A DNA stretch of 64,000 nt from NCBI GenBank assembly GCA_964573305.1, contig CAZNJG010000024.1, positions 81 through 64,080 on the forward strand, written 5' to 3'. Below, in pieces: positions 1-64,000 of this stretch. A program made the position numbers and the translations under genes. Positions within the stretch are counted from its first letter, which is position 1. The number at the start of each line of letters is the position of its first letter. The stretch comes from an uncultured Opitutaceae bacterium. Its GTDB lineage: Bacteria > Verrucomicrobiota > Verrucomicrobiia > Opitutales > Opitutaceae. The notes below the pieces were generated by a model. It had not been told where the DNA came from and made no database searches. It saw nothing but the letters and a program-made list of their open reading frames with translations.

Positions 1-1
1 C

Positions 2-3000
2 GCTCGCGAAGTCGGCACCGAAGGCAAACTCGGCGGTCAGGCCGTCGTGCCCGGTGTCGCCGGCACGTGGAAGGATCTCACCGACAACGTGAATTCCATG
101 GCGAACAATCTCACGACCCAGGTGCGCAACATCGCCGAGGTCACGATCGCCGTGGCGAGCGGCGACTTGTCGCGCAAGATCACCGTCGATGTGCGCGGCG
201 AGATTTTGCAACTCAAGGAAACGATCAACACCATGGTCGAGCAGTTGCGTTCCTTCGCCTCTGAAGTGACGCGCGTCGCCCGCGAGGTCGGCACCGAAGG
301 TCGTCTCGGCGTGCAGGCCGTGGTGCCCGGCGTCGCCGGCACATGGAAGGATTTGACCGATTCCGTGAACGCGATGGGCGCCAACCTCACCGGTCAGGTG
401 CGCAACATCGCCGAGGTCACGACCGCCGTCGCGCGCGGCGACTTGTCGCGCAAGATCACCGTCGATGTGAAGGGCGAAATTTTGGAGCTGAAAAACACCA
501 TCAACACGATGGTGGACCAGCTCAACGCCTTCGCCGCCGAAGTGACGCGCGTCGCCCGCGAGGTCGGCACCGAGGGCAAACTCGGCGGTCAGGCGCTCGT
601 GCCTGGCGTCGCCGGCACGTGGAAGGATTTGACCGACTCGGTGAACGTCATGGCGGCCAACTTGACCGACCAGGTCTCCGGTATCGTCAAAGTCGTGACC
701 GCCGTCGCCAACGGCAACCTGCGCCAGAAGCTCACCGTCGAGGCGAAGGGTGAAGTCGCCGCGCTCGCCGAAACGATCAACAACATGACCGACACGCTGG
801 CGACTTTCGCCGAGCAGGTGACCAATGTCGCGCGCGAGGTCGGCGTCGAAGGCCGTCTCGGCGGTCAGGCGCACGTGCCCGGCGCCGCCGGTACGTGGAA
901 GGATCTCACCGGCAACGTGAATCTTCTCGCGGCCAATCTCACCACGCAGGTCCGCGCCATCGCCGAGGTTGCCACCGCCGTGACCAAGGGCGATTTGACG
1001 CGCTCCATCCAGGTCGATGCACGCGGCGAAGTCGCGGAGCTGAAGGACAACATCAACACGATGATTTCCAACCTGCGCAACACGACCGCGGCCAACCAGG
1101 AGCAGGACTGGCTCAAGACCAATCTCACCAAGTTCGCCCGCATGCTGCAGGGTCAGCGCGATCTTTCCACCGTCGGCCAGATGCTCCTCTCCGAACTCGC
1201 GCCGCTCGTGTACGCCCAGCAGGGCGCGATCTACCAGATGTCGAACGACGAGCATGGCCAGCCTGTGTTGCGCCTGCTCGCCAGCTACGCCCGGCGTCCC
1301 ATTCAGCCCGAAGCCATCGCCGCCGGCGAAGGGCTCGTCGGCCAGTGCGCCGTCGAAAAACAACGTATCCTTCTCACGGATACACCACGCGGTTATACGT
1401 CGATCCGCTCGAGTCTCGGCGAAGCCGCGCCCGCCAGCATCATCGTGCTGCCCGTGCTCTTCGAAGGTCACACGAAGGCCGTGATCGAGATCGCCTCGCT
1501 GCATCCCTTCAGCATCACGCACATCTCCTTCCTCGAACAGCTCACGCAGTCGATCGGCGTCGTGCTCAACACCATCGAGGCGACCATGCGCACGGAGAAT
1601 CTTCTCCAGCAATCGCAGGAGCTCACCGTAGAACTTCAATCGCAGCAAAAGGAGCTTCAGCAGACCAACGAAGAACTCGCCGAAAAGGCTTCGCAGCTCG
1701 CCGATCAAAACGCCGAGGTCGAGCGCAAGAACCGCGAGGTCGAACAGGCCCGCCGCGCGCTCGAAGAGAAAGCCGCCGAGCTCGCGCTCACGTCGAAATA
1801 CAAGTCCGAGTTCCTCGCCAACATGTCGCACGAGCTCCGCACGCCGCTGAACTCGATCCTCATCCTCGGCCAGCAACTCGCCGATAACGGCGCCGGCAAT
1901 CTCTCCCCCAAACAGGTCGAGTTCGCCCGCAACATCCACTCGTCGGGCTCCGATCTGCTCAACCTCATCACCGACATCCTCGACCTTTCCAAGATCGAGT
2001 CGGGCACCGTCACCGTCGAGGCGGAGGAGATCGGCTTCTCGTCGTTGCGCGATTCGATCGAGCGCAATTTCCGCCATGTCGCGGACTCGAAGAGCCTGCC
2101 TTTTCTCGTGCAGTTCTCGCCCGATCTGCCGCGCATGATGTCCACCGATCCGAAGCGTCTGCAGCAGATCCTCAAGAACCTGCTTTCAAACGCGTTCAAG
2201 TTCACGAGCCAGGGCATGATCAGCGTCGAGGTCGGCCTCGCCGACGATGGCTGGAGCCAGCATCACCCGTCCCTCACACGCGCGCATCAGGTCATCGCCT
2301 TCTCCATCAAAGACACCGGCATCGGCATCGCGCCGGAAAAACAAAAGCTCATCTTCGAGGCGTTTCAGCAGGCCGACGCCGGCACCAGCCGCAAATACGG
2401 CGGCACCGGTCTTGGTCTCGCCATCTCGCGCGAACTGGCCGCCTTGCTCGGCGGCGAGATCCGCCTCGTCAGCACGCCCGGCGAGGGCAGCACGTTCACG
2501 CTGTATTTGCCGCAGTACTACATCGACCAGAAGAACGGCAACGGTCGCACCCATCCGCCCACGCCCGCTCCGCTCGTTCTCCCCGCTCCGCGCGAAGAGG
2601 TGATCGAGGACGATCGCGATCAAATCAACGACGGCGACCGCAGCCTCCTCATCGTCGAAGACGATCCCCACTACGCCCGCGTGCTCCTCGGCCTCGCCCG
2701 TGAAAACGGTTTCAAGGGCATCGTCGCCACCCGCGGCAACGCCGCTCTCACCCTCGCGCGACAGTTCCTGCCGACCGCCATCACGCTGGATATTTTCCTG
2801 CCCGACATGCTCGGCTGGACCGTCCTCAACAGCCTCAAGCTCAACCCGCAGACGCGTCACATCCCCGTTCAAATCATCTCGGTCGAAGAAGAACGTTCGC
2901 ACGCACTCTCGCGCGGCGCCTTCGCGTACACGATCAAACCCGCGACCACCGAAGGCCTCGACGAATGTTTCGACCGCATCAAACGCTTCGTGGACACGCC

Positions 3001-3808
3001 CATGAAACGTCTCCTCGTCGTCGAAGACAACGAGGTGGAACGCGCGAGCATCCTCACGCTCCTCGCGCACGACGACATCGAGATCATCACCGCCGCCAGC
3101 GGCGAAGAGGCGCTGCAACTGCTGCTCGATCGTCCCTTCGACTGCTGCGTGCTCGATCTGCGTCTGCCCGACATGGACGGCTTCGAGCTACTCGGACGCC
3201 TCCAGGCCGACACCACGCTCCGCAACATCCCGATCGTCGTCTTCACCGGCCGCGATCTCGACGCGACCGAGGAAAAACAACTGCGCACCATGGCAAAGAG
3301 CATCCTCGTCAAAGACGTTCAATCGCCCGAACGCCTCTTCGACGAAACTGCACTCTTCCTCCATCGCGTCGTCGCCGACCTTCCTGAGCCGCAGCAAAAG
3401 ATGCTCGATCGTCTCCACACCTCCAACGACATCCTTCGCGGCCGCCGCGTGCTCATCGTGGACGATGACGCGCGCAACATCTTCGCGCTTTCCACCGTTT
3501 TGGAAAATCAGGACATGGACATCCTCAGCGCCACCAACGGACGCCAGGCCATCGAGATCATCCAGCGCGAACCGGACCTCAGCGTGGTGCTCATGGACAT
3601 CATGATCCCCGAGATGGATGGCTACGAAACCATGCGCGAGATCCGCAAGGACCCGCGTTTCAGCACGCTGCCCATCCTCGCGCTCACCGCAAAAGCCATG
3701 AAAGGCGATCGTGAAAAATGCCTCGCCGCCGGCGCCTCCGATTACATCGCGAAACCGGTCAACACGAACGAACTCCTTTCGCTGCTGCGCGTCTGGCTCT
3801 ACCGATGA
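2..3808 (+). CDS. Hybrid sensor histidine kinase (5' end outside window): poly-HAMP array, GAF, coiled coil, HisKA, HATPase_c, three REC domains
   Basis: The reading frame of ORF 47..3808 is open to the window edge ([13 protein letters not shown] readable from nt 2). It has repeating HAMP units ([16 protein letters not shown]...[15 protein letters not shown]) and a GAF-like segment ([19 protein letters not shown]). The H-box is [17 protein letters not shown] and the G-boxes are DTGIGI and [10 protein letters not shown]. Three receiver segments follow (LLIVEDD.., LLVVEDN.., [21 protein letters not shown]). Confidence 0.9.
47..1150 (+). repeat. Four tandem 276-bp (92-aa) coding repeats, each a double-HAMP unit
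   Basis: The string gtgccYggYgYcgccggYacRtggaaggatYtSaccg recurs at 47, 323, 599 and 875, an exact 276-bp period. A partial further unit runs off the 5' edge. Confidence 0.9.
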
Positions 3809-5958
3809 TGATTTCCGAGAAAACCGAAATCTCCGTCACCGGTGCCAGCGCGGCACCGCTGCCATCCTCGCCGGTGAACCTCCTCATCGTCGACGATGAG
3901 CCACGCAATCTCGACGTGCTCGAGAGCATCCTCCAGTCGCCCGACTACCATCTCATCCGCGCGCTCACCGCCGAACGCGCGCTGCGCGAACTGCTCGACA
4001 ACGATTTCGCCGCCATCGTCCTCGACATCCAGATGCCCGAGATGAGCGGCATCGCGCTCGCCAACCTCATCAAGCAGCGCAAACGCACCCAGCACATCCC
4101 GATCATCTTCCTCACCGCGTATTTCCAGGAGGACAAAGATGTCCTCGAAGGCTACGAAATCGGTGCCGTCGATTACCTCACGAAGCCCATCAATCCGCAG
4201 ATCTTGAAATCCAAGATCGCCGTCTTCGTGGAGCTTTTCCGCAAGACCCGTGCGCTCGCCGCCACCAACACCGCGCTCGAGCAGGAAATCATCCAGCGCC
4301 AGCACGCCGAAGCCGCCCTGCGCGATCTGAACAACGAACTCGAAGCCCGCGTCCAATCGCGCACCGCCGAGCTCACGCGCCTCAACGACGAGTTGCGCGA
4401 ACGCGGCAAAGCCTTGCGCGAGAGCGAACGTCGTTTCCGCAACATGGCCGACCACTCGCCCATGATGCTCTGGGTCACCGCGCCCGATGGACGTTTCCTT
4501 TATCTCAATCGCGGCTGGATCGAATTCACGGGACGCGACGCGGACGAAAACGGCGAGGTCGCTTGGCTCGATATCGTCCACCCCGACGAGCGTCACAGCG
4601 CACACGAAGTTTTCCGCGAAGCCACCAGCCGCCGCGAACCGTTCCGGCATGAACTCCGCCTGCTGCACAAAGACGGCGCCTATCGGTGGACTCTCAACGC
4701 CGCGGTACCGCGCTTCGCCGAATCATCCGAGTACCTCGGCCACATCGGCTCCATCATCGACATCACCGATCGCAAGCACGCCGAGCACGCGCTTGAAAAT
4801 GCACGCGACCTCGCCCTCGCCGGCTCGCGCGCGAAGGACGATTTCCTCGCCACGCTTTCCCACGAACTGCGCACGCCGCTCAACCCCGTCCTCCTCCTCG
4901 CGAGCGAAGCCGCCGCCAACCCCGCACTGCCCGCCGAAGTCCGCGCCGATTTCGAACTCATCGCACGCAGTGTCGCCCTCGAAGCGCGCCTCATCGACGA
5001 CCTGCTCGACCTCACCCGCATCACCAGCGGCAAACTCACGCTCGAAATCGCCGCGCACGATGTGCACGCGATCCTCCGCGAAGCCATCGCCACCGTCCGC
5101 GCCGACATCGAAAGCAACGGCCTCATCCTCGATCTCGCACTCGACGCCCCGCGCTCGATCATCGCCGGCGACAACGTCCGCCTCCAACAGGTCTTCTGGA
5201 ACATCCTCAAGAACGCCGTCAAATTCACCCCCGCCGCCGGCCGCATCACCGTCGTCACCCGCGCACATGCTGACGACGACAAGGTCGATATCCAGATTAT
5301 GGATACAGGCATCGGCCTCACGCCCCTCGAGCTCAACCGCGCCTTCGATGCGTTCACGCAAGGCGAGCACGCACGCCGCGGCGGCGCACATCGTTTCGGC
5401 GGACTCGGCCTCGGCCTCGCCATTTCCCGCACACTCGTCGAACAACACGGCGGTTTCATCACGGCGAGCAGTCCCGGCCGCGGCGGCGGCGCCTCGTTCA
5501 CCGTCACGCTCCCGCTCGCGTCCGCCGATGCGCTGGTTGCGGGCACCGATCACGCAGGTTTGTTTGCGCCCGCGACCAGCCAGGCGACACCGCCCGGCAA
5601 ACCGCGCATCCGTCTCCTGCTCGTCGAGGATCACGAGCCCACGCGCAACACACTCGAGCGCCTGCTCTGCCGCCGCGGTTTCGACATCGTCATCGCCTCC
5701 TGCGTCGCGGAAGCTCGCGCCGCCGCGCAAAATCACGCCTTCGATCTGATCATCTCCGACATCGGTCTGCCCGACGGAAACGGCTACGATCTGATGAACG
5801 AACTTCGCGAGCGCCTGCAGATCCGCGGCATCGCGCTGAGCGGTTACGGCATGGAAGAAGACATCGCCCGCAGCCAGTCGGCCGGTTTCTCCCACCATCT
5901 CACGAAACCGATCCGCGTGCAGGCGCTCGATAAAGCGCTCGCGTCATTTCTTTCGTAA
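3805..5958 (+). CDS. Hybrid histidine kinase: REC - coiled coil - PAS - HisKA - HATPase_c - REC
   Basis: The ATG at 3805 overlaps the upstream TGA (ATGA at 3805-3808); the longer ORF start at 3718 would lie inside the upstream gene. It has an N-terminal receiver (LLIVDDEPRNLDVL..DIQMPEMSG..DYLTKP) and a PAS-like region (MMLWVTAPDGRFLYLNRGW). The H-box is [16 protein letters not shown], the G-box is GGLGLGLAIS, and there is a C-terminal receiver (LLLVEDHEPT..SDIGLPDGNG). Confidence 0.88.
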   Translation: MMISEKTEISVTGASAAPLPSSPVNLLIVDDEPRNLDVLESILQSPDYHLIRALTAERALRELLDNDFAAIVLDIQMPEMSGIALANLIKQRKRTQHIPIIFLTAYFQEDKDVLEGYEIGAVDYLTKPINPQILKSKIAVFVELFRKTRALAATNTALEQEIIQRQHAEAALRDLNNELEARVQSRTAELTRLNDELRERGKALRESERRFRNMADHSPMMLWVTAPDGRFLYLNRGWIEFTGRDADENGEVAWLDIVHPDERHSAHEVFREATSRREPFRHELRLLHKDGAYRWTLNAAVPRFAESSEYLGHIGSIIDITDRKHAEHALENARDLALAGSRAKDDFLATLSHELRTPLNPVLLLASEAAANPALPAEVRADFELIARSVALEARLIDDLLDLTRITSGKLTLEIAAHDVHAILREAIATVRADIESNGLILDLALDAPRSIIAGDNVRLQQVFWNILKNAVKFTPAAGRITVVTRAHADDDKVDIQIMDTGIGLTPLELNRAFDAFTQGEHARRGGAHRFGGLGLGLAISRTLVEQHGGFITASSPGRGGGASFTVTLPLASADALVAGTDHAGLFAPATSQATPPGKPRIRLLLVEDHEPTRNTLERLLCRRGFDIVIASCVAEARAAAQNHAFDLIISDIGLPDGNGYDLMNELRERLQIRGIALSGYGMEEDIARSQSAGFSHHLTKPIRVQALDKALASFLS

Positions 5959-5972
5959 TGCGCGCGCGCGTT

Positions 5973-6098
5973 CCGCGCGAACTCCCAACGTCGAACTCCC
6001 AACACCCAACTTCGAATGCTCATCGGCCGGGAAATGCACGAGCCGCTCCGCACATTGGGCGTCGAGCGTTGAACGTTGAATGTTGGACGTTCGCGCGG
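5973..6098. repeat. Imperfect long inverted repeat built from heptamer units, between convergent genes (possible bidirectional terminator or REP-like element)
   Basis: The left arm reads cgcgaac tcccaac gtcgaac tcccaac acccaac ttcgaat. The right arm reads gttgaac gttgaat gttggac gttcgcg. The outermost 10 bp are perfectly complementary (ccgcgcgaac / gttcgcgcgg). Confidence 0.6.
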
Positions 6099-6114
6099 CG
6101 CCACGCGCCACGCG

Positions 6115-7296
6115 TCAGCTTTTCGATCCCGTCGTCGCGATCCCTTGCACGAACGTTTTTTGCGCGAAGAAAAACAAGATCACCACGGGAATGATCGTCA
6201 CCGTGCTCGCGGCCATCAAATGATGCCATTGCACGCCGCCGTTTTGCGCCTGAAAACTTTGCAGCGCGAGCGAGAGCGGGAACGTTTCCTTGCGCGTCAA
6301 ATAGAGCAGCGGCCCGAGAAAATCATTCCACGCGTGGAGGAAATGCAGCACGCCCGCCGTCGCGAGGACTGGCTTGCTCAGCGGCAAAATGATCCGCCAG
6401 AAAATCGTCCACTCGCTGCAACCATCGATGCGCGCCGCCTCGCTGAGTTCCTCGGGAATCGCGCGGAAAAATTGCCGCATCAGGAAAATATTAAACGCGC
6501 TCCCAAAAAACGCAGGCCCCCACAACGGCATCAGCGTCCCGATCATGTTGAGCTCCTTGAACACCCCATAGAGCGGCACCATCAACACCGGAAACGGCAC
6601 CATCATCGTCGCGAGCGTGACGGCGAAAAACGCGTCGCGGCCGCGCCAGCGGATCCGCGCGAAACCATACGCGACGATCGCGTTCGAAAACACCGTGCCG
6701 ATCACACCGAGCACGCACACGATCAGCGAATTCGCGGTGAAGCGCCAAAAGCTCACGCGATGTTTCGAACTCAGGCTCGCCGGATCGTTTGAACCGCCAT
6801 CGAGCGAGCCGAGCGCATCGGGATAATTTTCCCAGCGAAACTTCACGCGCGATTCGACTTCGTTGTCCGGCACAAATCGCCAGCGCGGAGTCGTGCCTGC
6901 GGGCGCGTCGCGCGACAGTTTCTCCGTCGCACGCCACCAGCCCGGCTCCACACGTTGCAACACGCGCACCGGATCGTTCGCGTCGGTGAGTTGTGCGAGC
7001 TGATCGTCGGCGAGAAAAAGAATCGCGCCCGCGTTTTCCCCGGCGAGCCGCTCGACCACGGCGCCGGATTGGCGCGTGCGATAATCGAGCGTCACCTCCG
7101 TCTTGCCCGCGCCGACATCGGCGTAATGCGCGCGCGGAATCCACGACGGCGGCATCGTCATCGATTGCTCGATCGGTTTCAGCGACGTGATCACGAGCCA
7201 CACAAACGGCACGAGAAACACGCACGCGGCTCCGCCGAGCAGCCCGTAGATCACGAAGCGCTTCGTCGTCTTCCGCAGCTGCGCCGAGGTGTTCAT
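6115..7296 (-). CDS. Carbohydrate ABC transporter permease (MalG/CUT1 type)
   Basis: It carries an EAA-loop-like motif (LSEAARIDGCSEWTIFWRIILPLSKP) and multiple TM segments. The start MNTSAQL at 7296 forms an ATGA overlap with the upstream gene stop (7293-7296). Confidence 0.85.
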   Translation of the reverse strand: MNTSAQLRKTTKRFVIYGLLGGAACVFLVPFVWLVITSLKPIEQSMTMPPSWIPRAHYADVGAGKTEVTLDYRTRQSGAVVERLAGENAGAILFLADDQLAQLTDANDPVRVLQRVEPGWWRATEKLSRDAPAGTTPRWRFVPDNEVESRVKFRWENYPDALGSLDGGSNDPASLSSKHRVSFWRFTANSLIVCVLGVIGTVFSNAIVAYGFARIRWRGRDAFFAVTLATMMVPFPVLMVPLYGVFKELNMIGTLMPLWGPAFFGSAFNIFLMRQFFRAIPEELSEAARIDGCSEWTIFWRIILPLSKPVLATAGVLHFLHAWNDFLGPLLYLTRKETFPLSLALQSFQAQNGGVQWHHLMAASTVTIIPVVILFFFAQKTFVQGIATTGSKS

Positions 7297-8204
7297 TCGA
7301 CGTGCCTCCGCGAGAGTCGCGTCGCGAGCCACGTGAGCGACGCGATCACGATGAACAACACATACGCCATCGCGCTCGCATAACCCATGCGCAGGTCATG
7401 AAACGCGGTCGTGAACAGATGCATCGTATAAAACAACAGCGATCTCGCCGGCGCGCCGTCATGCGTGCCCGTGCCGCCATTCGCCGCATCCGAAATGATG
7501 TAGGCCTGCGCAAAAATCTGCAGCGATCCGATCATCCCCATCACCACGTTGAAGTACACCACCGGCGCGATGCCCGGCAGCGTCACATGCCAGAAACGTT
7601 TCCACGCCGAAGCACCATCGATCGCCGCGGCTTCGTACAATTCCTTCGGCACGTTTTGCAGGCCCGCGAGGTAGATCACCATCGCATTGCCCACGCCCCA
7701 CAAACTCATGAGCACCAGCGCGGGTTTCGCCCACATCGGATCGGTGAACCACGCCGGCGGTGTCAGCCCGAACCAGCCGAGCACCGGCGCGAGCACGCCG
7801 TTGAGGAGTCCGTATTCGCCATTAAAAATCCACAGCCACAACATCGACGACGCCACCACCGGCACGATCGAGGGCAGATAAAACACCACGCGAAAAAACG
7901 GCCGTCCGCGCACGTCGCAGTTGAGCAACATCGCCAGGCCGAGCGCCACCGCTGTGCCGAGCGGCACGGACAAGCCCGCGTAGAGCAGCGTGTTTCCGAG
8001 CGATTTCCAAAATAGATCGTCGGTCACCAGCTCGCGGTAATTTTCCCCGCCGATCCACACCGCCGATTTCAAAATCGAATAATCGCAGAACGAATAATAC
8101 AGCGACGCGATCACCGGATACGCCGTGAACACACCGAGCCCCACGATCCACAGACTGGTGAACGCGAGCCCGGTCAGGATGTTCTTCTTTTCGCCCGGTG
8201 TCAT
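7293..8204 (-). CDS. Carbohydrate ABC transporter permease (MalF/UgpA type)
   Basis: It has a TM-rich sequence and the motif LYEAAAIDGASAWKRFWHVTLP. I chose the start MTPGEKKNILTGLAF (8204) because the upstream ORF extension runs through a REP hairpin (8212-8237). Confidence 0.82.
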   Translation of the reverse strand: MTPGEKKNILTGLAFTSLWIVGLGVFTAYPVIASLYYSFCDYSILKSAVWIGGENYRELVTDDLFWKSLGNTLLYAGLSVPLGTAVALGLAMLLNCDVRGRPFFRVVFYLPSIVPVVASSMLWLWIFNGEYGLLNGVLAPVLGWFGLTPPAWFTDPMWAKPALVLMSLWGVGNAMVIYLAGLQNVPKELYEAAAIDGASAWKRFWHVTLPGIAPVVYFNVVMGMIGSLQIFAQAYIISDAANGGTGTHDGAPARSLLFYTMHLFTTAFHDLRMGYASAMAYVLFIVIASLTWLATRLSRRHVE

Positions 8205-8283
8205 GATCCGTGGTGGAACGCGCCGTCCCGGCGCGTTTGCCGGGAGCGCCGCCGTCCCGCCGGCTTCTTTTTGCCTGCTCCAA

Positions 8284-9789
8284 TCATCGCTTCTCCTCCG
8301 GCTTCTTCGCCTCTTCCCGCGCCGGCACCTGCCCGTGCCGAATGAGGCTTTTTTGATAACGCGCCCAGCTGGCACTCATACGCCTCTGACAATACGCGAT
8401 CGCCTCCTCCGGTTTCGCGAGCGCGAGCCGCGTTTGTTCAAACACCGCCATGAACTCGCGATTGTACTCCTGCCAGATGCCCATTTGCGGCACCGACACC
8501 GCGCGCGGACTCGCCGACAGCTCGCGGAAAATTCCGATGAACGGATGCGGATGATTTTTTTCGAAGAACGGACTCCACGCGCGCAGCGGCGAACTTTTCG
8601 CCTGCAAGAAACACGTGAGTTCGATGCCGCTGAGTTCTTCGCGCGTGCGCGCCTGCGGGTTGTGCGAGTTGGCAAACTTGATGAACTCCCACGCCGCACG
8701 CGGATTCTTCGCGCCGCGCGGGATCACCAGCACGTCAGCCTCGGCCATCGCAAAATCGGTCACGCCCGGCACCGCCTCCGGCCACGGACCCACGCCATAG
8801 TCGAGCCCCGGCTTGTACTGGCGGATGTAGTTGTCGAACCACACGCCCTGGAAAACCATCGCGACTTTGCCGTTCATGAAACCCGACTGCGCGTTGAGCG
8901 CGTGCCCGCTGAAGCCGCTCGCAAATGTCCGCAGGTCGTCCCGGCCGTACTCATTCGTGTAGCCCGCCACCCAGCGCAGCGCCTCGAGATTGCGCGGATC
9001 GGTGCCGATCGTCACACGCTCGCCGTCGAATAATTCTCCGCCAAACCAGCGCGCAAAAATCCACGGCCACCAGCCCGGCTCTTGTGGCAAAAATCCCATC
9101 TGCGTCAGCCGTCCCGTCTTCGGATCGCGCTTCGTGAGCTTGCGCGCAAACGCATCCAGTTCCGCGACCGTGCGCGGCGGTTTTTCGGGATCGAGCCCCG
9201 CTTCGCGAAACAAGGTTTTGTTCCAATGCAGCGCAATCACCGCCGGCGTCGAGATGCCCGCATACACACGATCGCGATACGTGCAGATGTGCGCGAACGC
9301 CGGGTAATAACGCGCCAACCATTCCTCCGTCGTCATGCCGTCTTCGCGGATGAACTCATCGAGCGGCATCAACGCATTCGCATCGGCAAAGGTCGCGATG
9401 TTCTGCACCCAAAGCCCCGCCACATCCGGCGGATCGCCGCCCGCCGTCGCCACGAGTACTTTGCGATCCACCTGCGAGGTCGGATAATAATCCACCACGA
9501 TTTTATCCTGCGACGCGTTGAACGCATCGATCGTCGCCTGCATCGCGATGCCTTCAAAGCTCACCCATTTTTCCCAGTACGTGACGTGAATCTTTCCGTC
9601 CTTCTCAACCACGTCGGCGAACGCAGGCGCGACGCACGCAAGTCCGAGCATCAGGTGGAACACGCCGTCCCGGCGCGTTATCCGCCGTCGCAAAAAATCC
9701 GCGCTCCAATCGCCCGCTCGCGTCAACCAGCGCCAACGCGCGGGGACCGCGCGTTCCACCAGCGACAACTCGCGATCCGGCTTCTTCAT
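8284..9789 (-). CDS. Extracellular solute-binding protein of a sugar ABC transporter (family 1)
   Basis: Size and composition are typical of CUT1 binding proteins, and it sits first in the operon with two permeases. A signal-like segment is present (RRRITRRDGVFHLMLGLACVAPAFA). The start is uncertain; candidates are ATG 9789, in-frame TTG 9693 and ATG 9651. A REP hairpin lies at 9654-9679. Confidence 0.75.
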   Translation of the reverse strand: MKKPDRELSLVERAVPARWRWLTRAGDWSADFLRRRITRRDGVFHLMLGLACVAPAFADVVEKDGKIHVTYWEKWVSFEGIAMQATIDAFNASQDKIVVDYYPTSQVDRKVLVATAGGDPPDVAGLWVQNIATFADANALMPLDEFIREDGMTTEEWLARYYPAFAHICTYRDRVYAGISTPAVIALHWNKTLFREAGLDPEKPPRTVAELDAFARKLTKRDPKTGRLTQMGFLPQEPGWWPWIFARWFGGELFDGERVTIGTDPRNLEALRWVAGYTNEYGRDDLRTFASGFSGHALNAQSGFMNGKVAMVFQGVWFDNYIRQYKPGLDYGVGPWPEAVPGVTDFAMAEADVLVIPRGAKNPRAAWEFIKFANSHNPQARTREELSGIELTCFLQAKSSPLRAWSPFFEKNHPHPFIGIFRELSASPRAVSVPQMGIWQEYNREFMAVFEQTRLALAKPEEAIAYCQRRMSASWARYQKSLIRHGQVPAREEAKKPEEKR

Positions 9790-9799
9790 TCTCTGCGTC

Positions 9800-12265
9800 C
9801 TACTTCGCTGCCGGCTCCGCGGTTTTTGATTCTGCACTCACGAGTTCTACCGCCGCTCCCTCAAGGCCCTCCGACTTCGCGCGAAGCACGATCGGCCCGG
9901 GCGTGTGCGTCGTCTGCACGATCACCTGCGCGAGTCCGTTGAAAAGTTTCCGCTCGCTCGCCTTGTCCGCTTCGTGCGAGCCGGGATCGCCATTGCCCAC
10001 GCCGATGATTTTTCCGCCGGTGATTTCAAACGTCACGAGATTGTCCGCGACCGGCACCGCGCGTCCTTGCGCATCGACGACGGAGACATCGATCACGGCG
10101 ACGTCATGATTGTCCGCAACCAGCTGCGTGCGATGCGCGGTGAGCATGAGCGTCGCCGGTGCACCCGTGGTTTCGACGCGTTTGGTTTCCACCACTTTGC
10201 CGCCGCGATAACCGCGGGCTTCCAGCACGCCGGGCGTGTACGCGACTTTCCACGCGAGATGGCCGTTGCGCGGCATGTCCTGTTTGCCGAGCGAGCGTCC
10301 GTTCAAGAACAGCTCGACTGCCTCGTGATTGCTGTGTGCGCGCACCTCGATCTCCTGCCCCTCGCGGCCCGGCCAGTTCCAGTGCGGGAAAATATGCAGC
10401 ACCGGTTCATCGCTCCACCAGGCTTTCAGATAATAAAAACTGTCCTTCGGAAACCCGCAGGTATCGAGAATGCCGAACTGCGAGCTCACCGCGGGCCACG
10501 CGAGCGGATTGGGTTCTCCGCGATAATCAAAACCCGTCCAATAAATCACGCCCGCGAGGTAGGGGCGCGCCGCGTAGTGTTTCCAACCGGTTTCCACATT
10601 TCCGCCCGAGGTTCCGTCTTCAAGCGGCGCGAGATGGCCGCGTTCGCGATCGTCGAAATAAATCCCACGCGTGGCCTGCGTGGTCGTTTCCTCCGTGCCG
10701 AGGATGACCTGCCACGGATACTCCGCGTGCTGTTTGTCGGTGTCGCCGTGCTTGATGTAGTTCACGCCCATCACTTCGACGACTTTCGAAATGCCGCCCC
10801 AGCCGCCGCTGATCGCGACCGTCATCATGCGCGTCGGATCGATCCGCTTCGCGAAGGCCTGCATGGTCGTCGTGATGCGTTCGCCAAACACATTGCCTTC
10901 GATCGCCCACTCCTCGTTGCCGAGCGACCAGAGGATCACACTCGGGTGATTGCGATCGCGCCGGATCATGCGCTCCACCGCGTCGAGATGCAGCGGATTC
11001 GATCCCATCAAACGCGTTTCATCGATCACGAGCATCCCGAGCCGGTCGCAGGCATCGAGCAGTTCCCGGGTCATGGGATTGTGCGAGGCGCGATACACAT
11101 TCGAGCCCATGTCCTTCAAGCGTTGGATGCGGAAATCCTGCAACGCATCCGGAATCGCCGCGCCCACGCCCGCGTGATCCTGGTGATTGTTCGTGCCCTT
11201 CAACTTCACGTGTTTCCCGTTCAGAAAAAATCCTTCGTCCGGATCGAAGCGAATCGTGCGAATGCCGAAGCGCGTCTCCGTCCGGTCGATCGCAACACCG
11301 CCCGCGTTCACCTCCGCCACGAGCGTGTACAAGATCGGCGTCTCCAGCGACCAGAGCCGCGGCGCCGTCACGGTCAGCGTCGCGCCGAGCTCCGCGGTCT
11401 CACCCGCCGCCAGCGTGCGCGCCGCCGTCGTGGATTCGGCCACGTTCTTCCCGTCGGCATCGATCACGCGATAGTTCACCGATACTTCCGCCGCATCCGC
11501 CTTCCGCAGCGCATGCGTCACTTCCGAACGCACGATCACCTGCGTCGCGCCCGCGGCATCGATTTCGGTCACGATCGCCGTGCCGTCCGCGACGAGGTGT
11601 ATCGGCGCGGTTTTTTCCAGCCACACATGCCGGTAGATGCCCGCGCCTTCGTAGAACCAGCCCTCCTCCATCGTCGCGTCCACGCGCACCGCGATCACGT
11701 TTTCCCCGCCATAATTCAGGTAGTCGGAAACGTCATATCGAAAATTCAAATACCCGCTCGGCTCCTCGCCGAGATAGAAGCCGTTGACCCACACGCGCGA
11801 CGCGCGAAACACGCCGTCGAACGCCACGCTGATCCGCCGCCCGAGATCCTCCGCGGGGATGCGAAAGGTCTTTCGATACCAGCCGACATTCACGTCGGGA
11901 AATCCCGGCCCCACCGCGCGGTAGCCGTGGCTGTGCGAGCCGTTCGCCGCGAACGGCATCTCCACCGCCCAGTCGTGCGGCAGATCGAGCATGCGCCACG
12001 CCGAGTCGTCGAACTTCCCCACCGGCGCCGCCGGCCCGTCGCCGAAACCGGTCTTCGTGATGTAGGAAAAATACCCCGTCGCGTGCCCGTGGTCTTTTTT
12101 CGTGTCGCTCGGATGCCCGAAGGCAAAGCGCCAGTCATCGTTCCAGCGGATGCGCTCGCGCCCGGCCGCCGGCTGCGCGACCGCTGCCGACGACGAGGTG
12201 CAAACACCCAGCGCGCAAAAGAACACGCTCAAAAAACGAAACGAAACGAACGGAGCCAGATTCAT
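9800..12265 (-). CDS. Glycoside hydrolase family 2 (beta-galactosidase/beta-glucuronidase-like), secreted
   Basis: Signal peptide MNLAPFVSFRFLSVFFCALGVCTSSSAAVA. The GH2 acid/base region is RDRNHPSVILWSLGNEE, and there are WTGFDYRGEP and sugar-binding N-terminal motifs. The start at 12265 was chosen over the 12652 ORF extension. Confidence 0.85.
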   Translation of the reverse strand: MNLAPFVSFRFLSVFFCALGVCTSSSAAVAQPAAGRERIRWNDDWRFAFGHPSDTKKDHGHATGYFSYITKTGFGDGPAAPVGKFDDSAWRMLDLPHDWAVEMPFAANGSHSHGYRAVGPGFPDVNVGWYRKTFRIPAEDLGRRISVAFDGVFRASRVWVNGFYLGEEPSGYLNFRYDVSDYLNYGGENVIAVRVDATMEEGWFYEGAGIYRHVWLEKTAPIHLVADGTAIVTEIDAAGATQVIVRSEVTHALRKADAAEVSVNYRVIDADGKNVAESTTAARTLAAGETAELGATLTVTAPRLWSLETPILYTLVAEVNAGGVAIDRTETRFGIRTIRFDPDEGFFLNGKHVKLKGTNNHQDHAGVGAAIPDALQDFRIQRLKDMGSNVYRASHNPMTRELLDACDRLGMLVIDETRLMGSNPLHLDAVERMIRRDRNHPSVILWSLGNEEWAIEGNVFGERITTTMQAFAKRIDPTRMMTVAISGGWGGISKVVEVMGVNYIKHGDTDKQHAEYPWQVILGTEETTTQATRGIYFDDRERGHLAPLEDGTSGGNVETGWKHYAARPYLAGVIYWTGFDYRGEPNPLAWPAVSSQFGILDTCGFPKDSFYYLKAWWSDEPVLHIFPHWNWPGREGQEIEVRAHSNHEAVELFLNGRSLGKQDMPRNGHLAWKVAYTPGVLEARGYRGGKVVETKRVETTGAPATLMLTAHRTQLVADNHDVAVIDVSVVDAQGRAVPVADNLVTFEITGGKIIGVGNGDPGSHEADKASERKLFNGLAQVIVQTTHTPGPIVLRAKSEGLEGAAVELVSAESKTAEPAAK

Positions 12266-12508
12266 GGAATCACAGGGTCGGGGGAACGGGGAAACGGAAC
12301 GGGCAACGCGGAAAGAAAAGACGCAAGCCGGGTGTGAAGGAAAGCGATTTAACACTAAATCTGCCATTCCACGCCGCGCATCACGATTCGGGAAGTTTCT
12401 CCACCCCGGAGATGAGACGCCTGCCGATGGAGGCGCGACGCCCCCGTCGCGCATTTGCTCCCATCGCCTGACAACGTCTCTCGTCGCGCATGACGGGGAC
12501 GCATTCCC

Positions 12509-12570
12509 TCCTGTTAATCCTCCAAATCCTGTCCGGAAAATGAGACAGGATTCACAGGATTTACAGGATG
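12509..12570. repeat. Nested imperfect palindrome containing the CCTGTTAATCC / AATCCTGTC repeat motif
   Basis: Sequence cctgttaatcc tcc aaatcctgtc cggaaaatga gacaggatt cac aggatttacagg. The inner arm aatcctgtc/gacaggatt is perfect. The outer arm cctgttaatcc/ggatttacagg has one mismatch. Confidence 0.7.
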
Positions 12571-12779
12571 CGCGGAAGCGAGGGGGCGGCTTCCCGAAGA
12601 GCTGACGGAGACGTCGGGCGTTCCCAAGCCAAGCGCGGACGATGCGGAGCAACGTCCCTACCTCGGAGGCCGACGGATGTCCTTGGGCGTTCCACGGCGG
12701 TGTGATGCGCCGAACACGTTTCGCGCTGCATCCGGGCTTGCGAGGGCGGCACAGGATTCGCGTAATCGCCCGCTCGACC

Positions 12780-12855
12780 GTCCCCGTAGCTCAACTGGAT
12801 AGAGCAGCGGTTTCCTAAACCGCGTATCCCGGTTCAAGTCCGGGCGGGGGCACCA
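12780..12855 (+). tRNA. tRNA-Arg (anticodon CCU)
   Basis: Hand-folded cloverleaf of 76 nt. Acceptor GTCCCCG/CGGGGGC, D-arm GCTC-AACTGGATA-GAGC, anticodon arm GCGGT-TTCCTAA-ACCGC (U33, CCT, A37). T-arm CCCGG-TTCAAGT-CCGGG, discriminator A, and an encoded CCA. Confidence 0.9.
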
Positions 12856-12889
12856 GGTTCAAACGCCGCTCTCGCGTGGGTTTGTCGCG

Positions 12890-12955
12890 GGAACCAATTC
12901 TCGGCCAAAATAAGGGCGAATTGGTTCCAGGATTTTTATTTCGAGAATTGGTTCC
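12890..12955. repeat. Three copies of a GAATTGGTTCC motif (one inverted), forming a 14-bp inverted repeat
   Basis: ggaaccaattctcg (12890-12903) is the exact reverse complement of cgagaattggttcc (12942-12955). A third copy, cgaattggttcc, lies at 12917-12928. The array begins 35 nt after the tRNA CCA end. Confidence 0.8.
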
Positions 12956-13060
12956 AAACGCTCACGACACCTGGAAGCACTGGCTATCGTCGCTAAAATG
13001 ATTCCGCTTTTCTGGCTTCGGAATCCCCTACAGCGCCGCCTTCAAAACAGCGGTCAAAAA

Positions 13061-13249
13061 TCAGTCGTTTAATTTCTTCCAATCCCAATAGGCGCGGACG
13101 TCCAACGGGATTTTTTTCGGATTCAGAACATTCCGATTACCACGCTTCACCTGCGCCCGCATCCAGTTGAGATAAGGAATCGCAGCGGCACGACTTCGCC
13201 CCGCTTGGATCATTATCACCGGCTTCCCACTGCCGAGTGCAAAGTGCAA
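13061..13249 (-). CDS. Small hypothetical ORF (62 aa, TTG start), possibly a gene remnant
   Basis: The ORF lies 36 nt downstream of the PLD-family gene on the same strand, in low-G+C context. It has no recognisable motif, and the start codon is TTG (13249-13247). Confidence 0.3.
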   Translation of the reverse strand: MHFALGSGKPVIMIQAGRSRAAAIPYLNWMRAQVKRGNRNVLNPKKIPLDVRAYWDWKKLND

Positions 13250-13284
13250 AGCTTGAGGTTGCCCCGATTTGACGGACAGAGGGC

Positions 13285-14493
13285 TCAGCTTTCGCTATCT
13301 CTTTCGTAGCAGATGCAGTCGAGAAGAGCTACGCGGCCGTGCCAGAGATCAACGGTTTGCCCTCCGCTCGGGTTTGGCGACTTCCACCACGGTGAGCTTC
13401 GGATCGGCTCAACCACGGACTCCCAGTAGTTTTCCAATTTCGAAATTGTCCCCACCGACGTTCGAAGAACCCCAGCCAACCGGTTTTTGCTCTTTCCGTT
13501 CACGCAGACAAATTGGTCGGGACGCTTCATGGCCAAAATGCGGGTCATGATGCCCACGGCGACGCCCTTGTCTTTGGCCTCGCGGAAAAGCGCGATGTAC
13601 CGCTCGACGGCTTCCCGTGAAACCGGACCGGTGATTGGAATTTCATCGAGAGCTATCGAGATTTTTCCGGAGATGTCCTCGAAGACGCTGTTAAATTCGC
13701 CAGCGACGGTGTTGGAACCGAAGAGCTGCCAGTCAACGAGGCCCTCCTTTGGCGCCAAACCGGCTACCCGCTTCTGCTCCCACAGTGAAAACTGAGAAAA
13801 GTGTCCTTTGGACGCGAAGTACTGACGAAAAATATTCAGGATTTGGACTCTGTCCTCGAACTTGAATGTGTAGGCGCTGCCGATCGCTCTCGAATAATTG
13901 TTCCAGTCCATGTCCAGCACCTCGGACAACTTGAAATCGATTTCTGGAGCGGGTAGCTGGTCATCTTCCCACGGAGCAATGTCCCGCATCGAATTTCGGC
14001 GGGCGTTCCGCTGGTCGATGTACTTTTCCATTTCCTCCTTCGTGAGCGGATCGAGCGGGTCGAAGTAGCTGTTGATGAGAGAATGCGTCTGCGCGTAAAC
14101 CTGCTCGGAGCCTTGGGTGTCGCTCGTGACAAAAAGCGATGCCTCGGAATTGAGCACAAAACCTCCGCGCGTGAAATTCGCGCTACCGACGATGACCGCC
14201 CAATCGGAGGGGGAATTCTCGAAGAGATAAACTTTGGGATGAAAAACTCCGGCGGTCCGGAAATTGAATCGGACATTTGGATGATCCATCCAGGCGCGCA
14301 TAAACTCCGGATCTGTCTGAAAGAAGTGCGTACCAATAACGGCCCTCTTCACCTTCGACTTGCTCCATGTCAGTTGATGACCGAGCTCAAACTGCTGCGT
14401 CGCCCACGCCACGGCAAAGCGCACCTGGCTGAATTTGCGCAGACACTCCCGGACCGTTTTGTCGTGCTCTTGCGCGGTGGTAAGAAGCTTCAT
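13285..14493 (-). CDS. PLD-superfamily (single HKD motif) nuclease-like protein with an uncharacterised ~220-aa C-terminal domain
   Basis: The HKD-type motif is GVFHPKVYLFENSPSDWAVIVGSANFTRGG (HxK...GSxN). A single copy implies a Nuc/BfiI-like dimer. The C-terminal half (DFKLSEVLDMDW...RILAMKRPDQFVCVN...WWKSPNP...LWHGRVALLDCICYE) has no motif I can name. Confidence 0.75.
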   Translation of the reverse strand: MKLLTTAQEHDKTVRECLRKFSQVRFAVAWATQQFELGHQLTWSKSKVKRAVIGTHFFQTDPEFMRAWMDHPNVRFNFRTAGVFHPKVYLFENSPSDWAVIVGSANFTRGGFVLNSEASLFVTSDTQGSEQVYAQTHSLINSYFDPLDPLTKEEMEKYIDQRNARRNSMRDIAPWEDDQLPAPEIDFKLSEVLDMDWNNYSRAIGSAYTFKFEDRVQILNIFRQYFASKGHFSQFSLWEQKRVAGLAPKEGLVDWQLFGSNTVAGEFNSVFEDISGKISIALDEIPITGPVSREAVERYIALFREAKDKGVAVGIMTRILAMKRPDQFVCVNGKSKNRLAGVLRTSVGTISKLENYWESVVEPIRSSPWWKSPNPSGGQTVDLWHGRVALLDCICYERDSES

Positions 14494-14497
14494 GGGA

Positions 14498-15013
14498 TCA
14501 GGCGGCGCACGGAATGCCGCACACGCGGGAGATTCTGTGTTCCTCAGCTACGAGAAGCTGGCACTGCCGGAGTTGATTGCGGGACATGGAGGCCGACGTC
14601 TTATGATTGCGCGCGTCGTCGATGTACTTGCCCGGACCGTTGTAGAGCACCTCGTAGCGGCCCGACTGGTCGAATTCGATGACTAGAAGTAGATCGAAGG
14701 TCCGTTTCACCAACCCGAGGCCGACACCTGCCGATTCACGCTTGGCCTTTTGCGTAGCCTTCACCTGTACCAAACGACCGTCGGCGGTTTTGAAATCGTG
14801 ATCCTTTTCCCCCACCCGCAGCTTCGATAAACCGAAATGCTGCTGCGCGATCGCTTCACCGATGTCCCCGATGAACTTTCCATCCATAGTGAAGGAGTGA
14901 TCGGGGAACGCTGCGCAAAGCTCGTTCTTGGCTGCGTAGATTTTCGCGAGCGCTTGGGGAATCGGATCAGGGGCAAAAAAGTAGGTGGTGGTCACGTGAG
15001 AAGGCATCGACAT
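14498..15013 (-). CDS. Small PD-(D/E)xK (Mrr-like) nuclease-fold protein, hypothetical
   Basis: The pattern GDIGEAIAQQHFG...EKDHDFKTADGRLVQVKAT matches the E...D...(Q/E)xK arrangement of Mrr-type restriction endonuclease cores. Its stop lies 4 nt before the PLD gene start. The start is ATG 15013 or 15007; the ORF track start at 15037 is an alternative. Confidence 0.6.
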   Translation of the reverse strand: MSMPSHVTTTYFFAPDPIPQALAKIYAAKNELCAAFPDHSFTMDGKFIGDIGEAIAQQHFGLSKLRVGEKDHDFKTADGRLVQVKATQKAKRESAGVGLGLVKRTFDLLLVIEFDQSGRYEVLYNGPGKYIDDARNHKTSASMSRNQLRQCQLLVAEEHRISRVCGIPCAA

Positions 15014-15090
15014 CCGGCATGAAAAATTTAGCGGCAATCAAAACCTAAACCGGCCTATCGGAAGTGGTTGCCGCAAAGCGAGCCAGCCCT

Positions 15091-15116
15091 CTCCTGTTGA
15101 TCCTGTTAATCCCGTC
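15091..15116. repeat. Copy of the CTCCTGTT(G/A)ATCCTGTTAATCC repeat family
   Basis: ctcctgttgatcctgttaatcccgtc. Related copies lie at 12506-12535 and 23031-23060. Confidence 0.7.
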
Positions 15117-15142
15117 TCGAATTTAGTGCGGTTTCAATTGAA

Positions 15143-15206
15143 CTGTAGCCGGATCGAGCTGTGTCCGGCGGGCCGCCGGACACCACACGCGGGCCGCGTG
15201 TGCTCC
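15143..15206. repeat. REP-like element with two consecutive GC-rich hairpins
   Basis: ctgtagccggatcgagct, then hairpins gtgtccggcg-ggc-cgccggacac and cacacgcg-ggc-cgcgtgtg. The core ccggatcgagctgtgtccggcggg resembles the reverse complement of 21178-21202 (ccggtcgaaccgtgtccggcggg). Confidence 0.65.
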
Positions 15207-15506
15207 CCGGAAACCCATCCCGGTGTGACAGTGGACTCACGTTCCATGGCGCAGATACAACGCTATGGGGTTAGTTAAACCGCCCTGAAATTGCACAGCC
15301 TGAGCGAGGCTCACTACTTCCGAATTCGTTCAGGCCCGTTTTCCAAGTTGGAAAAAATGACATGTCTCCGATCACGCCGGCTCGCGCCAGAGGTCATGAG
15401 CATGCCCGGCATAACCCGTTTTCCTTGGCGAGGCTTTCCCTTTCAGCCGCGGCGGTTGCTCCGCGCAACCGCTCTACGTCGCCACATTTCACGGAGAATC
15501 CGCGGC

Positions 15507-16121
15507 TCAGTCGATCAGCAAGGCGATCTGCACACCGGGGCCGTGGACGCCTTCGATCAGGATGCCTTCCACGTCGGCCGTTTTTGACGGGCCGGTGCAG
15601 AAGATGATGTTCGCATCCTTGCCGAGCGCGGCGATGGCGGCGGCCACATCGGGAAAGATCGTTTCGCGTCGCAACACCGCCGCATGCACCCAGGGCGTCA
15701 ACGCACCGAGGCGGCGCGAGGTCGTTGTATCGTCCAAAATGATCGATCCGGTTTCCGCAATCGCTCCGGCAGCGCGCGTGATGCCAAACGCATACTCGTC
15801 GACCTGCGCGCGATCGTAGTCGGTCGAAACGTTGAACTCCGGGCCAAAGGCCGGTGCGAGTTCGGCCCATAGCGCGGGATCGCAGTAGCCGCGCAGATGT
15901 CCTTTCTCGCGGAGCCACGCGGCGAGCGCGGAGGCGCCGACCATCGGCGTGCCGTTGACCAGCTTCTGGCGTTCGCTGAACGCCGTCCAGCGGTCGGCTT
16001 CGCGGTCGAAGGCGGGCATGGTGGCCGCGCTGTCATTGAATTCTGGATACGCGGCGCGTTTGGGCAGCGGCGCGAGGGCCGAGCGGACGCGGTTGAGAAT
16101 GGCTTCGCGGGAGGCGCTCAT
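15507..16121 (-). CDS. lutC: Lactate utilization protein C (LUD domain, LutC/YkgG)
   Basis: The protein MSASREAILNRVRSAL...IIFCTGPSKTADVEGILIEGVHGPGVQIALL is typical of the LutC family. Its ATG at 16121 overlaps the lutB stop (ATGA at 16118-16121). The 540-aa ORF extension is a high-GC artefact. Confidence 0.85.
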   Translation of the reverse strand: MSASREAILNRVRSALAPLPKRAAYPEFNDSAATMPAFDREADRWTAFSERQKLVNGTPMVGASALAAWLREKGHLRGYCDPALWAELAPAFGPEFNVSTDYDRAQVDEYAFGITRAAGAIAETGSIILDDTTTSRRLGALTPWVHAAVLRRETIFPDVAAAIAALGKDANIIFCTGPSKTADVEGILIEGVHGPGVQIALLID

Positions 16122-17509
16122 GATTTGTTGCGCTGTTTCATCCATTTGCGGAACTGACCGCCGCGCCACGGCGGCAGGCCACGGGTTTCGACCCAGGTCT
16201 TGGCGGCTTGCGGCAGCAACGGTGTGGGCACGGCATTGATGAGGCCGCCCATCGAGAGCGCGGCTTTCCACGCGGCGGGCTGCGTGGCGACGAGCGCATA
16301 CGCGCCCATCGGCGGCGTCGCGGCGGACGCGGCGGCGCTGCCTTCGCGTTTTCCTTTGTCGCGCAGGCGCAGCAGCAAGTCGGGAATGGGAATATCGACC
16401 GGACAGACTTCGTTGCAGGCGCCGCACAGCGTCGAGGCCTTCGGCAGGTCGGCCATCTCGGGGAATTTTTTTCCCGCGAGCAGTGGCGAGAGCACGGCGC
16501 CCACCGGACCGGGATAAACCGCGCGGTAAGCATGGCCGCTGGCCTGTCGATAAACGGGGCACACGTTCAGGCATGCACCGCAACGGATGCAGCGGAGGAT
16601 TTCGCGGCAATCGCTCTCGAGCACGTCGGTGCGTCCGTTGTCCACGAAGATCACGTGCATCTCCTCCGGGCCATCGGGTTGGGCATCGGTTCTCGGTCCG
16701 GTGATGAACTCGGTGTACGACGTGAGTTGCTGGCCGGTGCCAGAGCGGCCGAGAAGATTCAGCAACACCGCGAGGTCGCGGTCGCGCGCGACGATTTTTT
16801 CGATGCCGATGAGCGCGATGTGAACCTTGGTCGCGGCGAGGCAGAAGCGGGAGTTGCCTTCGTTGGTCACGAGGACCATGCGGCCGCTTTCGGCGGAGAG
16901 AAAATTCGCGCCGGTGAGGGCGACATCGGCCGCGAGGTATTTGTGGCGCAAATACTGGCGCGCGCGGCGGGTGATGGTGCCGGGATCGTCGTTGTATTCG
17001 CCGAGTCCATTTTTCTCGAACGACGTCGCGATCTCGCGGCGGTTCTTGTGGATGATCGGTTTGACGATGTGCGACGGGTGATCGTGATCGATCTGGACGA
17101 TGAATTCGCCGAGGTCGGTCTCGAGGCATTCCATGCCTTCCTTTTCGAGGAAGTGTGCGAGCTCGATCTCCTCGCTGACCATGGTCTTGGCCTTGACCAT
17201 CTTGGTGGCGCCGCGATCGCGCATGATTTTGAGCACGGCTTCGCAGGCCTCTTTCGCGTCGACGGCCCAGTGAACCTTGGCGCCGTTTTCCTGAAGCTTC
17301 GCTTCGACCTGCGGCAGGTACGTATCGAGATTTTCGATGGCGTGCTGCTTGATCTCGCCGGCGAGATGGCGGAGTTCGTCGGGCGCGGTGTAGTGCGTGA
17401 AAAGCGCCTTGAGGCGGCTGTCGTAGCCGGCCTTGGAACCATCGTAAACGGCGGCGCGTTTTTCGCGCGCGAGCCCGGCGGCAAACTGGTCGATTTGCTG
17501 GTATTTCAT
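16118..17509 (-). CDS. lutB: Lactate utilization iron-sulfur protein LutB/YkgF
   Basis: It has two 4Fe-4S ferredoxin motifs (CIRCGACLNVCPVY and CGACNEVCPVDI) and a DUF162/LUD-like N-terminal half. The start MKYQQIDQFAAGL at 17509 overlaps the lutA stop (ATGA). Confidence 0.88.
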   Translation of the reverse strand: MKYQQIDQFAAGLAREKRAAVYDGSKAGYDSRLKALFTHYTAPDELRHLAGEIKQHAIENLDTYLPQVEAKLQENGAKVHWAVDAKEACEAVLKIMRDRGATKMVKAKTMVSEEIELAHFLEKEGMECLETDLGEFIVQIDHDHPSHIVKPIIHKNRREIATSFEKNGLGEYNDDPGTITRRARQYLRHKYLAADVALTGANFLSAESGRMVLVTNEGNSRFCLAATKVHIALIGIEKIVARDRDLAVLLNLLGRSGTGQQLTSYTEFITGPRTDAQPDGPEEMHVIFVDNGRTDVLESDCREILRCIRCGACLNVCPVYRQASGHAYRAVYPGPVGAVLSPLLAGKKFPEMADLPKASTLCGACNEVCPVDIPIPDLLLRLRDKGKREGSAAASAATPPMGAYALVATQPAAWKAALSMGGLINAVPTPLLPQAAKTWVETRGLPPWRGGQFRKWMKQRNKS

Positions 17510-18279
17510 CGCGCGGGAGCGGGGGAATTTTTCAACGCGTCGCGCAGGATCTGCGCGATGTGGCGCGTCTTGACGGGGCGTCCGCCTTTGGCCGCGAGAC
17601 CGCCCATGTGCATGAGGCAGCTCATGTCGGCCGAAACGATTTCGTCGGGCTGCGTCGCGAGCACATGGTCGAGTTTCAGATTGCCCATCGCTTGGGAAAT
17701 CGTGGGAAACGCGACCGAGAAAGTGCCGCCGAAGCCGCAGCATTGTTCGCCTTCGCCGAAAGGCTCGACCTTCAAGCCCTCGATCGAGCCGAGCAGCGCG
17801 AGCGCGGCGGGACCGCTGGCGGTGCCGCGCGAGTGACACGAACGGTGAAAGGCCACCGTCGCTTCGTAGCGGCCGGGCCATGTCGTGATGCCAAGGCCAT
17901 TCACGATAAAATCGGCGAGCTCCCAGGTGCGGCTCGCGAGCTGCGCGACCTGCGGGAGATCGGGTTCTTTCTCAAATTCGAGCAGCGCGCCGTGAAACAT
18001 CATCGCCGCGCAAGAACCCGACGGCACCACCACCGGTTCTTCACCGGCGAAGGTCTTGACCGTGTGACGCACGACCTTGCGCGACGCGGCCCAATCGCCG
18101 CCGTTGAAAGCGGGCTGGCCGCAGCAGGTCTGCGCTTCGGGAAATGCGATCTCGCAACCCAGGTACTCCAGCACTTCGACGGTGGCCGCAGCGGCGTCGT
18201 CGAAGAACGCGTCGCACAGGCAGGTCGCCATGAGCTGCACACGTTTGCCATTCGGGCGGTGACGTTCGGGAGGGGACAT
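17506..18279 (-). CDS. lutA: Lactate utilization protein A (CCG-domain Fe-S oxidoreductase, LutA/YkgE)
   Basis: It has VQLMATCLCDAFF...CCGQPAFNGG and a second CCG motif (QCCGFGGTFS). It is first in the lutABC operon. Confidence 0.88.
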   Translation of the reverse strand: MSPPERHRPNGKRVQLMATCLCDAFFDDAAAATVEVLEYLGCEIAFPEAQTCCGQPAFNGGDWAASRKVVRHTVKTFAGEEPVVVPSGSCAAMMFHGALLEFEKEPDLPQVAQLASRTWELADFIVNGLGITTWPGRYEATVAFHRSCHSRGTASGPAALALLGSIEGLKVEPFGEGEQCCGFGGTFSVAFPTISQAMGNLKLDHVLATQPDEIVSADMSCLMHMGGLAAKGGRPVKTRHIAQILRDALKNSPAPAR

Positions 18280-18411
18280 GATGGAAACGCAAACGCTGCG
18301 CCTCGCGCGCCGAAGCGCCAACGGAAAAATAGTTCTGACCGTGTGAGTTTAACTGGTTTTCCCCTTGTGGACCCGCACGCTGGGCCGCTTCGTCTTTTCC
18401 TCTTTCCCGTC

Positions 18412-19848
18412 ATGTCCTCCACCACCTTCTGCGCAGCCGTCGATCTCGGAGCCACTAGCGGCCGCGTCATCCTCGGCGCCTGGTCGAAAAACAAACTCAC
18501 GCTCACCGAAGCGCATCGTTTCCCCAATGCCTTCCGCTCGCTCGGCGCGCATGACTACTGGGATGTCGGCGGTCTCTGGCACGAGATCCAGACCGGCTTG
18601 CGCAAGGCCGTCGCGCTGCTTCCGCGCGGCGCCAAACTCGCCTCCGTCGGCGTGGACACCTGGGGCGTGGACTACGCGCTCGTCAACGACGCCGGGCGTC
18701 TCGTTTTCCCGGTGCATGCTTATCGCGACGCGCGCACCCAGCCGGGCTTGAAAAAACTCGGCGATACCCGCGCCGCGCTCGAACGCGTTTACGCGGCCAC
18801 TGGCATTCCGAATGTTTTCTACAACTCCAGCCTGCAACTCGCGGAAGTCGTCGCCAACTGCCCTGCCGTCGAAGACCTCGCCACGCGCTGTCTTTTCCTG
18901 CCCGATTATTTCAATTTCCTGCTCTCCGGGCGCATGGCCAACGAGCTCACCATCGCGAGCACCACGCAGTTGCTCGATGTCCACTCGACCGATTGGTCGC
19001 GCGCCACGCTCGATCATTTCCACCTCCCCGCGCAGTGGTTCAGCAAACCCGTGCTCGCCGGCACCAAACTCGGCACGGTCACCAGCCTGCCCGAGCTCAA
19101 GGGCGTGAAAGTCATCGTCGTCCCCGGCCACGACACCGCCGCGGCTTACGACGCCATGCCCGCAGCTGAGGATGGCTCGGATCTTTTCCTCAGCTCCGGC
19201 ACGTGGTCACTCGTCGGCTTCGAAAGCGACACACCCGTCCTCGGCGCCGAAGCCCTCGCCAACCGCGTCGCCAACGAACGCATCGGCGATGGTCGCTACC
19301 GCCCGCTCAAAAACGTCATCGGTCTCTGGCTGCTTGAAGGCGTCATGAAGTCCTTCGCCGATCGTCCGAAAAACGACAAGGAATGGGCCGCGCTCATCAC
19401 CGCCGCGGAAAAACTTCCCGCACCCAAGACTCTCCTCGACACCAGCGATCCGTCCTTCGCCAACCCGCCGTCGATGAAGGCCGCGATCGATGCGCATCTC
19501 AAAAAACGTCGCGCCTCCGCGCCGAAAAATCTGCCCGCTTACGTCCGCCTCATTTGCGACTCGCTCGGACAGAGCCACGCCGAAGCCAAAGCCGCGTTCG
19601 AGCACATGACGGGGCGCACTTTTAAGCGCATCCTCATGGTCGGCGGAGGTTCCAAAAACCGACTCCTCTGCCAGGCCACCGCCGACGCCGCGGGCGTGCC
19701 GGTGATTTCCTTCAGCCTCGAAGGCACCGCGGTCGGCAACCTCGCGAGCCAGCTCATCTCGCTGCGCGCCGTGAAAGACCTAAAAACCTTCCGCGGCCTC
19801 CTCGGCGCCACGCTCAAGCAGACGACCTACAAACCCGCGAAACGCTGA
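18412..19848 (+). CDS. rhaB: Rhamnulokinase (FGGY carbohydrate kinase family)
   Basis: The N-terminus FCAAVDLGATSGRVILGAW...LTEAHRFPN...YWDVGGLWHEIQTGL parallels E. coli RhaB (CVAVDLGASSGRVMLA...IHRFNN...TWDVDSL). The start at 18412 was chosen; the upstream 284 codons of ORF 17560 are antisense to lutA. Confidence 0.8.
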   Translation: MSSTTFCAAVDLGATSGRVILGAWSKNKLTLTEAHRFPNAFRSLGAHDYWDVGGLWHEIQTGLRKAVALLPRGAKLASVGVDTWGVDYALVNDAGRLVFPVHAYRDARTQPGLKKLGDTRAALERVYAATGIPNVFYNSSLQLAEVVANCPAVEDLATRCLFLPDYFNFLLSGRMANELTIASTTQLLDVHSTDWSRATLDHFHLPAQWFSKPVLAGTKLGTVTSLPELKGVKVIVVPGHDTAAAYDAMPAAEDGSDLFLSSGTWSLVGFESDTPVLGAEALANRVANERIGDGRYRPLKNVIGLWLLEGVMKSFADRPKNDKEWAALITAAEKLPAPKTLLDTSDPSFANPPSMKAAIDAHLKKRRASAPKNLPAYVRLICDSLGQSHAEAKAAFEHMTGRTFKRILMVGGGSKNRLLCQATADAAGVPVISFSLEGTAVGNLASQLISLRAVKDLKTFRGLLGATLKQTTYKPAKR

Positions 19849-19919
19849 GCGGCTGCGCGCTCGTCGGGGAGCTCTCTTTTATATAGGTCCTACTGGTCTC
19901 GAAAAACCCCATAGGACCT

Positions 19920-21059
19920 ATGGTCTCTCTCCCCCGCCCCATGCGCCGCTTGGTTCTCGCTCTTCTCTGTCTGCTCGCGCTGCCGCTCTTCGCTTCGCTT
20001 GACGAAGGCGAACTCGAAACCGGCGCGAAATTCACCATCGCCCGCCCCGCGCAATGGAACGGCGGGCTGCTCCTCATCGCGCACGGTTTCCGCGCCGAAT
20101 CCGCACCGCTTGTCGCCGATCTCAACCCCGACCACCTCGCCTACCGCACTCTTCGCGACGAGGGCTGGATGATCGCCAAAACGAGTTACCGCCGCAACGG
20201 CATCATCATCGCCGATGCTGTCGCCGACATCGATCATCTCCGCGATCACATCGCGCGCACGTACGGCGAACCGAAACGTGTGCTCGTCGAAGGTGATTCG
20301 CTCGGTGGGCTCGTCGCCACGCTCATCGCCGAACGCCCGCCCGGCGATCTGCCCCGCTATCATGGCTGCGTCGCCGTCGGCGCTTCACTCAGTACGCGCG
20401 AACCCGGCGGCACACTGGGACTCAACCTCGGCACGCAGCTCCCGCTCATTTTTCTCACCAATCGCTCCGAACTCACCGGGCCCAAAACCTACGTGAACCC
20501 GCTCACGCCTTTGCCGCCTGAGCACCGCGCCATTCAACCCGTGTTGTTCCGCGTCGCTCGCGATGGTCACGTGAATGTGAATCAACACGAGCGCCTCACG
20601 GCTTTGCGCGCGCTCAACGCCTGGCTCGATCGCGGCCGCGACGCCCTGCCGAAACCCGCCGGTGGCGCCGAGTTCTTCGACGTCACCCACGAGCCCGAAC
20701 CGCAACCCTCCCTCGTCGTCTTCGACGCCGACCGCCGCGGCTTCACCACGCGCGTCACCGAGATCACCGCCGTTTACGGCAACGTCGCCATCGATGCCCA
20801 GCCCGCCGATTTCGCCTCCGCCGGCATCGCCCCCAACGCCTGGTTCCAACTCACCGTCCGCGACGACGAGCCACGCCGGGTCCTCTACGGCCGTGGTTTC
20901 TCCGCCGTCAAACGCGGCGAATGGGTCGCCTTCCCCAACGCCGACGGTTTCTTCTGGCTCGCCCGCAACCACGAAAACGCCGCCGAAACCGCCGCCCTCA
21001 AGGTCGGCGACGAAATCCGCCTCCGCTCCTACGACAAAACCCCGCCCGCCTCCCCGTAG
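19920..21059 (+). CDS. Secreted alpha/beta hydrolase fused to a C-terminal beta-domain resembling the SAM hydrolase/halogenase (DUF62) C-terminal domain
   Basis: Signal peptide MRRLVLALLCLLALPLFA and nucleophile elbow GDSLGG. In the C-terminal segment, YGNVAIDAQ...FQLTV...YGRGFSAVKRGEWVAFPNADGFFWLARNHENAAETAALKVGDEIRL follows the DUF62 C-terminal consensus pattern as I recall it. Confidence 0.65.
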   Translation: MVSLPRPMRRLVLALLCLLALPLFASLDEGELETGAKFTIARPAQWNGGLLLIAHGFRAESAPLVADLNPDHLAYRTLRDEGWMIAKTSYRRNGIIIADAVADIDHLRDHIARTYGEPKRVLVEGDSLGGLVATLIAERPPGDLPRYHGCVAVGASLSTREPGGTLGLNLGTQLPLIFLTNRSELTGPKTYVNPLTPLPPEHRAIQPVLFRVARDGHVNVNQHERLTALRALNAWLDRGRDALPKPAGGAEFFDVTHEPEPQPSLVVFDADRRGFTTRVTEITAVYGNVAIDAQPADFASAGIAPNAWFQLTVRDDEPRRVLYGRGFSAVKRGEWVAFPNADGFFWLARNHENAAETAALKVGDEIRLRSYDKTPPASP

Positions 21060-21093
21060 GGCGCGAGTTCACTCGCCCCGATTCACCGCCCGA

Positions 21094-21120
21094 GGTGGAG
21101 CGCGCCGTCCCGGGCGCGCT
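21094..21120. repeat. REP hairpin, GGTGGA(A/G)C(G/A)CGCCGTCCCGG family, copy 3
   Basis: ggtggagcgcgccgtcccgggcgcgct with stem agcgcgcc/ggcgcgct. The other copies lie at 8212-8237 and 9654-9679. Confidence 0.75.
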
Positions 21121-21484
21121 GTTCACCTCCACTAACGTTATAGCCGTTCATCCGCACCGTGGGATGTGAGCCTTCCGTCCCGCCGGACACGGTTCGACCG
21201 GCCACGGTCTAATTTTAACCGCTGTAGCCTTCTCAAAAAGTCATGGTCGCACGGTGGAGGGCCGGCCTCCGTGCCGGCCGCGGACGACACGAAGGTCGCC
21301 CCTCCAGCAACGCCATAACTCTATTTGAACCGCCCTGGCGCGCGCCCCCTCCCATCGGCCGGCACAGACGATCCGCCGGAACTCCACACTCCAGTTCAGC
21401 CCCGGCCAAAACCCCTCAGCCGTTTCACCTTGGGGATCAAATGCCATGAAATAGTACGACCGTTCCTTTTTACTCGCCAACTAT

Positions 21485-21500
21485 AAGAACGTTCGTTCTT
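21485..21500. promoter_or_regulatory. Perfect palindrome AAGAACG-TT-CGTTCTT just upstream of the MBL/TetR operon: candidate TetR operator
   Basis: aagaacgttcgttctt ends 10 nt before the ATG at 21511. A TetR-family gene is the second gene of the operon. Confidence 0.45.
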
Positions 21501-21510
21501 TTACCTCGGC

Positions 21511-22269
21511 ATGAGCACTCACGTCACCAAACTCTCCTGGGCTGGCATCCGCCTCGCCGCCCCCTCCGGCGAACAACTCGTCATCGACGGACTCGAAGGC
21601 CGCAACGGCGAGGTCCAGGGCCGCCTCGGCGTCAACCGCAAGCCATTGATCGATCTCGCCGACCGCCCCATCGACCTCGCCCTCGTCACGCACACACACA
21701 AGGACCATTTCGACGCCGATGCCCTGCACCGCCGCCTCACCTCCGCCAAACGCGTCCTCGTTCCCGCCGAATCCGCCGCCGAAGTCCGCGCCGCCGGCTT
21801 CGACCCCATTCCCCTCGCCCCCTTCGCAAAAACCACCGCCGGCGCTTTCATCATCACCGCCCTCCCCGCCGTCGATGGCTTCGGCGCGCCCCAAGTCGCC
21901 TGGCTCGTCGAAACCGCCGGCCTCCGCATCCTCCACCTCGGCGACACGCTCTTCCACGGCTTCTGGTGGCAGATCGCGAAACACGCCGGTCCGGTCGATA
22001 TCGCATTCCTTCCCATCAACGGCGCCCGCATCGCCATCCCCGGCCTCCCCGCCACCGGACTCCCCGGCGTCATGACCGCGGAGCAAGCCGTCGTCGCCGC
22101 CCGGCTCCTCCAGGCGAAGCTTGCCGTGCCCATCCACTACGAGGAGTTTCACGCCCCGCCCGTTTACAACGCCGACCTCCATGCCGAAGCCCACTTCCTC
22201 GAGCACGCCCGCGCGCAAAACGTCCCCGCGCGCGTCGTCGCGCCCGGCGAAACAGTCCTCGCCGTCTGA
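21511..22269 (+). CDS. MBL-fold metallo-hydrolase
   Basis: Zn-binding motif LVTHTHKDHFD (HxHxDH) and a downstream ILHLGDT. Confidence 0.8.
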   Translation: MSTHVTKLSWAGIRLAAPSGEQLVIDGLEGRNGEVQGRLGVNRKPLIDLADRPIDLALVTHTHKDHFDADALHRRLTSAKRVLVPAESAAEVRAAGFDPIPLAPFAKTTAGAFIITALPAVDGFGAPQVAWLVETAGLRILHLGDTLFHGFWWQIAKHAGPVDIAFLPINGARIAIPGLPATGLPGVMTAEQAVVAARLLQAKLAVPIHYEEFHAPPVYNADLHAEAHFLEHARAQNVPARVVAPGETVLAV

Positions 22270-22900
22270 TTCGTCGGGGAAAAACGGATACAATTCCGAC
22301 GGCCGTCGCGCGCGCGGTGACCACACACGCGCGCGCATCATCGACGCCGCGCTTCAAATCGCGTCCATCCACGGGCTCGACGGCGTCACCATTGGCCCCG
22401 TCGCCGCAGCCGCCGATGTCTCCAAAGGCCACCTCGCGCTCCTCGTCGGCAGCCGCGAACAACTCCAACTCGCCACGCTCGAGGCCGCCGTCGCGCTCTT
22501 TCGCGAACGCGTCATATTTCCCGCCGAAGCCGCCGCCACTCCCGCGGCCACCCTGCGCCAGATCTGTCTCGGCTGGTTCGACTACGTCCGTGACCGCGTG
22601 CTTCCCGGCGGCTGCCTCGTCACCGCCGTCACGAGCGAGTTCCGCTCAATCAACGGCCCCGTCCGCGACCGCGTGATCGAACTCCGCACGCTCGAACGCA
22701 CTTTCCTCCGCGACCTCATCGCCCGCGCCCGCTCCGAAGCAAAACTCCGCGCGCTCTCGCCCGCGCAACTCGACCGCACCCTCTTCCATCTTTCCGCCTA
22801 CCGCGCCGCCGCCAACGTCGCCTTCGCCCTCGACGCGACCGACGATTTCGCCCTCGCCCAAAAATCCACCCGCGAGCTCCTCAGCGAGCTTCTCTCATAG
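22181..22900 (+). CDS. TetR/AcrR family transcriptional regulator (start uncertain)
   Basis: HTH region RARIIDAALQIASIHGLDGVTIGPVAAAADVSKGHLALLVGSREQL. No ATG, GTG or TTG occurs in frame between 22184 and the HTH, so ATG 22181 is the nearest start. That start overlaps the MBL gene by 89 nt. Confidence 0.7.
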   Translation: MPKPTSSSTPARKTSPRASSRPAKQSSPSDSSGKNGYNSDGRRARGDHTRARIIDAALQIASIHGLDGVTIGPVAAAADVSKGHLALLVGSREQLQLATLEAAVALFRERVIFPAEAAATPAATLRQICLGWFDYVRDRVLPGGCLVTAVTSEFRSINGPVRDRVIELRTLERTFLRDLIARARSEAKLRALSPAQLDRTLFHLSAYRAAANVAFALDATDDFALAQKSTRELLSELLS

Positions 22901-23030
22901 ATCCTCTGTAGGAGCGGCTTTACGCCGCGATCCCCAACCTCATCTACTCACAGGACACGATCTCGCTCCCGCCCCCGATCACGCCCTCAAGCCACGGAAC
23001 CAGATCGCAAACCCGCCCGCCAGGTCTGCA

Positions 23031-23060
23031 ATCCTGTTCCTCCTGTTAATCCTGTCCAAA
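23031..23060. repeat. Copy of the CCTGTTAATCCTGTC repeat family
   Basis: atcctgttcctcctgttaatcctgtccaaa. Confidence 0.7.
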
Positions 23061-23074
23061 AATCCTCCCGCGCC

Positions 23075-23677
23075 TCACACCACCCGGCTCGGCACACGCA
23101 CAACCGTCATGCCCGCAGCAGTCGCCGCGCGGATGCCCGGTTCGGCGTCTTCAAACGCGAGGCATTTTTTCGGATCCACGCCGATGCGTTGCGCCGCGAG
23201 CACAAACATATCCGGCTCGGGTTTGCCGCGGCCCGGCGGCACGTCATTGGGCGTGATGACCACCTTGAAAATATCATCCAGCCCCGCCGCCTTGAGCGCC
23301 GGCAGAGCGATTTCCGGCTGGCCACCGGTCGCGATGGCAACCGGTTTCGTTTTCGCGACCTCACGCGCAAACGCCGCCACCGGCTCGATCACTTTCACCT
23401 GCGCGATTTTTTCCAAGTAGAGCAGTTCTTTTCCGTGTGCCACGACATCGGCATTGAGCGAGGGCAGCTTGTAATGCTGGCCGAAAATCTCCGCCACGCG
23501 CCGCGTGGGTACGCCGCCCAACGAATAAAACAAATCCTCGTCGAGCTGTCCCGGAATGCCCGCTTTCCGCATGGCTTCATCCCACGCCAGGAAGTGGAGC
23601 GGCATGGTGTCCACGAGCGTGCCATCGAGATCGAAAATGTAGCCGGCGAAATCGCCTGAAGGAATATCAAGTTGCAT
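23075..23677 (-). CDS. HAD-superfamily hydrolase (beta-phosphoglucomutase-like subfamily IA)
   Basis: Motif I is YIFDLDGTLVDT; later motifs are ATGG, GRGKPEPDMF and AFEDAEPGIRAA. The start MQLDIPSG is at 23677. The 769-aa ORF extension is antisense to the kinase gene. Confidence 0.85.
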   Translation of the reverse strand: MQLDIPSGDFAGYIFDLDGTLVDTMPLHFLAWDEAMRKAGIPGQLDEDLFYSLGGVPTRRVAEIFGQHYKLPSLNADVVAHGKELLYLEKIAQVKVIEPVAAFAREVAKTKPVAIATGGQPEIALPALKAAGLDDIFKVVITPNDVPPGRGKPEPDMFVLAAQRIGVDPKKCLAFEDAEPGIRAATAAGMTVVRVPSRVV

Positions 23678-23776
23678 AGGAAGCGACCATCTCACGCCGC
23701 TTTCGCCGCGCTGGCAACCCCGGTGGTCCGAAGCGCCTCCTGCCATACCGATTGAACGATTCGGACCGCGGCGAGG

Positions 23777-26692
23777 TTGCCCCGGCTGACGCAAGCTGCA
23801 TCGTGCCCCTCGCCCTTGTTCATCGCATCCCCGCTTCGCGTGTCCTCCTTCCGTCTTCTTCTGACCCGAACGTTTTTCTGCTTCGCGCTGTGCATTTTCC
23901 TGACCGCGCCGCTTGCACGGTCTCAGGCCGATGCGTTGTCGGAACGGCCGTTGATCGTCGGAGCAGCGAGCGATGCATTTCCCAATTCGTACGTGAATGG
24001 TCAGGCGGTCTGCGAAGGCTTCGCGGTCGATCTGCTCGACGCGGTCGCGCGTGTGATGGATCTGCGCATCGAGCGGGTCATCGCGCCCAACGCGGAGTTG
24101 CAGGCGCGCTTCGAAGCGGGCGAATTCGACCTGCTGCAAGCGTACACGCCCGGCCCCGGCCGCGAACGCATCGCGGATTTTTCCGCGCATTTCATGAGCC
24201 TGCAGGGAGCGGTTTTTGTACGGCGAGATGACGACCGCCTCCGGTCCCCCAGCGATCTCGCGCAAGCCCGCATATTGATCGTCGGCCGCGGGAGCATGGG
24301 CCAGAAATTTCTCGCGGATCACGGCATCACCCCGGCGACGCTCACCTACGCCAGCTCCGTGCGCGAAGCGCTTCATCTCATCGCCGCTGGCGAACACGAT
24401 GCGGTCTTCGCCTCGCGGCTCACCGCACTTTCCGTGGTCGAGCAGGACCAGCTGAAAAACATCCGCACGCTCGGGAAGCCGATCGACGGCTATGAGGTGC
24501 GCCACAGTTTCGCCGTGCATCCCGGCAATGCAGAATTGCTCGCACGCCTCAACGAGGGCCTCGCCATCCTGCACCGCACGGGAGAGTTCGACGCCATTTA
24601 TCGCAAATGGTACGGCCGGTTCGACGCGCCGTTGTTCACCCGCGAACAAGTGCTCACCTACGCCGCGATCATCTTCGCGGTGGTTTCGATCGGCGCGTTG
24701 TGGGGACTGCTTCATCAGCGGGCACTTCGCCGGCGTCTCGCCGCGAGCGCCGCCTCGCTCCAGCAAAAAGAAGCGCTGCTCGCCGAGGCGCAGCAAATCG
24801 CGCAGGTCGGCCATTGGAGTTACGACACCGCTTCGCGCTCCATCGACTGCTCCGCCGAAGCGTTGCGCATCCTCGAACAACCGGCGGCCGCGCGACTTTC
24901 CTATCCCCGGCTTCTGCTCCGTCTGCCGGCGTCGGAACGCTCCGCGGTTCACCGCGCGCTCCGGCAAAGCCTGCTCGTGGGAACGGGAAACGAATTCACC
25001 ACCACGCTTCTGCCGCCCGGCGGTGGCAAAAAAATCATCCACGCCACCGTTCGCACCGTGCGCGACGCCGACGGCCAGGTGCTCCGGCTGTTCGGTACGG
25101 TGCAGGATGTCACCCGCCTCATCACCGCCGAGGAAACACTCCGCGCGCGCGATCAGTTGCTGCGCGCGTTTTATGAAAACATTCCCAGCGGCATGGGCGT
25201 CGTCGAAACGGCCGGCGATTCGCTGCGTTTCGTCTCTGCCAATCCCGGCACCAATCGCTTGCTCGGACTCGACAACACCCCACTGGCCGGGCGACGGCTC
25301 GACGAACTCGGGCTGCCCGCGCCGGTCGTGGAGTTCTGGACGACGCTTTTCCACGATGCCAATCGCAGCGCGGAAAACCTGCACCTCGAACGCCAGCTCG
25401 CGTATTCATCGCGCCACTACAGCATCACCTTCGTGCCGCTCGGCGGCGGCAGCGCCGAGGCGCGTCCGCAGGTTTGTTACCTGATCGAGGACGTCACCGA
25501 GCGTAAACAGATCGATGCTGAGGTCGCGCAGACCCGACGCCTCCGCGCCGTGGGCGAACTCGTCGGCGGCATCGCGCACGAATTCAACAACCTGCTCACA
25601 CCCGTCCTCCTGAAAACCAGCCTGCTCGCCGACCAGATGCGCTCGCAACCGGCGCTGGTCGAAGAGCTGCGCGTCATCACCCGCGCCGCCCAGCGCGGTG
25701 CCGATCTCACCCGCCGCCTGCTCGCGTTCAGCCGCCGCTCGGAATCGAAGGACGAGCTCATCGACCTGCCCGCGTTGATAAAATCGAACTTCGACCTCGT
25801 GCGCACCACCATCGACCGGCGCATCGAGCTCATCGCGGATGTTCCCTCCGGCCTGCCTCCGCTCTTCCTCAACTCCACCGACCTTCATCAGGTTTTCCTC
25901 AACCTGGTGATCAATGCCCGCGACACCTTGATGGAGAAACTGGAGCAAGCGCCCGCCGCCGGCTGGCAGCCGCGCATCGTCGCCACCGCCGCTTATTTCG
26001 ACGGCGGGGCGCCGTCCACGCCGGGCGATCAGGGCCGCCGCATCCTCGGCTGGATCAATCTGACCGTGCAGGACAACGGTCTCGGCATGAGCCGCGAGGT
26101 GCAGGAGCGGATTTTTGAGCCGTTCTACACGACCAAGGGCATCGCCAAGGGCACCGGACTCGGCCTCGCCACCGTGTGGCATCTCGTGGGCCGCATGGGC
26201 GGAAAAATCACCGTGTCGTCGGTCGTCGGCGAAGGCAGCACTTTCCATGTGTGGCTGCCCGTCGCCCCCGCTCCGGGAAAGAGTGCCGCCGGCACGCCGG
26301 TGGACGCGGCGTCCGGCGTATCCAAAAACAGGATACTACTGGTGGAGGACGACGACCTTGTCGCGCAGACGCTGATCACCGCGCTGCGACGCCTCGGTCA
26401 CGAAGTCATGCACCTCAATCACGGCACGGAAGCGTGGCGCCATCTGTCCACTCATCCCCACTACGACATTGTGATGCTCGACCTCGATCTTCCCGGCATG
26501 AATGGCATCGAGATCGCCCGGCGCATGCGGGAGTCCCGCTTCGCAGGAAAAATCCTGATCGCCAGCGGACGTCTCGCGGAACACGAGCTCGGCGAACTGC
26601 GCGCGCTCAAGGTCGATCACATCCTCGAAAAACCGTTCACACCGCAAACACTCCAGTTCGCACTGCACGCCTGCCAGATGCATCGCGCGTAG
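23777..26692 (+). CDS. Hybrid sensor histidine kinase: periplasmic solute-binding (SBP_bac_3-like) domain, TM, two PAS-like regions, HisKA, HATPase_c, REC
   Basis: It has a signal/TM N-terminus and a family-3 SBP-like segment (LIVGAASDAFPNSY...GFAVDLLDAV). TM helix LTYAAIIFAVVSIGALWGLL and H-box VGGIAHEFNNLLTPV. The G-boxes are DNGLGM and GTGLGLATV, and the receiver is ILLVEDDDLV..LDLDLPGMNG. Confidence 0.88.
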   Translation: MPRLTQAASCPSPLFIASPLRVSSFRLLLTRTFFCFALCIFLTAPLARSQADALSERPLIVGAASDAFPNSYVNGQAVCEGFAVDLLDAVARVMDLRIERVIAPNAELQARFEAGEFDLLQAYTPGPGRERIADFSAHFMSLQGAVFVRRDDDRLRSPSDLAQARILIVGRGSMGQKFLADHGITPATLTYASSVREALHLIAAGEHDAVFASRLTALSVVEQDQLKNIRTLGKPIDGYEVRHSFAVHPGNAELLARLNEGLAILHRTGEFDAIYRKWYGRFDAPLFTREQVLTYAAIIFAVVSIGALWGLLHQRALRRRLAASAASLQQKEALLAEAQQIAQVGHWSYDTASRSIDCSAEALRILEQPAAARLSYPRLLLRLPASERSAVHRALRQSLLVGTGNEFTTTLLPPGGGKKIIHATVRTVRDADGQVLRLFGTVQDVTRLITAEETLRARDQLLRAFYENIPSGMGVVETAGDSLRFVSANPGTNRLLGLDNTPLAGRRLDELGLPAPVVEFWTTLFHDANRSAENLHLERQLAYSSRHYSITFVPLGGGSAEARPQVCYLIEDVTERKQIDAEVAQTRRLRAVGELVGGIAHEFNNLLTPVLLKTSLLADQMRSQPALVEELRVITRAAQRGADLTRRLLAFSRRSESKDELIDLPALIKSNFDLVRTTIDRRIELIADVPSGLPPLFLNSTDLHQVFLNLVINARDTLMEKLEQAPAAGWQPRIVATAAYFDGGAPSTPGDQGRRILGWINLTVQDNGLGMSREVQERIFEPFYTTKGIAKGTGLGLATVWHLVGRMGGKITVSSVVGEGSTFHVWLPVAPAPGKSAAGTPVDAASGVSKNRILLVEDDDLVAQTLITALRRLGHEVMHLNHGTEAWRHLSTHPHYDIVMLDLDLPGMNGIEIARRMRESRFAGKILIASGRLAEHELGELRALKVDHILEKPFTPQTLQFALHACQMHRA

Positions 26693-26879
26693 ATGTTAAG
26701 ACGGCACCGCGGAGGCCGCGGAGGGCGGATGTGAAACGAAAAGAAGAAGCGTCGTGGCGCGAGGAACGACGGCAACACGCACACAACCGTCGCGCGGTTT
26801 TTCGAGCCCGTTTTCCTTAACCACTTACGGTCACTGATACACACTGAGAGGAGGGCGGAACATCGGGAACGCCTCCCTA

Positions 26880-27320
26880 TCAACTCACGCTTCCTCCGCG
26901 TTCTCCGCGGTGAACTCCCCACGCGAGCGCCAAGGCTGCGATCGTCATCAGGAGCGCGCGCGCCAGGGCCACGCCCGGCGTGTTCCAAAATGCGTTTTTG
27001 CTTCCGCCAAAACAGCCGCAATCGATGTCCAGTCCACGCACGAGCGCCTGTCCGATCGCCACCACAAAACTCAGCGTGAGCGCAACGGTCAGCGGGCGCA
27101 CCGTCTCCGGCCAGAAATCGGCAAGCAGCGCCCCGCCGCATAAAATCTCCAACCACGGCAGCGTGACCGTCACCAGCCGCAGCGCGGTTTCCGGAAGCGG
27201 CAGTTCATAACCGAGCAACGCGCCGAAAAACGCCGTGGGCGCGGCCAGCTTCGCAATGCCGGCCCAGAGCAGCAGTCCGCCGACAAAGATCCGCAGCACG
27301 ATCGTTCCGCGTGTATTCAT
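26880..27320 (-). CDS. MauE/DoxX-family redox-associated membrane protein
   Basis: It has four hydrophobic segments and the hallmark DCGCFGG motif. The start MNTRGT at 27320 overlaps the stop of the upstream micro-ORF. Confidence 0.75.
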   Translation of the reverse strand: MNTRGTIVLRIFVGGLLLWAGIAKLAAPTAFFGALLGYELPLPETALRLVTVTLPWLEILCGGALLADFWPETVRPLTVALTLSFVVAIGQALVRGLDIDCGCFGGSKNAFWNTPGVALARALLMTIAALALAWGVHRGERGGSVS

Positions 27321-27487
27321 TTTCCGGGTACACTTTCGAAGACCGGCAGATCTTTTTTCGGGAAAAAAACGCGCTCCTTCCGCCACGCATCGGTGGCAAA
27401 TCCCAACGCGAGCGATGCCAGCAGAAACGCGAGCAAGCGCGCGAGGCGCCGGCCGTTGCGCGGCGTTTTCCCGACGGCTTCGTTCAT
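27317..27487 (-). CDS. Unlisted 56-aa micro-ORF with one TM helix (MNEAVGKTPRNGRRLARLLAFLLASLALGFATDAWRKERVFFPKKDLPVFESVPGK)
   Basis: I translated it by hand; it is below the ORF-track length cutoff. Its ATG (27487-27485) overlaps the dsbA-like stop as ATGA. Its TGA (27319-27317) overlaps the mauE-like ATG as ATGA, so it exactly fills the 164-nt gap. Confidence 0.55.
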   Translation of the reverse strand: MNEAVGKTPRNGRRLARLLAFLLASLALGFATDAWRKERVFFPKKDLPVFESVPGK

Positions 27488-28161
27488 GGCTGCGCCCGCA
27501 ATCCGTCGAGCACGCGCGTGAAGTAGTCTTCTTGTGGATACCCTTCGATGCGCGCTTCGACGAAGCTGCCGTCGTCACGTTTTTTCCGCAGGATGAAGGT
27601 CGGGAGCACCGTCACTTTGAGCGCCGTCACCTCGGCGAAGTCCGCTTCGATCTCGGCACGGCACGAATCGCCACGCAGGCAGGATGCAAGCGCGTCGCGA
27701 TCGATGCCGGGCTGGTCGGCGACCCGGCTTTGGAGGAAACTCGACGCGCGGTTGCCGTACCGAAACAGGAAATCCTCGATCGAGTCGTACGCGCCCTGCC
27801 GCATCGCGCAGCGGGCGATCGCAAACACCGCAGCGGGCTTGTCCGCCGGATCGGGCGATGCATTGATGCGCACCCAGCGGAGCTGATTGGTCGCGATGTA
27901 TTTTTCGCGCAGTTGCGGAAACACCGTTTCGTGAAACGCGCGGCAGTGCGCACATTTGAAGCTGCGCACTTCGATCACGACGATGTCCGCATCGGCCGGC
28001 CCAAATGTCGGACGCTCGCGAACGGTGAGCGGCGCACCGAGCGAAGGATCGATGGCCGGCTCCGCGGAAAACGCGACCGACGCGAGCGCGGCAAAAACAA
28101 AAGCAATCCCGGCGCGCGTACGCACACCGGGACGAAATTTGAACGACGGGAAGAGAGCCAT
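27484..28161 (-). CDS. DsbA-family thiol:disulfide oxidoreductase (thioredoxin fold), secreted
   Basis: Signal-like N-terminus GIAFVFAALASVAFSA, CxxC active site FKCAHCRAFHE, and LPTFIL near the C-terminus. Confidence 0.8.
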   Translation of the reverse strand: MALFPSFKFRPGVRTRAGIAFVFAALASVAFSAEPAIDPSLGAPLTVRERPTFGPADADIVVIEVRSFKCAHCRAFHETVFPQLREKYIATNQLRWVRINASPDPADKPAAVFAIARCAMRQGAYDSIEDFLFRYGNRASSFLQSRVADQPGIDRDALASCLRGDSCRAEIEADFAEVTALKVTVLPTFILRKKRDDGSFVEARIEGYPQEDYFTRVLDGLRAQP

Positions 28162-28228
28162 GATGCCGGCGGAGTTCGCCGCGACGGAGGATGCTGGAGC
28201 ATTTTTCCGCCGCTGGCGAATCGCGAGA

Positions 28229-30421
28229 TCAGAAGCTGAACGTGGCCGAGACCCAGAGGCGGCGCGGCTCCTGATTGTTGGCGTACAGGTTCGTGTAGGA
28301 GATCGCGCCGGTGTTCACGTTGCTGACGTACGGACCGTATTCGACGAAGTCCTTATCGAGCAGGTTGTAGATCGTGGCGTTGAGCGTGAGGTTTTTGCTG
28401 ACCTTGTACGCAGCGCCGAGGTGGTAGAGCTGGTACTCGCGGTAGTTGCCGTAGGTGGCCTTGGCGCGGCTGTTCGCGCTGTCCTCCGTGCGATAGCGAT
28501 CGCTGCGATATTCGCCGCTGAGCCAGAGCGAGAGAGCTTCATTGGAATCCCAGCGCAGGCGGGCGTTGATCATGTGGCGCGGCGTGTTGTAGAGCGGACG
28601 GCCATTGTCCGAACCGCTCACCGAACGGCTGTCGGTGTAGGTGTAATTGGTGGCCAGTGACCAGGCTTTCGAGAAGCGGATGCGGCTCGTGAATTCGGCT
28701 CCTTGCGAGATGGCGCGATCCACGTTGATGCTCTGGCCGAACTCATCGACATCGGGCCAGTTGCCGTAATCCACACAGCCCGGGCGGTTCGGATCGAGGC
28801 CAAAGCTGCAGTTGAGCAGGCCGGGGCCGGAGGCGATCTTGTCTTTAAATTTGTTGCGGAAGATCGTGCCCGTGGCGGTGAAGCCGCGAAGATTGTCGTA
28901 GGTGATGGCGATTTCTTCGGTGCGGCTGGTTTCGGGCTTCAGGGTGGGAGAGCCGATCATGGGAATGCGGCCCTGTCCGCCGAAGCCGGTGATGCCGTCC
29001 GCGAGCTGATCGAGACGCGGGACTTTAAAGCCCTCACTCACGCCCCCTTTCAGCGTCCAGTGGGAGGTGGCATTCCACACGAGATACCCGCGCAAGCTGT
29101 CCTGATGGCCGAAGACGTTGTGGTCGTCCCGTCGGGCGCCGACCGTCACGGCAAAATCGGGCAGGAAGCGCCATTCGTTCTCCACAAAAACCGCCCATTG
29201 CGTGTGCTCATAGGGAGCCGGTGCGACGCCATCGACCATCTCGGCGTCCCAGAACTGTCCGCCGACACTCAGGGTGTGATCCTCAAAGGCGGTGATGACG
29301 GCCTTGGTGTCGACCACGAGGCTCTCGTTTTCCAAGGTGCGCGGGCTGCCGGGGGTCTTGCCGGGCGTGCCATTGGGGATGGTGCGGCCGAGGGTCTCGG
29401 TGGAGTTCTGCATGACACTCGACTCGAGCAAGCCGCCGGCGAAACGCCAGGTGTGGGCGGCCGTGTATTGGTCGCGGTTAAACTCCATGTCGGGCGAGTA
29501 ACCTTGCACGCCGAGCGTGCCGAGCTGCGCTTTGGAATTGTCGTATTTCTGGCGCGCGAGATCGGCGTCGAGCCAGAGATCGTGATTCGCCGAGGGCGTG
29601 TAGGTGAGACGCGCGCCCGCCGTGAAGAGATCGGCTTCGACGGGGCTGGGGCCGCGTTTGCTCACTTCGACCGGGTCGCCGGCGGCGTTTGTGTACCGCA
29701 GATCGGAAGCGTGGCGTTTGAAGAAACTGCCGCGCACAATCAACCCGAGGCGGTCATGGACGATCGGGCCGCTGAGATAGAGTTGGCCGTTCTCCATATT
29801 ACCGAAATCGGTGTCCTCCTGGAACGTCGCGCCGGCGGTGATGGTGCCGGACCACGCGCGGCTGACTTTGCGTGTGATGATGTTCACCACGCCGCCCATC
29901 GCGTCCGAACCGTAGAGCGTGGACATGGGGCCGCGGATGACCTCGATGCGCTCGATGGCGGAAGGCGGTGGCAAAAAGCTCGTGGAGGTCTCGCCGAAGC
30001 CGTTGGGCGTGATGTTGCCGGGACTGTTCTGGCGGCGGCCATCGACCAGAATCAAGGTGTAGTCGCTCGGCATGCCACGGATGCTGATGTTGAGACCACC
30101 GGTCTTGCCGGCCGAATCGCCGACGTCGATGCCCTCGATTTCCCCCAGAGCATCGGCAAGGCTGTTGATACGTTTTTGCGTCAACTCCGCGCGATCGATG
30201 ACGGAGATACTGGCAGGCGCATTGATAATCTGCTGCTCAAAGCCGGCCGCGCTCACCACCAGCTTATCCAGTTTATACGTTTCCTCCTCCCCCGCCTCGG
30301 CTCCCTCTTGGGCCGAAAGGAGCGACGCACCGGCGAGACCGGCAACGAACGCGCTTCGCCACCCGCAAACAGGGCGGCAGCTGGATTTGAGACGAGAGAC
30401 AAGGACTGTGCTCATAGACAA
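28229..30421 (-). CDS. TonB-dependent outer-membrane receptor
   Basis: It has a signal peptide and plug-domain motifs (LDKLVVSAAGFEQ..APASISVI, IEVIRGPMSTLYGSDAMGGVVNIITR). A long beta-barrel follows, ending in the terminal aromatic WVSATFSF. Confidence 0.9.
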   Translation of the reverse strand: MSMSTVLVSRLKSSCRPVCGWRSAFVAGLAGASLLSAQEGAEAGEEETYKLDKLVVSAAGFEQQIINAPASISVIDRAELTQKRINSLADALGEIEGIDVGDSAGKTGGLNISIRGMPSDYTLILVDGRRQNSPGNITPNGFGETSTSFLPPPSAIERIEVIRGPMSTLYGSDAMGGVVNIITRKVSRAWSGTITAGATFQEDTDFGNMENGQLYLSGPIVHDRLGLIVRGSFFKRHASDLRYTNAAGDPVEVSKRGPSPVEADLFTAGARLTYTPSANHDLWLDADLARQKYDNSKAQLGTLGVQGYSPDMEFNRDQYTAAHTWRFAGGLLESSVMQNSTETLGRTIPNGTPGKTPGSPRTLENESLVVDTKAVITAFEDHTLSVGGQFWDAEMVDGVAPAPYEHTQWAVFVENEWRFLPDFAVTVGARRDDHNVFGHQDSLRGYLVWNATSHWTLKGGVSEGFKVPRLDQLADGITGFGGQGRIPMIGSPTLKPETSRTEEIAITYDNLRGFTATGTIFRNKFKDKIASGPGLLNCSFGLDPNRPGCVDYGNWPDVDEFGQSINVDRAISQGAEFTSRIRFSKAWSLATNYTYTDSRSVSGSDNGRPLYNTPRHMINARLRWDSNEALSLWLSGEYRSDRYRTEDSANSRAKATYGNYREYQLYHLGAAYKVSKNLTLNATIYNLLDKDFVEYGPYVSNVNTGAISYTNLYANNQEPRRLWVSATFSF

Positions 30422-30628
30422 TGGAAGTGATGCGGGCCGAATCCGAAAAGAAATTGAGACTCAGGTTCTTTAAGCCACACAAGTATATTGAGACCCAATC
30501 TCCTTTTGTATTAGCGTCCCTTACCATTTTGATGATAAGAATAAAGAGACGTTGAGCCTTTCAGGCGTCGCGCGGAGGGCGTTCGTCCGCTATCGCAGGC
30601 GCGAGACAGCCCCGCCCAACCACACATC

Positions 30629-30651
30629 AAACCGCTCTAATTAAGCGGTTT
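30629..30651 (-). terminator. Hairpin downstream of the helicase gene (weak terminator candidate)
   Basis: aaaccgct-ctaatta-agcggttt has an 8-bp stem and starts 12 nt after the helicase stop. There is no clean U-run. Confidence 0.35.
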
Positions 30652-30662
30652 ATATGAAATAA

Positions 30663-32834
30663 TCAGCGCCCGCGATCGCGTATTGTCACACTTGCGGAAG
30701 CACCCGGAGCCTTGAAAAACCGATGATTGATCGGCCGGCGTTGGTCCGCGGTCAGGGCCGGAAGCTCCGGCAAAGCATCAGCCTTGGCGCTGCCGACCAG
30801 CTCCCGCGCCATCAGTCGCAAGTCGTCCCAGCGCTGCGCGAGCGCCAGCCCTTCTTCGACCGCCCGCGAGAGAGGCCGGGCTCCCCCGCCCCCGGCTGCT
30901 TCCGCGGCGCGCGTGGCTGCATACACGGTTTCGAGGTCTTCCGCGCCCGCGATTTGCCGCAGCAAACTCCGCCATTCCGTCATGAGCCGGTCGATGTCGC
31001 CGCGCTCGGCCGCGTCGGGCATCGCTGCGATCACACGGGCGCGCGCGCCTTCATCGACAAGCGCCCGCACGACATCGCTTCCGCCGTAGCCGTATTGTGG
31101 AGGCAGGCCCTCGACCAGATAACCTTCGATCGTGAGCCGCCGGTAAGCACGTTCGCACACCACCGCCAAACGGCCCAGCCGCCGCGGGTTCGTCCCGGCA
31201 AAGCGATCGCCCGCATACAGGTTGGCGCTATCGAAAAGCAAATCGCGCAAGGGATACCGCCGATCCTCCAAGCCAGCTGCCAGCGCCAGTCCTTCCGGCC
31301 CTAAAAACGACGACACGATTTCGCCGCGCGGCGTCAGCTCGAGTTCGCGATCAAGCACACCGCAACGCTGCCATTGCCAGAGCGGCGTCGGTTGCGGGCT
31401 GAGTTGAAAACACTCCTCGCGCCAGCCGCACGTCGCGCAGGCGGGAAAGGGATTGCGCGCCCGCCGCACCAGACGCGCGCGCCCGGTATCCGTCCGCTGA
31501 CGACACGGTAGTTCGTCCGGTTCGCGAGCGGCGGTTTGCTCGGCTCCGAGCACCAGCGGCGTTTCGAGAAAAAACCGGCGCGCCCAGCGCGCAGCCGTTT
31601 CCACCGTCGGGCCGCCCCGGCGCAAACCGCGCAAAAGGACCGCCCACGGGAGCGGTTCAGCGCGTTTCAGCCGCAACGGCGCCGCCCTCCGGGTGCGCGG
31701 CGCGCTTGAAGAACAGAGGATGTAACCGACGTCATCCAATCCCCTGCGCCCCGCGCGGCCGATCATCTGCAGCAAATCATGCGGCGCGATTTCGCGCTCC
31801 AGATGATCGAAGCGATAACTGCCCGCCGTGATCATCACCGAACGCAGCGAAAAATTGATGCCCGCCGCCAAACCCAAGGTCGCCACGACCACGCGAAGCT
31901 GCCCGGCCTTGGCCAGCGGCTCGATCAAACCCGCCCGCTGCGCATAGGTGAGTCCGCTGTGATGATACGCCACGCGCTGCCGCAGCAACCGCGCGATCCG
32001 CGGGCCGCACACCGCTTCCTGTTCCGGTGTGAGCGTCAACGGCTCCGACAGCGGCAACTCGCGCGCAAACTGCCGGGCCAGCCGTTCCGCATCCTGACGA
32101 TGCGGCGCAAACACCAGCACGGGCCCGAGACCTTCGCGCAACGCGCCCGCCACGCGTTTCGCCCAGTAACCTTCGATGCTTCGCGGCAATCCATGCACCA
32201 GATCGTCCACTTCGATTTCCTCGAGCGGCACGGGCCGCACTTGCGTGCGCACCGCCTCCGCGCGCCGGCCAAGTCGTTGCAACCACGCAACGATCTCCTC
32301 GGGATTCGCCACCGCTCCGCTCAACAACAACAACTGCACCGACGGCTCCAGCGACACGAGCACACCTTCGTAGTGATTTCCTCGATACGGATCGGCGATC
32401 CACTGGTATTCGTCCACCACGAGCAACTGAAACGGCGCCGCTTCGCGCCCGCCAGGTCTCGCGCTCCCGCCCGTCTCGCGTGTGTCAGCGCGAGCCTCGC
32501 GCGTGAGCAAACCTTGCACCGCTTCGAGCGTCGCCACGACCACGGGCGCGCCCGGATCGATCGTCACATCGCCGGTCGTGATGCCCACGCGCCAGCCGCG
32601 CGCCTTCCACTCGGCATATTTATCATTGGCCAGCGCGCGTGTCGGCACGGTGAAGAGCGCCCGCTTCGCAAAGTTTCCTTGTTCAATAAATCGCTCGAAA
32701 ACATGCGTTTTGCCCGCGCCGGTCGGCGCATCGACCACGACATCGCGCCCGGCCTTCAACCCCGCGATCGCCTGCGCCTGCCATGCATCGGGCAGCATCA
32801 ATTTCTGCAGGCCACTGAGATCGTCTAAACGCAC
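30663..32834 (-). CDS. Superfamily 2 DEAD/DEAH-box helicase (Ski2/Lhr-like) with a long C-terminal extension
   Basis: Walker A is VVDAPTGAGKTHVF and motif II is LLVVDEYQW. There are SAT-like and motif VI regions (QMIGRAGRRG). The ~330-aa C-terminal region contains Cys pairs (PACATCGWREECF). Confidence 0.8.
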   Translation of the reverse strand: MRLDDLSGLQKLMLPDAWQAQAIAGLKAGRDVVVDAPTGAGKTHVFERFIEQGNFAKRALFTVPTRALANDKYAEWKARGWRVGITTGDVTIDPGAPVVVATLEAVQGLLTREARADTRETGGSARPGGREAAPFQLLVVDEYQWIADPYRGNHYEGVLVSLEPSVQLLLLSGAVANPEEIVAWLQRLGRRAEAVRTQVRPVPLEEIEVDDLVHGLPRSIEGYWAKRVAGALREGLGPVLVFAPHRQDAERLARQFARELPLSEPLTLTPEQEAVCGPRIARLLRQRVAYHHSGLTYAQRAGLIEPLAKAGQLRVVVATLGLAAGINFSLRSVMITAGSYRFDHLEREIAPHDLLQMIGRAGRRGLDDVGYILCSSSAPRTRRAAPLRLKRAEPLPWAVLLRGLRRGGPTVETAARWARRFFLETPLVLGAEQTAAREPDELPCRQRTDTGRARLVRRARNPFPACATCGWREECFQLSPQPTPLWQWQRCGVLDRELELTPRGEIVSSFLGPEGLALAAGLEDRRYPLRDLLFDSANLYAGDRFAGTNPRRLGRLAVVCERAYRRLTIEGYLVEGLPPQYGYGGSDVVRALVDEGARARVIAAMPDAAERGDIDRLMTEWRSLLRQIAGAEDLETVYAATRAAEAAGGGGARPLSRAVEEGLALAQRWDDLRLMARELVGSAKADALPELPALTADQRRPINHRFFKAPGASASVTIRDRGR

Positions 32835-32901
32835 GCGCGCACCGTAGGTCCGCGACCTGCTCCGTCAACGCCCCCATGCACAACCCGCCAACCACCCCCG
32901 C

Positions 32902-33012
32902 CATTGGACATTGGTCACTGGCCGTTGGTCATTGGTCATTGGTCACTGGTCATTGGTCACTGGTCATCCGCATTCGGCCTTCGGCATTCGTCATTCCGCC
33001 TTCGTCATTCCC
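32902..33012. repeat. Tandem heptamer array (about 16 units) in a divergent intergenic region
   Basis: The first part reads cattgga cattggt cactggc cgttggt cattggt cattggt cactggt cattggt cactggt. It then degenerates to catccgc attcggc cttcggc attcgtc attccgc cttcgtc attccc. Confidence 0.85.
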
Positions 33013-33079
33013 CCTCCCTCCCTCGCCATTGATCATTGCGCGTTCTTCGCCGCACCGTTTCCTTCCCTGACCGTCGTAC

Positions 33080-35542
33080 ATGCCTGTTGACGCTTCCAGC
33101 CTGCCCGTCCTGCGCCCATCCGCTCTCCGCGCGCTTCGCAGCCGCCTCCAACTCGTGATCCGCGACGCGGGCCAGGCGGATCTTTCCCCGGAAGCCGCTC
33201 ATCCACACGCGCCTTACTGGCAACTCGAGCCACACCCGCTGATCCTCGCGAGCGACGAATGGCGCACCCTCGAAAACGCGGCGCTCCAACGCGCGCGCCT
33301 GATCAACGCGTTGCTCGCCGATGTCTACAATGAGCAAGCCGCTTTGCGCGCCGGCGTGCTTCCGCCCGAGCTGATTTTGGGCGACCCCTATTATCGCCGG
33401 CCCTGTCTCCGCCTCGAACCCGCGCGCGTCGATCCGGCGACCGTGCTGCGCTTCGATCTCGCGCGCACCACCGAGGGTTGGGTCTTCACCGGCACCCGCG
33501 CCAATACGCCCATCGGTTTCAGCTACGCCGTGCAAAACCGCCGCTTCCTCTCGCAGGAAGCCGGCGAGCTCTACGGCGCACTCCCGGAATACCGAAACAT
33601 CATCGACTTCCCCCTGCAGCTGCTCGCGGCATTGCACGCGCTTTCTCCGCGCACCGGGGGCGACGCCTCGATCGTCCTGCTCACCGCCGGACCGCAGGAT
33701 CCGTTTTATTCGGAACACAGTTTCCTCGCGCGAAAAATGGGCCTGCCGCTCGCCCGTGGCGACGATCTCCTCGTCCTCGATAATCGCGTGTATTTCAAAA
33801 CCGTCGCCGGACTCGAACCGGTGGACGTCATTTACCGCCGCCTCAACGACGCACACATCGATCCCGTCGTCTTCTCCACCGATCGCGAGAGCGTGGGTGT
33901 GCCCGGACTCCTCCAATGCATCCGCCACGGCAACGTCGCGATCGCCAACGCCATCGGCACCGGTCTCGCCGAAAGCCGTTCGCTCGACGCGTTTCTGCCG
34001 GCGTTGATGCCGTTTTATCTCGGTGAAAAACCGCTGCTGCCCTCGTTGCCCACGCTGGCCTGCGGCGATCCGGACCAACTCCAGCAAATCATCGACGCGC
34101 CGGACTTCCAGGTGCGTCCCGCTCACGACCCGCGCCTCGGAGCTCCCGCGCCCGATCTCACGCCCGGCCCCGACGGTCTTCCCGCCGCCCTTGCGCGCAA
34201 TCCCCATCAATTCGTCGCGCAAAAAGTCCCCGCGTTTCAACCGCTCGACAACGGCCTCGCCCACCCGGTCGGCTGCACCTTGTCGCTCTACGTCCTCACC
34301 CAAGGTCGTCAGCACATCGCCATGCCCGGCGGTCTCGTACATCTCGGCGCCGCCGGCCCTCCACGCGATCGCGTCGGCCACACCGCCGATGCCATCGTGC
34401 TCCTCGATCCCGCGACCGAACGCGACGACTCCGCGCACGAGGTCCGCCCGCCCGGCGTTCCCCACAACGTCCTCGGCTCCCGCGCCGCCGAGAATCTTTT
34501 CTGGCTCGGCCGCTACATCGAGCGCGCCGAAATCACCGCGCGCATGTTGTCCATCGTGGACGATGTCGCGCTCGAAGAAACGCCCGGCCGCGACCGCCAT
34601 CGCTGGCTGCCGATCTGGCGTGGCTTGTTCGAAGCCGCCGGTCATCCCGCCGAAAAAGCCTCGCCATCCGAACACGTTCAAAACGCGCTCTCCATCGATC
34701 AACTCTGGCGCCTCACGCTCACCTCGCGCCATCCGAGTTCGTTGTATTCGTCGATCGGGATCGCGTGCGAAAACGGCCGCCAGCTTCGCGATCACGTGAG
34801 CCCCGAATGCTGGGCGATCCTCAGCCGGCTTCACGCGCGCCTCGAAACGCTGCGACGTCCCGATTCCGCCGCGGATGGCACGACACCGCTTTTCGCCTCG
34901 CCCGAACTCCGGCGCCAGAACGCGCTCGCGTCCGCCGAGATCGTCGCATCCGAGATCAACGCCTTCATCGGCACCGCCGAGCGCACGCTCCTGCACGACG
35001 CCTCCTGGCATTTCATGCGCATCGGCCGCTACCTTGAACGCGCACTCATGACGTGCAGCGCGCTGCGTCATCCGCTCGGCGCCCTCGACGACGAGATCCG
35101 CCTGCGGCCCGATGCGCCCCGCAATAATCCCGAGCTCTCCGCGCTGCTCCGCATGCTCGGCTCGCAGGATGCCTACCGGCGTATTTACCAAACCACTACA
35201 CGCCCCCGCTACGTCGCCGCGCTGCTGCTGCAACACTCCGACGCGCCCCGCAGCATCTGCCACAATCTTCGCAGCATCTGCGGCTCGCTCCGCGCGATCC
35301 GCATGCGCCTGCCCGGCGCCGATCACTCCGCCCTCGATGCCGCGACCGATATCATTCACACGCTCGAAACACTGCCGCTCGATCGCTACTTCAGCGGCTT
35401 CGATCCGCAAAAACCGGCACCGCCTCTCGGCCAGACACTTCTGACATTGCTCGAACGCCTCTATTCGCTGCATCCTCTGCTCAGCGATCACTACTTCAGC
35501 CATCAGGCCCACATCCCCGCCCAGGCCCAGTTGAGTTTGTGA
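33080..35542 (+). CDS. Fusion of a circularly permuted type-2 ATP-grasp domain (COG2308-like) and an alpha-E domain (COG2307-like)
   Basis: The N-terminal half has VDVIYRRLNDAHIDPVVF...GVPGLLQCIRHGNVAIANAIGTGLAESRSL, the COG2308 signature. The C-terminal half has SRAAENLFWLGRYIERAEITARML and a later HFMRIGRYLERA, both alpha-E signatures. The antisense 867-aa ORF is a GC shadow. Confidence 0.75.
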   Translation: MPVDASSLPVLRPSALRALRSRLQLVIRDAGQADLSPEAAHPHAPYWQLEPHPLILASDEWRTLENAALQRARLINALLADVYNEQAALRAGVLPPELILGDPYYRRPCLRLEPARVDPATVLRFDLARTTEGWVFTGTRANTPIGFSYAVQNRRFLSQEAGELYGALPEYRNIIDFPLQLLAALHALSPRTGGDASIVLLTAGPQDPFYSEHSFLARKMGLPLARGDDLLVLDNRVYFKTVAGLEPVDVIYRRLNDAHIDPVVFSTDRESVGVPGLLQCIRHGNVAIANAIGTGLAESRSLDAFLPALMPFYLGEKPLLPSLPTLACGDPDQLQQIIDAPDFQVRPAHDPRLGAPAPDLTPGPDGLPAALARNPHQFVAQKVPAFQPLDNGLAHPVGCTLSLYVLTQGRQHIAMPGGLVHLGAAGPPRDRVGHTADAIVLLDPATERDDSAHEVRPPGVPHNVLGSRAAENLFWLGRYIERAEITARMLSIVDDVALEETPGRDRHRWLPIWRGLFEAAGHPAEKASPSEHVQNALSIDQLWRLTLTSRHPSSLYSSIGIACENGRQLRDHVSPECWAILSRLHARLETLRRPDSAADGTTPLFASPELRRQNALASAEIVASEINAFIGTAERTLLHDASWHFMRIGRYLERALMTCSALRHPLGALDDEIRLRPDAPRNNPELSALLRMLGSQDAYRRIYQTTTRPRYVAALLLQHSDAPRSICHNLRSICGSLRAIRMRLPGADHSALDAATDIIHTLETLPLDRYFSGFDPQKPAPPLGQTLLTLLERLYSLHPLLSDHYFSHQAHIPAQAQLSL

Positions 35543-35564
35543 ACCTTTCCGGTCCGGCTTCCCC

Positions 35565-36548
35565 ATGTCCTCCGCTTCACGCCGCATCCTCGTCCAGATT
35601 CTGACCACGCTCGGGATCGCGCTCGCCGCTTATCTTGCCGGCCTGCATTTCCTCCGGCTCCCCTGCATCGGCTCTGGCGGCTGCGAAGTCGTCATCAACA
35701 GCCGCTACGGACAGTTCCTCGGCGTCCCCGTCGGACTCTTCGCCGTGCTCCTCTGGCTCGCGGTCATCTACGTGCCCGATCGCAGCAAACGCGGTGTCCT
35801 CCTGGTGCTCATGGGTGGCGTCTCGTTCGTCTTCATGCTGCTTCAGTTTTTTGTCATTCGCAGCTTCTGTCTTTTCTGCACCGCGCACGCGCTCATCAGC
35901 TGGATCATGATCGCCTTGCACGGCGAAAAACCCTCGCGCTGGACCGCGCCGCTCGGCCTCGCGCTCGCCTTCAGCGCATTATTCCTCGCCCGCGAGAACG
36001 CCGCCGCACGCGCCACCGAGACGCTGCCGCCCGCTACCGCCGAAAGCGTCGCCACCCTCCGTGCCCGCGGCGCCGGTTTGTATTGGCTCGGGCCCTACAA
36101 CGAACGCAGTCCGGCACTCATCCTCAGCCTCGACTGTCCGTCGTGCCTCGACCTGCTCGATTCACTCACCCGCCGATTTTACGACGAAGGTGTCGCCGGG
36201 CCCGCTCTTTATTGGAAAACGACCGACGCCAATCGCGCGCTCAGCGAGACGTTCGTCGCCGCCGTGCTCGCGCAGGAAAGTACGCCGCGCGATGCATTCC
36301 TCGCGGTCACGACGCTCTTCCTCACGCACAAGGAGCTCGCCATCCAGTCTCCCGACAACGCCGCAAAACGCCTGGAAAATCTTTTCTCCGCCGCCGACCG
36401 CGTCGTCCACGCGCGTCGCATCCTCGACGATCAAGCCGCTGCCCTCGCCGCCGCCCAACTCGGTCAGACCACTCCGTTGCTCCTTCCGCCAACGGGCGAG
36501 CCCCGCGTGTTTTTCTCCGCCGACGATCTTTTTCCCCGCGCGCCGTGA
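35565..36548 (+). CDS. Vitamin K epoxide reductase (VKOR) family membrane protein fused to a thioredoxin-like domain
   Basis: It has the loop cysteines CIGSGGC, then VINSRYGQFLGVPVGLF, and the TM4 redox motif CLFC. The C-terminal soluble part has CPSC (LSLDCPSCLDLL). Confidence 0.8.
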   Translation: MSSASRRILVQILTTLGIALAAYLAGLHFLRLPCIGSGGCEVVINSRYGQFLGVPVGLFAVLLWLAVIYVPDRSKRGVLLVLMGGVSFVFMLLQFFVIRSFCLFCTAHALISWIMIALHGEKPSRWTAPLGLALAFSALFLARENAAARATETLPPATAESVATLRARGAGLYWLGPYNERSPALILSLDCPSCLDLLDSLTRRFYDEGVAGPALYWKTTDANRALSETFVAAVLAQESTPRDAFLAVTTLFLTHKELAIQSPDNAAKRLENLFSAADRVVHARRILDDQAAALAAAQLGQTTPLLLPPTGEPRVFFSADDLFPRAP

Positions 36549-36564
36549 ACTTCAGCCGCGCCTG

Positions 36565-36591
36565 AAAGTGTCACGTAATACGTGACACTTT
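36565..36591. repeat. Perfect 12-bp-stem palindrome AAAGTGTCACGT-AAT-ACGTGACACTTT (copy 1 of 2)
   Basis: It lies between convergent genes (stops at 36548 and 36598). The 26-nt core aaagtgtcacgtaatacgtgacactt is identical to 52088-52113. Confidence 0.9.
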
Positions 36592-36597
36592 TCTCCG

Positions 36598-37536
36598 TCA
36601 GTTCGCGCGGGTGATCACCGGCACTTCGAGCTCGAGCGCGTCGCCGTCGTACACGCGCAGGAGCTGCGTCAACGCACCGGATTTCTCCGGTGTCATCGCC
36701 ACTTCGATCTCAAATCCTTCCGCGGTTTTTCCGACCACCGTCGCGCGCCCCGGCTGAAGTTCGAGACGGGGTGCCGCGGTCGAACGCCAGCCTGTCAGCT
36801 TCACACGCACCCGCGTTTCTTTGCCCGGCGCAGTCGTCGGAAGGATCACCGGGCTCGGACTCATGCGCAGCGCCGACTCGACCGAGAGGAAGACATTAAA
36901 CGATACCCGCGGGCTCTTCGCATCGGTCGTCAAGGCGGTCACGCGAACCATGTGATGACCTGCGGGCGCCGAAGAGAGTTTGGTGAGCTTTACCCAAAAC
37001 GATTTCCCCTCGTGCCGGACCACCGCGCCCGAAAACCACGCGTGCTCCGTCTCGATTTTTTCAACCTGAATCGCGTCTTCACCGAGATAATCCAGCCGCA
37101 CTTCGCCGCCGGCTTCCTCGCCGCGCGGACTCGCCGCCAGCGTCAGAAACGGCGGCGTGATCGTCCAGTTTTCGTACGGCGTCACCAGGATCTTCATGGG
37201 TATGACCACGTCCCCCGCCGATGTTTTCAACACCAGGCGTCGCGTGATTTCGCCCTGATACGATCGCGTCTCCGTCCGCACGCTGAGCGATGTCTTTTCA
37301 CCCGGCGCCAGGATGTGTTTTCCTGGTGTACCCGCCGTACAACTACAGTCCACCTGCACGTCTTGAATCGTGACCTCGCGATCGCCGCGGTTCACGAGCA
37401 CCACGGAAATCTCCGCAATTTGATTCTGCGCGCGTCGACCAAAATCAACCTCCGCCGGTTCCGCCGCGATCTGCGCAAGCGACTGCGCCGCGACCCCGAG
37501 CATCCAGACAACCGCCACACTCCATGCGCTTTTCAT
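36598..37536 (-). CDS. DUF1573 domain-containing secreted protein
   Basis: Signal peptide MKSAWSVAVVWMLGVAAQSLAQ. The DUF1573-type motif is VDFGRRAQNQIAEISVVLVNRGDREVTIQDVQVDCSCTAG. Confidence 0.7.
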   Translation of the reverse strand: MKSAWSVAVVWMLGVAAQSLAQIAAEPAEVDFGRRAQNQIAEISVVLVNRGDREVTIQDVQVDCSCTAGTPGKHILAPGEKTSLSVRTETRSYQGEITRRLVLKTSAGDVVIPMKILVTPYENWTITPPFLTLAASPRGEEAGGEVRLDYLGEDAIQVEKIETEHAWFSGAVVRHEGKSFWVKLTKLSSAPAGHHMVRVTALTTDAKSPRVSFNVFLSVESALRMSPSPVILPTTAPGKETRVRVKLTGWRSTAAPRLELQPGRATVVGKTAEGFEIEVAMTPEKSGALTQLLRVYDGDALELEVPVITRAN

Positions 37537-37576
37537 CGCGCGACCCTGCGTCGCCGCCAACGCCGGAGCAAGACGA

Positions 37577-40500
37577 TCATGCACCACGATCATCGCCAGG
37601 CTTTTTGTCGGCCGCGCTTTCGCCCGCGATCAGATGCCTGAACCGGTGATACGAAAAGCCGACCCACAACAGCACTCCGCCCAACGCGCAAAACGCGATG
37701 ATCCGGTAGAGGGTCGAGTTCAGATCCACCAGGAACATCCGCGGTACACAGAGTGCCAGCGCAACCAGCCCGAGCAGACGCGCCGGCCTGAAGCGGCCAA
37801 ACAGTCCCACACCGAACCAAATAAGCGCCGACACCGCCCAACCCACCGTCACATACGGCTCCAATTCGCCATGCTGGGTGCGCATCAAATGCATCGCCAC
37901 CGCGAGGCCCGCGGACGGATACAACCAGTCGCGAAAGCCACGTGCGCCCGTCGGCGCCCAGATCCGTCCGTTCGGCAACACCAGCGGCAACACGAGCGAT
38001 ACCACCGCCATCGCCACCACCGCGACAAATCCTGCGCCCGGCTGCGCCGCTCCACCGCCATGGGCGAGGTCCGCAGCCATCATCAGTCCGAGCAGCGCGA
38101 GCCCGCTCGCGACTTCGACGGTCGCGACAAATTTCCAGCGTGCCAGCATCGTCGCCACCACCACGGCACCCGCAAACCAACCCACACGCGCGCCGCCTTC
38201 ACTCAACACTGCAATCGCCACCGCCGTGATCGCGCCGGCCAGCCACGTTTGCATCCGCACCGTTCCGTCCACCGGCGCACCGGCGCACGTCCAATTTTTC
38301 TGGATACGTTCGTTCTTCGCCCACACGAGCGCCGGCAGCCAGCTGGCTCCCACCAGCAGCACGCCTTCCACCGCCATCTCGGAATCCCCTTTCAGCCAGA
38401 GTGTCGCCATCCCGGACAGCGAAAACAACCACACCGCTCCACGCAGCGCTCCGACCCAGACCCAGCTGAGCAGCGCGCTTGCGAGCACCGCGAAACCGGC
38501 CAACGCGGCCAGTCCTTCCGCCGCGCTTCCGCGATGAAGTGCAACCGCCGCGCCAAACAAGAACGCAAAGATAACCGTCAGCCACGCCACGCCTCCGCGC
38601 GGACTTTCCAACGCGAGCTGCGCGCGTCCTCGTTCCCACGCCGCCAGACACGCCACTCCGATCAACGCCGTCAGCACCGCGATCCACCGCACCCAGTCGA
38701 TGCCGCCAACACCCCGCCCGGCCAAAGCCGCCAGGCCGCAACCCGCCGTTCCCACCGCGAGCGCCCACACCGATAGCCACATCCATTTTCGCGATGGTTG
38801 CGACGGAGCCGCCACCGACAACACCACCGCGATCACCAGCGCCGTGAGCAAACTCGGCACCGCACCGTAGCCAACGCTCACACACGCGATCAGCGTCACC
38901 CATGCGATCGCGCTGGCCAGCCAGGCGCCTCGTCGGCGCGCGGATTTTTCTCCGTTCAAACCCAGCCACCACGCGCCCGCGATCGTCGGCAATAGAACCA
39001 CCGCCGCATTTCCCCACGTCTCCAGCGGCTGAAAAAGCGTCGCATCCAGACCCGTCCACAGCGCGACATGCGCCACCAGTCCGATAGCCCCTGCCGTCGC
39101 CCACGGAGCCTGCTGTTTCCAGAAAAATCCGGCGCCTGCGAGCACCGCCGCGGTCACGATCAGCCAGGCAGGCAACCAGGATTCGGGCGTCAAGGAAACC
39201 GCCGATACCCACGCCACCACCGCGCCGATCCCCGACGCAAATCCCACGACGGTGCGACGCGTTTCTCCCGCCATCTCCACGCCGCACGCTCGCGCCATTT
39301 CCAACGCCCACACCATGAATCCCACGAGATAACACAGTCGTCCCAACGCCATCAGGCCGCCCGCAGGCACGACGTTTCCGTAGGCGTCGCCGAACCAATA
39401 ATACAGCGATACTGCGACCACCATCACCGAGCCGGTTGCGATCACTCGCGAGTGCAGCCGCCGGTTGGTCGCCAGCAACACGCCAGCCTGCACCAGCAAC
39501 GCCAGCGCGGTCATCTTCGGATCGGTCCACTTGATGACCGCGAGCGTCAACGCACCGAGCGCCTTGGCCACGAGCACCGCGCCCACCACGTCGCCCGGCA
39601 CCGTCTTCGCCCGTCGCCACGCCGCGAGTCCGAGCACCACCGCCGCCGTTGTATAGAAAATCCCAATACACTCGGGAAACGCGCGCCATGCGGTCAGCCA
39701 TCCCAGTCCGAGCGCCGCCGAGCTGTTCGCGTTCTGCACCCAGACTTCCCGCGAATCGACAGTCTCTCTCGCACGTCCCTGCCGGTCATCCCGCCAGAAA
39801 AACACCGCGTATCCTCCCGCCACAAATGCCCACACCCACACGGGGAGCGTCGCCCGCTCGATCACATCAAGCCCGAACACGAGCGTCCCATAAATGATCC
39901 AGTAACCCACGAGCGCCGCGACCGACGGTGCTTCCCACGCGAGCCATCGCCGCCAGCCCACCGCCAGCACCGCAAACCCCAGCGCCGACACCAGCGCAAA
40001 CAACTCGAAGCCGCCGCTGAACGAAAACCACGCGGCGACATAACCCAGCACCACCGCCAGCGTTGCCACCGGTTGTGAGTTTTTCCGCCACGCGATCCCG
40101 CCGATGAGCACCGTCACCAGCACCTGCCAGCACGCGGCCGCCAGCCGGTTCTCCAGTACTTTCACGCCGGGCACCGTGTACGCAGCCATCGCCGCGAAAA
40201 ACACCAGCGCCAGTCCTCCCGCAAAAACCACCTGACCGAATCGCGGTGTTTTCCGCTCCAGCCACGCACCCAGCGCCACGACTCCGAGCGACACGCCCAG
40301 CAACTCGACGAACTTCACCCACGGCGGCGTATTCAACGACACATAAGCGCCGAAAAACACCGCACCGATCACCGCAAAGAAGATACCCAACCGCGTCGCC
40401 CACCACGCGCCCAGTTGCACTTCGCGATTTGTCTCCCCGCTCGGCGGCCACAGCTGCGCACGTTCCAACCTCGGGCGAAGCGTTTCCAAAAAGGACGGCT

Positions 40501-40813
40501 CGGGTGCTCGCGTGAATACCGGCGTGGCTGCCGCAGGCCGCGGCATCATCTCCGCGCGCGCGGGCAATGGGGGTGTCGTCACTGTCTTTTCCACCGTTGG
40601 CGCGATCGGGCCCGGCACCACCGGCACTGGTGGCGTCTGCGCCGGCTCCATGTGTGTCGCCGAACGCGCGTTCGCCTCGCCCGCTACATCCGTCGCCTTC
40701 CCGGCAGCCGCGGCTTCTTCGATCACGGCGATCCGTCGTTTGAGCTGCGCCAGCTCATGCTCCACGCCGCCGATGCGCTGCCTCAACCCTGCCAGCTCCT
40801 CGATTGTGTTCAT
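37577..40813 (-). CDS. Very large polytopic membrane protein (DUF2339-like) with N-terminal coiled coil and Pro-rich linker
   Basis: Start MNTIEELAGLRQRIGGVEHELAQLKRRIAVIEE at 40813. More than 25 hydrophobic segments follow, and the EVQLGAWWATRLGIFFAVIGAVFFGAY pattern is typical of DUF2339. The overlapping R/H-rich plus-strand ORFs are shadows. Confidence 0.7.
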   Translation of the reverse strand: MNTIEELAGLRQRIGGVEHELAQLKRRIAVIEEAAAAGKATDVAGEANARSATHMEPAQTPPVPVVPGPIAPTVEKTVTTPPLPARAEMMPRPAAATPVFTRAPEPSFLETLRPRLERAQLWPPSGETNREVQLGAWWATRLGIFFAVIGAVFFGAYVSLNTPPWVKFVELLGVSLGVVALGAWLERKTPRFGQVVFAGGLALVFFAAMAAYTVPGVKVLENRLAAACWQVLVTVLIGGIAWRKNSQPVATLAVVLGYVAAWFSFSGGFELFALVSALGFAVLAVGWRRWLAWEAPSVAALVGYWIIYGTLVFGLDVIERATLPVWVWAFVAGGYAVFFWRDDRQGRARETVDSREVWVQNANSSAALGLGWLTAWRAFPECIGIFYTTAAVVLGLAAWRRAKTVPGDVVGAVLVAKALGALTLAVIKWTDPKMTALALLVQAGVLLATNRRLHSRVIATGSVMVVAVSLYYWFGDAYGNVVPAGGLMALGRLCYLVGFMVWALEMARACGVEMAGETRRTVVGFASGIGAVVAWVSAVSLTPESWLPAWLIVTAAVLAGAGFFWKQQAPWATAGAIGLVAHVALWTGLDATLFQPLETWGNAAVVLLPTIAGAWWLGLNGEKSARRRGAWLASAIAWVTLIACVSVGYGAVPSLLTALVIAVVLSVAAPSQPSRKWMWLSVWALAVGTAGCGLAALAGRGVGGIDWVRWIAVLTALIGVACLAAWERGRAQLALESPRGGVAWLTVIFAFLFGAAVALHRGSAAEGLAALAGFAVLASALLSWVWVGALRGAVWLFSLSGMATLWLKGDSEMAVEGVLLVGASWLPALVWAKNERIQKNWTCAGAPVDGTVRMQTWLAGAITAVAIAVLSEGGARVGWFAGAVVVATMLARWKFVATVEVASGLALLGLMMAADLAHGGGAAQPGAGFVAVVAMAVVSLVLPLVLPNGRIWAPTGARGFRDWLYPSAGLAVAMHLMRTQHGELEPYVTVGWAVSALIWFGVGLFGRFRPARLLGLVALALCVPRMFLVDLNSTLYRIIAFCALGGVLLWVGFSYHRFRHLIAGESAADKKPGDDRGA

Positions 40814-40910
40814 GGGGATGCCTTCGTCTGGCAGTTTCTCCACGTCGAAGAAAGACCGAAACACCTCTTCGCAGCGCGTTTCCGCATCTCCCCCGACTCC
40901 TTTGTTGCAC

Positions 40911-40938
40911 GGAAACTCATTTTGTGTTTTCAGTTTCC
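40911..40938. promoter_or_regulatory. Inverted repeat GGAAACT-N14-AGTTTCC immediately upstream of the TetR gene (candidate operator)
   Basis: ggaaactcattttgtgttttcagtttcc ends 3 nt before the ATG at 40942. Confidence 0.3.
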
Positions 40939-40941
40939 TCC

Positions 40942-41583
40942 ATGCTGGACCACGTCTCCGCCTCTGTGCCGGAACCTTCACGTCCGCCCGATCGCATCCT
41001 CGCCGAGGCCCGCGCTCTCTTCTTCGCCGGCGGTTATTCCGCCTTCACCATGGACGATCTCGCCGCTGCCCTCGGCATGAGCAAAAAAACGCTCTACGTA
41101 CACTACGCGGGCAAGGACGCCATGATTCGCGCGCTCATCGACAACTTCGCCGCCGAAGTCCGCGCCGACGCCGAGAGCCTCCTCTCCCACCGGTCGCTCC
41201 GCTTCGCCGAAAAACTGCGCGGCTTCGCTCAAGGCATGGTCGACCGACTCTCGCAACTCAGCCCCGCCATCCTCGCCGACGTCGAGCAATACGCTCCCGC
41301 GCTGCACCGCTACATCCTCGCCGCCCGCGCCAAAACCCTCCCCAACGTCTTCGGCCGTTTCATCGAGGAGGGACAACTCTGCGGCGCGATTCGCGACGAC
41401 GTGAACCCGACTTTCGCCTCCGAATTTTTTCTCCACGCCATGCAGGGCCTCATGCATGCGAGCGTTCTCAAACGCCTCCGCCTCGAAACGGATGCCTGCT
41501 TCGACCAGGCCGTCCGCCTCTTTTTCGGCGGCCTCCTCACCAGTGCCGGACTCAAGGAACATGAAAAACTTTTCCCGCGCTAA
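40942..41583 (+). CDS. TetR/AcrR family transcriptional regulator
   Basis: HTH region RILAEARALFFAGGYSAFTMDDLAAALGMSKKTLYVHYAGKDAMI. Confidence 0.85.
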   Translation: MLDHVSASVPEPSRPPDRILAEARALFFAGGYSAFTMDDLAAALGMSKKTLYVHYAGKDAMIRALIDNFAAEVRADAESLLSHRSLRFAEKLRGFAQGMVDRLSQLSPAILADVEQYAPALHRYILAARAKTLPNVFGRFIEEGQLCGAIRDDVNPTFASEFFLHAMQGLMHASVLKRLRLETDACFDQAVRLFFGGLLTSAGLKEHEKLFPR

Positions 41584-42538
41584 TATCGCTTCCCTCACGC
41601 TGCTCGTCTTCGCGCTCGCGCTGACATTCGCCGGCTGTCGTCGTCCCGCGACCAATCATTTCCAAGGCTACCTCGAAGGCGACTTCGTGCATGTCGGCGC
41701 GCCGCTCGGCGGACGTTTGGAAACTCTCCACGTCATTAAGGGCGCGCGCATCTCCGCCGGCGATCCGCTCTTCGTTCTCGAAAACGCCGCCGAGCTCGCG
41801 GATCAACGCCAGGCCGCCGACCGTCTCGCCTCGGCCGAAGCTCGCCTGGCCGACCTGCGCAAGGGCGCGCGTAGTTCCGAACTGGATACAATCGAAGCGC
41901 GCCTCCGGCAGGCACGCGCCTCCGCGGAACTTTCCCGCATCGAACTCACCCGCGCATCCGAGCTGCTGGAGAATCGGGTCGCCGCCGCCAGCGATCACGA
42001 TCGCGCCCGCTTCACTCACGAACGCAATGTCGCCGCCGTCGCCGAACTCGAGGCAACTCTCCAGACCGCCCGCCTCGGCGCACGCGCCGACATCATCGCA
42101 GCCGCCGAAGCCGAGGTCGCCGCCGCGGCCGCCGCGAAATCACGAGCCGACTGGAGCGTGACGCAAAAAACGCCAGCGGCTCCGCGCGACGCACTCGTGT
42201 TCGACACACTTTACCGCGAGGGCGAATTCGTCGCCGCAGGCCGGCCCGTGGTGTCGTTGCTTCCCCCCGAAAACATCAAGGTGCGTTTCTTCGTACCCGA
42301 AGCCGTGCGCGCGTCTGTCGCCGCCGGAGATGCGGTGCGCGTCGTCATCTCATCGCACCATGAACCGCTCGAGGCACGCATCGCCTACTTGTCTCCAACT
42401 CCTGAATACACGCCGCCGGTCCTCTACAACCGCGACAACAGCGCGAAGCTGGTCTTCCTCGTCGAAGCCGTTTTCCCGCCCGGCATCGCGCGCGATCTCC
42501 ATCCCGGCCAGCCCGTCGAAGTTTCCCTCGCCCCGTGA
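41561..42538 (+). CDS. HlyD-family membrane fusion/periplasmic adaptor protein (YbhG-like)
   Basis: Lipobox-like N-terminus LLVFALALTFAGC, a central coiled coil (AELADRQ..., EATLQTARLGAR) and a beta-barrel C-terminus. The start at 41561 overlaps the TetR end by 23 nt. Confidence 0.8.
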   Translation: MKNFSRANIASLTLLVFALALTFAGCRRPATNHFQGYLEGDFVHVGAPLGGRLETLHVIKGARISAGDPLFVLENAAELADQRQAADRLASAEARLADLRKGARSSELDTIEARLRQARASAELSRIELTRASELLENRVAAASDHDRARFTHERNVAAVAELEATLQTARLGARADIIAAAEAEVAAAAAAKSRADWSVTQKTPAAPRDALVFDTLYREGEFVAAGRPVVSLLPPENIKVRFFVPEAVRASVAAGDAVRVVISSHHEPLEARIAYLSPTPEYTPPVLYNRDNSAKLVFLVEAVFPPGIARDLHPGQPVEVSLAP

Positions 42539-42592
42539 GCCCTGCCCGACGTTCTCGATAGTCGAAGATCCACAATCGAAAACCCAAACCTC

Positions 42593-43513
42593 GTGTCCTC
42601 CGATCTCGTCATCGATGTCTCCGGCATCACCAAACGTTTCGGTGAAAAAACCGTCGTCGATGGGCTCGCCCTTCAGGTGAGGCGCGGCGAGATCTTCGGT
42701 TTCCTCGGACCCAATGGCAGCGGCAAGACCACCTTCATCCGCATGCTCTGCGGTCTGCTCACGCCCGACGCCGGCTCGGGAACCTGCCTCGGTTTCGACG
42801 TCCGGACGCAGCAGGCCGAGATCAAACGTCACGTCGGCTACATGACGCAGAAGTTCAGTTATTACGACGATCTCAGCATCCGCGAAAACCTCGACTTCGT
42901 CGCCCGCATCTACGCCGTTCCCGATCGACGGGCCGCGGTCGATCGCAGTCTCGAACGTCTCGGACTCGCGTCGCGCAGTCACCAGCTCGCGGGCGAACTT
43001 TCCGGCGGCTGGAAACAACGTCTCGCGCTCGCCGCGTGTCTCATCCATTCGCCACGCCTGCTGTTGCTCGACGAACCCACGGCCGGCGTCGATCCCAAGG
43101 CGCGGCGCGATTTCTGGGACGAAATTCATCACCTCGCAGCCGACGGACTCACGGTGCTCGTCACCACGCATTACATGGATGAAGCCGAACGCTGCCACCA
43201 GATCGCCTACCTCGCCTACGGACGCCTGCTGGTGCGCGGCTCGGTGGACGACGTCGTTTCGGGCGCAGGTTTGTCCACGTGGGAAATCACCGGACCTGAG
43301 CTCGGGCCTCTTTCCCGCAGCCTCCGCGATCGCCCGGGCATCGGCGAAGTCATCGCATTCGGAAACACGCTGCACGTGAGTTCGCGCGATCCCGAACGCG
43401 CGGCACAAACGCTCGACGCGCTTTCCGCCACTCATCGCGTGCGGCCGATCGACCCTGAGCTCGAAGACATCTTCATCAGTCTGATGCGAACCGCGGAGGA
43501 CAACTTCAAGTGA
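42593..43513 (+). CDS. ABC transporter ATP-binding protein (ABC-2/drug-export type)
   Basis: Walker A is GPNGSGKTT, the signature is LSGGWKQRLAL, and Walker B is LLLLDEPTAGVD. Confidence 0.9.
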   Translation: MSSDLVIDVSGITKRFGEKTVVDGLALQVRRGEIFGFLGPNGSGKTTFIRMLCGLLTPDAGSGTCLGFDVRTQQAEIKRHVGYMTQKFSYYDDLSIRENLDFVARIYAVPDRRAAVDRSLERLGLASRSHQLAGELSGGWKQRLALAACLIHSPRLLLLDEPTAGVDPKARRDFWDEIHHLAADGLTVLVTTHYMDEAERCHQIAYLAYGRLLVRGSVDDVVSGAGLSTWEITGPELGPLSRSLRDRPGIGEVIAFGNTLHVSSRDPERAAQTLDALSATHRVRPIDPELEDIFISLMRTAEDNFK

Positions 43514-43559
43514 AGCGCCATCAGTACTCACCGCGTTTCTCCGCAACCTAGTTCCACCC

Positions 43560-44690
43560 ATGAGCCGTTTTTCATTCTCCCGCTTGTGGGCAATCGCGCT
43601 CAAGGAGGTCGTTCAGATGAAGCGCGACCGCGCGACGTTCGCGATGATGATCGGCATCCCGCTCGTGCAGTTGTTGCTCTTCGGTTTCGCCATCAACGCC
43701 GACCCCAAAAATCTACCGACGCTGATCGTCGATGCCGATGGCGGACCGTTCGCGCGTTCACTGGTGCACGCGATGCAACAGAGCGCCTATTTTCGTGTGA
43801 CCGGCACCGCCACCGAAGCGGAAGCCGCCCGCGCGCTGCAACTCGGCGACACGCAGTTCGTGCTCAACATCCCCGTCGATTTCACGCGACGCATTCTCCG
43901 CGGGGAAAAACCCGCCGTGCTGCTCGAGGCCGATGCCACCGATCCCGCCGCCACCGGCCCGGCGCTCGCTGCATTGCAACCGGTGTTCGCATCACTCTTC
44001 ACGCGCGATCTGCCCGGGCCGCTCGCGACGCTCATTCCCGACGAGGGTCCGGTCGATTTTCTCATCCATCGCCAGTACAACCCCGAGGGCATCACCCAAT
44101 ACAACATCGTCCCGGGCCTCATGGGCGTTGTCCTCACCATGACGATGGTGATCATCACCGCACTCGCCATCACACGTGAACGCGAACGCGGCACGATGGA
44201 AAACCTGCTCGCGACTCCCGTGCGGCCGGGCGAGGTGCTCGCGGGAAAAATCCTCCCGTACATCGCCGTCGGTTACATCCAGATCACCCTCATCCTGCTC
44301 GCCGCGCGCTGGTTGTTTGCCGTGCCGATGCATGGAAGCGTCGCGCTGCTCTACGGCTCCGCCTTCCTGTTCATCGCCGCCAATCTCGCCGTGGGCATCA
44401 CCTTCTCCACAGTATCCAAGAATCAACTACAGGCGGTGCAGATGGCATTCTTTTTCTTTCTGCCTTCGCTGCTGCTCTCCGGTTTCATGTTTCCGTTTCG
44501 CGGCATGCCGGAATGGGCGCAAACCCTCGGCTCGGCGCTGCCGCTCACGCATTTTCTCCGGCTCGTGCGCGGCGTGATGCTGAAAGGGAATGGCCTCGCC
44601 GAAAGCGCGGTCCACCTGTGGCCCATCGCAATCTTCCTCGCGGCGGCCTGGACGGTCGCGATCAAACGCTACCGCCAGACGCTCGACTGA
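43560..44690 (+). CDS. ABC-2 type transporter permease (YbhS/YbhR-like)
   Basis: It has an N-terminal TM, a large periplasmic loop and five C-terminal TM segments, which is the typical ABC-2 membrane-protein layout. It is in an operon with the ATPase. Confidence 0.85.
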   Translation: MSRFSFSRLWAIALKEVVQMKRDRATFAMMIGIPLVQLLLFGFAINADPKNLPTLIVDADGGPFARSLVHAMQQSAYFRVTGTATEAEAARALQLGDTQFVLNIPVDFTRRILRGEKPAVLLEADATDPAATGPALAALQPVFASLFTRDLPGPLATLIPDEGPVDFLIHRQYNPEGITQYNIVPGLMGVVLTMTMVIITALAITRERERGTMENLLATPVRPGEVLAGKILPYIAVGYIQITLILLAARWLFAVPMHGSVALLYGSAFLFIAANLAVGITFSTVSKNQLQAVQMAFFFFLPSLLLSGFMFPFRGMPEWAQTLGSALPLTHFLRLVRGVMLKGNGLAESAVHLWPIAIFLAAAWTVAIKRYRQTLD

Positions 44691-44895
44691 AACGCGCACC
44701 GGCGACTCAACGCCTTCCTTCGCGCGAAACGCCTTGAGCCGCTTTACGGTCACGAGTTTTCCCCGGCCGCGTGGCAGGGAGGCGTCATTGACCGGACAAT
44801 CGCCCGCCCTCGACTCGCTGCGTCCGCGGATGATCCGGCGGATTTATCTCCGCTGGCCCCTCAGCGGTGTCCGCCGGCCGCAGCCCCCAAATACA

Positions 44896-45270
44896 ATGAA
44901 TACCCTGTCGCTGAAACTCCCCGTCAGCCTCCCCCGCGTCTGGCTCCTGCTGGCCGCGTTGCTCATCCCTCAACTGGTTTCCGCCGGCCACTTCTACACG
45001 CCCATCCCGACCAGCGCTTCTGTCGGAACGACCATCTCCGGCTATTGGGCGGGATCCGTCGGCACGACCGCCGGCATCACGGCCTATTCGCAGGTGAAAG
45101 CACCCGGCTCTTCCACGTGGACGACGGTCGGATCAGGCGTCTCCACGCACTACGGCGCCGCTTACGTGTCCTACAACTTCGCTTACTCCAGCCCCGGCAC
45201 GTGGGAGATTCGCATCTACGTGCCGGCCACGGGTAGCTCGTTCGATTATCGGACCACGGTCGTCTACTAA
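44896..45270 (+). CDS. Small secreted hypothetical protein (124 aa)
   Basis: Signal peptide MNTLSLKLPVSLPRVWLLLAALLIPQLVSA and a Ser/Thr/Gly/Tyr-rich beta-type sequence. It is followed by a strong terminator. Confidence 0.6.
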   Translation: MNTLSLKLPVSLPRVWLLLAALLIPQLVSAGHFYTPIPTSASVGTTISGYWAGSVGTTAGITAYSQVKAPGSSTWTTVGSGVSTHYGAAYVSYNFAYSSPGTWEIRIYVPATGSSFDYRTTVVY

Positions 45271-45310
45271 CGCCACGACTGCTCCGGCATTTCGCACCTC
45301 CGGTTTTGAA

Positions 45311-45336
45311 AGCGCGGCCAACGCCGCGCTTTTTTC
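45311..45336. terminator. Rho-independent terminator (bidirectional position between convergent genes)
   Basis: agcgcggc-caac-gccgcgct is followed by ttttt on the plus strand. On the minus strand the hairpin is followed by tttcaaaa. Confidence 0.8.
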
Positions 45337-45347
45337 GTGGTTGAAAA

Positions 45348-46655
45348 TCACGCGTGCGAGCGGGAATCGCCACCGCCTTCGCGATCGCCCTCGACCAGAC
45401 GCTCCGCGATCGAGCCCGCGAGCCGCACCGTCTGTGTCGGGTATGCGAACTGCAAACCGCGCGCTTCGACCGCACGCATGATCGCGAGATTGATGCGCTG
45501 GCGCAGCCGCATCTGTTTCTGGAAATCCGCATCCTTCGTTTCGTACACCACCCAGATGTCGAGCGAGGAGGCGTTGAGATCGCGGAAAAACACCATCACC
45601 GAGCCGGGCCGGACATCCTCCTCTTCCGCCAGGATGATCTGCCGGATCGCCTCCACGATTTCGTCCATCTGCTCGGCCGTCGTATCGTAGGTGAGCGCGA
45701 TCACCTGTTCGACGCGACGATGCGTGAAGCGTGAGTTGTTCACGATGGGCTCGGCCGCCACGAGTTTGTTGGGGATGACGACGAGATTTTTCGCCGGCGT
45801 GCGCAGCTTGGTGGAACGCAGACCGATATCCTCCACAATGCCGTCGTGCGCGCCGATCTTCACGGCTTCGCCGATCTTGAAGGGCTGGTCCACGGCGACC
45901 ACGACCGAACCGAAAATGTTGGCAATCGTATCCTGCGCCGCGAGGGCGAAGGCCAGGCCGCCGATGCCGAGACCGGCGAGAAACGCCTGCACATTGGCGC
46001 CGAGGCTTTGCGCGATCATCAACACGCCGAAGACCACGAACACGGCGATCAACGACTTCTTGATCCACGGCATGAAGGCCGCGACGCCGAGTTTCTTTTG
46101 CCGCGCGGATGCCTCGAGATGATCCAGCACGCCGATGAAGGCGCGCAGGAGCAGCCAGAAAACACAGAGCGAAAACGCCATCGTGTAGGCGTAGCCGAGC
46201 ATGTGGTCCGCCGCCGGAGAGAGCTTCAGCGCCTTCAACGCCCCGACCAGACCAAACACGATCACCAGCATGCCCACCGGCGGCTCGATCACTTCGAGGA
46301 ACTTGTCGTCGAAGGTCGTGCGTGTGCGCGATGAAAGCCGGCGGAAAAATCCAAACAACAACGTGGTCACCACGCGGCGCAGCAGGATGGTGATCAACAC
46401 GATCGCGCCGCACGCGATGTAGCGCGCCGGCGTGTTCTCGCTGCTCGTCACATCGAATTGCTCCAGCAACAAATCCACCGCGTGCTCGATGAACTCCGGC
46501 GTGTCCGGCTCCTCCACCGCTCCGCTGGCGATTGCCGCGGCCGCGGCGACCGTGTTGGGATCCGGCTCGGCCGGGGTGGACGTCGTTTGGGCCGTGAGGG
46601 AGACGGCCGCGAGGAAAAACAGCACCGAGGCAGTGAATCGCCGCAAATAAAGCAT
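45348..46655 (-). CDS. Mechanosensitive ion channel (MscS family)
   Basis: It has a signal/TM N-terminus and the MscS core IFGSVVVAVDQPFKIGEAVKIGAHDGIVEDIGLRSTKLRTPAKNLVVIPN. Confidence 0.85.
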   Translation of the reverse strand: MLYLRRFTASVLFFLAAVSLTAQTTSTPAEPDPNTVAAAAAIASGAVEEPDTPEFIEHAVDLLLEQFDVTSSENTPARYIACGAIVLITILLRRVVTTLLFGFFRRLSSRTRTTFDDKFLEVIEPPVGMLVIVFGLVGALKALKLSPAADHMLGYAYTMAFSLCVFWLLLRAFIGVLDHLEASARQKKLGVAAFMPWIKKSLIAVFVVFGVLMIAQSLGANVQAFLAGLGIGGLAFALAAQDTIANIFGSVVVAVDQPFKIGEAVKIGAHDGIVEDIGLRSTKLRTPAKNLVVIPNKLVAAEPIVNNSRFTHRRVEQVIALTYDTTAEQMDEIVEAIRQIILAEEEDVRPGSVMVFFRDLNASSLDIWVVYETKDADFQKQMRLRQRINLAIMRAVEARGLQFAYPTQTVRLAGSIAERLVEGDREGGGDSRSHA

Positions 46656-46782
46656 ATGCTGCCTTCTGAATCTCCGCTCGGAGATCTGTCAACGCGCCCA
46701 ATTCGAAAAATTTACCGCCGTTATAACCCGCGTTAATCTTGATCAGCGGCTTCACGCACAAACAGACTCCCGCCTTTTCATT

Positions 46783-47724
46783 ATGGATACTTACCCGGTT
46801 TGGGCTTGGGCAGGCTTCGTCATCTTCATCGTGTGCATGCTGGCACTCGACCTCGGCGTGTTTCACAAAAGCGCCCGCGAAGTGAAAATGAAGGAGGCGC
46901 TCGGGTGGTGCGCCGTGTGGTTCAGCCTCGCGATGGCTTTTTGCGGCTTCGTTTATTGGGACCACGGCAAGATCCACGCCCAGCAATGGCTGGCCAGTTA
47001 TCTCGTCGAGTTGTGCCTGAGTGTGGACAACGTTTTCGTCTTCATCGTCATTTTCTCGTTCTTCAAGGTCGCCCCGGCCCACCAGCATCGCGTGCTCTTC
47101 TGGGGCATCGTCGGCGCCGCGGTCATGCGTGCGGTGTTCATCCTCCTCGGTGTCGAACTCCTCGAGCGCTTCCACTGGCTCATCTACATCTTCGGCGTCT
47201 TCCTCATCTTCACCGGTATCAAGATGGCGCTGCCGAAAAAGGAAGACTCCTTCGATCCCGAAAAAAACTGGGCCGTGCGGATGTTCCGCAAGTTCTACCC
47301 GGTATCCCCGCATTACGATGGCGGCCGCTTCTTCACCCACGTCAATGGCGTGAAAATGGCCACGCCGCTCTTCATCGTGCTCATCGTGATCGAAACGACC
47401 GACGTGGTCTTCGCGCTCGATTCCATCCCTGCGGTGCTCGCGCTCACCAAGAGCAGCTTCATCGCGTTTACTTCAAATATCTTCGCGATCCTCGGCCTGC
47501 GCTCGATGTACTTCGCGTTGAGCGGCGTGATGGGCCTGTTCCGTTTCCTCGGCGTCGGCCTCGCTATCATCCTCTCCTTCATCGGCACCAAGATGCTCAT
47601 TCACTCCTGGTACGCGATCAGCATCACCCAGTCGCTGAGCTTCATCGCCTTCGTCCTGACCGCTTCCGTCGTGGCGTCGATTCTCTTCAAAGAAAAGAAA
47701 GTCGCGCCCCACGACGCGGCCTGA
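46783..47724 (+). CDS. TerC/Alx family integral membrane protein
   Basis: WFSLAMAF..., LSVDNVFVFIVIF and ETTDVVFALDSIPAVLA are the duplicated TerC motifs. Confidence 0.85.
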   Translation: MDTYPVWAWAGFVIFIVCMLALDLGVFHKSAREVKMKEALGWCAVWFSLAMAFCGFVYWDHGKIHAQQWLASYLVELCLSVDNVFVFIVIFSFFKVAPAHQHRVLFWGIVGAAVMRAVFILLGVELLERFHWLIYIFGVFLIFTGIKMALPKKEDSFDPEKNWAVRMFRKFYPVSPHYDGGRFFTHVNGVKMATPLFIVLIVIETTDVVFALDSIPAVLALTKSSFIAFTSNIFAILGLRSMYFALSGVMGLFRFLGVGLAIILSFIGTKMLIHSWYAISITQSLSFIAFVLTASVVASILFKEKKVAPHDAA

Positions 47725-47735
47725 GCTACCACCGC

Positions 47736-48389
47736 TCAAGCCGGTGAATCGAGGCCCTCGCGTGCCGTCACGTAGCGGGCCTTGAACTCGTCGAGACTGC
47801 TCGCGCCGACACCGAGGTCGCGCAGCAGTCCGTCGTGCAATCCATAAAACCAGCCGTGAACGGTCAGCGGCTGCCCACGCTCCCACGCATCGCGCACGAT
47901 CGTCGTCTGGCACACATTCGCGACCTGCTCGATCACGTTGAGTTTGCAAAGGCGGTTCACCCGCTCGTCTTCCTCCGGGATCCGCTGGAGGCAACAGGTA
48001 TGCTGCTCCTTCACATCCTGCACATGCCGGATCCAGTTATCCACCAGACCGAGGCGGTCGCAGCGCAGAGCCGCGCGCACGCCGCCGCAGCCCGAGTGGC
48101 CGCAGACAATGATGTGTTTCACCTTCAACACATCGACGGCAAATTGCATCGCGGACAGGCAGTTCAGATCGGTGTGCACGACGACGTTTGCCACATTGCG
48201 ATGCACAAACACTTCGCCCGGCATCAGGCCGATCAGCTCGTTCGCCGGCACCCGGCTGTCAGAGCAACCGATCCACAAATAGTCCGGCTTTTGCTGCCGG
48301 GATAATTTCAGGAAAAACTCGGGATCTTGATCGCTGATCTGGGCGGCCCATGCGCGGTTCTGCTCCAACAAGTGCTTTATCTCGACCAT
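47736..48389 (-). CDS. can: Beta-class carbonic anhydrase
   Basis: It is close to E. coli Can along its length: LLEQNRAWAAQISDQDPEFFLKLSRQQKPDYLWIGCSDSRVPANELIGLMPGEVFVHRNVANVV...HIIVCGHSGCGGV. The start at 48389 was chosen because the ORF extension contains the hsp20 terminator. Confidence 0.88.
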   Translation of the reverse strand: MVEIKHLLEQNRAWAAQISDQDPEFFLKLSRQQKPDYLWIGCSDSRVPANELIGLMPGEVFVHRNVANVVVHTDLNCLSAMQFAVDVLKVKHIIVCGHSGCGGVRAALRCDRLGLVDNWIRHVQDVKEQHTCCLQRIPEEDERVNRLCKLNVIEQVANVCQTTIVRDAWERGQPLTVHGWFYGLHDGLLRDLGVGASSLDEFKARYVTAREGLDSPA

Positions 48390-48445
48390 TTCCGCCTGAT
48401 GGTCCGAGCCGGCGGGCCGATGTCCACACAAAGAAATGGACGCGC

Positions 48446-48477
48446 AAAAAAAAGCCGCGCCCGAAAAAGGCGCGGCT
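48446..48477 (-). terminator. Rho-independent terminator of the hsp20 pair
   Basis: On the minus strand, agccgcgcc-tttttcg-ggcgcggct is followed by tttttttt. It starts 27 nt after the stop at 48504. Confidence 0.85.
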
Positions 48478-48503
48478 CGCGGATGCGGATTTCGCAACGG
48501 AAG

Positions 48504-48914
48504 TTAGTTCACCGCGATCCGGCGCGGCTTGCGCGCCTCGGCTTTCGGGAGCGACACGCGCAGCACGCCGTCGGCGAGCTCCGCGACGATCTTGTCCGCA
48601 TCGATCGCGTGCTCATGCGCGAGCGACAGCTCGAACGGAACATCGCCCGACTCGCGATAAAGCTCGGTCCACTCCGCCGGCCGTTTCCACGCGCGATCGC
48701 CGCGAATGGTCAGCACGCCATCATCCTCGGTGATGGCGACGCCATCCTTGGCCACACCGGGCAGATGAACCGTGAGCCCCCAGGCATCGTCGGTCTCCTT
48801 GAGTTGATAGGCGGGGCGGACGCCGGGCTCGCGGTTTTCCGCAGACGCGACGGCGCTGTCACGCGAGGTCGCCGGACGTGCAAACGAAGGGATGAATTGA
48901 GTGAAGAGTGACAT
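48504..48914 (-). CDS. Hsp20/alpha-crystallin family small heat-shock protein
   Basis: Alpha-crystallin domain: WGLTVHLPGVAKDGVAITEDDGVLTIRGDR...ADGVLRVSLPKAEARKPRRIAV. SD AGGAGG lies upstream. Confidence 0.88.
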   Translation of the reverse strand: MSLFTQFIPSFARPATSRDSAVASAENREPGVRPAYQLKETDDAWGLTVHLPGVAKDGVAITEDDGVLTIRGDRAWKRPAEWTELYRESGDVPFELSLAHEHAIDADKIVAELADGVLRVSLPKAEARKPRRIAVN

Positions 48915-48970
48915 GGTAATTTCCTCCTGTGTGATCGTGTAGTTTAATTTTGAATACGGAGCGAAACGGG

Positions 48971-49426
48971 TCAGTTGACCGACACGCTGATCTTGCGCGG
49001 CTTCGCTTCTTCCTTCTTCGGCAGCGTCACGGTGAGCACACCGTTTTCGTAGGTGGCGGTCACGCGATCGGCCTGCACATTGTCCGGCACGCTCACCGAG
49101 CGGCTGAACGAGACCGCTTCTTCGCGCCCCGTGTCCGCCTCCTGGTTCCGGCGCTCCGCACTGAGGGTGAGATACCCGTCGAGGTACTCGACCTGGATCG
49201 CTTCGCGTGCGACGCCCGGGAGTTCGGCGCGGACGTAGGTGTTGTCTTTGTCCTCGTAGAGATCGACCGGGAAACGACGGGTCGCAGGCGAGCCCACGAC
49301 ATCGTTAAGTGCCGCTTCGAACAGGCGCTCGATTTGCGTTTCGAGGCCCGTCCATGGATTGACGCGAAAGCTCGCGGAGGCGGGGGCAATGCGCGTGTTG
49401 GGATAGTTGTAACGTAGGATGCTCAT
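48971..49426 (-). CDS. Hsp20/alpha-crystallin family small heat-shock protein
   Basis: VDLYEDKDNTYVRAELPGVAREAIQVEYLDGYLTLSAER...YENGVLTVTLPKKEEAKPRKISV. SD AAGGAG lies upstream. Confidence 0.88.
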   Translation of the reverse strand: MSILRYNYPNTRIAPASASFRVNPWTGLETQIERLFEAALNDVVGSPATRRFPVDLYEDKDNTYVRAELPGVAREAIQVEYLDGYLTLSAERRNQEADTGREEAVSFSRSVSVPDNVQADRVTATYENGVLTVTLPKKEEAKPRKISVSVN

Positions 49427-49671
49427 GATGGTTCTCCTTGGAGTGTGTTGGTGGTTGTTTCGTCTGACTGACTTTTAACCGCTGTTCGGTTGCCTCCATC
49501 ATAGCTAACGAGATGCCGGCCGCGTCCCGGCACTAAGTATTTGATTTTTCGATACTTGATTTCGCACCCCGCCAACGACCGGGAAATAATGTCCTTCCCG
49601 CTGTCTCACCCTCCGGGAAATTTCGTCACGATGCCAACCGCGGCTCCTGCCCGAGAGCGCGCGCGAGCCGC

Positions 49672-50694
49672 TCAATACTTCACGCCGACTTCCGCCAGCC
49701 AGCGGTCGAGCGTCGCGAGATTTCCGAGCGTATCGTCGAGCGACATCTGCGCGACCTCGCGGTCTCCATCCGCCCAGGCTTTCGCAAAAAGATCCGCCTC
49801 TACCGCGTAAAGCGGAAGCGGAGATTTCACCACGATCGCTTCCGGCACCGCCGCCGTCTGACGATGTAACCACAGCGTGGTGTCTCCACCATGCCGCGCC
49901 GGATGCCAGGGCGACGGCACATGCAGCCAGCCTTCGGATCCGTAGATGCGCACGCCGACTTCCTGTCGCAGCGCCACGCCCGTGGACAACACGCCGACCA
50001 TGCCATTGTCGAACTTCGCCACGGCCGCCGCATACATATCGGTTCCCGCTTCGGGATGCACATGGCCCACGCCGTGAAAATCCACGGGATCGGCAAAGGG
50101 CTTCCCCTCCATCGCGCCCGCCACCAATCGCGCAAACGACACCGGATAACAACCCACGTCGAGGATGCCGCCTCCGCCGAGCGCCTTGGAAAACTGCCGG
50201 CCCGCCGGATCGTACGGACGCGCAAATCCAAACGCCGCCTGCACCATGCCCACGCGCCCGAGCGCGCCTTCACGCACGAGCTCGACGACTTTCGCGGTCT
50301 GCGCCGTGCAGCGGTACATAAACGCTTCCATGAACAACACTCCCTTCGCGCGCGCCGCCGCCACCATGCGTTCGCCTTCGGCGTGATTCATCCCAAGCGG
50401 TTTTTCGCAAAGCACGGCTTTGCCCGCCTCGATCGCCTTCAACGCCCATTCGAGATGCTGCGGATGCGGCGTCCCGATATAAACCGCCTGCACGTCCGTG
50501 TCCGCCAGCAACGCTTCATACGATCCGTGCGCGCGCATCTGGCCACCGTGAGCCGCGGCAAACTTATCGGCCGCTTCTTGCGTGCGACTCCCCACCGCCA
50601 CGATCCGGCTTCGTTCCGACTTCGCCACATCCACCGCAAACTCCGACGCGATCCGGCCCGTGCTGATGATTCCCCAATTTAAACGTGTGCTCAT
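49672..50694 (-). CDS. Gfo/Idh/MocA family NAD(P)-dependent oxidoreductase
   Basis: The N-terminal Rossmann motif is LNWGIISTGRIASEF, followed by AVLCEKP and the family C-terminal domain. Confidence 0.8.
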   Translation of the reverse strand: MSTRLNWGIISTGRIASEFAVDVAKSERSRIVAVGSRTQEAADKFAAAHGGQMRAHGSYEALLADTDVQAVYIGTPHPQHLEWALKAIEAGKAVLCEKPLGMNHAEGERMVAAARAKGVLFMEAFMYRCTAQTAKVVELVREGALGRVGMVQAAFGFARPYDPAGRQFSKALGGGGILDVGCYPVSFARLVAGAMEGKPFADPVDFHGVGHVHPEAGTDMYAAAVAKFDNGMVGVLSTGVALRQEVGVRIYGSEGWLHVPSPWHPARHGGDTTLWLHRQTAAVPEAIVVKSPLPLYAVEADLFAKAWADGDREVAQMSLDDTLGNLATLDRWLAEVGVKY

Positions 50695-50845
50695 GGCACC
50701 GTTCTTGAGGACGTTTTTGTTTAATTGCACGCCTGCTCACCGCCCGGAAGCCGTCGTTCGCAAAAAATTCCGTGCCCAATCCCGAGCACCGTGTTTCATT
50801 GCGCGCCCATCTCTCGCCCATCGCCTTCAGCCCTTCGCCACCCTC

Positions 50846-52006
50846 ATGCGCTTCGATTTCGACACCGTCCCACAACGCCTCGGCACCGACTCCCAGAAAT
50901 GGCAGAAGTACGAGGGCAAAGACATCCTCCCGCTGTGGGTGGCCGACATGGATTTTCGCTCCTCGCCCGCCATCATCGACGCACTCCACCGCCGCGTGGA
51001 CCACGGTATTTTCGGTTACGCGCGCCCAACCAAATCCGAAGTCTCGGCCGTCGTGGATGCCCTCGCGCGACGTTACGGCTGGACCATCGATCCGTCATGG
51101 CTCGTCTGGCTCCCCGGCCTCGTGTGCGGTCTCAACGTCACCGCCCAAGCCTTCGCGCAACCCGGCGAACAAGTGCTCTGCAACACGCCCGTGTATCCGC
51201 CGTTCATGACAGCCCCGCGCAACTCCGGCCGCGAGTCCGTCACCGTGCCGCTCGCACTCGATTCCGCCGCCCGCCGCTGGGAAATCGACTGGGACGCCAT
51301 GGAGCGCGCCATCACGCCGCGCACGAAATTGTTTTTCCTCTGCAATCCGCACAACCCCGTCGCCCGCGTTTTCCGCCGCGACGAACTCGAGCGCATCGGC
51401 GAATTCTGCCTGCGCCATAATCTCATCCTCTGCTCCGACGAGATCCACTGCGACCTCATCCTCGACGACATCCCGCATACACCGACCGGCCTCCTCGGAG
51501 ACGAAATCGCCAGCCGCACCGTCACGCTCATGGCGCCGAGCAAGACCTTCAACGTCCCCGGGCTCGGCACGTCTTTCGCGATCATCAGCAACCCGCAACT
51601 TCGCGCGACCTTCGTTCGCGCCACCGCCGGCATCGTCGCCGAAGTCACCACGCTCGGTTTCGCCGCCTGCGAAGCCGCGTATCGAGACAGCGAAGACTGG
51701 CGCCAAGGCCTGCTGGCGTACCTGCGTGGCAACCGCGATTTCCTCCTCGATTTCACCGCCCGCGAACTTCCCGGCATGAAGATCGAAGCGCCCATCGAGG
51801 CCACCTACCTGGCTTGGTTTAACATCGAACCACTCGGCCTCGCCGATCCCGTCGGCCATTTCGAAAAACACGGCGTCGGCCTGAGCGAAGGCGCGTTCTT
51901 CGGCACTCCGCGCGGCAAAAACATCCGCCTGAATTTCGGCTGCCCCCGCGCCACGCTCACCGAAGCCCTCACGCGCATGAAGCGCGCCGTCGAAGCCGCC
52001 CGCTGA
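50846..52006 (+). CDS. PatB/MalY-type PLP-dependent aminotransferase / cystathionine beta-lyase
   Basis: The N-terminal signature is FDFDTVPQRLGTDSQKWQKY...ILPLWVADMDFRSSPAIIDAL..GIFGY. The PLP lysine region is MAPSKTFNVPG. Confidence 0.8.
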   Translation: MRFDFDTVPQRLGTDSQKWQKYEGKDILPLWVADMDFRSSPAIIDALHRRVDHGIFGYARPTKSEVSAVVDALARRYGWTIDPSWLVWLPGLVCGLNVTAQAFAQPGEQVLCNTPVYPPFMTAPRNSGRESVTVPLALDSAARRWEIDWDAMERAITPRTKLFFLCNPHNPVARVFRRDELERIGEFCLRHNLILCSDEIHCDLILDDIPHTPTGLLGDEIASRTVTLMAPSKTFNVPGLGTSFAIISNPQLRATFVRATAGIVAEVTTLGFAACEAAYRDSEDWRQGLLAYLRGNRDFLLDFTARELPGMKIEAPIEATYLAWFNIEPLGLADPVGHFEKHGVGLSEGAFFGTPRGKNIRLNFGCPRATLTEALTRMKRAVEAAR

Positions 52007-52017
52007 CTGCTGGGAGC

Positions 52018-52046
52018 GCCGACGTCCCCGTCGGCTTCTTCCTCTT
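52018..52046 (+). terminator. Hairpin plus T-rich tract after the aminotransferase gene
   Basis: gccgacg-tccc-cgtcggc is followed by ttcttcctctttcg. Confidence 0.45.
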
Positions 52047-52088
52047 TCGTCCGTCCCGCACGCGCCATCCGCACGGATACGTTCAGAA

Positions 52089-52113
52089 AAGTGTCACGTA
52101 ATACGTGACACTT
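52089..52113. repeat. Palindrome AAGTGTCACGT-AAT-ACGTGACACTT (copy 2 of 2)
   Basis: It is identical over 26 nt (52088-52113) to 36565-36590. It lies about 105 nt upstream of the fatty-acid hydroxylase gene. Confidence 0.9.
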
Positions 52114-52219
52114 CCCGGCGGCATCCGCGGAAGAAGTCAGCAGCGCCCAACGGCAGGAAGAGTAGCTCCAACGACTTCCGGCTTTTCGATTACGCCGCGA
52201 GCGTGCAGCGTTTCAACGC

Positions 52220-53050
52220 ATGTTACTCCTCCTGCTGATCGGGATCGCGGCCGGGTTTTTCATCGTCGAACGGCTTTGGCCTGCCAACCAACTCCCCAAA
52301 GTCCGCGCGTGGTGGCCACGCGTTGTCCTCGTGAATGTCATCCAGGTCGCGATCATCCTGCTCGCCGGTGTCACGTGGGATCTGTGGCTGCGCGCCTGGT
52401 CGCTTTTCGAGCTTCGCACGGTTTTTGGCGAAAGCACCGGCGGCGTCATCGCGCAGGGTGCGGTCGCGTATTTTGTGTCCACGTTCGTTTATTATTGGTG
52501 GCACCGCTGGCGGCACGAATCCGCGTTCTTCTGGCGGTTGTGTCATCAACTGCACCACTCGCCCGCCCGCATCGAGTTGATCACGTCGTTCTACAAACAC
52601 CCGGTCGAGATCACGATCAATTCACTCATCAGCGCGGGCATCGTTTACGCATTGCTCGGCTGCTCGCCCGCCTCCGGCGCCGTGTACACGTTTCTCACCG
52701 CCATCGCGGAGTATTTTTATCACTGGAATATCCGCACGCCGCACTGGCTCGGCCGCCTCATCCAGCGGCCCGAATCGCACCGCGTGCATCATCAGTACAA
52801 TCACCACACCCACAACTACGCGGACCTGCCGCTGTGGGACATGCTCTTCAAAACGTTCCGCAATCCCCGCGAGCCGATCGTTCGCTGCGGTTACGACGAC
52901 TGGCGCGAAGATCGTTTCGACGACATGCTCGCCTTCCGCGATGTGCACACACCCGGCGCCGAAAAACTCGCTCCGCTTCACCTGCTGCCCACCTGCATCG
53001 GCTGCTCGAAACGCTGGGCCTGCGCCGAGGCTCGCGAAGTCATCAAATAA
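52220..53050 (+). CDS. Fatty acid hydroxylase / sterol desaturase superfamily membrane protein
   Basis: Histidine boxes HRWRHE, HQLHHS and HRVHHQYNHHTHNY. Confidence 0.8.
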   Translation: MLLLLLIGIAAGFFIVERLWPANQLPKVRAWWPRVVLVNVIQVAIILLAGVTWDLWLRAWSLFELRTVFGESTGGVIAQGAVAYFVSTFVYYWWHRWRHESAFFWRLCHQLHHSPARIELITSFYKHPVEITINSLISAGIVYALLGCSPASGAVYTFLTAIAEYFYHWNIRTPHWLGRLIQRPESHRVHHQYNHHTHNYADLPLWDMLFKTFRNPREPIVRCGYDDWREDRFDDMLAFRDVHTPGAEKLAPLHLLPTCIGCSKRWACAEAREVIK

Positions 53051-53108
53051 CGTTGGTACACGCCATGCCAGCGCGACGCGCACGGCGTGACATGCCGGCG
53101 CGCGTTGA

Positions 53109-54383
53109 TCAGCGCAGTATCCGCTCCGCCCACGAGGGCTCGGGAAGCGGCGTCGGTCGATATTCGCCAAAGAGTCGATAGCGTGTGCGCGCGACAAACT
53201 TGTACAACGCATCGCGCCCGCGCCGGGGCAGCACGCGCAACCACGAGACAACACGCGAGATTCCGCCGAGCGTATCCAAGACTGCGGCCACGCCGTCGGT
53301 TCGCAGAAAATAATCATGACCTTCGCGCCAGTTTTCCCGATCGGCGCGATCGATGTCGGGAATGAAAACCAGGCTGTCAAAGTCGTCTGTATCCATTTTC
53401 TGACTACGCAAGAACGCCTGGCCCGTCTCACCTTGCAGTGGCGCAAAGCGGAGCACCGCGCCGGTATCTTCGCGCAGGATCAAGCGCAGCACCGCGTTGC
53501 ACAGGCCGCATTCGCCATCGTAGAGCAGCACCGGCTGGCGCCCGGCTCCGGCTTTACGCGCCGGCAGCCACTCCGGATCGAAGGTGAACAAATGGATCAT
53601 GATCATGCCCAGGCTCAGGTCCGCGAAGTCCACCATGAGAATGATCCCGAGATGCATCGCCACCATCGCACTCCACACGGCCAGCCGTCCGCGCCGCCAC
53701 AGACTGAGCGGCAGGAAAAGGATTTCCGCGGCGAGGATCGTCCAGGTCAGCGCCGCGTGTATCCACGCCGGCATGACAAGAAACACGTCGCGCACCCAGC
53801 CGGGTCGCGCGAGCGGGTTGTCGATCAGGTGATGAAACGCCGTGCCATCGACCCAGCTCGGGCTCCAGAGTTTGACGACGCCGCTAAAGGTGTATCCCGC
53901 CGCCATCAAAAACCACGCGCCGGCATACACCCAGAACGGGAAAAACCAGTCGCCGGGTTTCACGGTTTTTCCCCGCCACCTCAGTGGCTCGCCATCCGGC
54001 ACGATCGCGAGAAAAAGCAGGATCATGCCGATGTACGGCAGCGAGGGATTCGCGATGAGGTTGTTGCGATTGAACAACGCCGCCCATCCAAACCAAAGCA
54101 GCAGCGAAACCGTGCGCCGCCGCCAGCCGGCCGCTAACAACCCCGCGAGCACGGCGAGTGTCGCGATGAATCCCGTCGCAAACGCCGGCGACGGCCACCA
54201 CACGAGCGGATTGGGAAAAAGTCCGTGCGTCGGATTGAGCGAGGGATCTGCGAGCGCACCCGCGCCGCTGAAGAGTTCTCCCGCGTACGGAATCAGCACC
54301 GTGTAGTGCCAGAACAAATACAGACCAAGGATGATCCGGAACAGCGTGAACTGACCGGGTGAAAACGGTTTTACTGAGCGCAT
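53109..54383 (-). CDS. Fusion of an HTTM-like polytopic membrane domain and a DCC-family (DUF393) thiol-disulfide oxidoreductase domain
   Basis: The N-terminal FTLFRIILGLYLFWHY... and ...ALFNRNNLIANPSLPYIGMILLFLAIVP, over about 8 TM segments, follow the HTTM pattern. The C-terminal VLLYDGECGLCNAVLRLIL...LRFAPLQGETGQ is the DCC CxxC signature. Confidence 0.65.
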   Translation of the reverse strand: MRSVKPFSPGQFTLFRIILGLYLFWHYTVLIPYAGELFSGAGALADPSLNPTHGLFPNPLVWWPSPAFATGFIATLAVLAGLLAAGWRRRTVSLLLWFGWAALFNRNNLIANPSLPYIGMILLFLAIVPDGEPLRWRGKTVKPGDWFFPFWVYAGAWFLMAAGYTFSGVVKLWSPSWVDGTAFHHLIDNPLARPGWVRDVFLVMPAWIHAALTWTILAAEILFLPLSLWRRGRLAVWSAMVAMHLGIILMVDFADLSLGMIMIHLFTFDPEWLPARKAGAGRQPVLLYDGECGLCNAVLRLILREDTGAVLRFAPLQGETGQAFLRSQKMDTDDFDSLVFIPDIDRADRENWREGHDYFLRTDGVAAVLDTLGGISRVVSWLRVLPRRGRDALYKFVARTRYRLFGEYRPTPLPEPSWAERILR

Positions 54384-54856
54384 GCCGGGGAGAGTTGCCA
54401 GACGTCGCTGCGGCCTTTTGTGCGGGTGCGAATCGTCACCGTGATGTCTTGCGCATCCGGGGACACACCAAACTCACGACGCAACACCCCGTCCGCTTTA
54501 AACGCGTAACAAAACACCGAGGTCCACAGCGGCTCCGGCATGCGCGGTGCATACGCGAGCGCGGCACCGTACACATTGCGTCGATTGTATGGTCCGCCGA
54601 GCTGTCCATACAGCTCGGGCGTGAGCGGCAGCGATCTCGCCGAACCATCCGGTTCGCGCCAGCTCAGCTCGAAGGTGGATGCGAACGTTTCCAAGCCATC
54701 CACATCCGAAAACACTTTCGGAAACGGGGCCGCACAACTCGCCGCACCGATGCCGCGCAGTGCGCGCGATTCCATCATGTAGCCGAGCATTTGCGTGCAA
54801 CCGAGCAGGGTCACGAGCAGCGCCATTATGTTGGCGCGCGATGTTGGGGCGGACAT
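54371..54856 (-). CDS. Hypothetical lipoprotein (161 aa), overlapping the downstream HTTM/DCC gene by 13 nt
   Basis: It has a lipobox-like N-terminus (MALLVTLLGC). I recognise no family. Confidence 0.5.
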   Translation of the reverse strand: MSAPTSRANIMALLVTLLGCTQMLGYMMESRALRGIGAASCAAPFPKVFSDVDGLETFASTFELSWREPDGSARSLPLTPELYGQLGGPYNRRNVYGAALAYAPRMPEPLWTSVFCYAFKADGVLRREFGVSPDAQDITVTIRTRTKGRSDVWQLSPACAQ

Positions 54857-55053
54857 GGCGTGCAGTTTTCAGCACGCGCTTCCGCCGCCAATCTCAAAAC
54901 GCCAGCAGCCGTTACGGCCACGCGCCTTCGCAGTTATTCGTAGTCACTTTTGCGAACACGCGCGGCGTTGAATTTTGCCAGCACCGTGCCCAGTGAACTA
55001 GGCGGGCGGACTCGCCGTCCTCACGTCGCCAACCAATCAACCTCCCGCTCCAC

Positions 55054-55557
55054 ATGAAACTGCCCCGACACCTCCGTTTCGTTCTCGTCACACTGAGCCT
55101 CGCCGCCGCCACGCACCCGCTTCATGCGCAAGCCGGCGACGTCGTCGTCACCAACGACCCGGTGAGCATCCTCTCGGTTACGAACGCCACCCTCACCGTG
55201 CCAGATCCTGCGGCCGGCGCGATCAAGGGTGGCACAGGCATCAACAGCGGCGCTGGTCCCGTCCTGCGCATCACCACCAACCAGACCAATCGCAAGATCA
55301 CGGTCTCGCGCAATACGCTGCCGGCCGGCGCCTCTTTCACGGTCGCCCTCGGTGCGCACTCCAGCTCCTTCACCGGCGGCACGGAAACAACCGTCACCAC
55401 ATCCGCCGCCGATTTCATCACGGGCATCAGCAATCTCGCCTCCAACGAGCACGACGCCTCCGGCATTCCGCTCGTGTACAAACTCACTCTCGGCGAAAAC
55501 ACGCCCTCCGGCGGATTCACGGTTACCGTCACCTACACGATCGAAGCCGGCAGCTGA
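55054..55557 (+). CDS. Small secreted beta-rich protein (167 aa), pilin/WxL-like candidate
   Basis: Signal peptide MKLPRHLRFVLVTLSLAAATHPLHA. It is Thr/Ser/Gly-rich with alternating strands and ends in TVTVTYTIEAGS. Confidence 0.6.
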   Translation: MKLPRHLRFVLVTLSLAAATHPLHAQAGDVVVTNDPVSILSVTNATLTVPDPAAGAIKGGTGINSGAGPVLRITTNQTNRKITVSRNTLPAGASFTVALGAHSSSFTGGTETTVTTSAADFITGISNLASNEHDASGIPLVYKLTLGENTPSGGFTVTVTYTIEAGS

Positions 55558-55636
55558 CCGCAACGCGGCGTCTCTCTGCCCATCCGCCGCACCGCCCATG
55601 TCCGCGAGGCGCGTTGTTCCGACCGGCCGGTCTCCG

Positions 55637-56107
55637 ATGGCGCGTCTTCGCTTTGCACTCATGGCGGCGCTGGTCGGTGCCGGCGTGGATCTTTCGCTGC
55701 ACGCCGCCGGCAACATCACCGTCTTCGATGGCACCCAGTCGCGCGTCGTCGGTCTCGCCGATCTCGCAGGAGGCGCCGGCGCGAATTACCACAACTCGCT
55801 GGTCTTCGCTTCGACCTTCACCTTGCGCGTCAGCTCCAGCGGACCGTGCCAGCTGTGGGTGCGTCGTCAGGACACGGGCACATGGCTCTCCGCAGGCGAA
55901 CTTCAGGTGCGTATCCTCCGCATCGGCGACAACCTCGATCCGCGCGAGCCGATCACCTTGAGCCCGACCGATTCACCGCTGACCGAGAGCGCCGTCCCGC
56001 TCGACAACCAACTCTACGAGCTGCGTTACCAACTGGAAAATTTCTCCGCGCAAAACTCCCCGGGCAGCTACGCGACCCAGGTCGTTTTCACGCTCACCGA
56101 CGCATGA
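55637..56107 (+). CDS. Small secreted beta-rich protein (156 aa), pilin/WxL-like candidate
   Basis: Signal peptide MARLRFALMAALVGAGVDLSLHA (an alternative ATG lies at 55598). It ends in ATQVVFTLTDA, and its stop overlaps the next ATG (ATGA at 56104-56107). Confidence 0.6.
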   Translation: MARLRFALMAALVGAGVDLSLHAAGNITVFDGTQSRVVGLADLAGGAGANYHNSLVFASTFTLRVSSSGPCQLWVRRQDTGTWLSAGELQVRILRIGDNLDPREPITLSPTDSPLTESAVPLDNQLYELRYQLENFSAQNSPGSYATQVVFTLTDA

Positions 56108-56982
56108 TTCCGCCGCGCTTTCTCCCGCTTCTTTTTTTCCCGCTGCTCCCCACGCTCGTCTCCGCCCATATTGTTGTCAGCGGCGAGCTCACCCGCGAGT
56201 TCACGCTGCAACCGGGTGCCTCCGCGCAGGGAAACATTCTTCTTCACAACTCGGGTTCGTCCGTGGCGCGCGCACGCATTTATCAGACCGATTACCGCAT
56301 GGACATCACCGGTCCGACCTACGGCGATCCGGGCAGCTCGGCGCGCTCGAACGCGGCATGGATCGAACTCGACGAACGCGAACCCGAGCTCCAACCCGGC
56401 GAAACCCGCGCCATCCTTTTTAAGCTGACCACACCCGACGATCCCGCGCTCCGTGGTACCTATTGGAGTGTGCTCATGGTCGAACCTTCCTTCGATGAAC
56501 GCACGCCCGCGCCCGGCGAAATTTCCGTCCGCGCCGTGGTTCGCTACGGCATCCAAATCGTCACACAAATCGGCTCACCGACCGCCACGATCCCGCCTGC
56601 GCTTTCCGATCCAGCCATCGAACGCGACGGTGATGCCCACGTCCTGCGCGTCGATCTCTCCAATGCCGGTGAACGCTGGCTGCGCCCGCGCGTGGAAGTG
56701 CGTCTGTTCGATGGCGAAGGCCGCGCCGTCATCACGCTCCCCTCAGCGCAGGCGCGCATTTATCCCGGGTCCTCCCTGCGTCAGCGTTTCTCTCTCACCG
56801 GTCTGAGCGCCGGTGAATATCTCGCGCTCATCGTGATGGATACCGACGACGCGCTCTTCGGTGCCCAATACCGCTTTCACCTCGAGGATATTTCTCACGG
56901 CAGTTCATCGCCTGCATCTCCCGCAAACATCGCCGGTCAGCACGCGCTTCCGCCTCTCCCGCAAAACCCAGGGAGAAACTAG
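56104..56982 (+). CDS. Secreted two-domain Ig-like protein (DUF916/DUF3324-like or chaperone-like)
   Basis: Signal peptide MIPPRFLPLLFFPLLPTLVSA. The first domain is FTLQPGASAQGNILLHNSGSSVARARIYQTDY...AAWIELDEREPELQPGETRAILFKLTTPDD..GTYWSVLMVE. The second is HVLRVDLSNAGERWLRPRVEVRLFDGEGRAV...IYPGSSLRQRFSLTGLSAGEYLALIVMD. Confidence 0.6.
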   Translation: MIPPRFLPLLFFPLLPTLVSAHIVVSGELTREFTLQPGASAQGNILLHNSGSSVARARIYQTDYRMDITGPTYGDPGSSARSNAAWIELDEREPELQPGETRAILFKLTTPDDPALRGTYWSVLMVEPSFDERTPAPGEISVRAVVRYGIQIVTQIGSPTATIPPALSDPAIERDGDAHVLRVDLSNAGERWLRPRVEVRLFDGEGRAVITLPSAQARIYPGSSLRQRFSLTGLSAGEYLALIVMDTDDALFGAQYRFHLEDISHGSSSPASPANIAGQHALPPLPQNPGRN

Positions 56983-56988
56983 GCCGCC

Positions 56989-59820
56989 ATGTGTCCGCGC
57001 GGGTCAGTCTTGAGGCGCGTCACCTTGGTTTTGTTTGGTTCTCTCGTCCTCCGCGCGGCTCCACCCGTCGAAATTCGCAGCGGTCAGCCAGCCATCGTCG
57101 CGCCCGGTGCTGTTTTCTCCGCGACCCTCGCACTGCCGCCCGCACTCACCGAGCCCGGCTCGCTGCTCCGCGACCGGCTGGTGCTTCCCCCCGGCTGGAC
57201 CGCCCTTTCGCCCGCCGATCTACCGTTCGCTGCAAACGCTGAAAATCGCATCCGCTTGATCGCCGTGCCCGTGCCGATCACCGCGGCCGCAGGGGACTAT
57301 CGCATCCTGTATTTGCTCACGCCGGAGGACGATCCCGGTCGCGAACTCACGCGCACCGAGCTCACGCTCACCGTGCCCGCCGTCTCCGCGCTTCGCATCG
57401 AACTCGAAACCGCTCCCGAGCGTCTCATCGCGGGCGATGCCATCCGTGCCACATGGCGTCTCACGAACCGCAGCAATCATCCTGCAAACGTCCAGTTGCG
57501 CGCGCGCAGTTCGCTGAAATTTCCGACCTCGCTCGCGACGCCTTTCCTGCCACTCGCTCCCGGCGAATCCGCGCTTGTTTCCGCCGAAGCAAACACCCCG
57601 CACGAACTCCGCAGCGAACAACCGCACGAGTTCCTGCTCGAGTCACGTTTCCACGACGGCCAGATCGAGTCCGTTCAGATCGTCTCCGCGCCCACGCGGC
57701 TTCTTCCGCGATTCACATCCATCGACGAGTCGCCCGACGATCTCCGTTTGTTTCTCAAAACCACGGCGGCGCGCCGCAACGCGGGCTCCCGTCAGGACAC
57801 CGGTTTTCAAGCCGAGATCTTTGGCGGCGGTTTCCTCGATGCCGCGCGCACACGCCATCTCGATCTCCTGCTTCGCTCCGGCCAGTTCGGCAACGACCGG
57901 CGCATCCTGGGACAGGAACGTTACAGCGTCCGTTACCGCAGTCCGTCGCTCGATCTGCTGCTCGGAGAAAACACCTTCAGCCTTTCACCGCTCACTCAAC
58001 GTTGGCAATGGGGCCGGGGCGCCGGAGCCGAATACCGGCACGCTTCGGTGGCGACCGGCGCGTATTTTCTCGAGACACGATTCACGCCCGCCGAATCGCG
58101 CTGGCAGGCGTGGTTTCTTCAATACGATCCCACGCGCACGCTCCGTCTCCGCTCCAATCTCCTCATTCAGGAGCGCCCGCTCACCGGTCCGTTCTCGGAC
58201 GCCCGCTCCGTTCTTCCGAGCGTGCAGGTTTTCCTTCAACCCGGCCGCCTCAACTCGCTGGAACTCGAAGCCGCGGCGAGCGACAACCGCCACACCTCCG
58301 ACGGTCATGCCTGGCGCGCGCGGCTGAAAGGCCGGCACGGCGCGAGCGTGTATTATGATTTTGAATACGTGGACGCGTCGCCCGACTACTTCGGCTATTA
58401 TCACGATCTCCGGTCGTCATCCGGCACACTCAGCTGGCAACCCGCTCCCGCGTGGCTCGCGCAAGGTTCCTTCCTCGAAACCAGACACAATCCCGGACGC
58501 GATCCGCGCAAGTCCTCCGCCTCCACTACTCGCACCGCCTCCGCCGGCCTCGACCGCCGCCTCTCCGAACGTTTCTCCACGGCACTTCACTACGCCTTCA
58601 CCGAAACGAGCGATCCGTTTCAATCCAGCCGTCCCGGATTCAAACAAAATGCCGCGATCCTTTCCGCCACCGCCACGAGCGCACGTTTCACGCTGCGCGC
58701 CACCGCGGAAGCCGGCCGCACCCGGATGGATCGCGTCGCCACGACCCCCGAATCCTTCGATTACGTTTCCCTCCTCGCGCTCGCACGGCCTTCGCCCGCA
58801 CGCCTGTATTCGCTCTACATGGGCACCGGCGACAGACGCTACGATCCGCGCCGCCGCGAGACGATGGCAACCGGCGCGATCCAATGGAATTTCTCCAACG
58901 GCCTCATCCTTCGCACCGCCGCATCCGCCAGCCGTTATCGCGATCGTCAGACGCACGACCAGGCGTCCGCGGAAGCCAGCGCCGCGTACACGTTTCGCGG
59001 CGGTTCATCCCTCGAAGGTAACATTCGCGTCGCATCGACCGATGGACGTCAGCAAGAGCGCACACTCTTCCTCAGCTACACGATGCCTCTGCCTGTTCCC
59101 AAGTTGCACAGCCGCGACTCCGCGAGCCTCGCCGGAGAAATCACGATCGAAACGCCCGAAGGACCGCGCCCTCTCGCCAGCATAATCCTCCGTCTCGGCA
59201 AACTCCAAGCCGCGACTGATCGCCACGGACGCTTCGTCTTTCCGTCCGTGAAACCCGGACGTCATGAACTCACCGTCGATCCCTCGTCGCTCGGCCTCAA
59301 CGTCGTGCTCGCGCATCCCGGACCTTTCTTCGTCGAACTCACCCGCAACCAGCGCACGCGTTTCGATCTCTTCGCCACGCGCGGCGCGCGCCTCGATGGA
59401 GAACTCGCGTGTTACGAAACCGCGCCGGAAGCACCGACGCCGATCGCTTCTTTGTCTGAAACAAAGCCGCAGCTTCCTTCAGCAAACGTCTATCGTCGCG
59501 GCGCACCGCTCGCGCGCGTGCGCATCGAGCTTCGCCGCGATGGAGAAAAACCACGCCGCACCTACACCGACGACCGCGGGCGTTTCACGTTCGACCGGCT
59601 TCCTCCGGGAGAATGGATCCTCACGTGCGACGAATCCGCACTTCCCGAACGTCATCATCTCGAGCAAAGCGAACAACGACTCACGCTCTCGGCCGATACG
59701 ACGACACGTCTTCCGCTGCGCATCCTCCCCATCCACCGCCCGTTCCAGATGCTCGACTCGCAATTGCTCACCCCGCCGCCGCACTCCCTCACCGCCGCAC
59801 GCACCACCCCAGCTCCCTGA
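56989..59820 (+). CDS. Large (943 aa) putative outer-membrane protein: N-terminal Ig/CARDB-like domains, central beta-barrel-like region, two C-terminal carboxypeptidase-regulatory-like domains
   Basis: It has a signal-like N-terminus (VTLVLFGSLVLRAA) and a CARDB-like segment (IAGDAIRATWRLTNRSNHPANVQLRA). There are many amphipathic strands ending in aromatics (GAYFLETRF, WQAWFLQY, VYYDFEYV, TLSWQP, ALHYAF, AIQWNF, AAYTF, LFLSYTM). Two GRF motifs (TDRHGRFVFPSVKPGRHELTV and DDRGRFTFDRLPPGEWILTC) follow. It starts 6 nt after the previous stop. Confidence 0.6.
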   Translation: MCPRGSVLRRVTLVLFGSLVLRAAPPVEIRSGQPAIVAPGAVFSATLALPPALTEPGSLLRDRLVLPPGWTALSPADLPFAANAENRIRLIAVPVPITAAAGDYRILYLLTPEDDPGRELTRTELTLTVPAVSALRIELETAPERLIAGDAIRATWRLTNRSNHPANVQLRARSSLKFPTSLATPFLPLAPGESALVSAEANTPHELRSEQPHEFLLESRFHDGQIESVQIVSAPTRLLPRFTSIDESPDDLRLFLKTTAARRNAGSRQDTGFQAEIFGGGFLDAARTRHLDLLLRSGQFGNDRRILGQERYSVRYRSPSLDLLLGENTFSLSPLTQRWQWGRGAGAEYRHASVATGAYFLETRFTPAESRWQAWFLQYDPTRTLRLRSNLLIQERPLTGPFSDARSVLPSVQVFLQPGRLNSLELEAAASDNRHTSDGHAWRARLKGRHGASVYYDFEYVDASPDYFGYYHDLRSSSGTLSWQPAPAWLAQGSFLETRHNPGRDPRKSSASTTRTASAGLDRRLSERFSTALHYAFTETSDPFQSSRPGFKQNAAILSATATSARFTLRATAEAGRTRMDRVATTPESFDYVSLLALARPSPARLYSLYMGTGDRRYDPRRRETMATGAIQWNFSNGLILRTAASASRYRDRQTHDQASAEASAAYTFRGGSSLEGNIRVASTDGRQQERTLFLSYTMPLPVPKLHSRDSASLAGEITIETPEGPRPLASIILRLGKLQAATDRHGRFVFPSVKPGRHELTVDPSSLGLNVVLAHPGPFFVELTRNQRTRFDLFATRGARLDGELACYETAPEAPTPIASLSETKPQLPSANVYRRGAPLARVRIELRRDGEKPRRTYTDDRGRFTFDRLPPGEWILTCDESALPERHHLEQSEQRLTLSADTTTRLPLRILPIHRPFQMLDSQLLTPPPHSLTAARTTPAP

Positions 59821-60007
59821 AGGCGGGATCCGAGCGCGCACTGCTGCGGTGGGCGGAGCGCACCGTAACATCGTCTCGGACGTGATTCGCGGTCTGGGGT
59901 CGGGCGGCGTTTTCGCGCTTCGATTCGGTTCACCGTTTCGGTTCACTTTGCGTCTCATTTTGTTTTAGCTCCGGCCGTTTCTTTCGCTTCGTCTCACGTC
60001 TCTTTTC

Positions 60008-61120
60008 ATGCGCATCGGGTCCATCGAGCTTTCGTCGCCGCTTTTTCTGTCTCCACTGGCTGGATACACCAACCTGCCCATGCGTCTCACCGTGCGCGAA
60101 CTCGGCGGGCTCGGCTGGGCTACGACGGATCTCGTCAACGCGCGCTCGCTCATCGAGCGCAACCGCACCGCACTCAGACTCGTCGCCTCGTGCGCCGAGG
60201 ATCAGCCGCTGGCGATCCAGCTTTTCGGCGCAGTGGCGGAAGAGATGCGCGATGCGGCGAAGATTTGCGAAGATCTCGGCGCCGCTTCGATCGACATCAA
60301 CATGGGCTGCCCCGTGAAGAAGGTCGTCAAGATCGGCGGCGGTTCCGCAATGATGACCGAGCTCGATAAAACTGCGGCGCTGGTTCGCGGCATGATCGAG
60401 GCCGTGAAGATTCCCGTAACCGCGAAGATGCGTCTCGGATGGGACGATGAGAACATCACCGCGCCCGACCTCTCACGTGTGCTCGAAGACGTGGGCGTGG
60501 CCGCGATTTTTGTGCATGGCCGCACACGCGCGCAGGGATTTTCCGGCCGCGTGAATCTCGCGGGAATCCGCGCCGTCGTCGAAGCAGTGAAAGCCATTCC
60601 CGTCATCGGCAACGGCGACGTGACCACGCCCGAGGCGGCAAAAACGATGATCGAGGAAACGGGCTGCGCCGGCGTGAGCATCGGGCGCGGCGCATTCTAT
60701 GATCCCTGGATTTTCCGTCGCACGGAGCCTCTGCTGCGCACTGGCGAACTGCTGCCCGAGCCCGATTTCGCCGAACGTCTGCGCGTGTTGCGCCGGCATT
60801 TCGATCGCTATGTCGAGTTTTACGGCGAAGCGGATGGCGCGAAATTTTTCCGACGCGTGGCGCCTTGGTACGCGAAACGTTTTGGTCCGGCGAAACCGTT
60901 CAAGCGCGCGATCCTCGCCATCTCTTCGCGCGCTGACTTTGAAGCGGCGATCGCCGAGTATGTGGCATGGCGTCAGCAGTTCTGCGACGAGCGCGGCGAG
61001 CTGCTGCCGAAATATCAGCCCGATCCGATGATCGCCTCGTTCATGCGCGATCCGGACGATCCGGATTCGCTCGAACGCGACGCCATCCCCGTGCCCAAAG
61101 GGCCGGTGGATGTGTGGTGA
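60008..61120 (+). CDS. tRNA-dihydrouridine synthase (Dus family)
   Basis: LFLSPLAGYTNLPMR, IDINMGCPVKKV (catalytic Cys) and FVHGRTRAQGFSG are the Dus signatures. Confidence 0.85.
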   Translation: MRIGSIELSSPLFLSPLAGYTNLPMRLTVRELGGLGWATTDLVNARSLIERNRTALRLVASCAEDQPLAIQLFGAVAEEMRDAAKICEDLGAASIDINMGCPVKKVVKIGGGSAMMTELDKTAALVRGMIEAVKIPVTAKMRLGWDDENITAPDLSRVLEDVGVAAIFVHGRTRAQGFSGRVNLAGIRAVVEAVKAIPVIGNGDVTTPEAAKTMIEETGCAGVSIGRGAFYDPWIFRRTEPLLRTGELLPEPDFAERLRVLRRHFDRYVEFYGEADGAKFFRRVAPWYAKRFGPAKPFKRAILAISSRADFEAAIAEYVAWRQQFCDERGELLPKYQPDPMIASFMRDPDDPDSLERDAIPVPKGPVDVW

Positions 61121-61148
61121 AGCAACGCACGGGAAATCGCGCGCGAGC

Positions 61149-62444
61149 TCAGTAACGCCGCGACATCAGCGCGCCGCGGTTGTCTTCGAAGACAATGCGT
61201 TTGTCGGCGGGCTCGAGGCGGCGGAAAACGATGCCCAGCTTGGGATCCACGGTTTCACCCAGCCGGTACATTTTGCCGTTGATCATGGCGCGGGCGTTAT
61301 CGCCCTGAAATACGCCGGCAATCTTCATGCTCGCGACAAAACTCCGGAACGCAGGTGTCGGATCGGGACGGACGGTTTCCGCAGGCGCAGGAGCCGGCAC
61401 CGAGGTGGCCGGAACATCGGCAACAACCGGCGCCGGTTCTTCGACGGCGGATGTCGCCGGGGCTGAAACGGGCGCGGGTATTGATGTTTTGGATACATCC
61501 GTCGATGCGGCGACGGCAGGAGCTTCGGGCGCCAGCAGGTCATCGACCGGAGCAGTGTGAGCGGCATCGTGCGCGGCGACGGTGGCCTTGACCTGCGCGA
61601 GCGCTTTGCCGGCGTCGGAAGCCTGTGCGTCGGGGACTGCGGGCGCCGGATCCTTTTGCTCAGGTGCAGCGGGCGCTTCCGCGGGAGCGGTTTCGGTTTT
61701 CCGAACAACCGGAGCCGGGGCGTCCGGTTCCGCGAACCAATAATTGTACGCCAGCACGGCAAACAGGCCGGTGGCGACAAACAACAAGGCGAGAAGCAGC
61801 TTCAGTCCATTGCGGCCCGCATGAGCGGCCGGTTCGCGCGCAGGCGGCACGGGCTTGCGCAGCTTGGCCGGGAACGCCGGGGCGGGAGCCGTCGAAGGCA
61901 GGGGCGCGATCGGCATATTGGGCCGGCCGGAGACGGGTGTGGTGGGCTTGGGAAAGGCGGGCTCGACCGGGGCGGCGGCGGGCATCGCCGGACGGGGAAT
62001 CGGTATCGATCCGTTGGATACAACGGTCGGCTCCGTCGGTGGAGTGGTCGCGGGAGCAGCGGGCGTGGGGACGGCAGCCGGAGCCGCGTTCCCGGCAGGC
62101 GCCGGCGTGGCCGCGGACGCGGACGACTGACCGACAGGGACCTTGATGCGCGGGCGCAGTTTAAATTTGCCAGGATCCTCGGCGGGCGGCGGCGAAGACT
62201 GCGCAGGGAGTGGCGCGGGGACGCGTTCCGGAGGAAGCGGTGAAGGCATCGACGCGGGCAGCGGCGCAGGCGCGGACATGGACTGGGCCGATGGAGACGC
62301 GGCTTGGGCGGGCGTGGCGGGAATGATGGGCGCGGCGGGTTGCTCCGTGGGCGCGGGCGATGCCGGAGCGGGGGTGTCGGCTGCAGGATCCTGCCGAAGG
62401 CGGGGCTTGAGGCGCAAAGAAGGCGTCTGGGATTCGTTGCTCAT
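61149..62444 (-). CDS. Pro/Ala-rich single-pass membrane protein with a small C-terminal beta-domain (hypothetical)
   Basis: It has about 200 aa of low-complexity P/A/T sequence, then TM helix LKLLLALLFVATGLFAVLAYNYWF. The C-terminal IAGVFQGDNARAMINGKMYRLGETVDPKLGIVFRRLEPADKRIVFED is weakly reminiscent of PilP/GspC-type domains. Confidence 0.5.
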   Translation of the reverse strand: MSNESQTPSLRLKPRLRQDPAADTPAPASPAPTEQPAAPIIPATPAQAASPSAQSMSAPAPLPASMPSPLPPERVPAPLPAQSSPPPAEDPGKFKLRPRIKVPVGQSSASAATPAPAGNAAPAAVPTPAAPATTPPTEPTVVSNGSIPIPRPAMPAAAPVEPAFPKPTTPVSGRPNMPIAPLPSTAPAPAFPAKLRKPVPPAREPAAHAGRNGLKLLLALLFVATGLFAVLAYNYWFAEPDAPAPVVRKTETAPAEAPAAPEQKDPAPAVPDAQASDAGKALAQVKATVAAHDAAHTAPVDDLLAPEAPAVAASTDVSKTSIPAPVSAPATSAVEEPAPVVADVPATSVPAPAPAETVRPDPTPAFRSFVASMKIAGVFQGDNARAMINGKMYRLGETVDPKLGIVFRRLEPADKRIVFEDNRGALMSRRY

Positions 62445-62577
62445 GAAAGGGCTTCGGGGTGTCGTTTTTCGATAAATGGAGGCGTCGGCTCAGGGCGGCG
62501 TGGGCCGCTTTTTTTTCCTATCTTCCATTCGTCTCTTTGACAGGCACACAACAGTAAGTTTTAGGTCAAAAATCCTC

Positions 62578-62850
62578 ATGAACCGCTTCAGCTTTTTCTG
62601 TGTCCTTTCCGCGTTGGTCCTCGGCGTTGGTTGTTCGAGCAAACCCAAGCCAAACCCGGCGATGGCGACAGAGGTGGAGAATGCGTTCAAACAGCGCTGG
62701 ATCGCCAAACGGATCACGGAGCTGACGCAGGCCGGCGTGACAGATCCGCGTGAGGCACGTCGTCAGGCGACGGAGGAGTTTAAGCAGCGTTTCGAGTTCA
62801 CGAATGCTGCGCAGAAAGCCGACCCCGTGACGGGCGGCACATTGCCCTAA
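62578..62850 (+). CDS. Small secreted/lipoprotein (90 aa), hypothetical
   Basis: Signal plus Cys: MNRFSFFCVLSALVLGVGCSS. Confidence 0.55.
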   Translation: MNRFSFFCVLSALVLGVGCSSKPKPNPAMATEVENAFKQRWIAKRITELTQAGVTDPREARRQATEEFKQRFEFTNAAQKADPVTGGTLP

Positions 62851-62865
62851 GCGGACGCGCAAACC

Positions 62866-63738
62866 TCACACGAGAAGGCGGAGGACGGATTGCTCCGACT
62901 TGGAGCCCTGCGTGAGCATGGCGGTGGCAGTCTCGTTGAGCATGCCGAGTCGCGCGATGCGGGTGGATTCGGTGGCGACGTCCACATCGGTGATCTTGGA
63001 AATCGCGCTGGTGAGATTCTCACGCTCCGTGGCGATGCCCTTGCCGATGAGTTCGAGACGGCTGCCGACGCCGCCGAGCGTGGCGCGGTGATCGGCGATC
63101 TGGGCGAGTGACTGGATGATCGTGTCGATCGCAGCGGGATCGGTGGCGGAAAGTTCAAAGGCGCCCGCGCCATCCTGGCGGAAGATCGCGAGCGTGGGAC
63201 CTTCGCGCAGATTGGTCTGCGGGATGATGAGCCGCTGGGTCGAAGCCTGGCCGGTGGCGACGAGCGTGCCTTCGGGATTGGCGCCGAAGACTTCGCGTCC
63301 GTTGAAGCTGCCCATCGGGCGCGGGATATCCTGGGTGCCGCCGATCTCGGTGGTGGATCCGCCGACGGTGTTGCGGATCTGGGTTTGGAGCTGTTGAAAC
63401 TCGAGCTGGTAGAGTTCGATGTCGCCCGCGTTTTTCATCGGATCCCCGGCGAGGACCGCGAGCTCCGACATGCGGTTGAGGAGATTGCCGATGCCGTTCA
63501 GGAAACCATCCGCCGATTGCACGTAGGAGACGGAGTTCTGGACGTTGTTGCTGGCGGCGGCGAGGCGCAGCTTTTGCGCCGAGAGTTTTTCAGCGAGGGA
63601 GTTGCCGGCGGGGTCGTCGGAGGCGGAGACGAGGCGTTTGGCCGAGCTGAGGCGCGCGATGGAGCGGCTGAGCAACTCGCGGGTGCGGCCGAGGAAATCG
63701 GCGTCGCGGGCAAGCTGGGTCTGGACGGTGACGCTCAT
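62866..63738 (-). CDS. Flagellin-family protein (FliC/Hag-like; FlgL not excluded)
   Basis: The N-terminal [25 protein letters not shown]...[17 protein letters not shown]...[11 protein letters not shown] and the C-terminal [35 protein letters not shown] match the conserved flagellin D0/D1 helices. The ATG overlaps the csrA stop. Confidence 0.75.
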
Positions 63739-64000
63739 GGGGCGGCGGGCGGCGACGGCGGCACAGCGGGTTTCGGCTGACGGGCGAGCTTCGGCAGGCC
63801 CGCGGGGAGCGCACCTCCGGCCTTGAGCGCGGCGGCCTGATTGGTCGCGGCGATTTCCGTCATGACTTCCTTGCGAAAAATCTGCACCTCGCGCGGTGCG
63901 TCGATGCCGATTTTGACGAGGTCGCCGTCGATGCGGGTGATCTTAATTTCGATGTTCCCGCCGATGACGATCGACTCGTTAACTCTGCGTGTGAGGACGA
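63735..64000 (-). CDS. csrA: Carbon storage regulator CsrA (5' end cut by window edge; long Pro-rich C-terminal tail)
   Basis: Reverse translation from the window edge gives [46 protein letters not shown], the CsrA consensus. It is followed by [41 protein letters not shown] and a stop. Only the initiator codon and one base are missing. Confidence 0.85.

Follow-up and report, generated by a model that had tools for sequence, protein, structure and literature searches.

Two candidate single-gene restriction endonucleases in a putatively acquired islet beside the tRNA-Arg(CCU) gene of an Opitutaceae-like genome

In the stretch of DNA analysed here (64 kb, referred to as the window), a short low-G+C segment adjacent to a tRNA-Arg(CCU) gene is best read as an acquired mini defence islet harboring two restriction endonuclease candidates, each encoded by a single gene, probably co-transcribed and evolutionarily independent of each other; the probability that we attach to this reading is roughly 0.6. 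According to it, the region 12856-15506 would have been horizontally transferred to an Opitutaceae-like (Verrucomicrobiota) genome, between the 3' end of the tRNA and lutC. The first protein, a member of DUF6998, would be a homodimer similar to PvuII and BisI, cutting double-stranded DNA within a short site; since it has no cognate methylase, it would most likely cleave modified (foreign) DNA only, and its site need not be GCNGC nor its modification 5mC. The second protein would dimerise through its PLD domain, the two copies building one active site in the manner of Nuc and BfiI, and its C-terminal domain would pick the DNA target, which would probably be a modification, so that the enzyme would be safe in a host without a methylase. 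The dependence on modification is proposed only because of the missing methylase and of the nature of the nearest characterised relatives. The two enzymes would act in parallel, like mcrBC and mrr of Escherichia coli, and not as subunits of one machine.

Position, composition, and extent of the islet

The features of the region, with their coordinates in the window, are the following:

12780..12855, plus strand: tRNA-Arg(CCU), anticodon CCT (ARAGORN; Rfam 60.7 bits)
12856..15506: islet, 2651 nt, low-G+C segment (G+C 0.552) missing in the closest relatives (comparison with contigs L191 and L192)
12890..12955: three copies of GGAACCAATTC, one direct and two inverted, the only three matches in the window
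13061..13249, minus strand: TTG-initiated ORF of 62 aa (ORF list), doubtful as a gene
13285..14493 (with stop codon), minus strand: PLD-nuclease and alpha-domain protein, 402 aa (homologues; AF2 model)
13288..13926, minus strand: all-alpha C-terminal domain, residues 190-402 (11 helices in the AF2 model)
13930..13983, minus strand: predicted disordered linker, residues 171-188 (pLDDT <50)
13984..14493, minus strand: N-terminal PLD (HKD) nuclease domain, residues 1-170 (PLDc_2)
14239-14241, 14233-14235, 14176-14187, and 14143-14145, minus strand: motif residues H85, K87, G103-S104-x-N106, and E117
14498..15007, minus strand: DUF6998/BisI-like PD-QxK endonuclease, 169 aa (Pfam PF22522)
14855-14857, 14795-14797, 14765-14767, and 14759-14761, minus strand: active-site residues E51, D71, Q81, and K83
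15008..15506: non-coding right part of the islet, with inverted repeats at 15161-15210 and the hairpin of the next line
15359-15378, minus strand: terminator-like hairpin downstream of lutC (putative role)

The left edge of the islet is the 3' end of tRNA-Arg(CCU). The stretch 12856-15060, which the first-pass annotation had delimited as a low-G+C islet, has a G+C content of 0.545 vs. a window mean of 0.631; it is the lowest-G+C stretch of all 64 kb, about 4 sd under the mean (sd 0.020, windows of 2205 nt), and the GC3 of its two genes (0.68 and 0.69) is below that of the adjacent genes (0.76-0.80). The hand counts given in that annotation (27/60, 27/60, and 41/60) are exact, and the foreign composition abutting the tRNA that it had pointed out is borne out by the computed values; its right border is not, the absent segment running up to 15506. 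Indeed, in two related Opitutaceae contigs (L191 and L192), whose lutC-adjacent tRNA shares a 92% identity with that of the window, 70 nt lie between the lutC stop codon and the tRNA 3' end, vs. 2651 nt in the window, and the homology of the window to these contigs ends exactly at 15507 and at 12855. Judging from this comparison, the region 12856-15506 is an insertion, which is lacking where relatives retain lutABC and the tRNA in the closer arrangement. One flank encodes an ABC sugar transporter and GH2 and the opposite one LutC, LutB, and an FGGY kinase, all of them housekeeping functions.

Neither a methylase nor an integrase ORF (ORF list, Pfam) was found in the islet, in agreement with what had been noticed before. 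No convincing direct repeat of the tRNA 3' part that could mark the distal border was disclosed, the best match (12/15 nt, corresponding to the anticodon region) being at chance level. An integrase-mobilised genomic island targeting the tRNA was, therefore, rejected.

Concerning the non-coding elements, the first hairpin at the GGAACCAATTC copies (fold z-score -1.9) is followed by GGATTTTTATTT and, because of this downstream sequence, is probably the terminator of tRNA-Arg. The promoter of the two-gene transcription unit should be located in 15008..15506, a region in which no match to a sigma-70-like promoter was obtained. The 62-aa ORF, also previously listed, does exist; its status as a gene is doubtful, since it matches nothing in Pfam, PADLOC, NCBIfam, or PHROG and has no relative in any fetched locus.

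Sequence and predicted structure of the two proteins

The ORF of the DUF6998 protein was read here from the start at 15007; the start proposed in the first-pass annotation (15013, 171 aa) is an alternative, as is a TTG at 15037 (179 aa). The protein scores 111 bits on PF22522 (cut-off 27), and in the reciprocal test the Eco15I and NhoI fragments reach 39.3 and 27.0 bits on the same profile. The family profile, in turn, matches Eco15I (8q5m) with an E-value of 4e-7 and NhoI with 0.03, and PADLOC mREase_II matches the protein at 2e-5. With the AF2 model (pLDDT 93.4) as a query, the first eleven Foldseek ranks are all occupied by Eco15I or NhoI (E-values from 2e-5 to 4e-3, probability 1.0), followed by DpnI and PvuII, although the TM-scores vs. 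Eco15I/NhoI are only 0.42-0.46. E51, D71, and Q81-V82-K83 are invariant among 33 family sequences and align to GDYAE, AD, and QIK of Eco15I and to E, WD, and QVK of NhoI, in whose Mrr-like PD-QxK site the aligned E, D, and QxK residues are essential (PMC11347163). Hence, family membership, fold, and the integrity of the Mrr-like PD-QxK metal site are established for this protein; that site had been recognised in the first-pass annotation as an Mrr-like PD-(D/E)xK pattern. That annotation had also found no named system for the gene pair; this is not supported as regards the 169-aa protein, assignable to PF22522, which also takes in the modification-dependent BisI-family enzymes Eco15I (characterised as 5mC-dependent) and NhoI. 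The copy of the window departs from the consensus in only 2/50 conserved columns, and its relatives reach 60-67% identity.

The dipeptide (H/R)(V/I/T/M) of the BisI internal methyl pocket was not retrieved, the H-V of Eco15I (139-140) aligning to S-A in a C-terminal part where the alignment is less certain; 'SA' is also the clade consensus at this position, and this clade of DUF6998 shows no visible conservation of the pocket motif. The BisI family proper cuts GCNGC only when it carries multiple 5mC/5hmC, and its external pocket contains Arg, Thr, or Val; Arg84 of NhoI, belonging to that pocket, aligns to Thr85, which is invariant in DUF6998, a correspondence that is compatible with the family and not diagnostic of it.

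The 402-aa protein matches PLDc_2 with 35.2 bits (cut-off 27), and both the ORF and the single HKD motif previously attributed to it were recovered. The profile of its family matches SauUSI (7clg, E 6e-12), NgoAVII (4rct, 8e-5), and BfiI (2c1l, 2e-3), and 30/32 family members match RE_NgoFVII of Pfam, on which the window copy obtains 21.4 bits, below the cut-off of 23.8. The AF2 model (pLDDT 86.7) gives the same picture with respect to SauUSI, NgoAVII, and BfiI, the top Foldseek matches of the PLD domain being SauUSI, NgoAVII, Zucchini, and PLD3. H85-P-K87, G103-S-A-N106, and E117 are invariant among 32 family sequences. The protein has, thus, kept its catalytic H/K/N/E residues, and SauUSI, NgoAVII, and BfiI have the catalytic domains most similar to its own. 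The matches to DISARM DrmC, Dpd DpdK, Azaca ZacB, Pbe PbeA, and PDC-M27B (E from 3e-7 to 0.05) cover only the HKD region (residues ~74-158), the partner genes are missing, and the NCBIfam scores for DrmC (14.6, cut-off 133) and DpdK (12.2 bits, cut-off 100) are far lower than required; these systems were discarded.

As many as 511 full-length homologues of the 402-aa protein were retrieved, at 32-37% identity and none above 37%. The family that joins the PLD and alpha domains, whose size at 50% identity is about 490-1,190 representative clusters, is experimentally uncharacterised and represents the more novel part of the islet; it gave 241 matches in 185,579 species genomes, patchily spread over bacterial and archaeal phyla. 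Within it, the window copy is an outlier, off consensus in 19/84 highly conserved columns vs. a mean of 2.5 in the other members, with changes including M261N, G263V, D332N, and N335S, all in the C-domain; its function may be altered or weakened. This might fit one or both genes being orphan or decaying type II-like restriction genes, perhaps inactive, whose methylase is elsewhere or lost, the more so as BfiI and NgoAVII (relatives of the PLD domain) and PvuII (structurally close to DUF6998) are type II enzymes paired with a methylase. We consider this improbable: both ORFs are intact, with every catalytic residue present; the DUF6998 copy is close to its consensus; the nearest characterised sequence relatives (SauUSI, Eco15I/NhoI) are modification-dependent; and no conserved methylase flanks either family in 80 and 91 loci, N6_Mtase being found in 5/149 immediate neighbours at the 80 PLD-family loci, always of the type I hsdM kind.

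The C-terminal domain, which had been described as unassignable, is still so: it has no Pfam match of its own, no PDB sequence match, and no Foldseek match, apart from weak, sub-threshold DUF6308 matches at residues ~273-360 in 13/32 homologues. A profile search with this domain retrieved 1190 representative proteins. It recurs (34% identity, E 8e-35) within an McrB (AAA_5 and McrB_lid) encoded just before McrC, a fusion represented by a single cluster from two contigs, and it also exists as a stand-alone protein with no nuclease nearby. In McrB homologues, a variable DNA-binding domain sets the specificity for modified DNA. The occurrence of the domain inside the McrB of an McrBC operon suggests that it might be a DNA-target recognition module. 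Tentatively, it could stand for a class of modified-DNA readers not described so far, present both in ~1,000 PLD-nuclease clusters and in some McrB proteins, a proposal that is possible but short of probable; were it true, a new and widespread type IV restriction family would be defined.

The genes of the PLD family have a G+C content on average 6.7 points below that of their flanks (lower in 62/70 loci, p 6e-12). Their neighbours are mostly housekeeping genes; the commonest kinds of neighbour are type I hsdM, ParE, and IS200, and only ~5-7% are related to restriction-modification (R-M) (a raw share), so that any enrichment in defence islands is modest. A tRNA lies within ~400 nt in only 2/60 loci, and the tRNA location that had been taken as meaningful is, consequently, not a trait of the family. 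The housekeeping neighbours might point to a function other than defence: the nucleases could, for example, take part in repair, in scavenging, or in the uptake of DNA, the PLD enzyme might have a phosphodiester other than DNA as its substrate, or the genes might be selfish cargo of no use to the host. The PLD superfamily does include phospholipid synthases, polyphosphate kinases, and RNA nucleases (Zucchini, PLD3, and PPK being among the Foldseek matches), and the stand-alone C-domain is found away from nucleases. Such a function is, nevertheless, unlikely, and the defence role anticipated in the first-pass annotation is plausible: restriction endonucleases are the top matches by both sequence and structure; the spread over phyla is patchy and accompanied by a G+C deficit; the C-domain is present in McrB; and DUF6998 is embedded in type I R-M operons.

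Gene neighbourhoods and the relationship between the two genes

The two ORFs are on the same (minus) strand and separated by a 4-nt spacer (TCCC), as previously reported, and no promoter or terminator was called between them. This arrangement had led to the proposal of an undescribed, coupled two-nuclease system (type IV-like or abortive), whose subunits or steps would work only together. The location of both genes in one acquired segment would agree with it, as would the tight coupling of several other DUF6998 genes to a downstream gene of varying type. However, the PLD family was accompanied by DUF6998 in 0/80 loci (±8 kb), DUF6998 by the PLD family in 0/91, and neither family has a conserved partner, the neighbours being mostly singletons in both cases; on these counts, one coupled system is ruled against. 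Moreover, the difference between a PLD protein with no relative above 37% identity and a DUF6998 protein with relatives at 60-67% indicates that the pair did not travel together, each family is also found alone amid housekeeping genes, and some of the genes found downstream of DUF6998 belong to systems known to be autonomous (ApeA, a type ISP enzyme, and hsdM). The 4-nt spacing might also fit a functional pair born only in this lineage. On the whole, a two-gene machine is very unlikely.

DUF6998 is frequently found within type I R-M or other defence operons. Its neighbours elsewhere are type I R-M subunits, a type ISP enzyme, an Eco57I-like methylase, ApeA, GmrSD, and DUF3800, together with AAA_13, PDDEXK_4, an integrase, and RepB; in the 91 loci, no recurrent partner or methylase emerged. 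In its closest relatives (63-67% identity), the slot 4 nt downstream is occupied by another gene; the genes tightly coupled downstream are the PLD gene here and, elsewhere, a weak trypsin-like gene, an FRG-domain protein, and ApeA. One might imagine, on these grounds, a modular two-gene defence architecture in which DUF6998 would be the constant DNA-sensing or nicking half and the downstream gene a swappable effector (the PLD nuclease in the window, a trypsin-like protein for the closest relatives, or a protein of the FRG-domain or ApeA type at other loci); the pair of the window would then exemplify a sensor and variable-effector system that has escaped recognition, and we regard this, too, as a very slight chance. 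Also very unlikely is that DUF6998 is a non-autonomous accessory nuclease serving whatever defence system is adjacent, such as type I R-M at other loci and the PLD enzyme in the window: it does lie between hsdR and hsdM in three loci (L090, L091, and L099), where stop and start codons overlap, and abuts type ISP, Eco57I-like, GmrSD, and ApeA genes in others, but it is solitary amid housekeeping genes in L082-L084, no partner family recurs, and the characterised Eco15I and NhoI are autonomous homodimeric enzymes (PMC11347163).

The candidate new two-gene defence system does not, therefore, hold up. What can be gained under the reading of two independent enzymes is, on the one hand, that DUF6998, "unknown function" in Pfam, can be annotated as a BisI-type PD-QxK restriction endonuclease family and, on the other hand, that in a large, scattered, and experimentally uncharacterised family a PLD nuclease similar to those of SauUSI and BfiI is fused to an all-alpha domain. 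Since this domain replaces the DNA-binding module of an McrB, it is a testable candidate for a new reader of DNA modifications or targets; in connection with epigenetic mapping enzymes, readers of this kind have a practical interest.

Comparison with known restriction systems

The DUF6998 protein resembles Eco15I and NhoI in its PF22522 membership, in its single domain of ~150-175 aa, in having them as the closest solved structures, in its PD-QxK site (Glu in helix 1, Asp, and QVK), and in the lack of a cognate methylase. It differs from them in its identity of only 18-21%, in the low TM-scores, in the S-A at the internal pocket, and in the frequent embedding of its clade in type I R-M or other defence operons.

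As for the PLD protein, BfiI dimerises to form one active site; with it and NgoAVII/NgoFVII, the protein shares an N-terminal single-HKD catalytic domain, a C-terminal DNA-recognition domain (putative here), and a length of ~350-400 aa. Their C-domain is a B3-like beta-barrel, whereas that of the window is all-alpha, and the sequence and structural matches to 2c1l and 4rct are limited to the PLD domain; in addition, these enzymes are paired with cognate methylases, and NgoAVII depends on an ATPase N-protein as well, neither of which is present at the window locus. SauUSI, a type IV enzyme dependent on 5mC/5hmC (PDB 7clg; PMC3141236), is the best sequence and structure match to the PLD domain. 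Both enzymes combine, in one chain, a nuclease and a separate region for target recognition (putative in the 402-aa protein), and neither is accompanied by a methylase. SauUSI is, however, 953 aa long, with an SF2 helicase/ATPase and another C-terminal target-recognition domain; the all-alpha C-domain of the window is unrelated to the latter, no ATPase domain was matched in the 402-aa protein (Pfam, NCBIfam), and the similarity is confined to SauUSI residues 36-208.

The likeness to McrBC, a GTP-dependent restriction system of type IV, consists in the C-domain shared with one McrB, in which it is found instead of the variable DNA-binding domain; the islet contains neither an AAA+ GTPase nor McrC, and cleavage would be carried out by the fused PLD domain, independently from nucleotide hydrolysis. 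Finally, compared with the immigration control region of E. coli (hsdRMS, mrr, and mcrBC), the islet is smaller (2.6 kb, two genes), is tRNA-adjacent, encodes other enzyme families, and has no type I system; in both cases, independent restriction enzymes, some of them modification-dependent (as proposed here for the islet), appear to be clustered in a variable, acquired locus.

The islet between tRNA-Arg(CCU) and lutC

The genes and non-coding elements of the islet and its borders are the following:
12780-12855 (+), tRNA-Arg(CCU) gene, located by both ARAGORN and Rfam
12890-12955, GGAACCAATTC present three times, once direct and twice inverted, in the 66 nt directly 3' of the tRNA
13061..13249, 62-aa ORF with a TTG start (orf62)
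13285..14493 (-), 402-aa PLD protein
14498..15007 (-), 169-aa DUF6998 protein
15161-15210, pair of adjoining inverted repeats rich in G+C, GTGTCCGGCGG/CCGCCGGACAC and CCGGACACCACACGCGG/CCGCGTGTGCTCCCCGG, in the right-hand, non-coding part of the islet
15359-15378, minus strand, terminator-like hairpin with a T-run, downstream of lutC, in the same non-coding part

The first-pass annotation had described a segment of low G+C and foreign composition at 12856-15060. Its three hand counts of G+C were exactly reproduced, and the G+C content of this segment (0.545 versus 0.631 in the window) is lower than that of any other 2.2-kb window along the 64 kb, lying about 4 standard deviations under their mean. 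The same trend is observed at the third codon position, where GC3 is 0.68-0.69 in the two genes versus 0.76-0.80 in the neighboring ones.

The names borne by the LutC homologues (Opitutaceae, Nibricoccus, Didemnitutus) place the host within Verrucomicrobiota. In the two closest contigs, L191 and L192, LutC is 75% identical to that of the window, and nucleotide identity is 76-81% across the FGGY kinase, lutA, lutB, and lutC genes; the homology ends precisely with the stop codon of lutC (window position 15507) and restarts at the tRNA-Arg(CCU) gene (12855-12759, 92% identity). Since the distance between the lutC stop codon and the 3' end of the tRNA is 70 nt in these contigs versus 2651 nt in the window, the islet corresponds to 12856-15506; hence, it begins at the tRNA 3' end, as proposed, but it ends slightly beyond the 15060 originally claimed. 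The islet has been acquired, and the genes flanking it are housekeeping ones. As previously stated, no integrase is present among its ORFs; moreover, neither a direct repeat matching the tRNA 3' end nor any other flanking repeat (attL/attR) was detected above chance level in 12700-15700, and the tRNA alone was matched in the plasmid collection. Synteny with L191 and L192 is also lost 5' of the tRNA, where an ABC sugar transporter and a GH2 glycosidase (window 9800-12759) face FeeM-like and hexapeptide-transferase genes (L191 5963-8300), so that tRNA-Arg(CCU) marks a general rearrangement breakpoint on both sides.

The 402-aa ORF is present as annotated, and the spacing of 4 nt (TCCC) between the two genes was confirmed; they are probably co-transcribed. 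The smaller ORF, reported as 171 aa long, is also present with its 3' end at 14498, but its start may be 15007 (169 aa), 15013 (171 aa), or 15037 (179 aa). The 62-aa ORF can be read in the sequence, but there is no support for its being a gene, and no homologues of it were found. Elsewhere in the 64 kb, GGAACCAATTC has no match. The first hairpin formed by these repeats, followed by GGATTTTTATTT, is probably the tRNA terminator; the repeats might also represent a protein-binding array or what is left of an element end. With a permissive threshold, Rfam returned the tRNA and no other RNA, and the scan for promoters and terminators remained at background level.

Two predicted nucleases of different families

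The small protein matches Pfam DUF6998 with 111 bits and, weakly, the PADLOC models for "type II methyl-directed restriction enzyme". When a profile of 33 DUF6998 members was compared with the PDB, Eco15I (8q5m) was retrieved with an E value of 4e-7 and NhoI with 0.03. In the reciprocal test on PF22522 (cut-off 27), the Eco15I segment taken from the profile alignment scored 39.3 bits and a 43-residue segment of NhoI 27.0 bits, so that BisI-family enzymes fall in "DUF6998" by Pfam's own threshold. The AlphaFold2 model (pLDDT 93.4) has as its best eleven PDB matches in Foldseek only Eco15I and NhoI structures, followed by DpnI and PvuII, with moderate TM-scores to Eco15I/NhoI (0.42-0.46).

The BisI family comprises homodimeric PD-QxK ("Mrr-like") enzymes, whose essential residues are a Glu in helix 1, the Asp of 'PD', and those of QVK/QIK (PMC11347163). 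The Mrr-like PD-(D/E)xK pattern first noticed in the small protein agrees with these residues: E51, D71, and Q81-V-K83 match the catalytic ones and are invariant in DUF6998. The external methyl pocket contains Arg84 in NhoI and Arg, Thr, or Val across the BisI family (PMC11347163); Thr85, which aligns with this position, is a permitted residue. Conversely, the dipeptide of the internal methyl pocket, (H/R)(V/I/T/M) in BisI enzymes, is not conserved, aligning with S-A in the 169-aa protein. The methyl-pocket evidence is mixed, and on this basis the protein is filed in the BisI-type superfamily with no GCNGC/5mC specificity implied.

Residues 1-170 of the 402-aa protein form a PLD domain (PLDc_2, 35.2 bits), carrying the single HKD motif already recognized (H85, K87, G103-S-x-N106, and E117, all invariant in the PLD family); a segment with predicted disorder follows (residues 171-188). 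The profile of the family retrieved from the PDB SauUSI (7clg, E 6e-12), then NgoAVII (4rct) and BfiI (2c1l), and the order in Foldseek is identical. The islet proteins gave only partial and sub-threshold matches to PLD-motif models in PADLOC and NCBIfam, so no named defence system fits. The window copy is an outlier in its own family, since it departs from the others at 19 of the 84 columns conserved at 90% or more (mean 2.5 and maximum 14 in the other members). Changes at nearly invariant residues of the C-terminal domain (13288-13926) include M261N, G263V, D332N, N335S, G344R, and R363P, among others. Judging from these substitutions, its specificity or activity may differ.

Distribution and neighborhoods of the two families

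The two genes had been proposed to form a coupled two-nuclease system. No DUF6998 gene is present in the 80 PLD-family genome loci (±8 kb), and no PLD-family protein is encoded in the 91 DUF6998 loci, the latter set having been obtained by a metagenome scan with a closer alignment (A3); the single-protein scan matched nothing. In these loci the two families do not co-occur, and the clustering of neighbors disclosed no recurrent partner for either; there is no evidence that the two enzymes form one system. Their closest relatives also differ: no relative of the PLD protein exceeds 37% identity, and those of the DUF6998 protein reach 60-67%. In the closest DUF6998 relatives (63-67% identity), whose DNA homology to the window is limited to the DUF6998 gene itself, the slot of the PLD gene is occupied by another gene, whose product matches Trypsin_2 weakly and below the cut-off (E 1e-4):
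L088 728-1492, 254-aa gene 4 nt downstream of DUF6998
L089 662-1426, the same
L092 5485-6249, the same

DUF6998 neighborhoods are strikingly rich in defence genes, which encode a type ISP enzyme, Eco57I-like methylase-nucleases, ApeA, GmrSD, DUF3800, AAA_13, and PDDEXK_4, together with an integrase and RepB. A type I restriction-modification operon containing DUF6998 is recurrent, with DUF6998 followed by a 294-aa FRG-domain protein, the stop and start codons overlapping:
L090 3679-8933, hsdR-DUF6998-FRG-hsdM
L091 49-5164, the same
L099 2650-6325, the same

The PLD family has a scattered distribution, across many phyla of bacteria and some of archaea, and its genes are on average 6.7 points lower in G+C than the sequences flanking them (62 of 70 loci, p 6e-12). 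The 149 immediate neighbors are spread over 100 Pfam families, the commonest being type I hsdM (5), ParE (3), IS200 (2), and ResIII (2); by raw neighbor counts, the enrichment in defence islands is modest. Adjacency to a tRNA, observed at only 2 of 60 loci, is not a trait of the family. As for a viral origin, 9 PLD-family and 7 DUF6998 matches in 2.9 million viral contigs indicate genes occasionally, and not typically, borne by phages. No description of either family was found in the literature on DUF6998, DUF6308, and PLDc_2 in defence.

The all-alpha domain, McrB, and a possible mode of action

Residues 190-402 of the PLD protein are predicted by AlphaFold2 to form an all-alpha domain. The statement that this region resembles nothing nameable holds: it has no Pfam match of its own, and no match in PHROG, among PDB sequences, or, within the whole-protein model, by Foldseek in PDB and BFVD. 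Sub-threshold DUF6308 matches were obtained in 13 of 32 homologues (residues ~273-360). The ideas of a glycosylase of the HhH-GPD type and of a reader resembling SBD were rejected, as for this region no solved structure was matched by Foldseek with the whole-protein model or by profile, and comparison shows no relation to the 254-aa or FRG proteins.

Among 1.84 billion proteins, the profile of the domain retrieved 1,190 representatives (489 at E <= 1e-30), nearly all of ~395-410 aa with the same PLD plus all-alpha layout. One PLD-family member, P0273 (519 aa), has about 120 extra residues C-terminal of the all-alpha domain. The domain also occurs in other contexts:
L188 142-3038, McrBC operon with the all-alpha domain, McrC gene next with a 4-nt overlap
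L189 31-2927, the same
L190 990-1655, stand-alone all-alpha protein (P0173, 221 aa), flanked by a glycoside-hydrolase-like gene and by genes for membrane proteins, no nuclease nearby

The McrB protein P0293 (521 aa, AAA_5 and McrB_lid; BLASTP 34% identity over 222 residues, E 8e-35), the fusion being represented by a single cluster, opens directly with Walker A, and the all-alpha domain is inserted between this motif and the remaining AAA+ core, in place of the N-terminal DNA-binding domain. In McrB homologues, the modified DNA target is known to be bound by the domain outside the ATPase, which is variable; therefore, the simplest reading of the domain shared with P0293 is a DNA-target recognition module.

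The annotation as an undescribed defence module stands in part: the islet is acquired and encodes nucleases, probably for defence, but no coupled new system is present and the DUF6998 protein belongs to a described family. Greater novelty lies in the uncharacterized PLD plus alpha-domain family and its connection with McrB.

Each of the two enzymes would work autonomously. For the DUF6998 protein, a homodimer of the BisI/PvuII kind with a one-metal PD-QxK site is proposed. In Nuc and BfiI, the HKD domains dimerize into one active site; similarly, the PLD protein would dimerize through its HKD domains and cleave DNA in a single active site, with the alpha-domains choosing the target. Since a partner methylase is lacking in both families and the nearest characterized relatives (Eco15I/NhoI and SauUSI, respectively) are modification-dependent, both proteins are most likely type IV/IIM-like enzymes attacking modified foreign DNA.

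What the first reader, a model, noticed from the sequence alone, without database searches (positions are those of the whole stretch)
55054..59820. Four-gene secreted/outer-membrane cluster resembling a diderm version of WxL/Csc or chaperone-usher surface-assembly systems
Four same-strand genes all have signal peptides, and the last three are tightly packed (ATGA overlap at 56104, 6-nt gap at 56983-56988).
- Genes 1 and 2 encode small Thr/Ser/Gly-rich beta proteins ending in TVTVTYTIEAGS and QVVFTLTDA. These endings resemble the C-terminal (W/Y/F)xL-x-DAP strand of Gram-positive WxL proteins, or a pilin donor strand.
- Gene 3 is a two-domain Ig-like protein. Its logic (F.L.PG....I.L.N.S..., AWIELD...L.PGE...F.L..P....G.Y) recalls DUF916/DUF3324 CscA-type proteins or PapD-like chaperones.
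- Gene 4 is a 943-aa protein. It has N-terminal CARDB-like domains, a long run of amphipathic aromatic-terminated strands (probable beta-barrel), and two carboxypeptidase-regulatory-like domains.

I know of no characterised system with this composition in PVC bacteria. It may be a novel fibre or surface-layer assembly pathway.
Basis: inference. Interest (0 to 1): 0.75.

Follow-up and report, generated by a model that had tools for sequence, protein, structure and literature searches.

The report
Unannotated chaperone-usher-like surface fibre operon
Four adjacent genes in this Opitutaceae (Verrucomicrobiota) window look like a previously undescribed, very widespread relative of the pilus-building chaperone-usher machines, and its chaperone-like part is homologous to the WxL-interacting protein of Gram-positive bacteria.

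Summary
Four same-strand genes (55054-59820) encode signal-peptide proteins, with the stated ATGA overlap and 6-nt gap.

- **Gene 4.** The AlphaFold2 model (pLDDT 82) has two N-terminal Ig-like domains, a barrel of about 24-26 strands and two C-terminal beta-sandwiches. Its ten best PDB matches are all FimD or PapC ushers (E down to 5e-16).
- **Gene 3.** The model (pLDDT 89) is a two-Ig-domain protein. It is homologous to the Enterococcus WxL-interacting protein (DUF916/DUF3324): hhalign E 1.4e-10, Foldseek E 7e-12. It lacks that protein's membrane anchor, and its next-best structural matches include pilus chaperones.
- **Genes 1 and 2.** They belong to one new family of small beta-rich subunits. 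Gene 1 carries an N-terminal extension of alternating hydrophobic residues, about 14 residues across the family. Gene 2 is the type that lacks it, as pilus tip subunits do.
- **Conservation.** In 76 of 78 related loci with enough downstream DNA, from about 20 phylum-level lineages, the gene-4 homologue lies directly downstream of the gene-3 homologue. The system occurs in at least 576 loci among GTDB species-representative genomes. The gene-4 family has at least 1,890 clusters at 50% identity.

None of the four matches a Pfam usher, chaperone, pilin or WxL model. I found no paper describing the system.

The best reading is a new chaperone-usher-type fibre pathway. Subunit fold and strand exchange remain untested.

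The parts
55054..55557 (+). g1: canonical small secreted subunit (167 aa). Signal peptide is residues 1-25. The N-terminal extension is about residues 26-37 (QAGDVVVTNDPV). The C-terminal strand is FTVTVTYTIE (155-164).
   Evidence: Searches give the gene and signal peptide. The family alignments are. g1 matches the subunit profile from position 1 (E 3.5e-57). Extension length is compared. No Pfam, NCBIfam or PDB sequence hit.
55637..56107 (+). g2: divergent small subunit of the same family (156 aa). Signal peptide is residues 1-23. The mature protein starts at the first core strand (AGNITVFDG), so it lacks the N-terminal extension. It ends QVVFTLTDA.
   Evidence: It matches the subunit profile (E 7e-39). 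Its position next to g3 and its divergence are conserved in 39 of 53 loci. Short N-terminus: 15 residues in g2 against 24 in g1; family medians are 13 and 27.
56104..56982 (+). g3: periplasmic two-Ig-domain protein (292 aa), a WxLIP homologue with a chaperone-like fold. Signal peptide is 1-21, domain 1 about 23-129, a long loop plus strand 130-156 (invariant R147-Y148), domain 2 to 260, and a disordered Pro/Ser tail 262-292. No membrane anchor.
   Evidence: AlphaFold2 pLDDT 89, pTM 0.80. Foldseek: 9i25_C and 9i1y WxLIP at E 7e-12, pilus chaperones at E about 1e-7. Profile vs PDB E 2e-5. hhalign vs WxLIP E 1.4e-10. No TM helix.
56989..59820 (+). g4: usher-like outer-membrane protein (943 aa), signal peptide 1-23.
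   Evidence: AlphaFold2 pLDDT 81.7. Foldseek top 10 are all FimD or PapC, E 5e-16 to 8e-12 over about 800 columns. hhalign vs 7 classical ushers gives probability 78% and P 1.9e-5. No Pfam Usher hit.
57091..57708 (+). g4 N-terminal periplasmic module: two Ig-like (CARDB/NEW3-like) beta-sandwiches, residues 35-130 and 135-240.
   Evidence: DSSP of the model. Weak NPCBM_assoc and Ig_VWA7 hits. Domain 2 resembles g3 domain 1 (hhalign P 1.5e-6).
57742..59091 (+). g4 predicted transmembrane beta-barrel, residues 252-701: 26 strand elements, most of them long and antiparallel, so 24-26 barrel strands.
   Evidence: block-mean pLDDT in this region is mostly 85-97, with a few blocks at 70-83. PapC pore 2vqi has TM-score 0.41 normalised to the target. 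The barrel alone vs ushers gives P 4.6e-4.
57835..58008 (+). g4 conserved insert after barrel strand 2 (residues 283-340). It holds much of the family's most conserved sequence (Y312, Y316, R317, G326, L332-S333-P334-L335-T336, then G342 and G344). It is a candidate gate or plug element.
   Evidence: Invariant columns of alignment A1 and short strands in the model. The role is inference only, because model coordinates could not be inspected.
59122..59730 (+). g4 C-terminal periplasmic module: two CarboxypepD_reg / transthyretin-like beta-sandwiches (residues 712-811 and 835-914). They sit where an usher's CTD1 and CTD2 sit.
   Evidence: Pfam PF13620, E 1e-12, two stretches. DSSP. hhalign places g4 712-806 on the C-terminal domain region of FimD.

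Best explanation
The four genes form one operon for a chaperone-usher-type surface fibre, built from protein families that have not been annotated as such.

Proposed mechanism:
1. All four products are exported by Sec.
2. In the periplasm, g3 captures the small subunits g1 and g2. g3 is a soluble two-Ig-domain homologue of the Gram-positive WxL-interacting protein. It would lend a beta-strand from its long domain-1 loop and strand (residues 130-156) to complete their beta-sandwich. AlphaFold2 predicts this for WxLIP-WxL pairs, and PapD-type chaperones are known to do it.
3. The g3-subunit complexes dock on g4. g4 is an outer-membrane protein with usher architecture: N-terminal Ig-like domains, a barrel of 24-26 strands, and two C-terminal beta-sandwich domains.
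4. At g4, the chaperone strand is replaced by the roughly 14-residue N-terminal extension of the next subunit (consensus T-V-T-[F/V/Y]-x-V-x-A-I). The chain is threaded outward through the barrel.
5. g2 has no N-terminal extension. It would enter first and sit at the distal tip. g1 would form the shaft.

Shown here: gene structure, the fold and homology of g3, the architecture of g4, the two subunit types, and strict co-occurrence of the three components.

Inferred: Sec export, strand complementation, strand exchange, polymerisation, and the tip role of g2.
For: - **g4 model and matches.** The AlphaFold2 model has the domain order of an usher. The ten best of 350,542 PDB chains are FimD or PapC, aligned over about 800 columns (E 5e-16 to 8e-12). 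Porins, LptD and TonB-dependent receptors score about 1e-7 or worse.
- **g4 profile comparison.** Against classical ushers the alignment is co-linear (g4 512-806 to FimD 454-802, the end of the barrel plus the first C-terminal domain), with P 1.9e-5.
- **g3 homology.** g3 is homologous to WxLIP over both domains. Unlike WxLIP, it has no membrane anchor.
- **g3 fold.** Its fold also matches CfaA, Caf1M, CsuC and FimC, with TM-scores of 0.5-0.58 normalised to the target.
- **WxLIP precedent.** AlphaFold2 complexes reported in PMC10599100 show WxLIP completing the WxL beta-sandwich with a strand from a hairpin. PDB 9i25 is WxLIP bound to a long WxL protein.
- **Gene order.** The order small subunit(s), g3, g4 holds in 76 of 78 loci with room downstream and 68 of 71 with room upstream. 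Subunit profile hits per locus range from 0 to 11. This is typical of pilus operons with major and minor pilins.
- **Two subunit types.** 121 canonical subunits have 27 residues (median) between the signal-peptide core and the first core strand. 24 subunits have 13. The extra segment has alternating hydrophobic residues.
- **Position of the short type.** It is the g3-proximal gene in 39 of 53 loci.
- **C-terminal strand.** T-V-T-[F/L/Y]-T-[L/I/V] is the most conserved part of the subunit, with T162 in 99% of sequences.
Against: - There is no evidence for an incomplete fold or a groove in g1 or g2.
- **No multimer model.** No complex could be predicted.
- **No curated family match.** None of the four proteins reaches any Pfam or NCBIfam model for ushers, PapD chaperones, fimbrial subunits, SCPU or WxL.
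- **Weak similarity of g4 to ushers.** TM-scores are low (0.28-0.42). Profile similarity is only 78% probable, and beta-barrels can inflate such scores.
- **No plug domain.** No plug domain of usher size or position was identified.
- **Generic match for g3.** Two-Ig-domain proteins are common, and the Foldseek list for g3 also contains CEP192, RbmA and a Vpr fibril.
- **No polymer precedent in the closest relative.** The closest sequence relative of g3 works in a system (WxL clusters) that is not known to make polymers.
- **No experimental data** exist for any member.
Confidence: 0.6

Rival explanations
1. Surface display without polymerisation, a diderm WxL-type complex. g4 exports g1 and g2 as monomers. 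They stay attached non-covalently at the cell surface, bound to g4 domains or to g3, and act as adhesins or binding modules, as WxL proteins do on WxLIP in Firmicutes.
For: The only component with significant sequence homology to a studied system is g3, to WxLIP. WxL clusters also pair one WxLIP with two or more small secreted partners (PMC10599100). The C-terminal strand of g1 and g2 resembles the WxL C-terminal motif, and at low stringency the profiles align co-linearly over 128 columns.
Against: g3 lacks the WxLIP anchor, so it cannot tether anything to the cell. WxL homology of the subunits is not significant (P 0.018-0.04). This reading does not explain the split into subunits with and without an N-terminal extension, or up to 11 subunit paralogues per locus. 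An usher-like machine with four periplasmic domains is elaborate for simple export.
Confidence: 0.2
2. A highly diverged true member of the classical chaperone-usher superfamily, for example an extreme archaic or sigma-like branch. On this view it is a remote orthologue set that current HMMs miss, not a separate system built from other families.
For: hhalign gives g4 vs classical ushers P 1.9e-5, co-linear over the end of the barrel and the first C-terminal domain. All top structural hits are ushers. Some sources label g3 relatives 'P pilus assembly chaperone PapD'. The N- and C-terminal strands of the subunits look pilin-like.
Against: There are no Pfam hits to Usher, PapD_N, PapD_C, Fimbrial or SCPU even at E <= 1-10. 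hhalign is at chance for g3 vs FimC (P 0.05) and for the subunits vs Fim pilins (P 0.03). g3 is significantly related to WxLIP instead. The periplasmic domains of g4 are CARDB-like and CarboxypepD_reg-like, not the usher N- and C-terminal domain families.
Confidence: 0.12
3. An outer-membrane uptake or porin system. g4 would be a substrate channel, g3 a periplasmic binding or scaffold protein, and g1 and g2 accessory surface or periplasmic binding proteins. This echoes the original proposal that Csc/WxL clusters act in carbohydrate utilisation.
For: CarboxypepD_reg domains also occur in SusC-type TonB-dependent transporters (my own knowledge). Foldseek lists Occ porins, BtuB and FemA at E about 1e-7 to 1e-6. 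PMC1534035 proposed a carbohydrate-utilisation role for Csc clusters (title and abstract only).
Against: There is no TonB-dependent receptor or Plug Pfam hit. The CarboxypepD_reg domains are C-terminal, not N-terminal as in SusC. Neighbouring genes differ between phyla and include no glycoside hydrolases or transporters. Multiple paralogous small subunits with conserved terminal strands do not fit a binding-protein role.
Confidence: 0.05

Closest known systems
Classical chaperone-usher pili (type 1 FimC/FimD/FimA-H, P pili PapD/PapC; Pfam PF00345, PF02753, PF00577, PF00419)
   Same: - The operon logic matches: one or more small signal-peptide subunits, a periplasmic two-Ig-domain protein of about 270 aa, and an outer-membrane protein of about 900 aa.
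- g4 has the usher domain order (periplasmic N-terminal domain(s), large barrel, two C-terminal beta-sandwiches), and FimD and PapC are its best PDB matches.
- g3 superposes on chaperones with TM-scores of about 0.5-0.58.
- Most subunits carry an N-terminal extension with alternating hydrophobic residues, and one type lacks it, as tip adhesins do.
   Different: - There is no significant sequence-family membership for any component.
- g4 has two N-terminal Ig-like domains of CARDB type and CarboxypepD_reg-type C-terminal domains.
- No usher-type plug was identified between strands 6 and 7. Instead there is a conserved 58-residue insert after strand 2.
- The subunits lack the pilin disulfide, and g1 has no Cys or Trp.
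- The distribution covers Verrucomicrobiota, Planctomycetota, Bacteroidota, Gemmatimonadota, Zixibacteria, Armatimonadota, Spirochaetota and others. Classical systems are mainly found in Proteobacteria (my own knowledge).
WxL / Csc clusters of Firmicutes (WxL proteins with WxLIP = DUF916/DUF3324; PDB 9i1y, 9i25; PMC10599100)
   Same: - g3 is a homologue of WxLIP over both Ig domains (hhalign E 1.4e-10, Foldseek E 7e-12).
- 13 of 77 family members give sub-threshold PF06030 hits.
- Both systems cluster one such protein with two or more small secreted beta-rich partners.
- The WxLIP-WxL interaction is predicted to be strand complementation.
- The subunit C-termini (VTYTI.., VFTLTDA, VTFTLVSTP) echo the WxL C-terminal motif LTWTLxxAP.
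   Different: - g3 has no C-terminal transmembrane helix. The maximum 19-residue hydropathy is 1.63 or less, against 2.3-3.6 in nine WxLIPs.
- The diderm system adds an outer-membrane usher-like protein that WxL clusters lack, and it has no LPXTG partner.
- The subunits are shorter (about 140 aa mature) and most lack the Trp-x-Leu motifs. Homology to WxL domains is unproven (P 0.018-0.04).
Archaic (sigma) chaperone-usher systems: Csu pili of Acinetobacter, spore coat protein U (SCPU, PF05229) clusters of Myxococcus
   Same: These are widely distributed outside Enterobacteria, with small subunits of about 150-170 aa and several paralogous subunits per operon (my own knowledge). CsuC is among the structural matches of g3 (E about 4e-7).
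   Different: No SCPU, PapD or Usher Pfam hits appear in any of the 17 scanned subunits or 77 scanned g3 relatives. Archaic systems are recognisable members of the classical families. This system is not.
Donor-strand fibres assembled without an usher (TasA of Bacillus, archaeal bundling pili and threads)
   Same: Small beta-sandwich subunits joined by strand donation, recently found to be widespread (abstracts listed).
   Different: Those systems have no periplasmic chaperone or outer-membrane usher-like protein. No sequence or profile link was seen here.

Membership tests
Outer-membrane usher (Pfam PF00577 with PF13954 and PF13953) | Significant match to the Usher HMM | tested here: not met
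   No PF00577 hit at E <= 1 for g4. hhalign of 65 g4 relatives against 7 classical ushers gives probability 77.6% and P 1.9e-5. The barrel alone gives P 4.6e-4.
Outer-membrane usher | Architecture: periplasmic N-terminal domain, large (24-strand) barrel, two C-terminal beta-sandwich domains | tested here: met
   AlphaFold2 DSSP shows beta-sandwiches at 35-130 and 135-240, 26 strand elements at 252-701, and beta-sandwiches at 712-811 and 835-914. The Foldseek top 10 are FimD or PapC over about 800 columns. The strand count (24 or 26) is not resolved.
Outer-membrane usher | Plug domain inserted in the barrel between strands 6 and 7 that gates the pore | not testable with these tools
The only insert seen in the DSSP string is a conserved 58-residue segment after strand 2.
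PapD-like periplasmic chaperone (PF00345 and PF02753) | Significant match to the PapD_N or PapD_C HMMs | tested here: not met
   No such hits among 77 g3 relatives at E <= 1; only 4 hit PF14874 'PapD-like' weakly. hhalign of g3 vs FimC gives P 0.05.
PapD-like periplasmic chaperone | Two Ig-like domains in a boomerang arrangement; soluble and periplasmic | tested here: met
   AlphaFold2 pLDDT 89, pTM 0.80. Foldseek matches to CfaA, Caf1M, CsuC, FimC, SafB and DraB have E about 1e-7 and TM-scores of 0.46-0.58 normalised to the target. g3 has a signal peptide and no TM helix.
PapD-like periplasmic chaperone | G1 donor strand, plus cleft Arg and Lys residues that anchor the subunit C-terminus | not tested
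   g3 has a long loop and strand at 130-156 with invariant R147-Y148 and an invariant PRSNAAW motif. Their position relative to a cleft could not be examined.
WxLIP (PF06030 WxLIP_PGBD and PF11797 WxLIP_HBD) | Homology over both Ig domains | tested here: met
   The g3 family profile hits EfmWxLIP1 (9i25_C, 9i1y) at E 2e-5. hhalign vs 9 WxLIPs gives probability 96.9% and E 1.4e-10 over 233 columns. WxLIP is the Foldseek top hit at E 7e-12. The Pfam gathering threshold is not reached: 13 of 77 relatives give weak PF06030 hits, best E 2e-4.
WxLIP | C-terminal transmembrane helix anchoring the protein to the cell | tested here: not met
   The maximum 19-residue hydropathy outside the signal peptide is 1.63 or less in 77 g3 relatives, against 2.3-3.6 in 9 WxLIPs. 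The g3 tail (262-292) is Pro/Ser-rich and of low confidence.
WxLIP | Clustered with at least two WxL-domain proteins (definition in PMC10599100) | tested here: not met
   The partners g1 and g2 give no PF13731 hit. hhalign vs WxL domains gives P 0.04, or 0.018 after trimming, against reversed-control scores of 13.5 vs 20.1.
WxL domain (PF13731), for g1 and g2 | Two Trp-x-Leu motifs and a significant HMM match | tested here: not met
   g1 has no Trp. There is no Pfam hit in 17 subunits at E <= 10. Only the C-terminal strand resembles the distal WxL motif.
Chaperone-usher pilin (PF00419 Fimbrial, PF05229 SCPU) | HMM match; incomplete Ig fold with an N-terminal extension | tested here: inconclusive
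   There is no HMM match, and hhalign vs Fim pilins gives P 0.03. An N-terminal extension is supported by the comparison of 121 long with 24 short subunits and by its alternating hydrophobic pattern.
TonB-dependent / SusC-like transporter | Plug (PF07715) and TonB_dep_Rec (PF00593) domains; N-terminal CarboxypepD_reg | tested here: not met
   There are no such Pfam hits, and the CarboxypepD_reg domains are C-terminal. TonB-dependent receptors rank below the ushers in Foldseek.

The most novel reading that the evidence does not exclude
This operon represents an ancient, near pan-bacterial class of donor-strand fibre machine, found in diderm bacteria of about 20 phylum-level lineages. It is distinct from the classical chaperone-usher families. 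The WxL/WxLIP adhesion clusters of monoderm Firmicutes would then be its derivative, having lost the usher with the outer membrane and gained a membrane anchor on the chaperone. The g3/WxLIP family would be the evolutionary bridge between Gram-positive WxL surface display and Gram-negative chaperone-usher pili, and g1-type proteins would define a new pilin class.
Probability: 0.3. Interest if true: 0.9.

Novelty: new variant of a known kind. Interest (0 to 1): 0.8.

Why it matters
- **Distribution of the pathway.** From my own knowledge of the field, chaperone-usher pili are treated as mainly proteobacterial. Here a machine with the same architecture occurs in at least 576 loci among GTDB species-representative genomes. 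These span Verrucomicrobiota, Planctomycetota, Bacteroidota, Ignavibacteria, Gemmatimonadota, Zixibacteria, Krumholzibacteriota, Armatimonadota, Spirochaetota, Desulfobacterota, Elusimicrobia, Atribacteria, Dictyoglomaceae and some Bacillota MAGs. The large protein has at least 1,890 clusters at 50% identity.
- **Annotation.** Essentially all members are labelled hypothetical, or named only after their carboxypeptidase-regulatory or NEW3 domain. Recognising the system would annotate thousands of proteins and give candidate adhesion or biofilm fibres for many uncultured lineages.
- **A testable mechanism for WxL clusters.** It suggests a chaperone-type strand-complementation mechanism for the WxL/WxLIP clusters, which are described as virulence- and adhesion-related in Enterococcus, Listeria and lactobacilli (abstracts).
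- **Evolution of cell envelopes.** It provides a concrete case for how surface machines changed at diderm-to-monoderm transitions.
- **An experimental handle.** A cultured species with a complete genome, Nibricoccus aquaticus, carries the operon, so experiments are feasible.

Tried and rejected
- **Pfam and NCBIfam on all four proteins** gave only generic Ig-like and CarboxypepD_reg hits on g4. The weak GSU2204-family hit on g4 509-604 (E 3e-4 against a cut-off of 350 bits) was set aside as barrel-like composition.
- **Single-sequence PDB searches** found nothing useful.
- **Subunit profile (17 sequences) against PDB and Pfam** gave only chance hits such as TORC2 BIT61 and a WD-repeat protein.
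- **Subunits vs WxL domains.** I built WxL and WxLIP alignments from Enterococcus, Listeria, Bacillus, Melissococcus and Lactiplantibacillus plasmids. hhalign aligned only the C-terminal 17 columns at P 0.04. After trimming signal peptides it gave P 0.018 against reversed controls, and the global mode failed. Homology is not established.
- **Other profile comparisons at chance level:** subunits vs Fim pilins, g3 vs FimC, and WxLIP vs FimC.
- **A small WxL protein against PDB**, to retrieve the WxL chain of 9i25, gave no hit.
- **Promoter and terminator scan** of 54300-60300 found nothing above the shuffled expectation.
- **Literature searches** (WxL with chaperone-usher or donor strand; usher with environmental phyla; usher-like with AlphaFold; recent WxL structure papers) found no description of this system.
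- **The cyanobacterial tubular pilus paper** was checked and concerns a different gene set.
- **The 'signal-strapping' metalloprotein paper** only mentions DUF916 as a neighbour. The mature N-terminal His of g3 is not conserved, since the family consensus is Gln. The His-brace idea was dropped.
- **S-layer reading** was rejected because there is no supporting evidence: the subunits are about 14 kDa, they come in several paralogues, and they are coupled to an usher-like pore.

Full report
**1. Observation**

The region holds four co-directional genes:
- g1, 55054-55557, 167 aa.
- g2, 55637-56107, 156 aa.
- g3, 56104-56982, 292 aa.
- g4, 56989-59820, 943 aa.

The upstream gene lies on the other strand. 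The next downstream gene is a dihydrouridine synthase 187 nt away. The four genes therefore form a self-contained unit.

Each product starts with a basic-then-hydrophobic signal-peptide-like segment ending in an A-x-A-like site. The predicted cleavage sites are LHA|Q, LHA|A, VSA|H and LRA|A. None has another hydrophobic stretch or a lipobox.

Pfam and NCBIfam give nothing for g1-g3. For g4 they give two C-terminal CarboxypepD_reg domains plus weak CARDB/NEW3-like matches near the N-terminus.

**2. The large protein, g4**

Sequence search found only 17 relatives through the word index. A full HMMER scan of 1.84 billion cluster representatives with the family profile found more:
- 1,890 proteins at E <= 1e-30.
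- 5,076 proteins at E <= 1e-10.
- The best 150 include a few truncated or extended entries (786-1,379 aa); the rest are full-length matches of about 880-1,200 aa, mostly 900-1,000.

AlphaFold2 on a 16-sequence alignment gave mean pLDDT 81.7. Block-mean pLDDT in the central region is mostly 85-97. The domain layout is:

| Residues | Element |
|---|---|
| 35-130, 135-240 | two N-terminal beta-sandwiches |
| 252-701 | 26 strand elements, most of them long and antiparallel |
| 712-811, 835-914 | two C-terminal beta-sandwiches |

In the Foldseek search of the PDB, the ten best matches were all FimD or PapC ushers, with E 5e-16 to 8e-12 over about 800 aligned columns. Apart from Ig-repeat ciliary proteins, other barrel families follow at about 1e-7 or worse: Occ porins, LptD and TonB-dependent receptors.

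TM-scores are low (0.28-0.42). This is expected for multi-domain proteins with mobile domains, but it also shows how remote the similarity is.

I compared 65 g4 relatives with seven classical ushers (FimD, MrkC, PefC, FaeD and three others) by profile-profile alignment. The result was probability 77.6% and P 1.9e-5. The alignment is co-linear, running from g4 512-806 to FimD 454-802, which covers the last barrel strands and the first C-terminal domain. The barrel alone gave P 4.6e-4.

g4 therefore has usher architecture. At best it is a very remote relative of ushers, and it is not a member of the Pfam Usher family.

Much of the most conserved sequence in the family lies in a 58-residue insert after the second barrel strand. 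It includes Y312, Y316, R317, G326 and L-S-P-L-T at 332-336, followed by G342 and G344. This insert may gate the pore. I could not check that without model coordinates.

**3. The 292-aa protein, g3**

The family is larger than g4's first search suggested: at least 155 proteins were found, and some sources label them 'P pilus assembly chaperone PapD'.

AlphaFold2 on 77 sequences gave pLDDT 89 and pTM 0.80. The model has two Ig-like domains and a disordered Pro/Ser-rich tail.

Evidence that g3 is a WxLIP homologue:
- The family profile hits E. faecium WxLIP1 in the PDB (9i25, 9i1y) at E 2e-5.
- Foldseek puts the same entries first, at E 7e-12 and TM-score 0.52-0.58.
- hhalign against nine WxLIPs taken from Firmicutes plasmids gives probability 96.9% and E 1.4e-10 over 233 columns, spanning both domains.

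The next structural matches are a Vpr fibril and a CEP192 domain. After these come chaperones of chaperone-usher pili: CfaA, Caf1M, YadV, CsuC, DraB, FimC and SafB, at E about 1e-7. Sequence-profile similarity to FimC is at chance.

Unlike WxLIP, no g3 relative has a C-terminal membrane helix. g3 should therefore be a soluble periplasmic protein.

The WxLIP paper reports AlphaFold2 complexes in which a WxLIP hairpin becomes a strand that fills a gap in the WxL beta-sandwich (PMC10599100). That is the logic of chaperone donor-strand complementation. PDB 9i25 is WxLIP bound to a long WxL protein.

**4. The small proteins, g1 and g2**

They have no pairwise similarity by BLASTP. They do align within one family once relatives from other loci are added, and both match the family profile strongly.

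The 154-sequence alignment shows a Thr/Ser/Gly/Ala-rich, all-beta pattern. The best-conserved positions are G55 (94%), L95 (90%), Y142 (81%) and the C-terminal strand T-V-T-[F/L/Y]-T-[L/I/V], in which T162 occurs in 99% of sequences.

No Pfam or PDB sequence match exists. Profile comparison gave these results:
- Against WxL domains, only the C-terminal strand aligns (P 0.04; P 0.018 after trimming; reversed controls score lower). The alignment extends co-linearly over 128 columns only at low stringency.
- Against Fim pilins, P is 0.03.

The new finding is that there are two subunit types:
- 121 canonical subunits, including g1, have a median of 27 residues between the signal-peptide core and the first core strand.
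- 24 subunits have a median of 13 residues there. g2, with 15, is of this short type.
- The extra roughly 14 residues read T-V-T-[F/V/Y]-x-V-x-A-I, an alternating hydrophobic pattern.
- The short type starts directly at the core strand, with a mature N-terminus like IDISATGGW.
- The short type is the g3-proximal gene in 39 of 53 loci that have two or more upstream subunits.

This is the pattern of pilins that carry an N-terminal extension, plus one tip subunit that lacks it.

**5. Conservation of the system**

Neighbours of distant g4 and g3 relatives, at 25-40% identity, show the same set: one to several proteins of about 160 aa, one of about 270 aa and one of about 900-1,000 aa.

They come from Verrucomicrobiota, Planctomycetota, Bacteroidota, Ignavibacteria, Zixibacteria, Krumholzibacteriota, Armatimonadota, Spirochaetota, Desulfobacterota, Bacteriovoracaceae, Elusimicrobia, Riflebacteria, Eisenbacteria, Atribacteria, Dictyoglomaceae and some Bacillota MAGs. 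Gemmatimonadota also appear.

- The g4 homologue lies directly downstream of g3 in 76 of the 78 with enough downstream DNA. The two exceptions still contain g4, either rearranged or frameshifted.
- A subunit gene lies upstream in 68 of 71.
- By profile hits there are 0 to 11 subunit genes per locus. The richest loci are a Bacteriovoracaceae MAG, with 13 listed hits, and an Armatimonadetes MAG with 8.

Flanking genes differ between phyla. The three-part module is therefore the conserved unit.

**6. Mechanism**

The best-supported reading is a chaperone-usher-type fibre pathway, at confidence 0.6:
1. Sec exports all four proteins.
2. g3 captures the subunits by strand complementation.
3. The complexes dock on the periplasmic domains of g4.
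4. The N-terminal extension of the next subunit replaces the chaperone strand.
5. The chain is extruded through the barrel, with g2 at the tip and g1 as the shaft.

The shown steps are the architectures, the homologies, the co-occurrence and the two subunit types. The inferred steps are every protein-protein interaction and the polymerisation itself.

Rival readings and their confidences:

| Reading | Confidence |
|---|---|
| WxL-like surface display without polymerisation | 0.2 |
| An extremely diverged true member of the classical chaperone-usher superfamily | 0.12 |
| An uptake or porin system | 0.05 |

**7. Comparison with known systems, and novelty**

The system works like a chaperone-usher pathway but fails the sequence-family tests for usher, PapD chaperone and pilin. 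Its chaperone-like component is a WxLIP homologue, yet it lacks the WxLIP anchor and recognisable WxL partners.

Eight literature searches found no description of such a diderm system, and no link drawn between WxL clusters and chaperone-usher pathways. The held library is incomplete, and any paper accompanying PDB 9i25 was not found in it. I therefore rate this a new variant of a known kind rather than categorically new.

**8. Limits**

- No multimer prediction was available.
- Model coordinates could not be inspected.
- E-values from pairwise hhalign on beta-rich proteins should be read cautiously.

Noticed in passing
window 57391-57708 (g4 residues 135-240) and 56170-56490 (g3 domain 1): The second N-terminal Ig-like domain of g4 resembles the first domain of g3 (hhalign probability 90%, P 1.5e-6, shared PGE...N.GN pattern). 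One Longimicrobium-type g3 homologue also hit the g4 profile weakly. The usher-like protein may carry a chaperone-related module.
   Followed up: partly
L056 (Bacteriovoracaceae MAG, 525-12032) and L077 (Armatimonadetes MAG, 814-5968): These loci carry large expansions of subunit paralogues around the g3-g4 pair: 13 listed profile hits in L056 and 8 in L077, some on the opposite strand. This suggests variable or exchangeable fibre subunits.
   Followed up: no
L031, L040, L063, L083 (MAGs labelled Bacillota, Clostridiales or Firmicutes): MAGs labelled as Firmicutes carry the complete diderm-type module, including the usher-like gene. They are either diderm Firmicutes lineages or mis-binned contigs. 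This bears on the relationship to monoderm WxL clusters.
   Followed up: no
window 53109-54383 (-) and 54371-54856 (-): A 424-aa protein has a multi-pass membrane N-terminal part fused to a DCC1-like thiol-disulfide oxidoreductase domain (PF04134, E 1e-19). A 161-aa ORF with no Pfam hit lies immediately upstream of it on the same strand, overlapping it by 13 nt. In Nibricoccus aquaticus the DCC1-like gene at this position is only 147 aa.
   Followed up: no
window 61149-62444 (-): A 431-aa Pro/Ala/Thr-rich protein has one central hydrophobic segment (LKLLLALLFVATGLFAVLAYNYWF) and no Pfam match. It lies between the Dus gene and a flagellin-family gene. Local GC reaches 0.70.
   Followed up: no
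window 62866-63738 (-): A 290-aa protein has flagellin N- and C-terminal helical regions (PF00669, PF00700). It is short for a flagellin and may be a hook-filament junction (FlgL-like) protein.
   Followed up: no
L088 (CP069367.1, 'Klebsiella pneumoniae' plasmid pSP4663_1, 101788-102277): A record labelled as a Klebsiella plasmid holds DNA encoding a protein 93.6% identical to E. faecium WxLIP1, split into two pieces and unannotated. This is probably Enterococcus DNA in a mis-assembled or contaminated record.
   Followed up: no
window 55021-55734 (-), 55122-55532 (-) and other long antisense ORFs: The GC-rich sequence (about 0.63) produces many long ORFs antisense to, or out of frame with, g1-g4. 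They have no independent support and were treated as spurious.
   Followed up: partly
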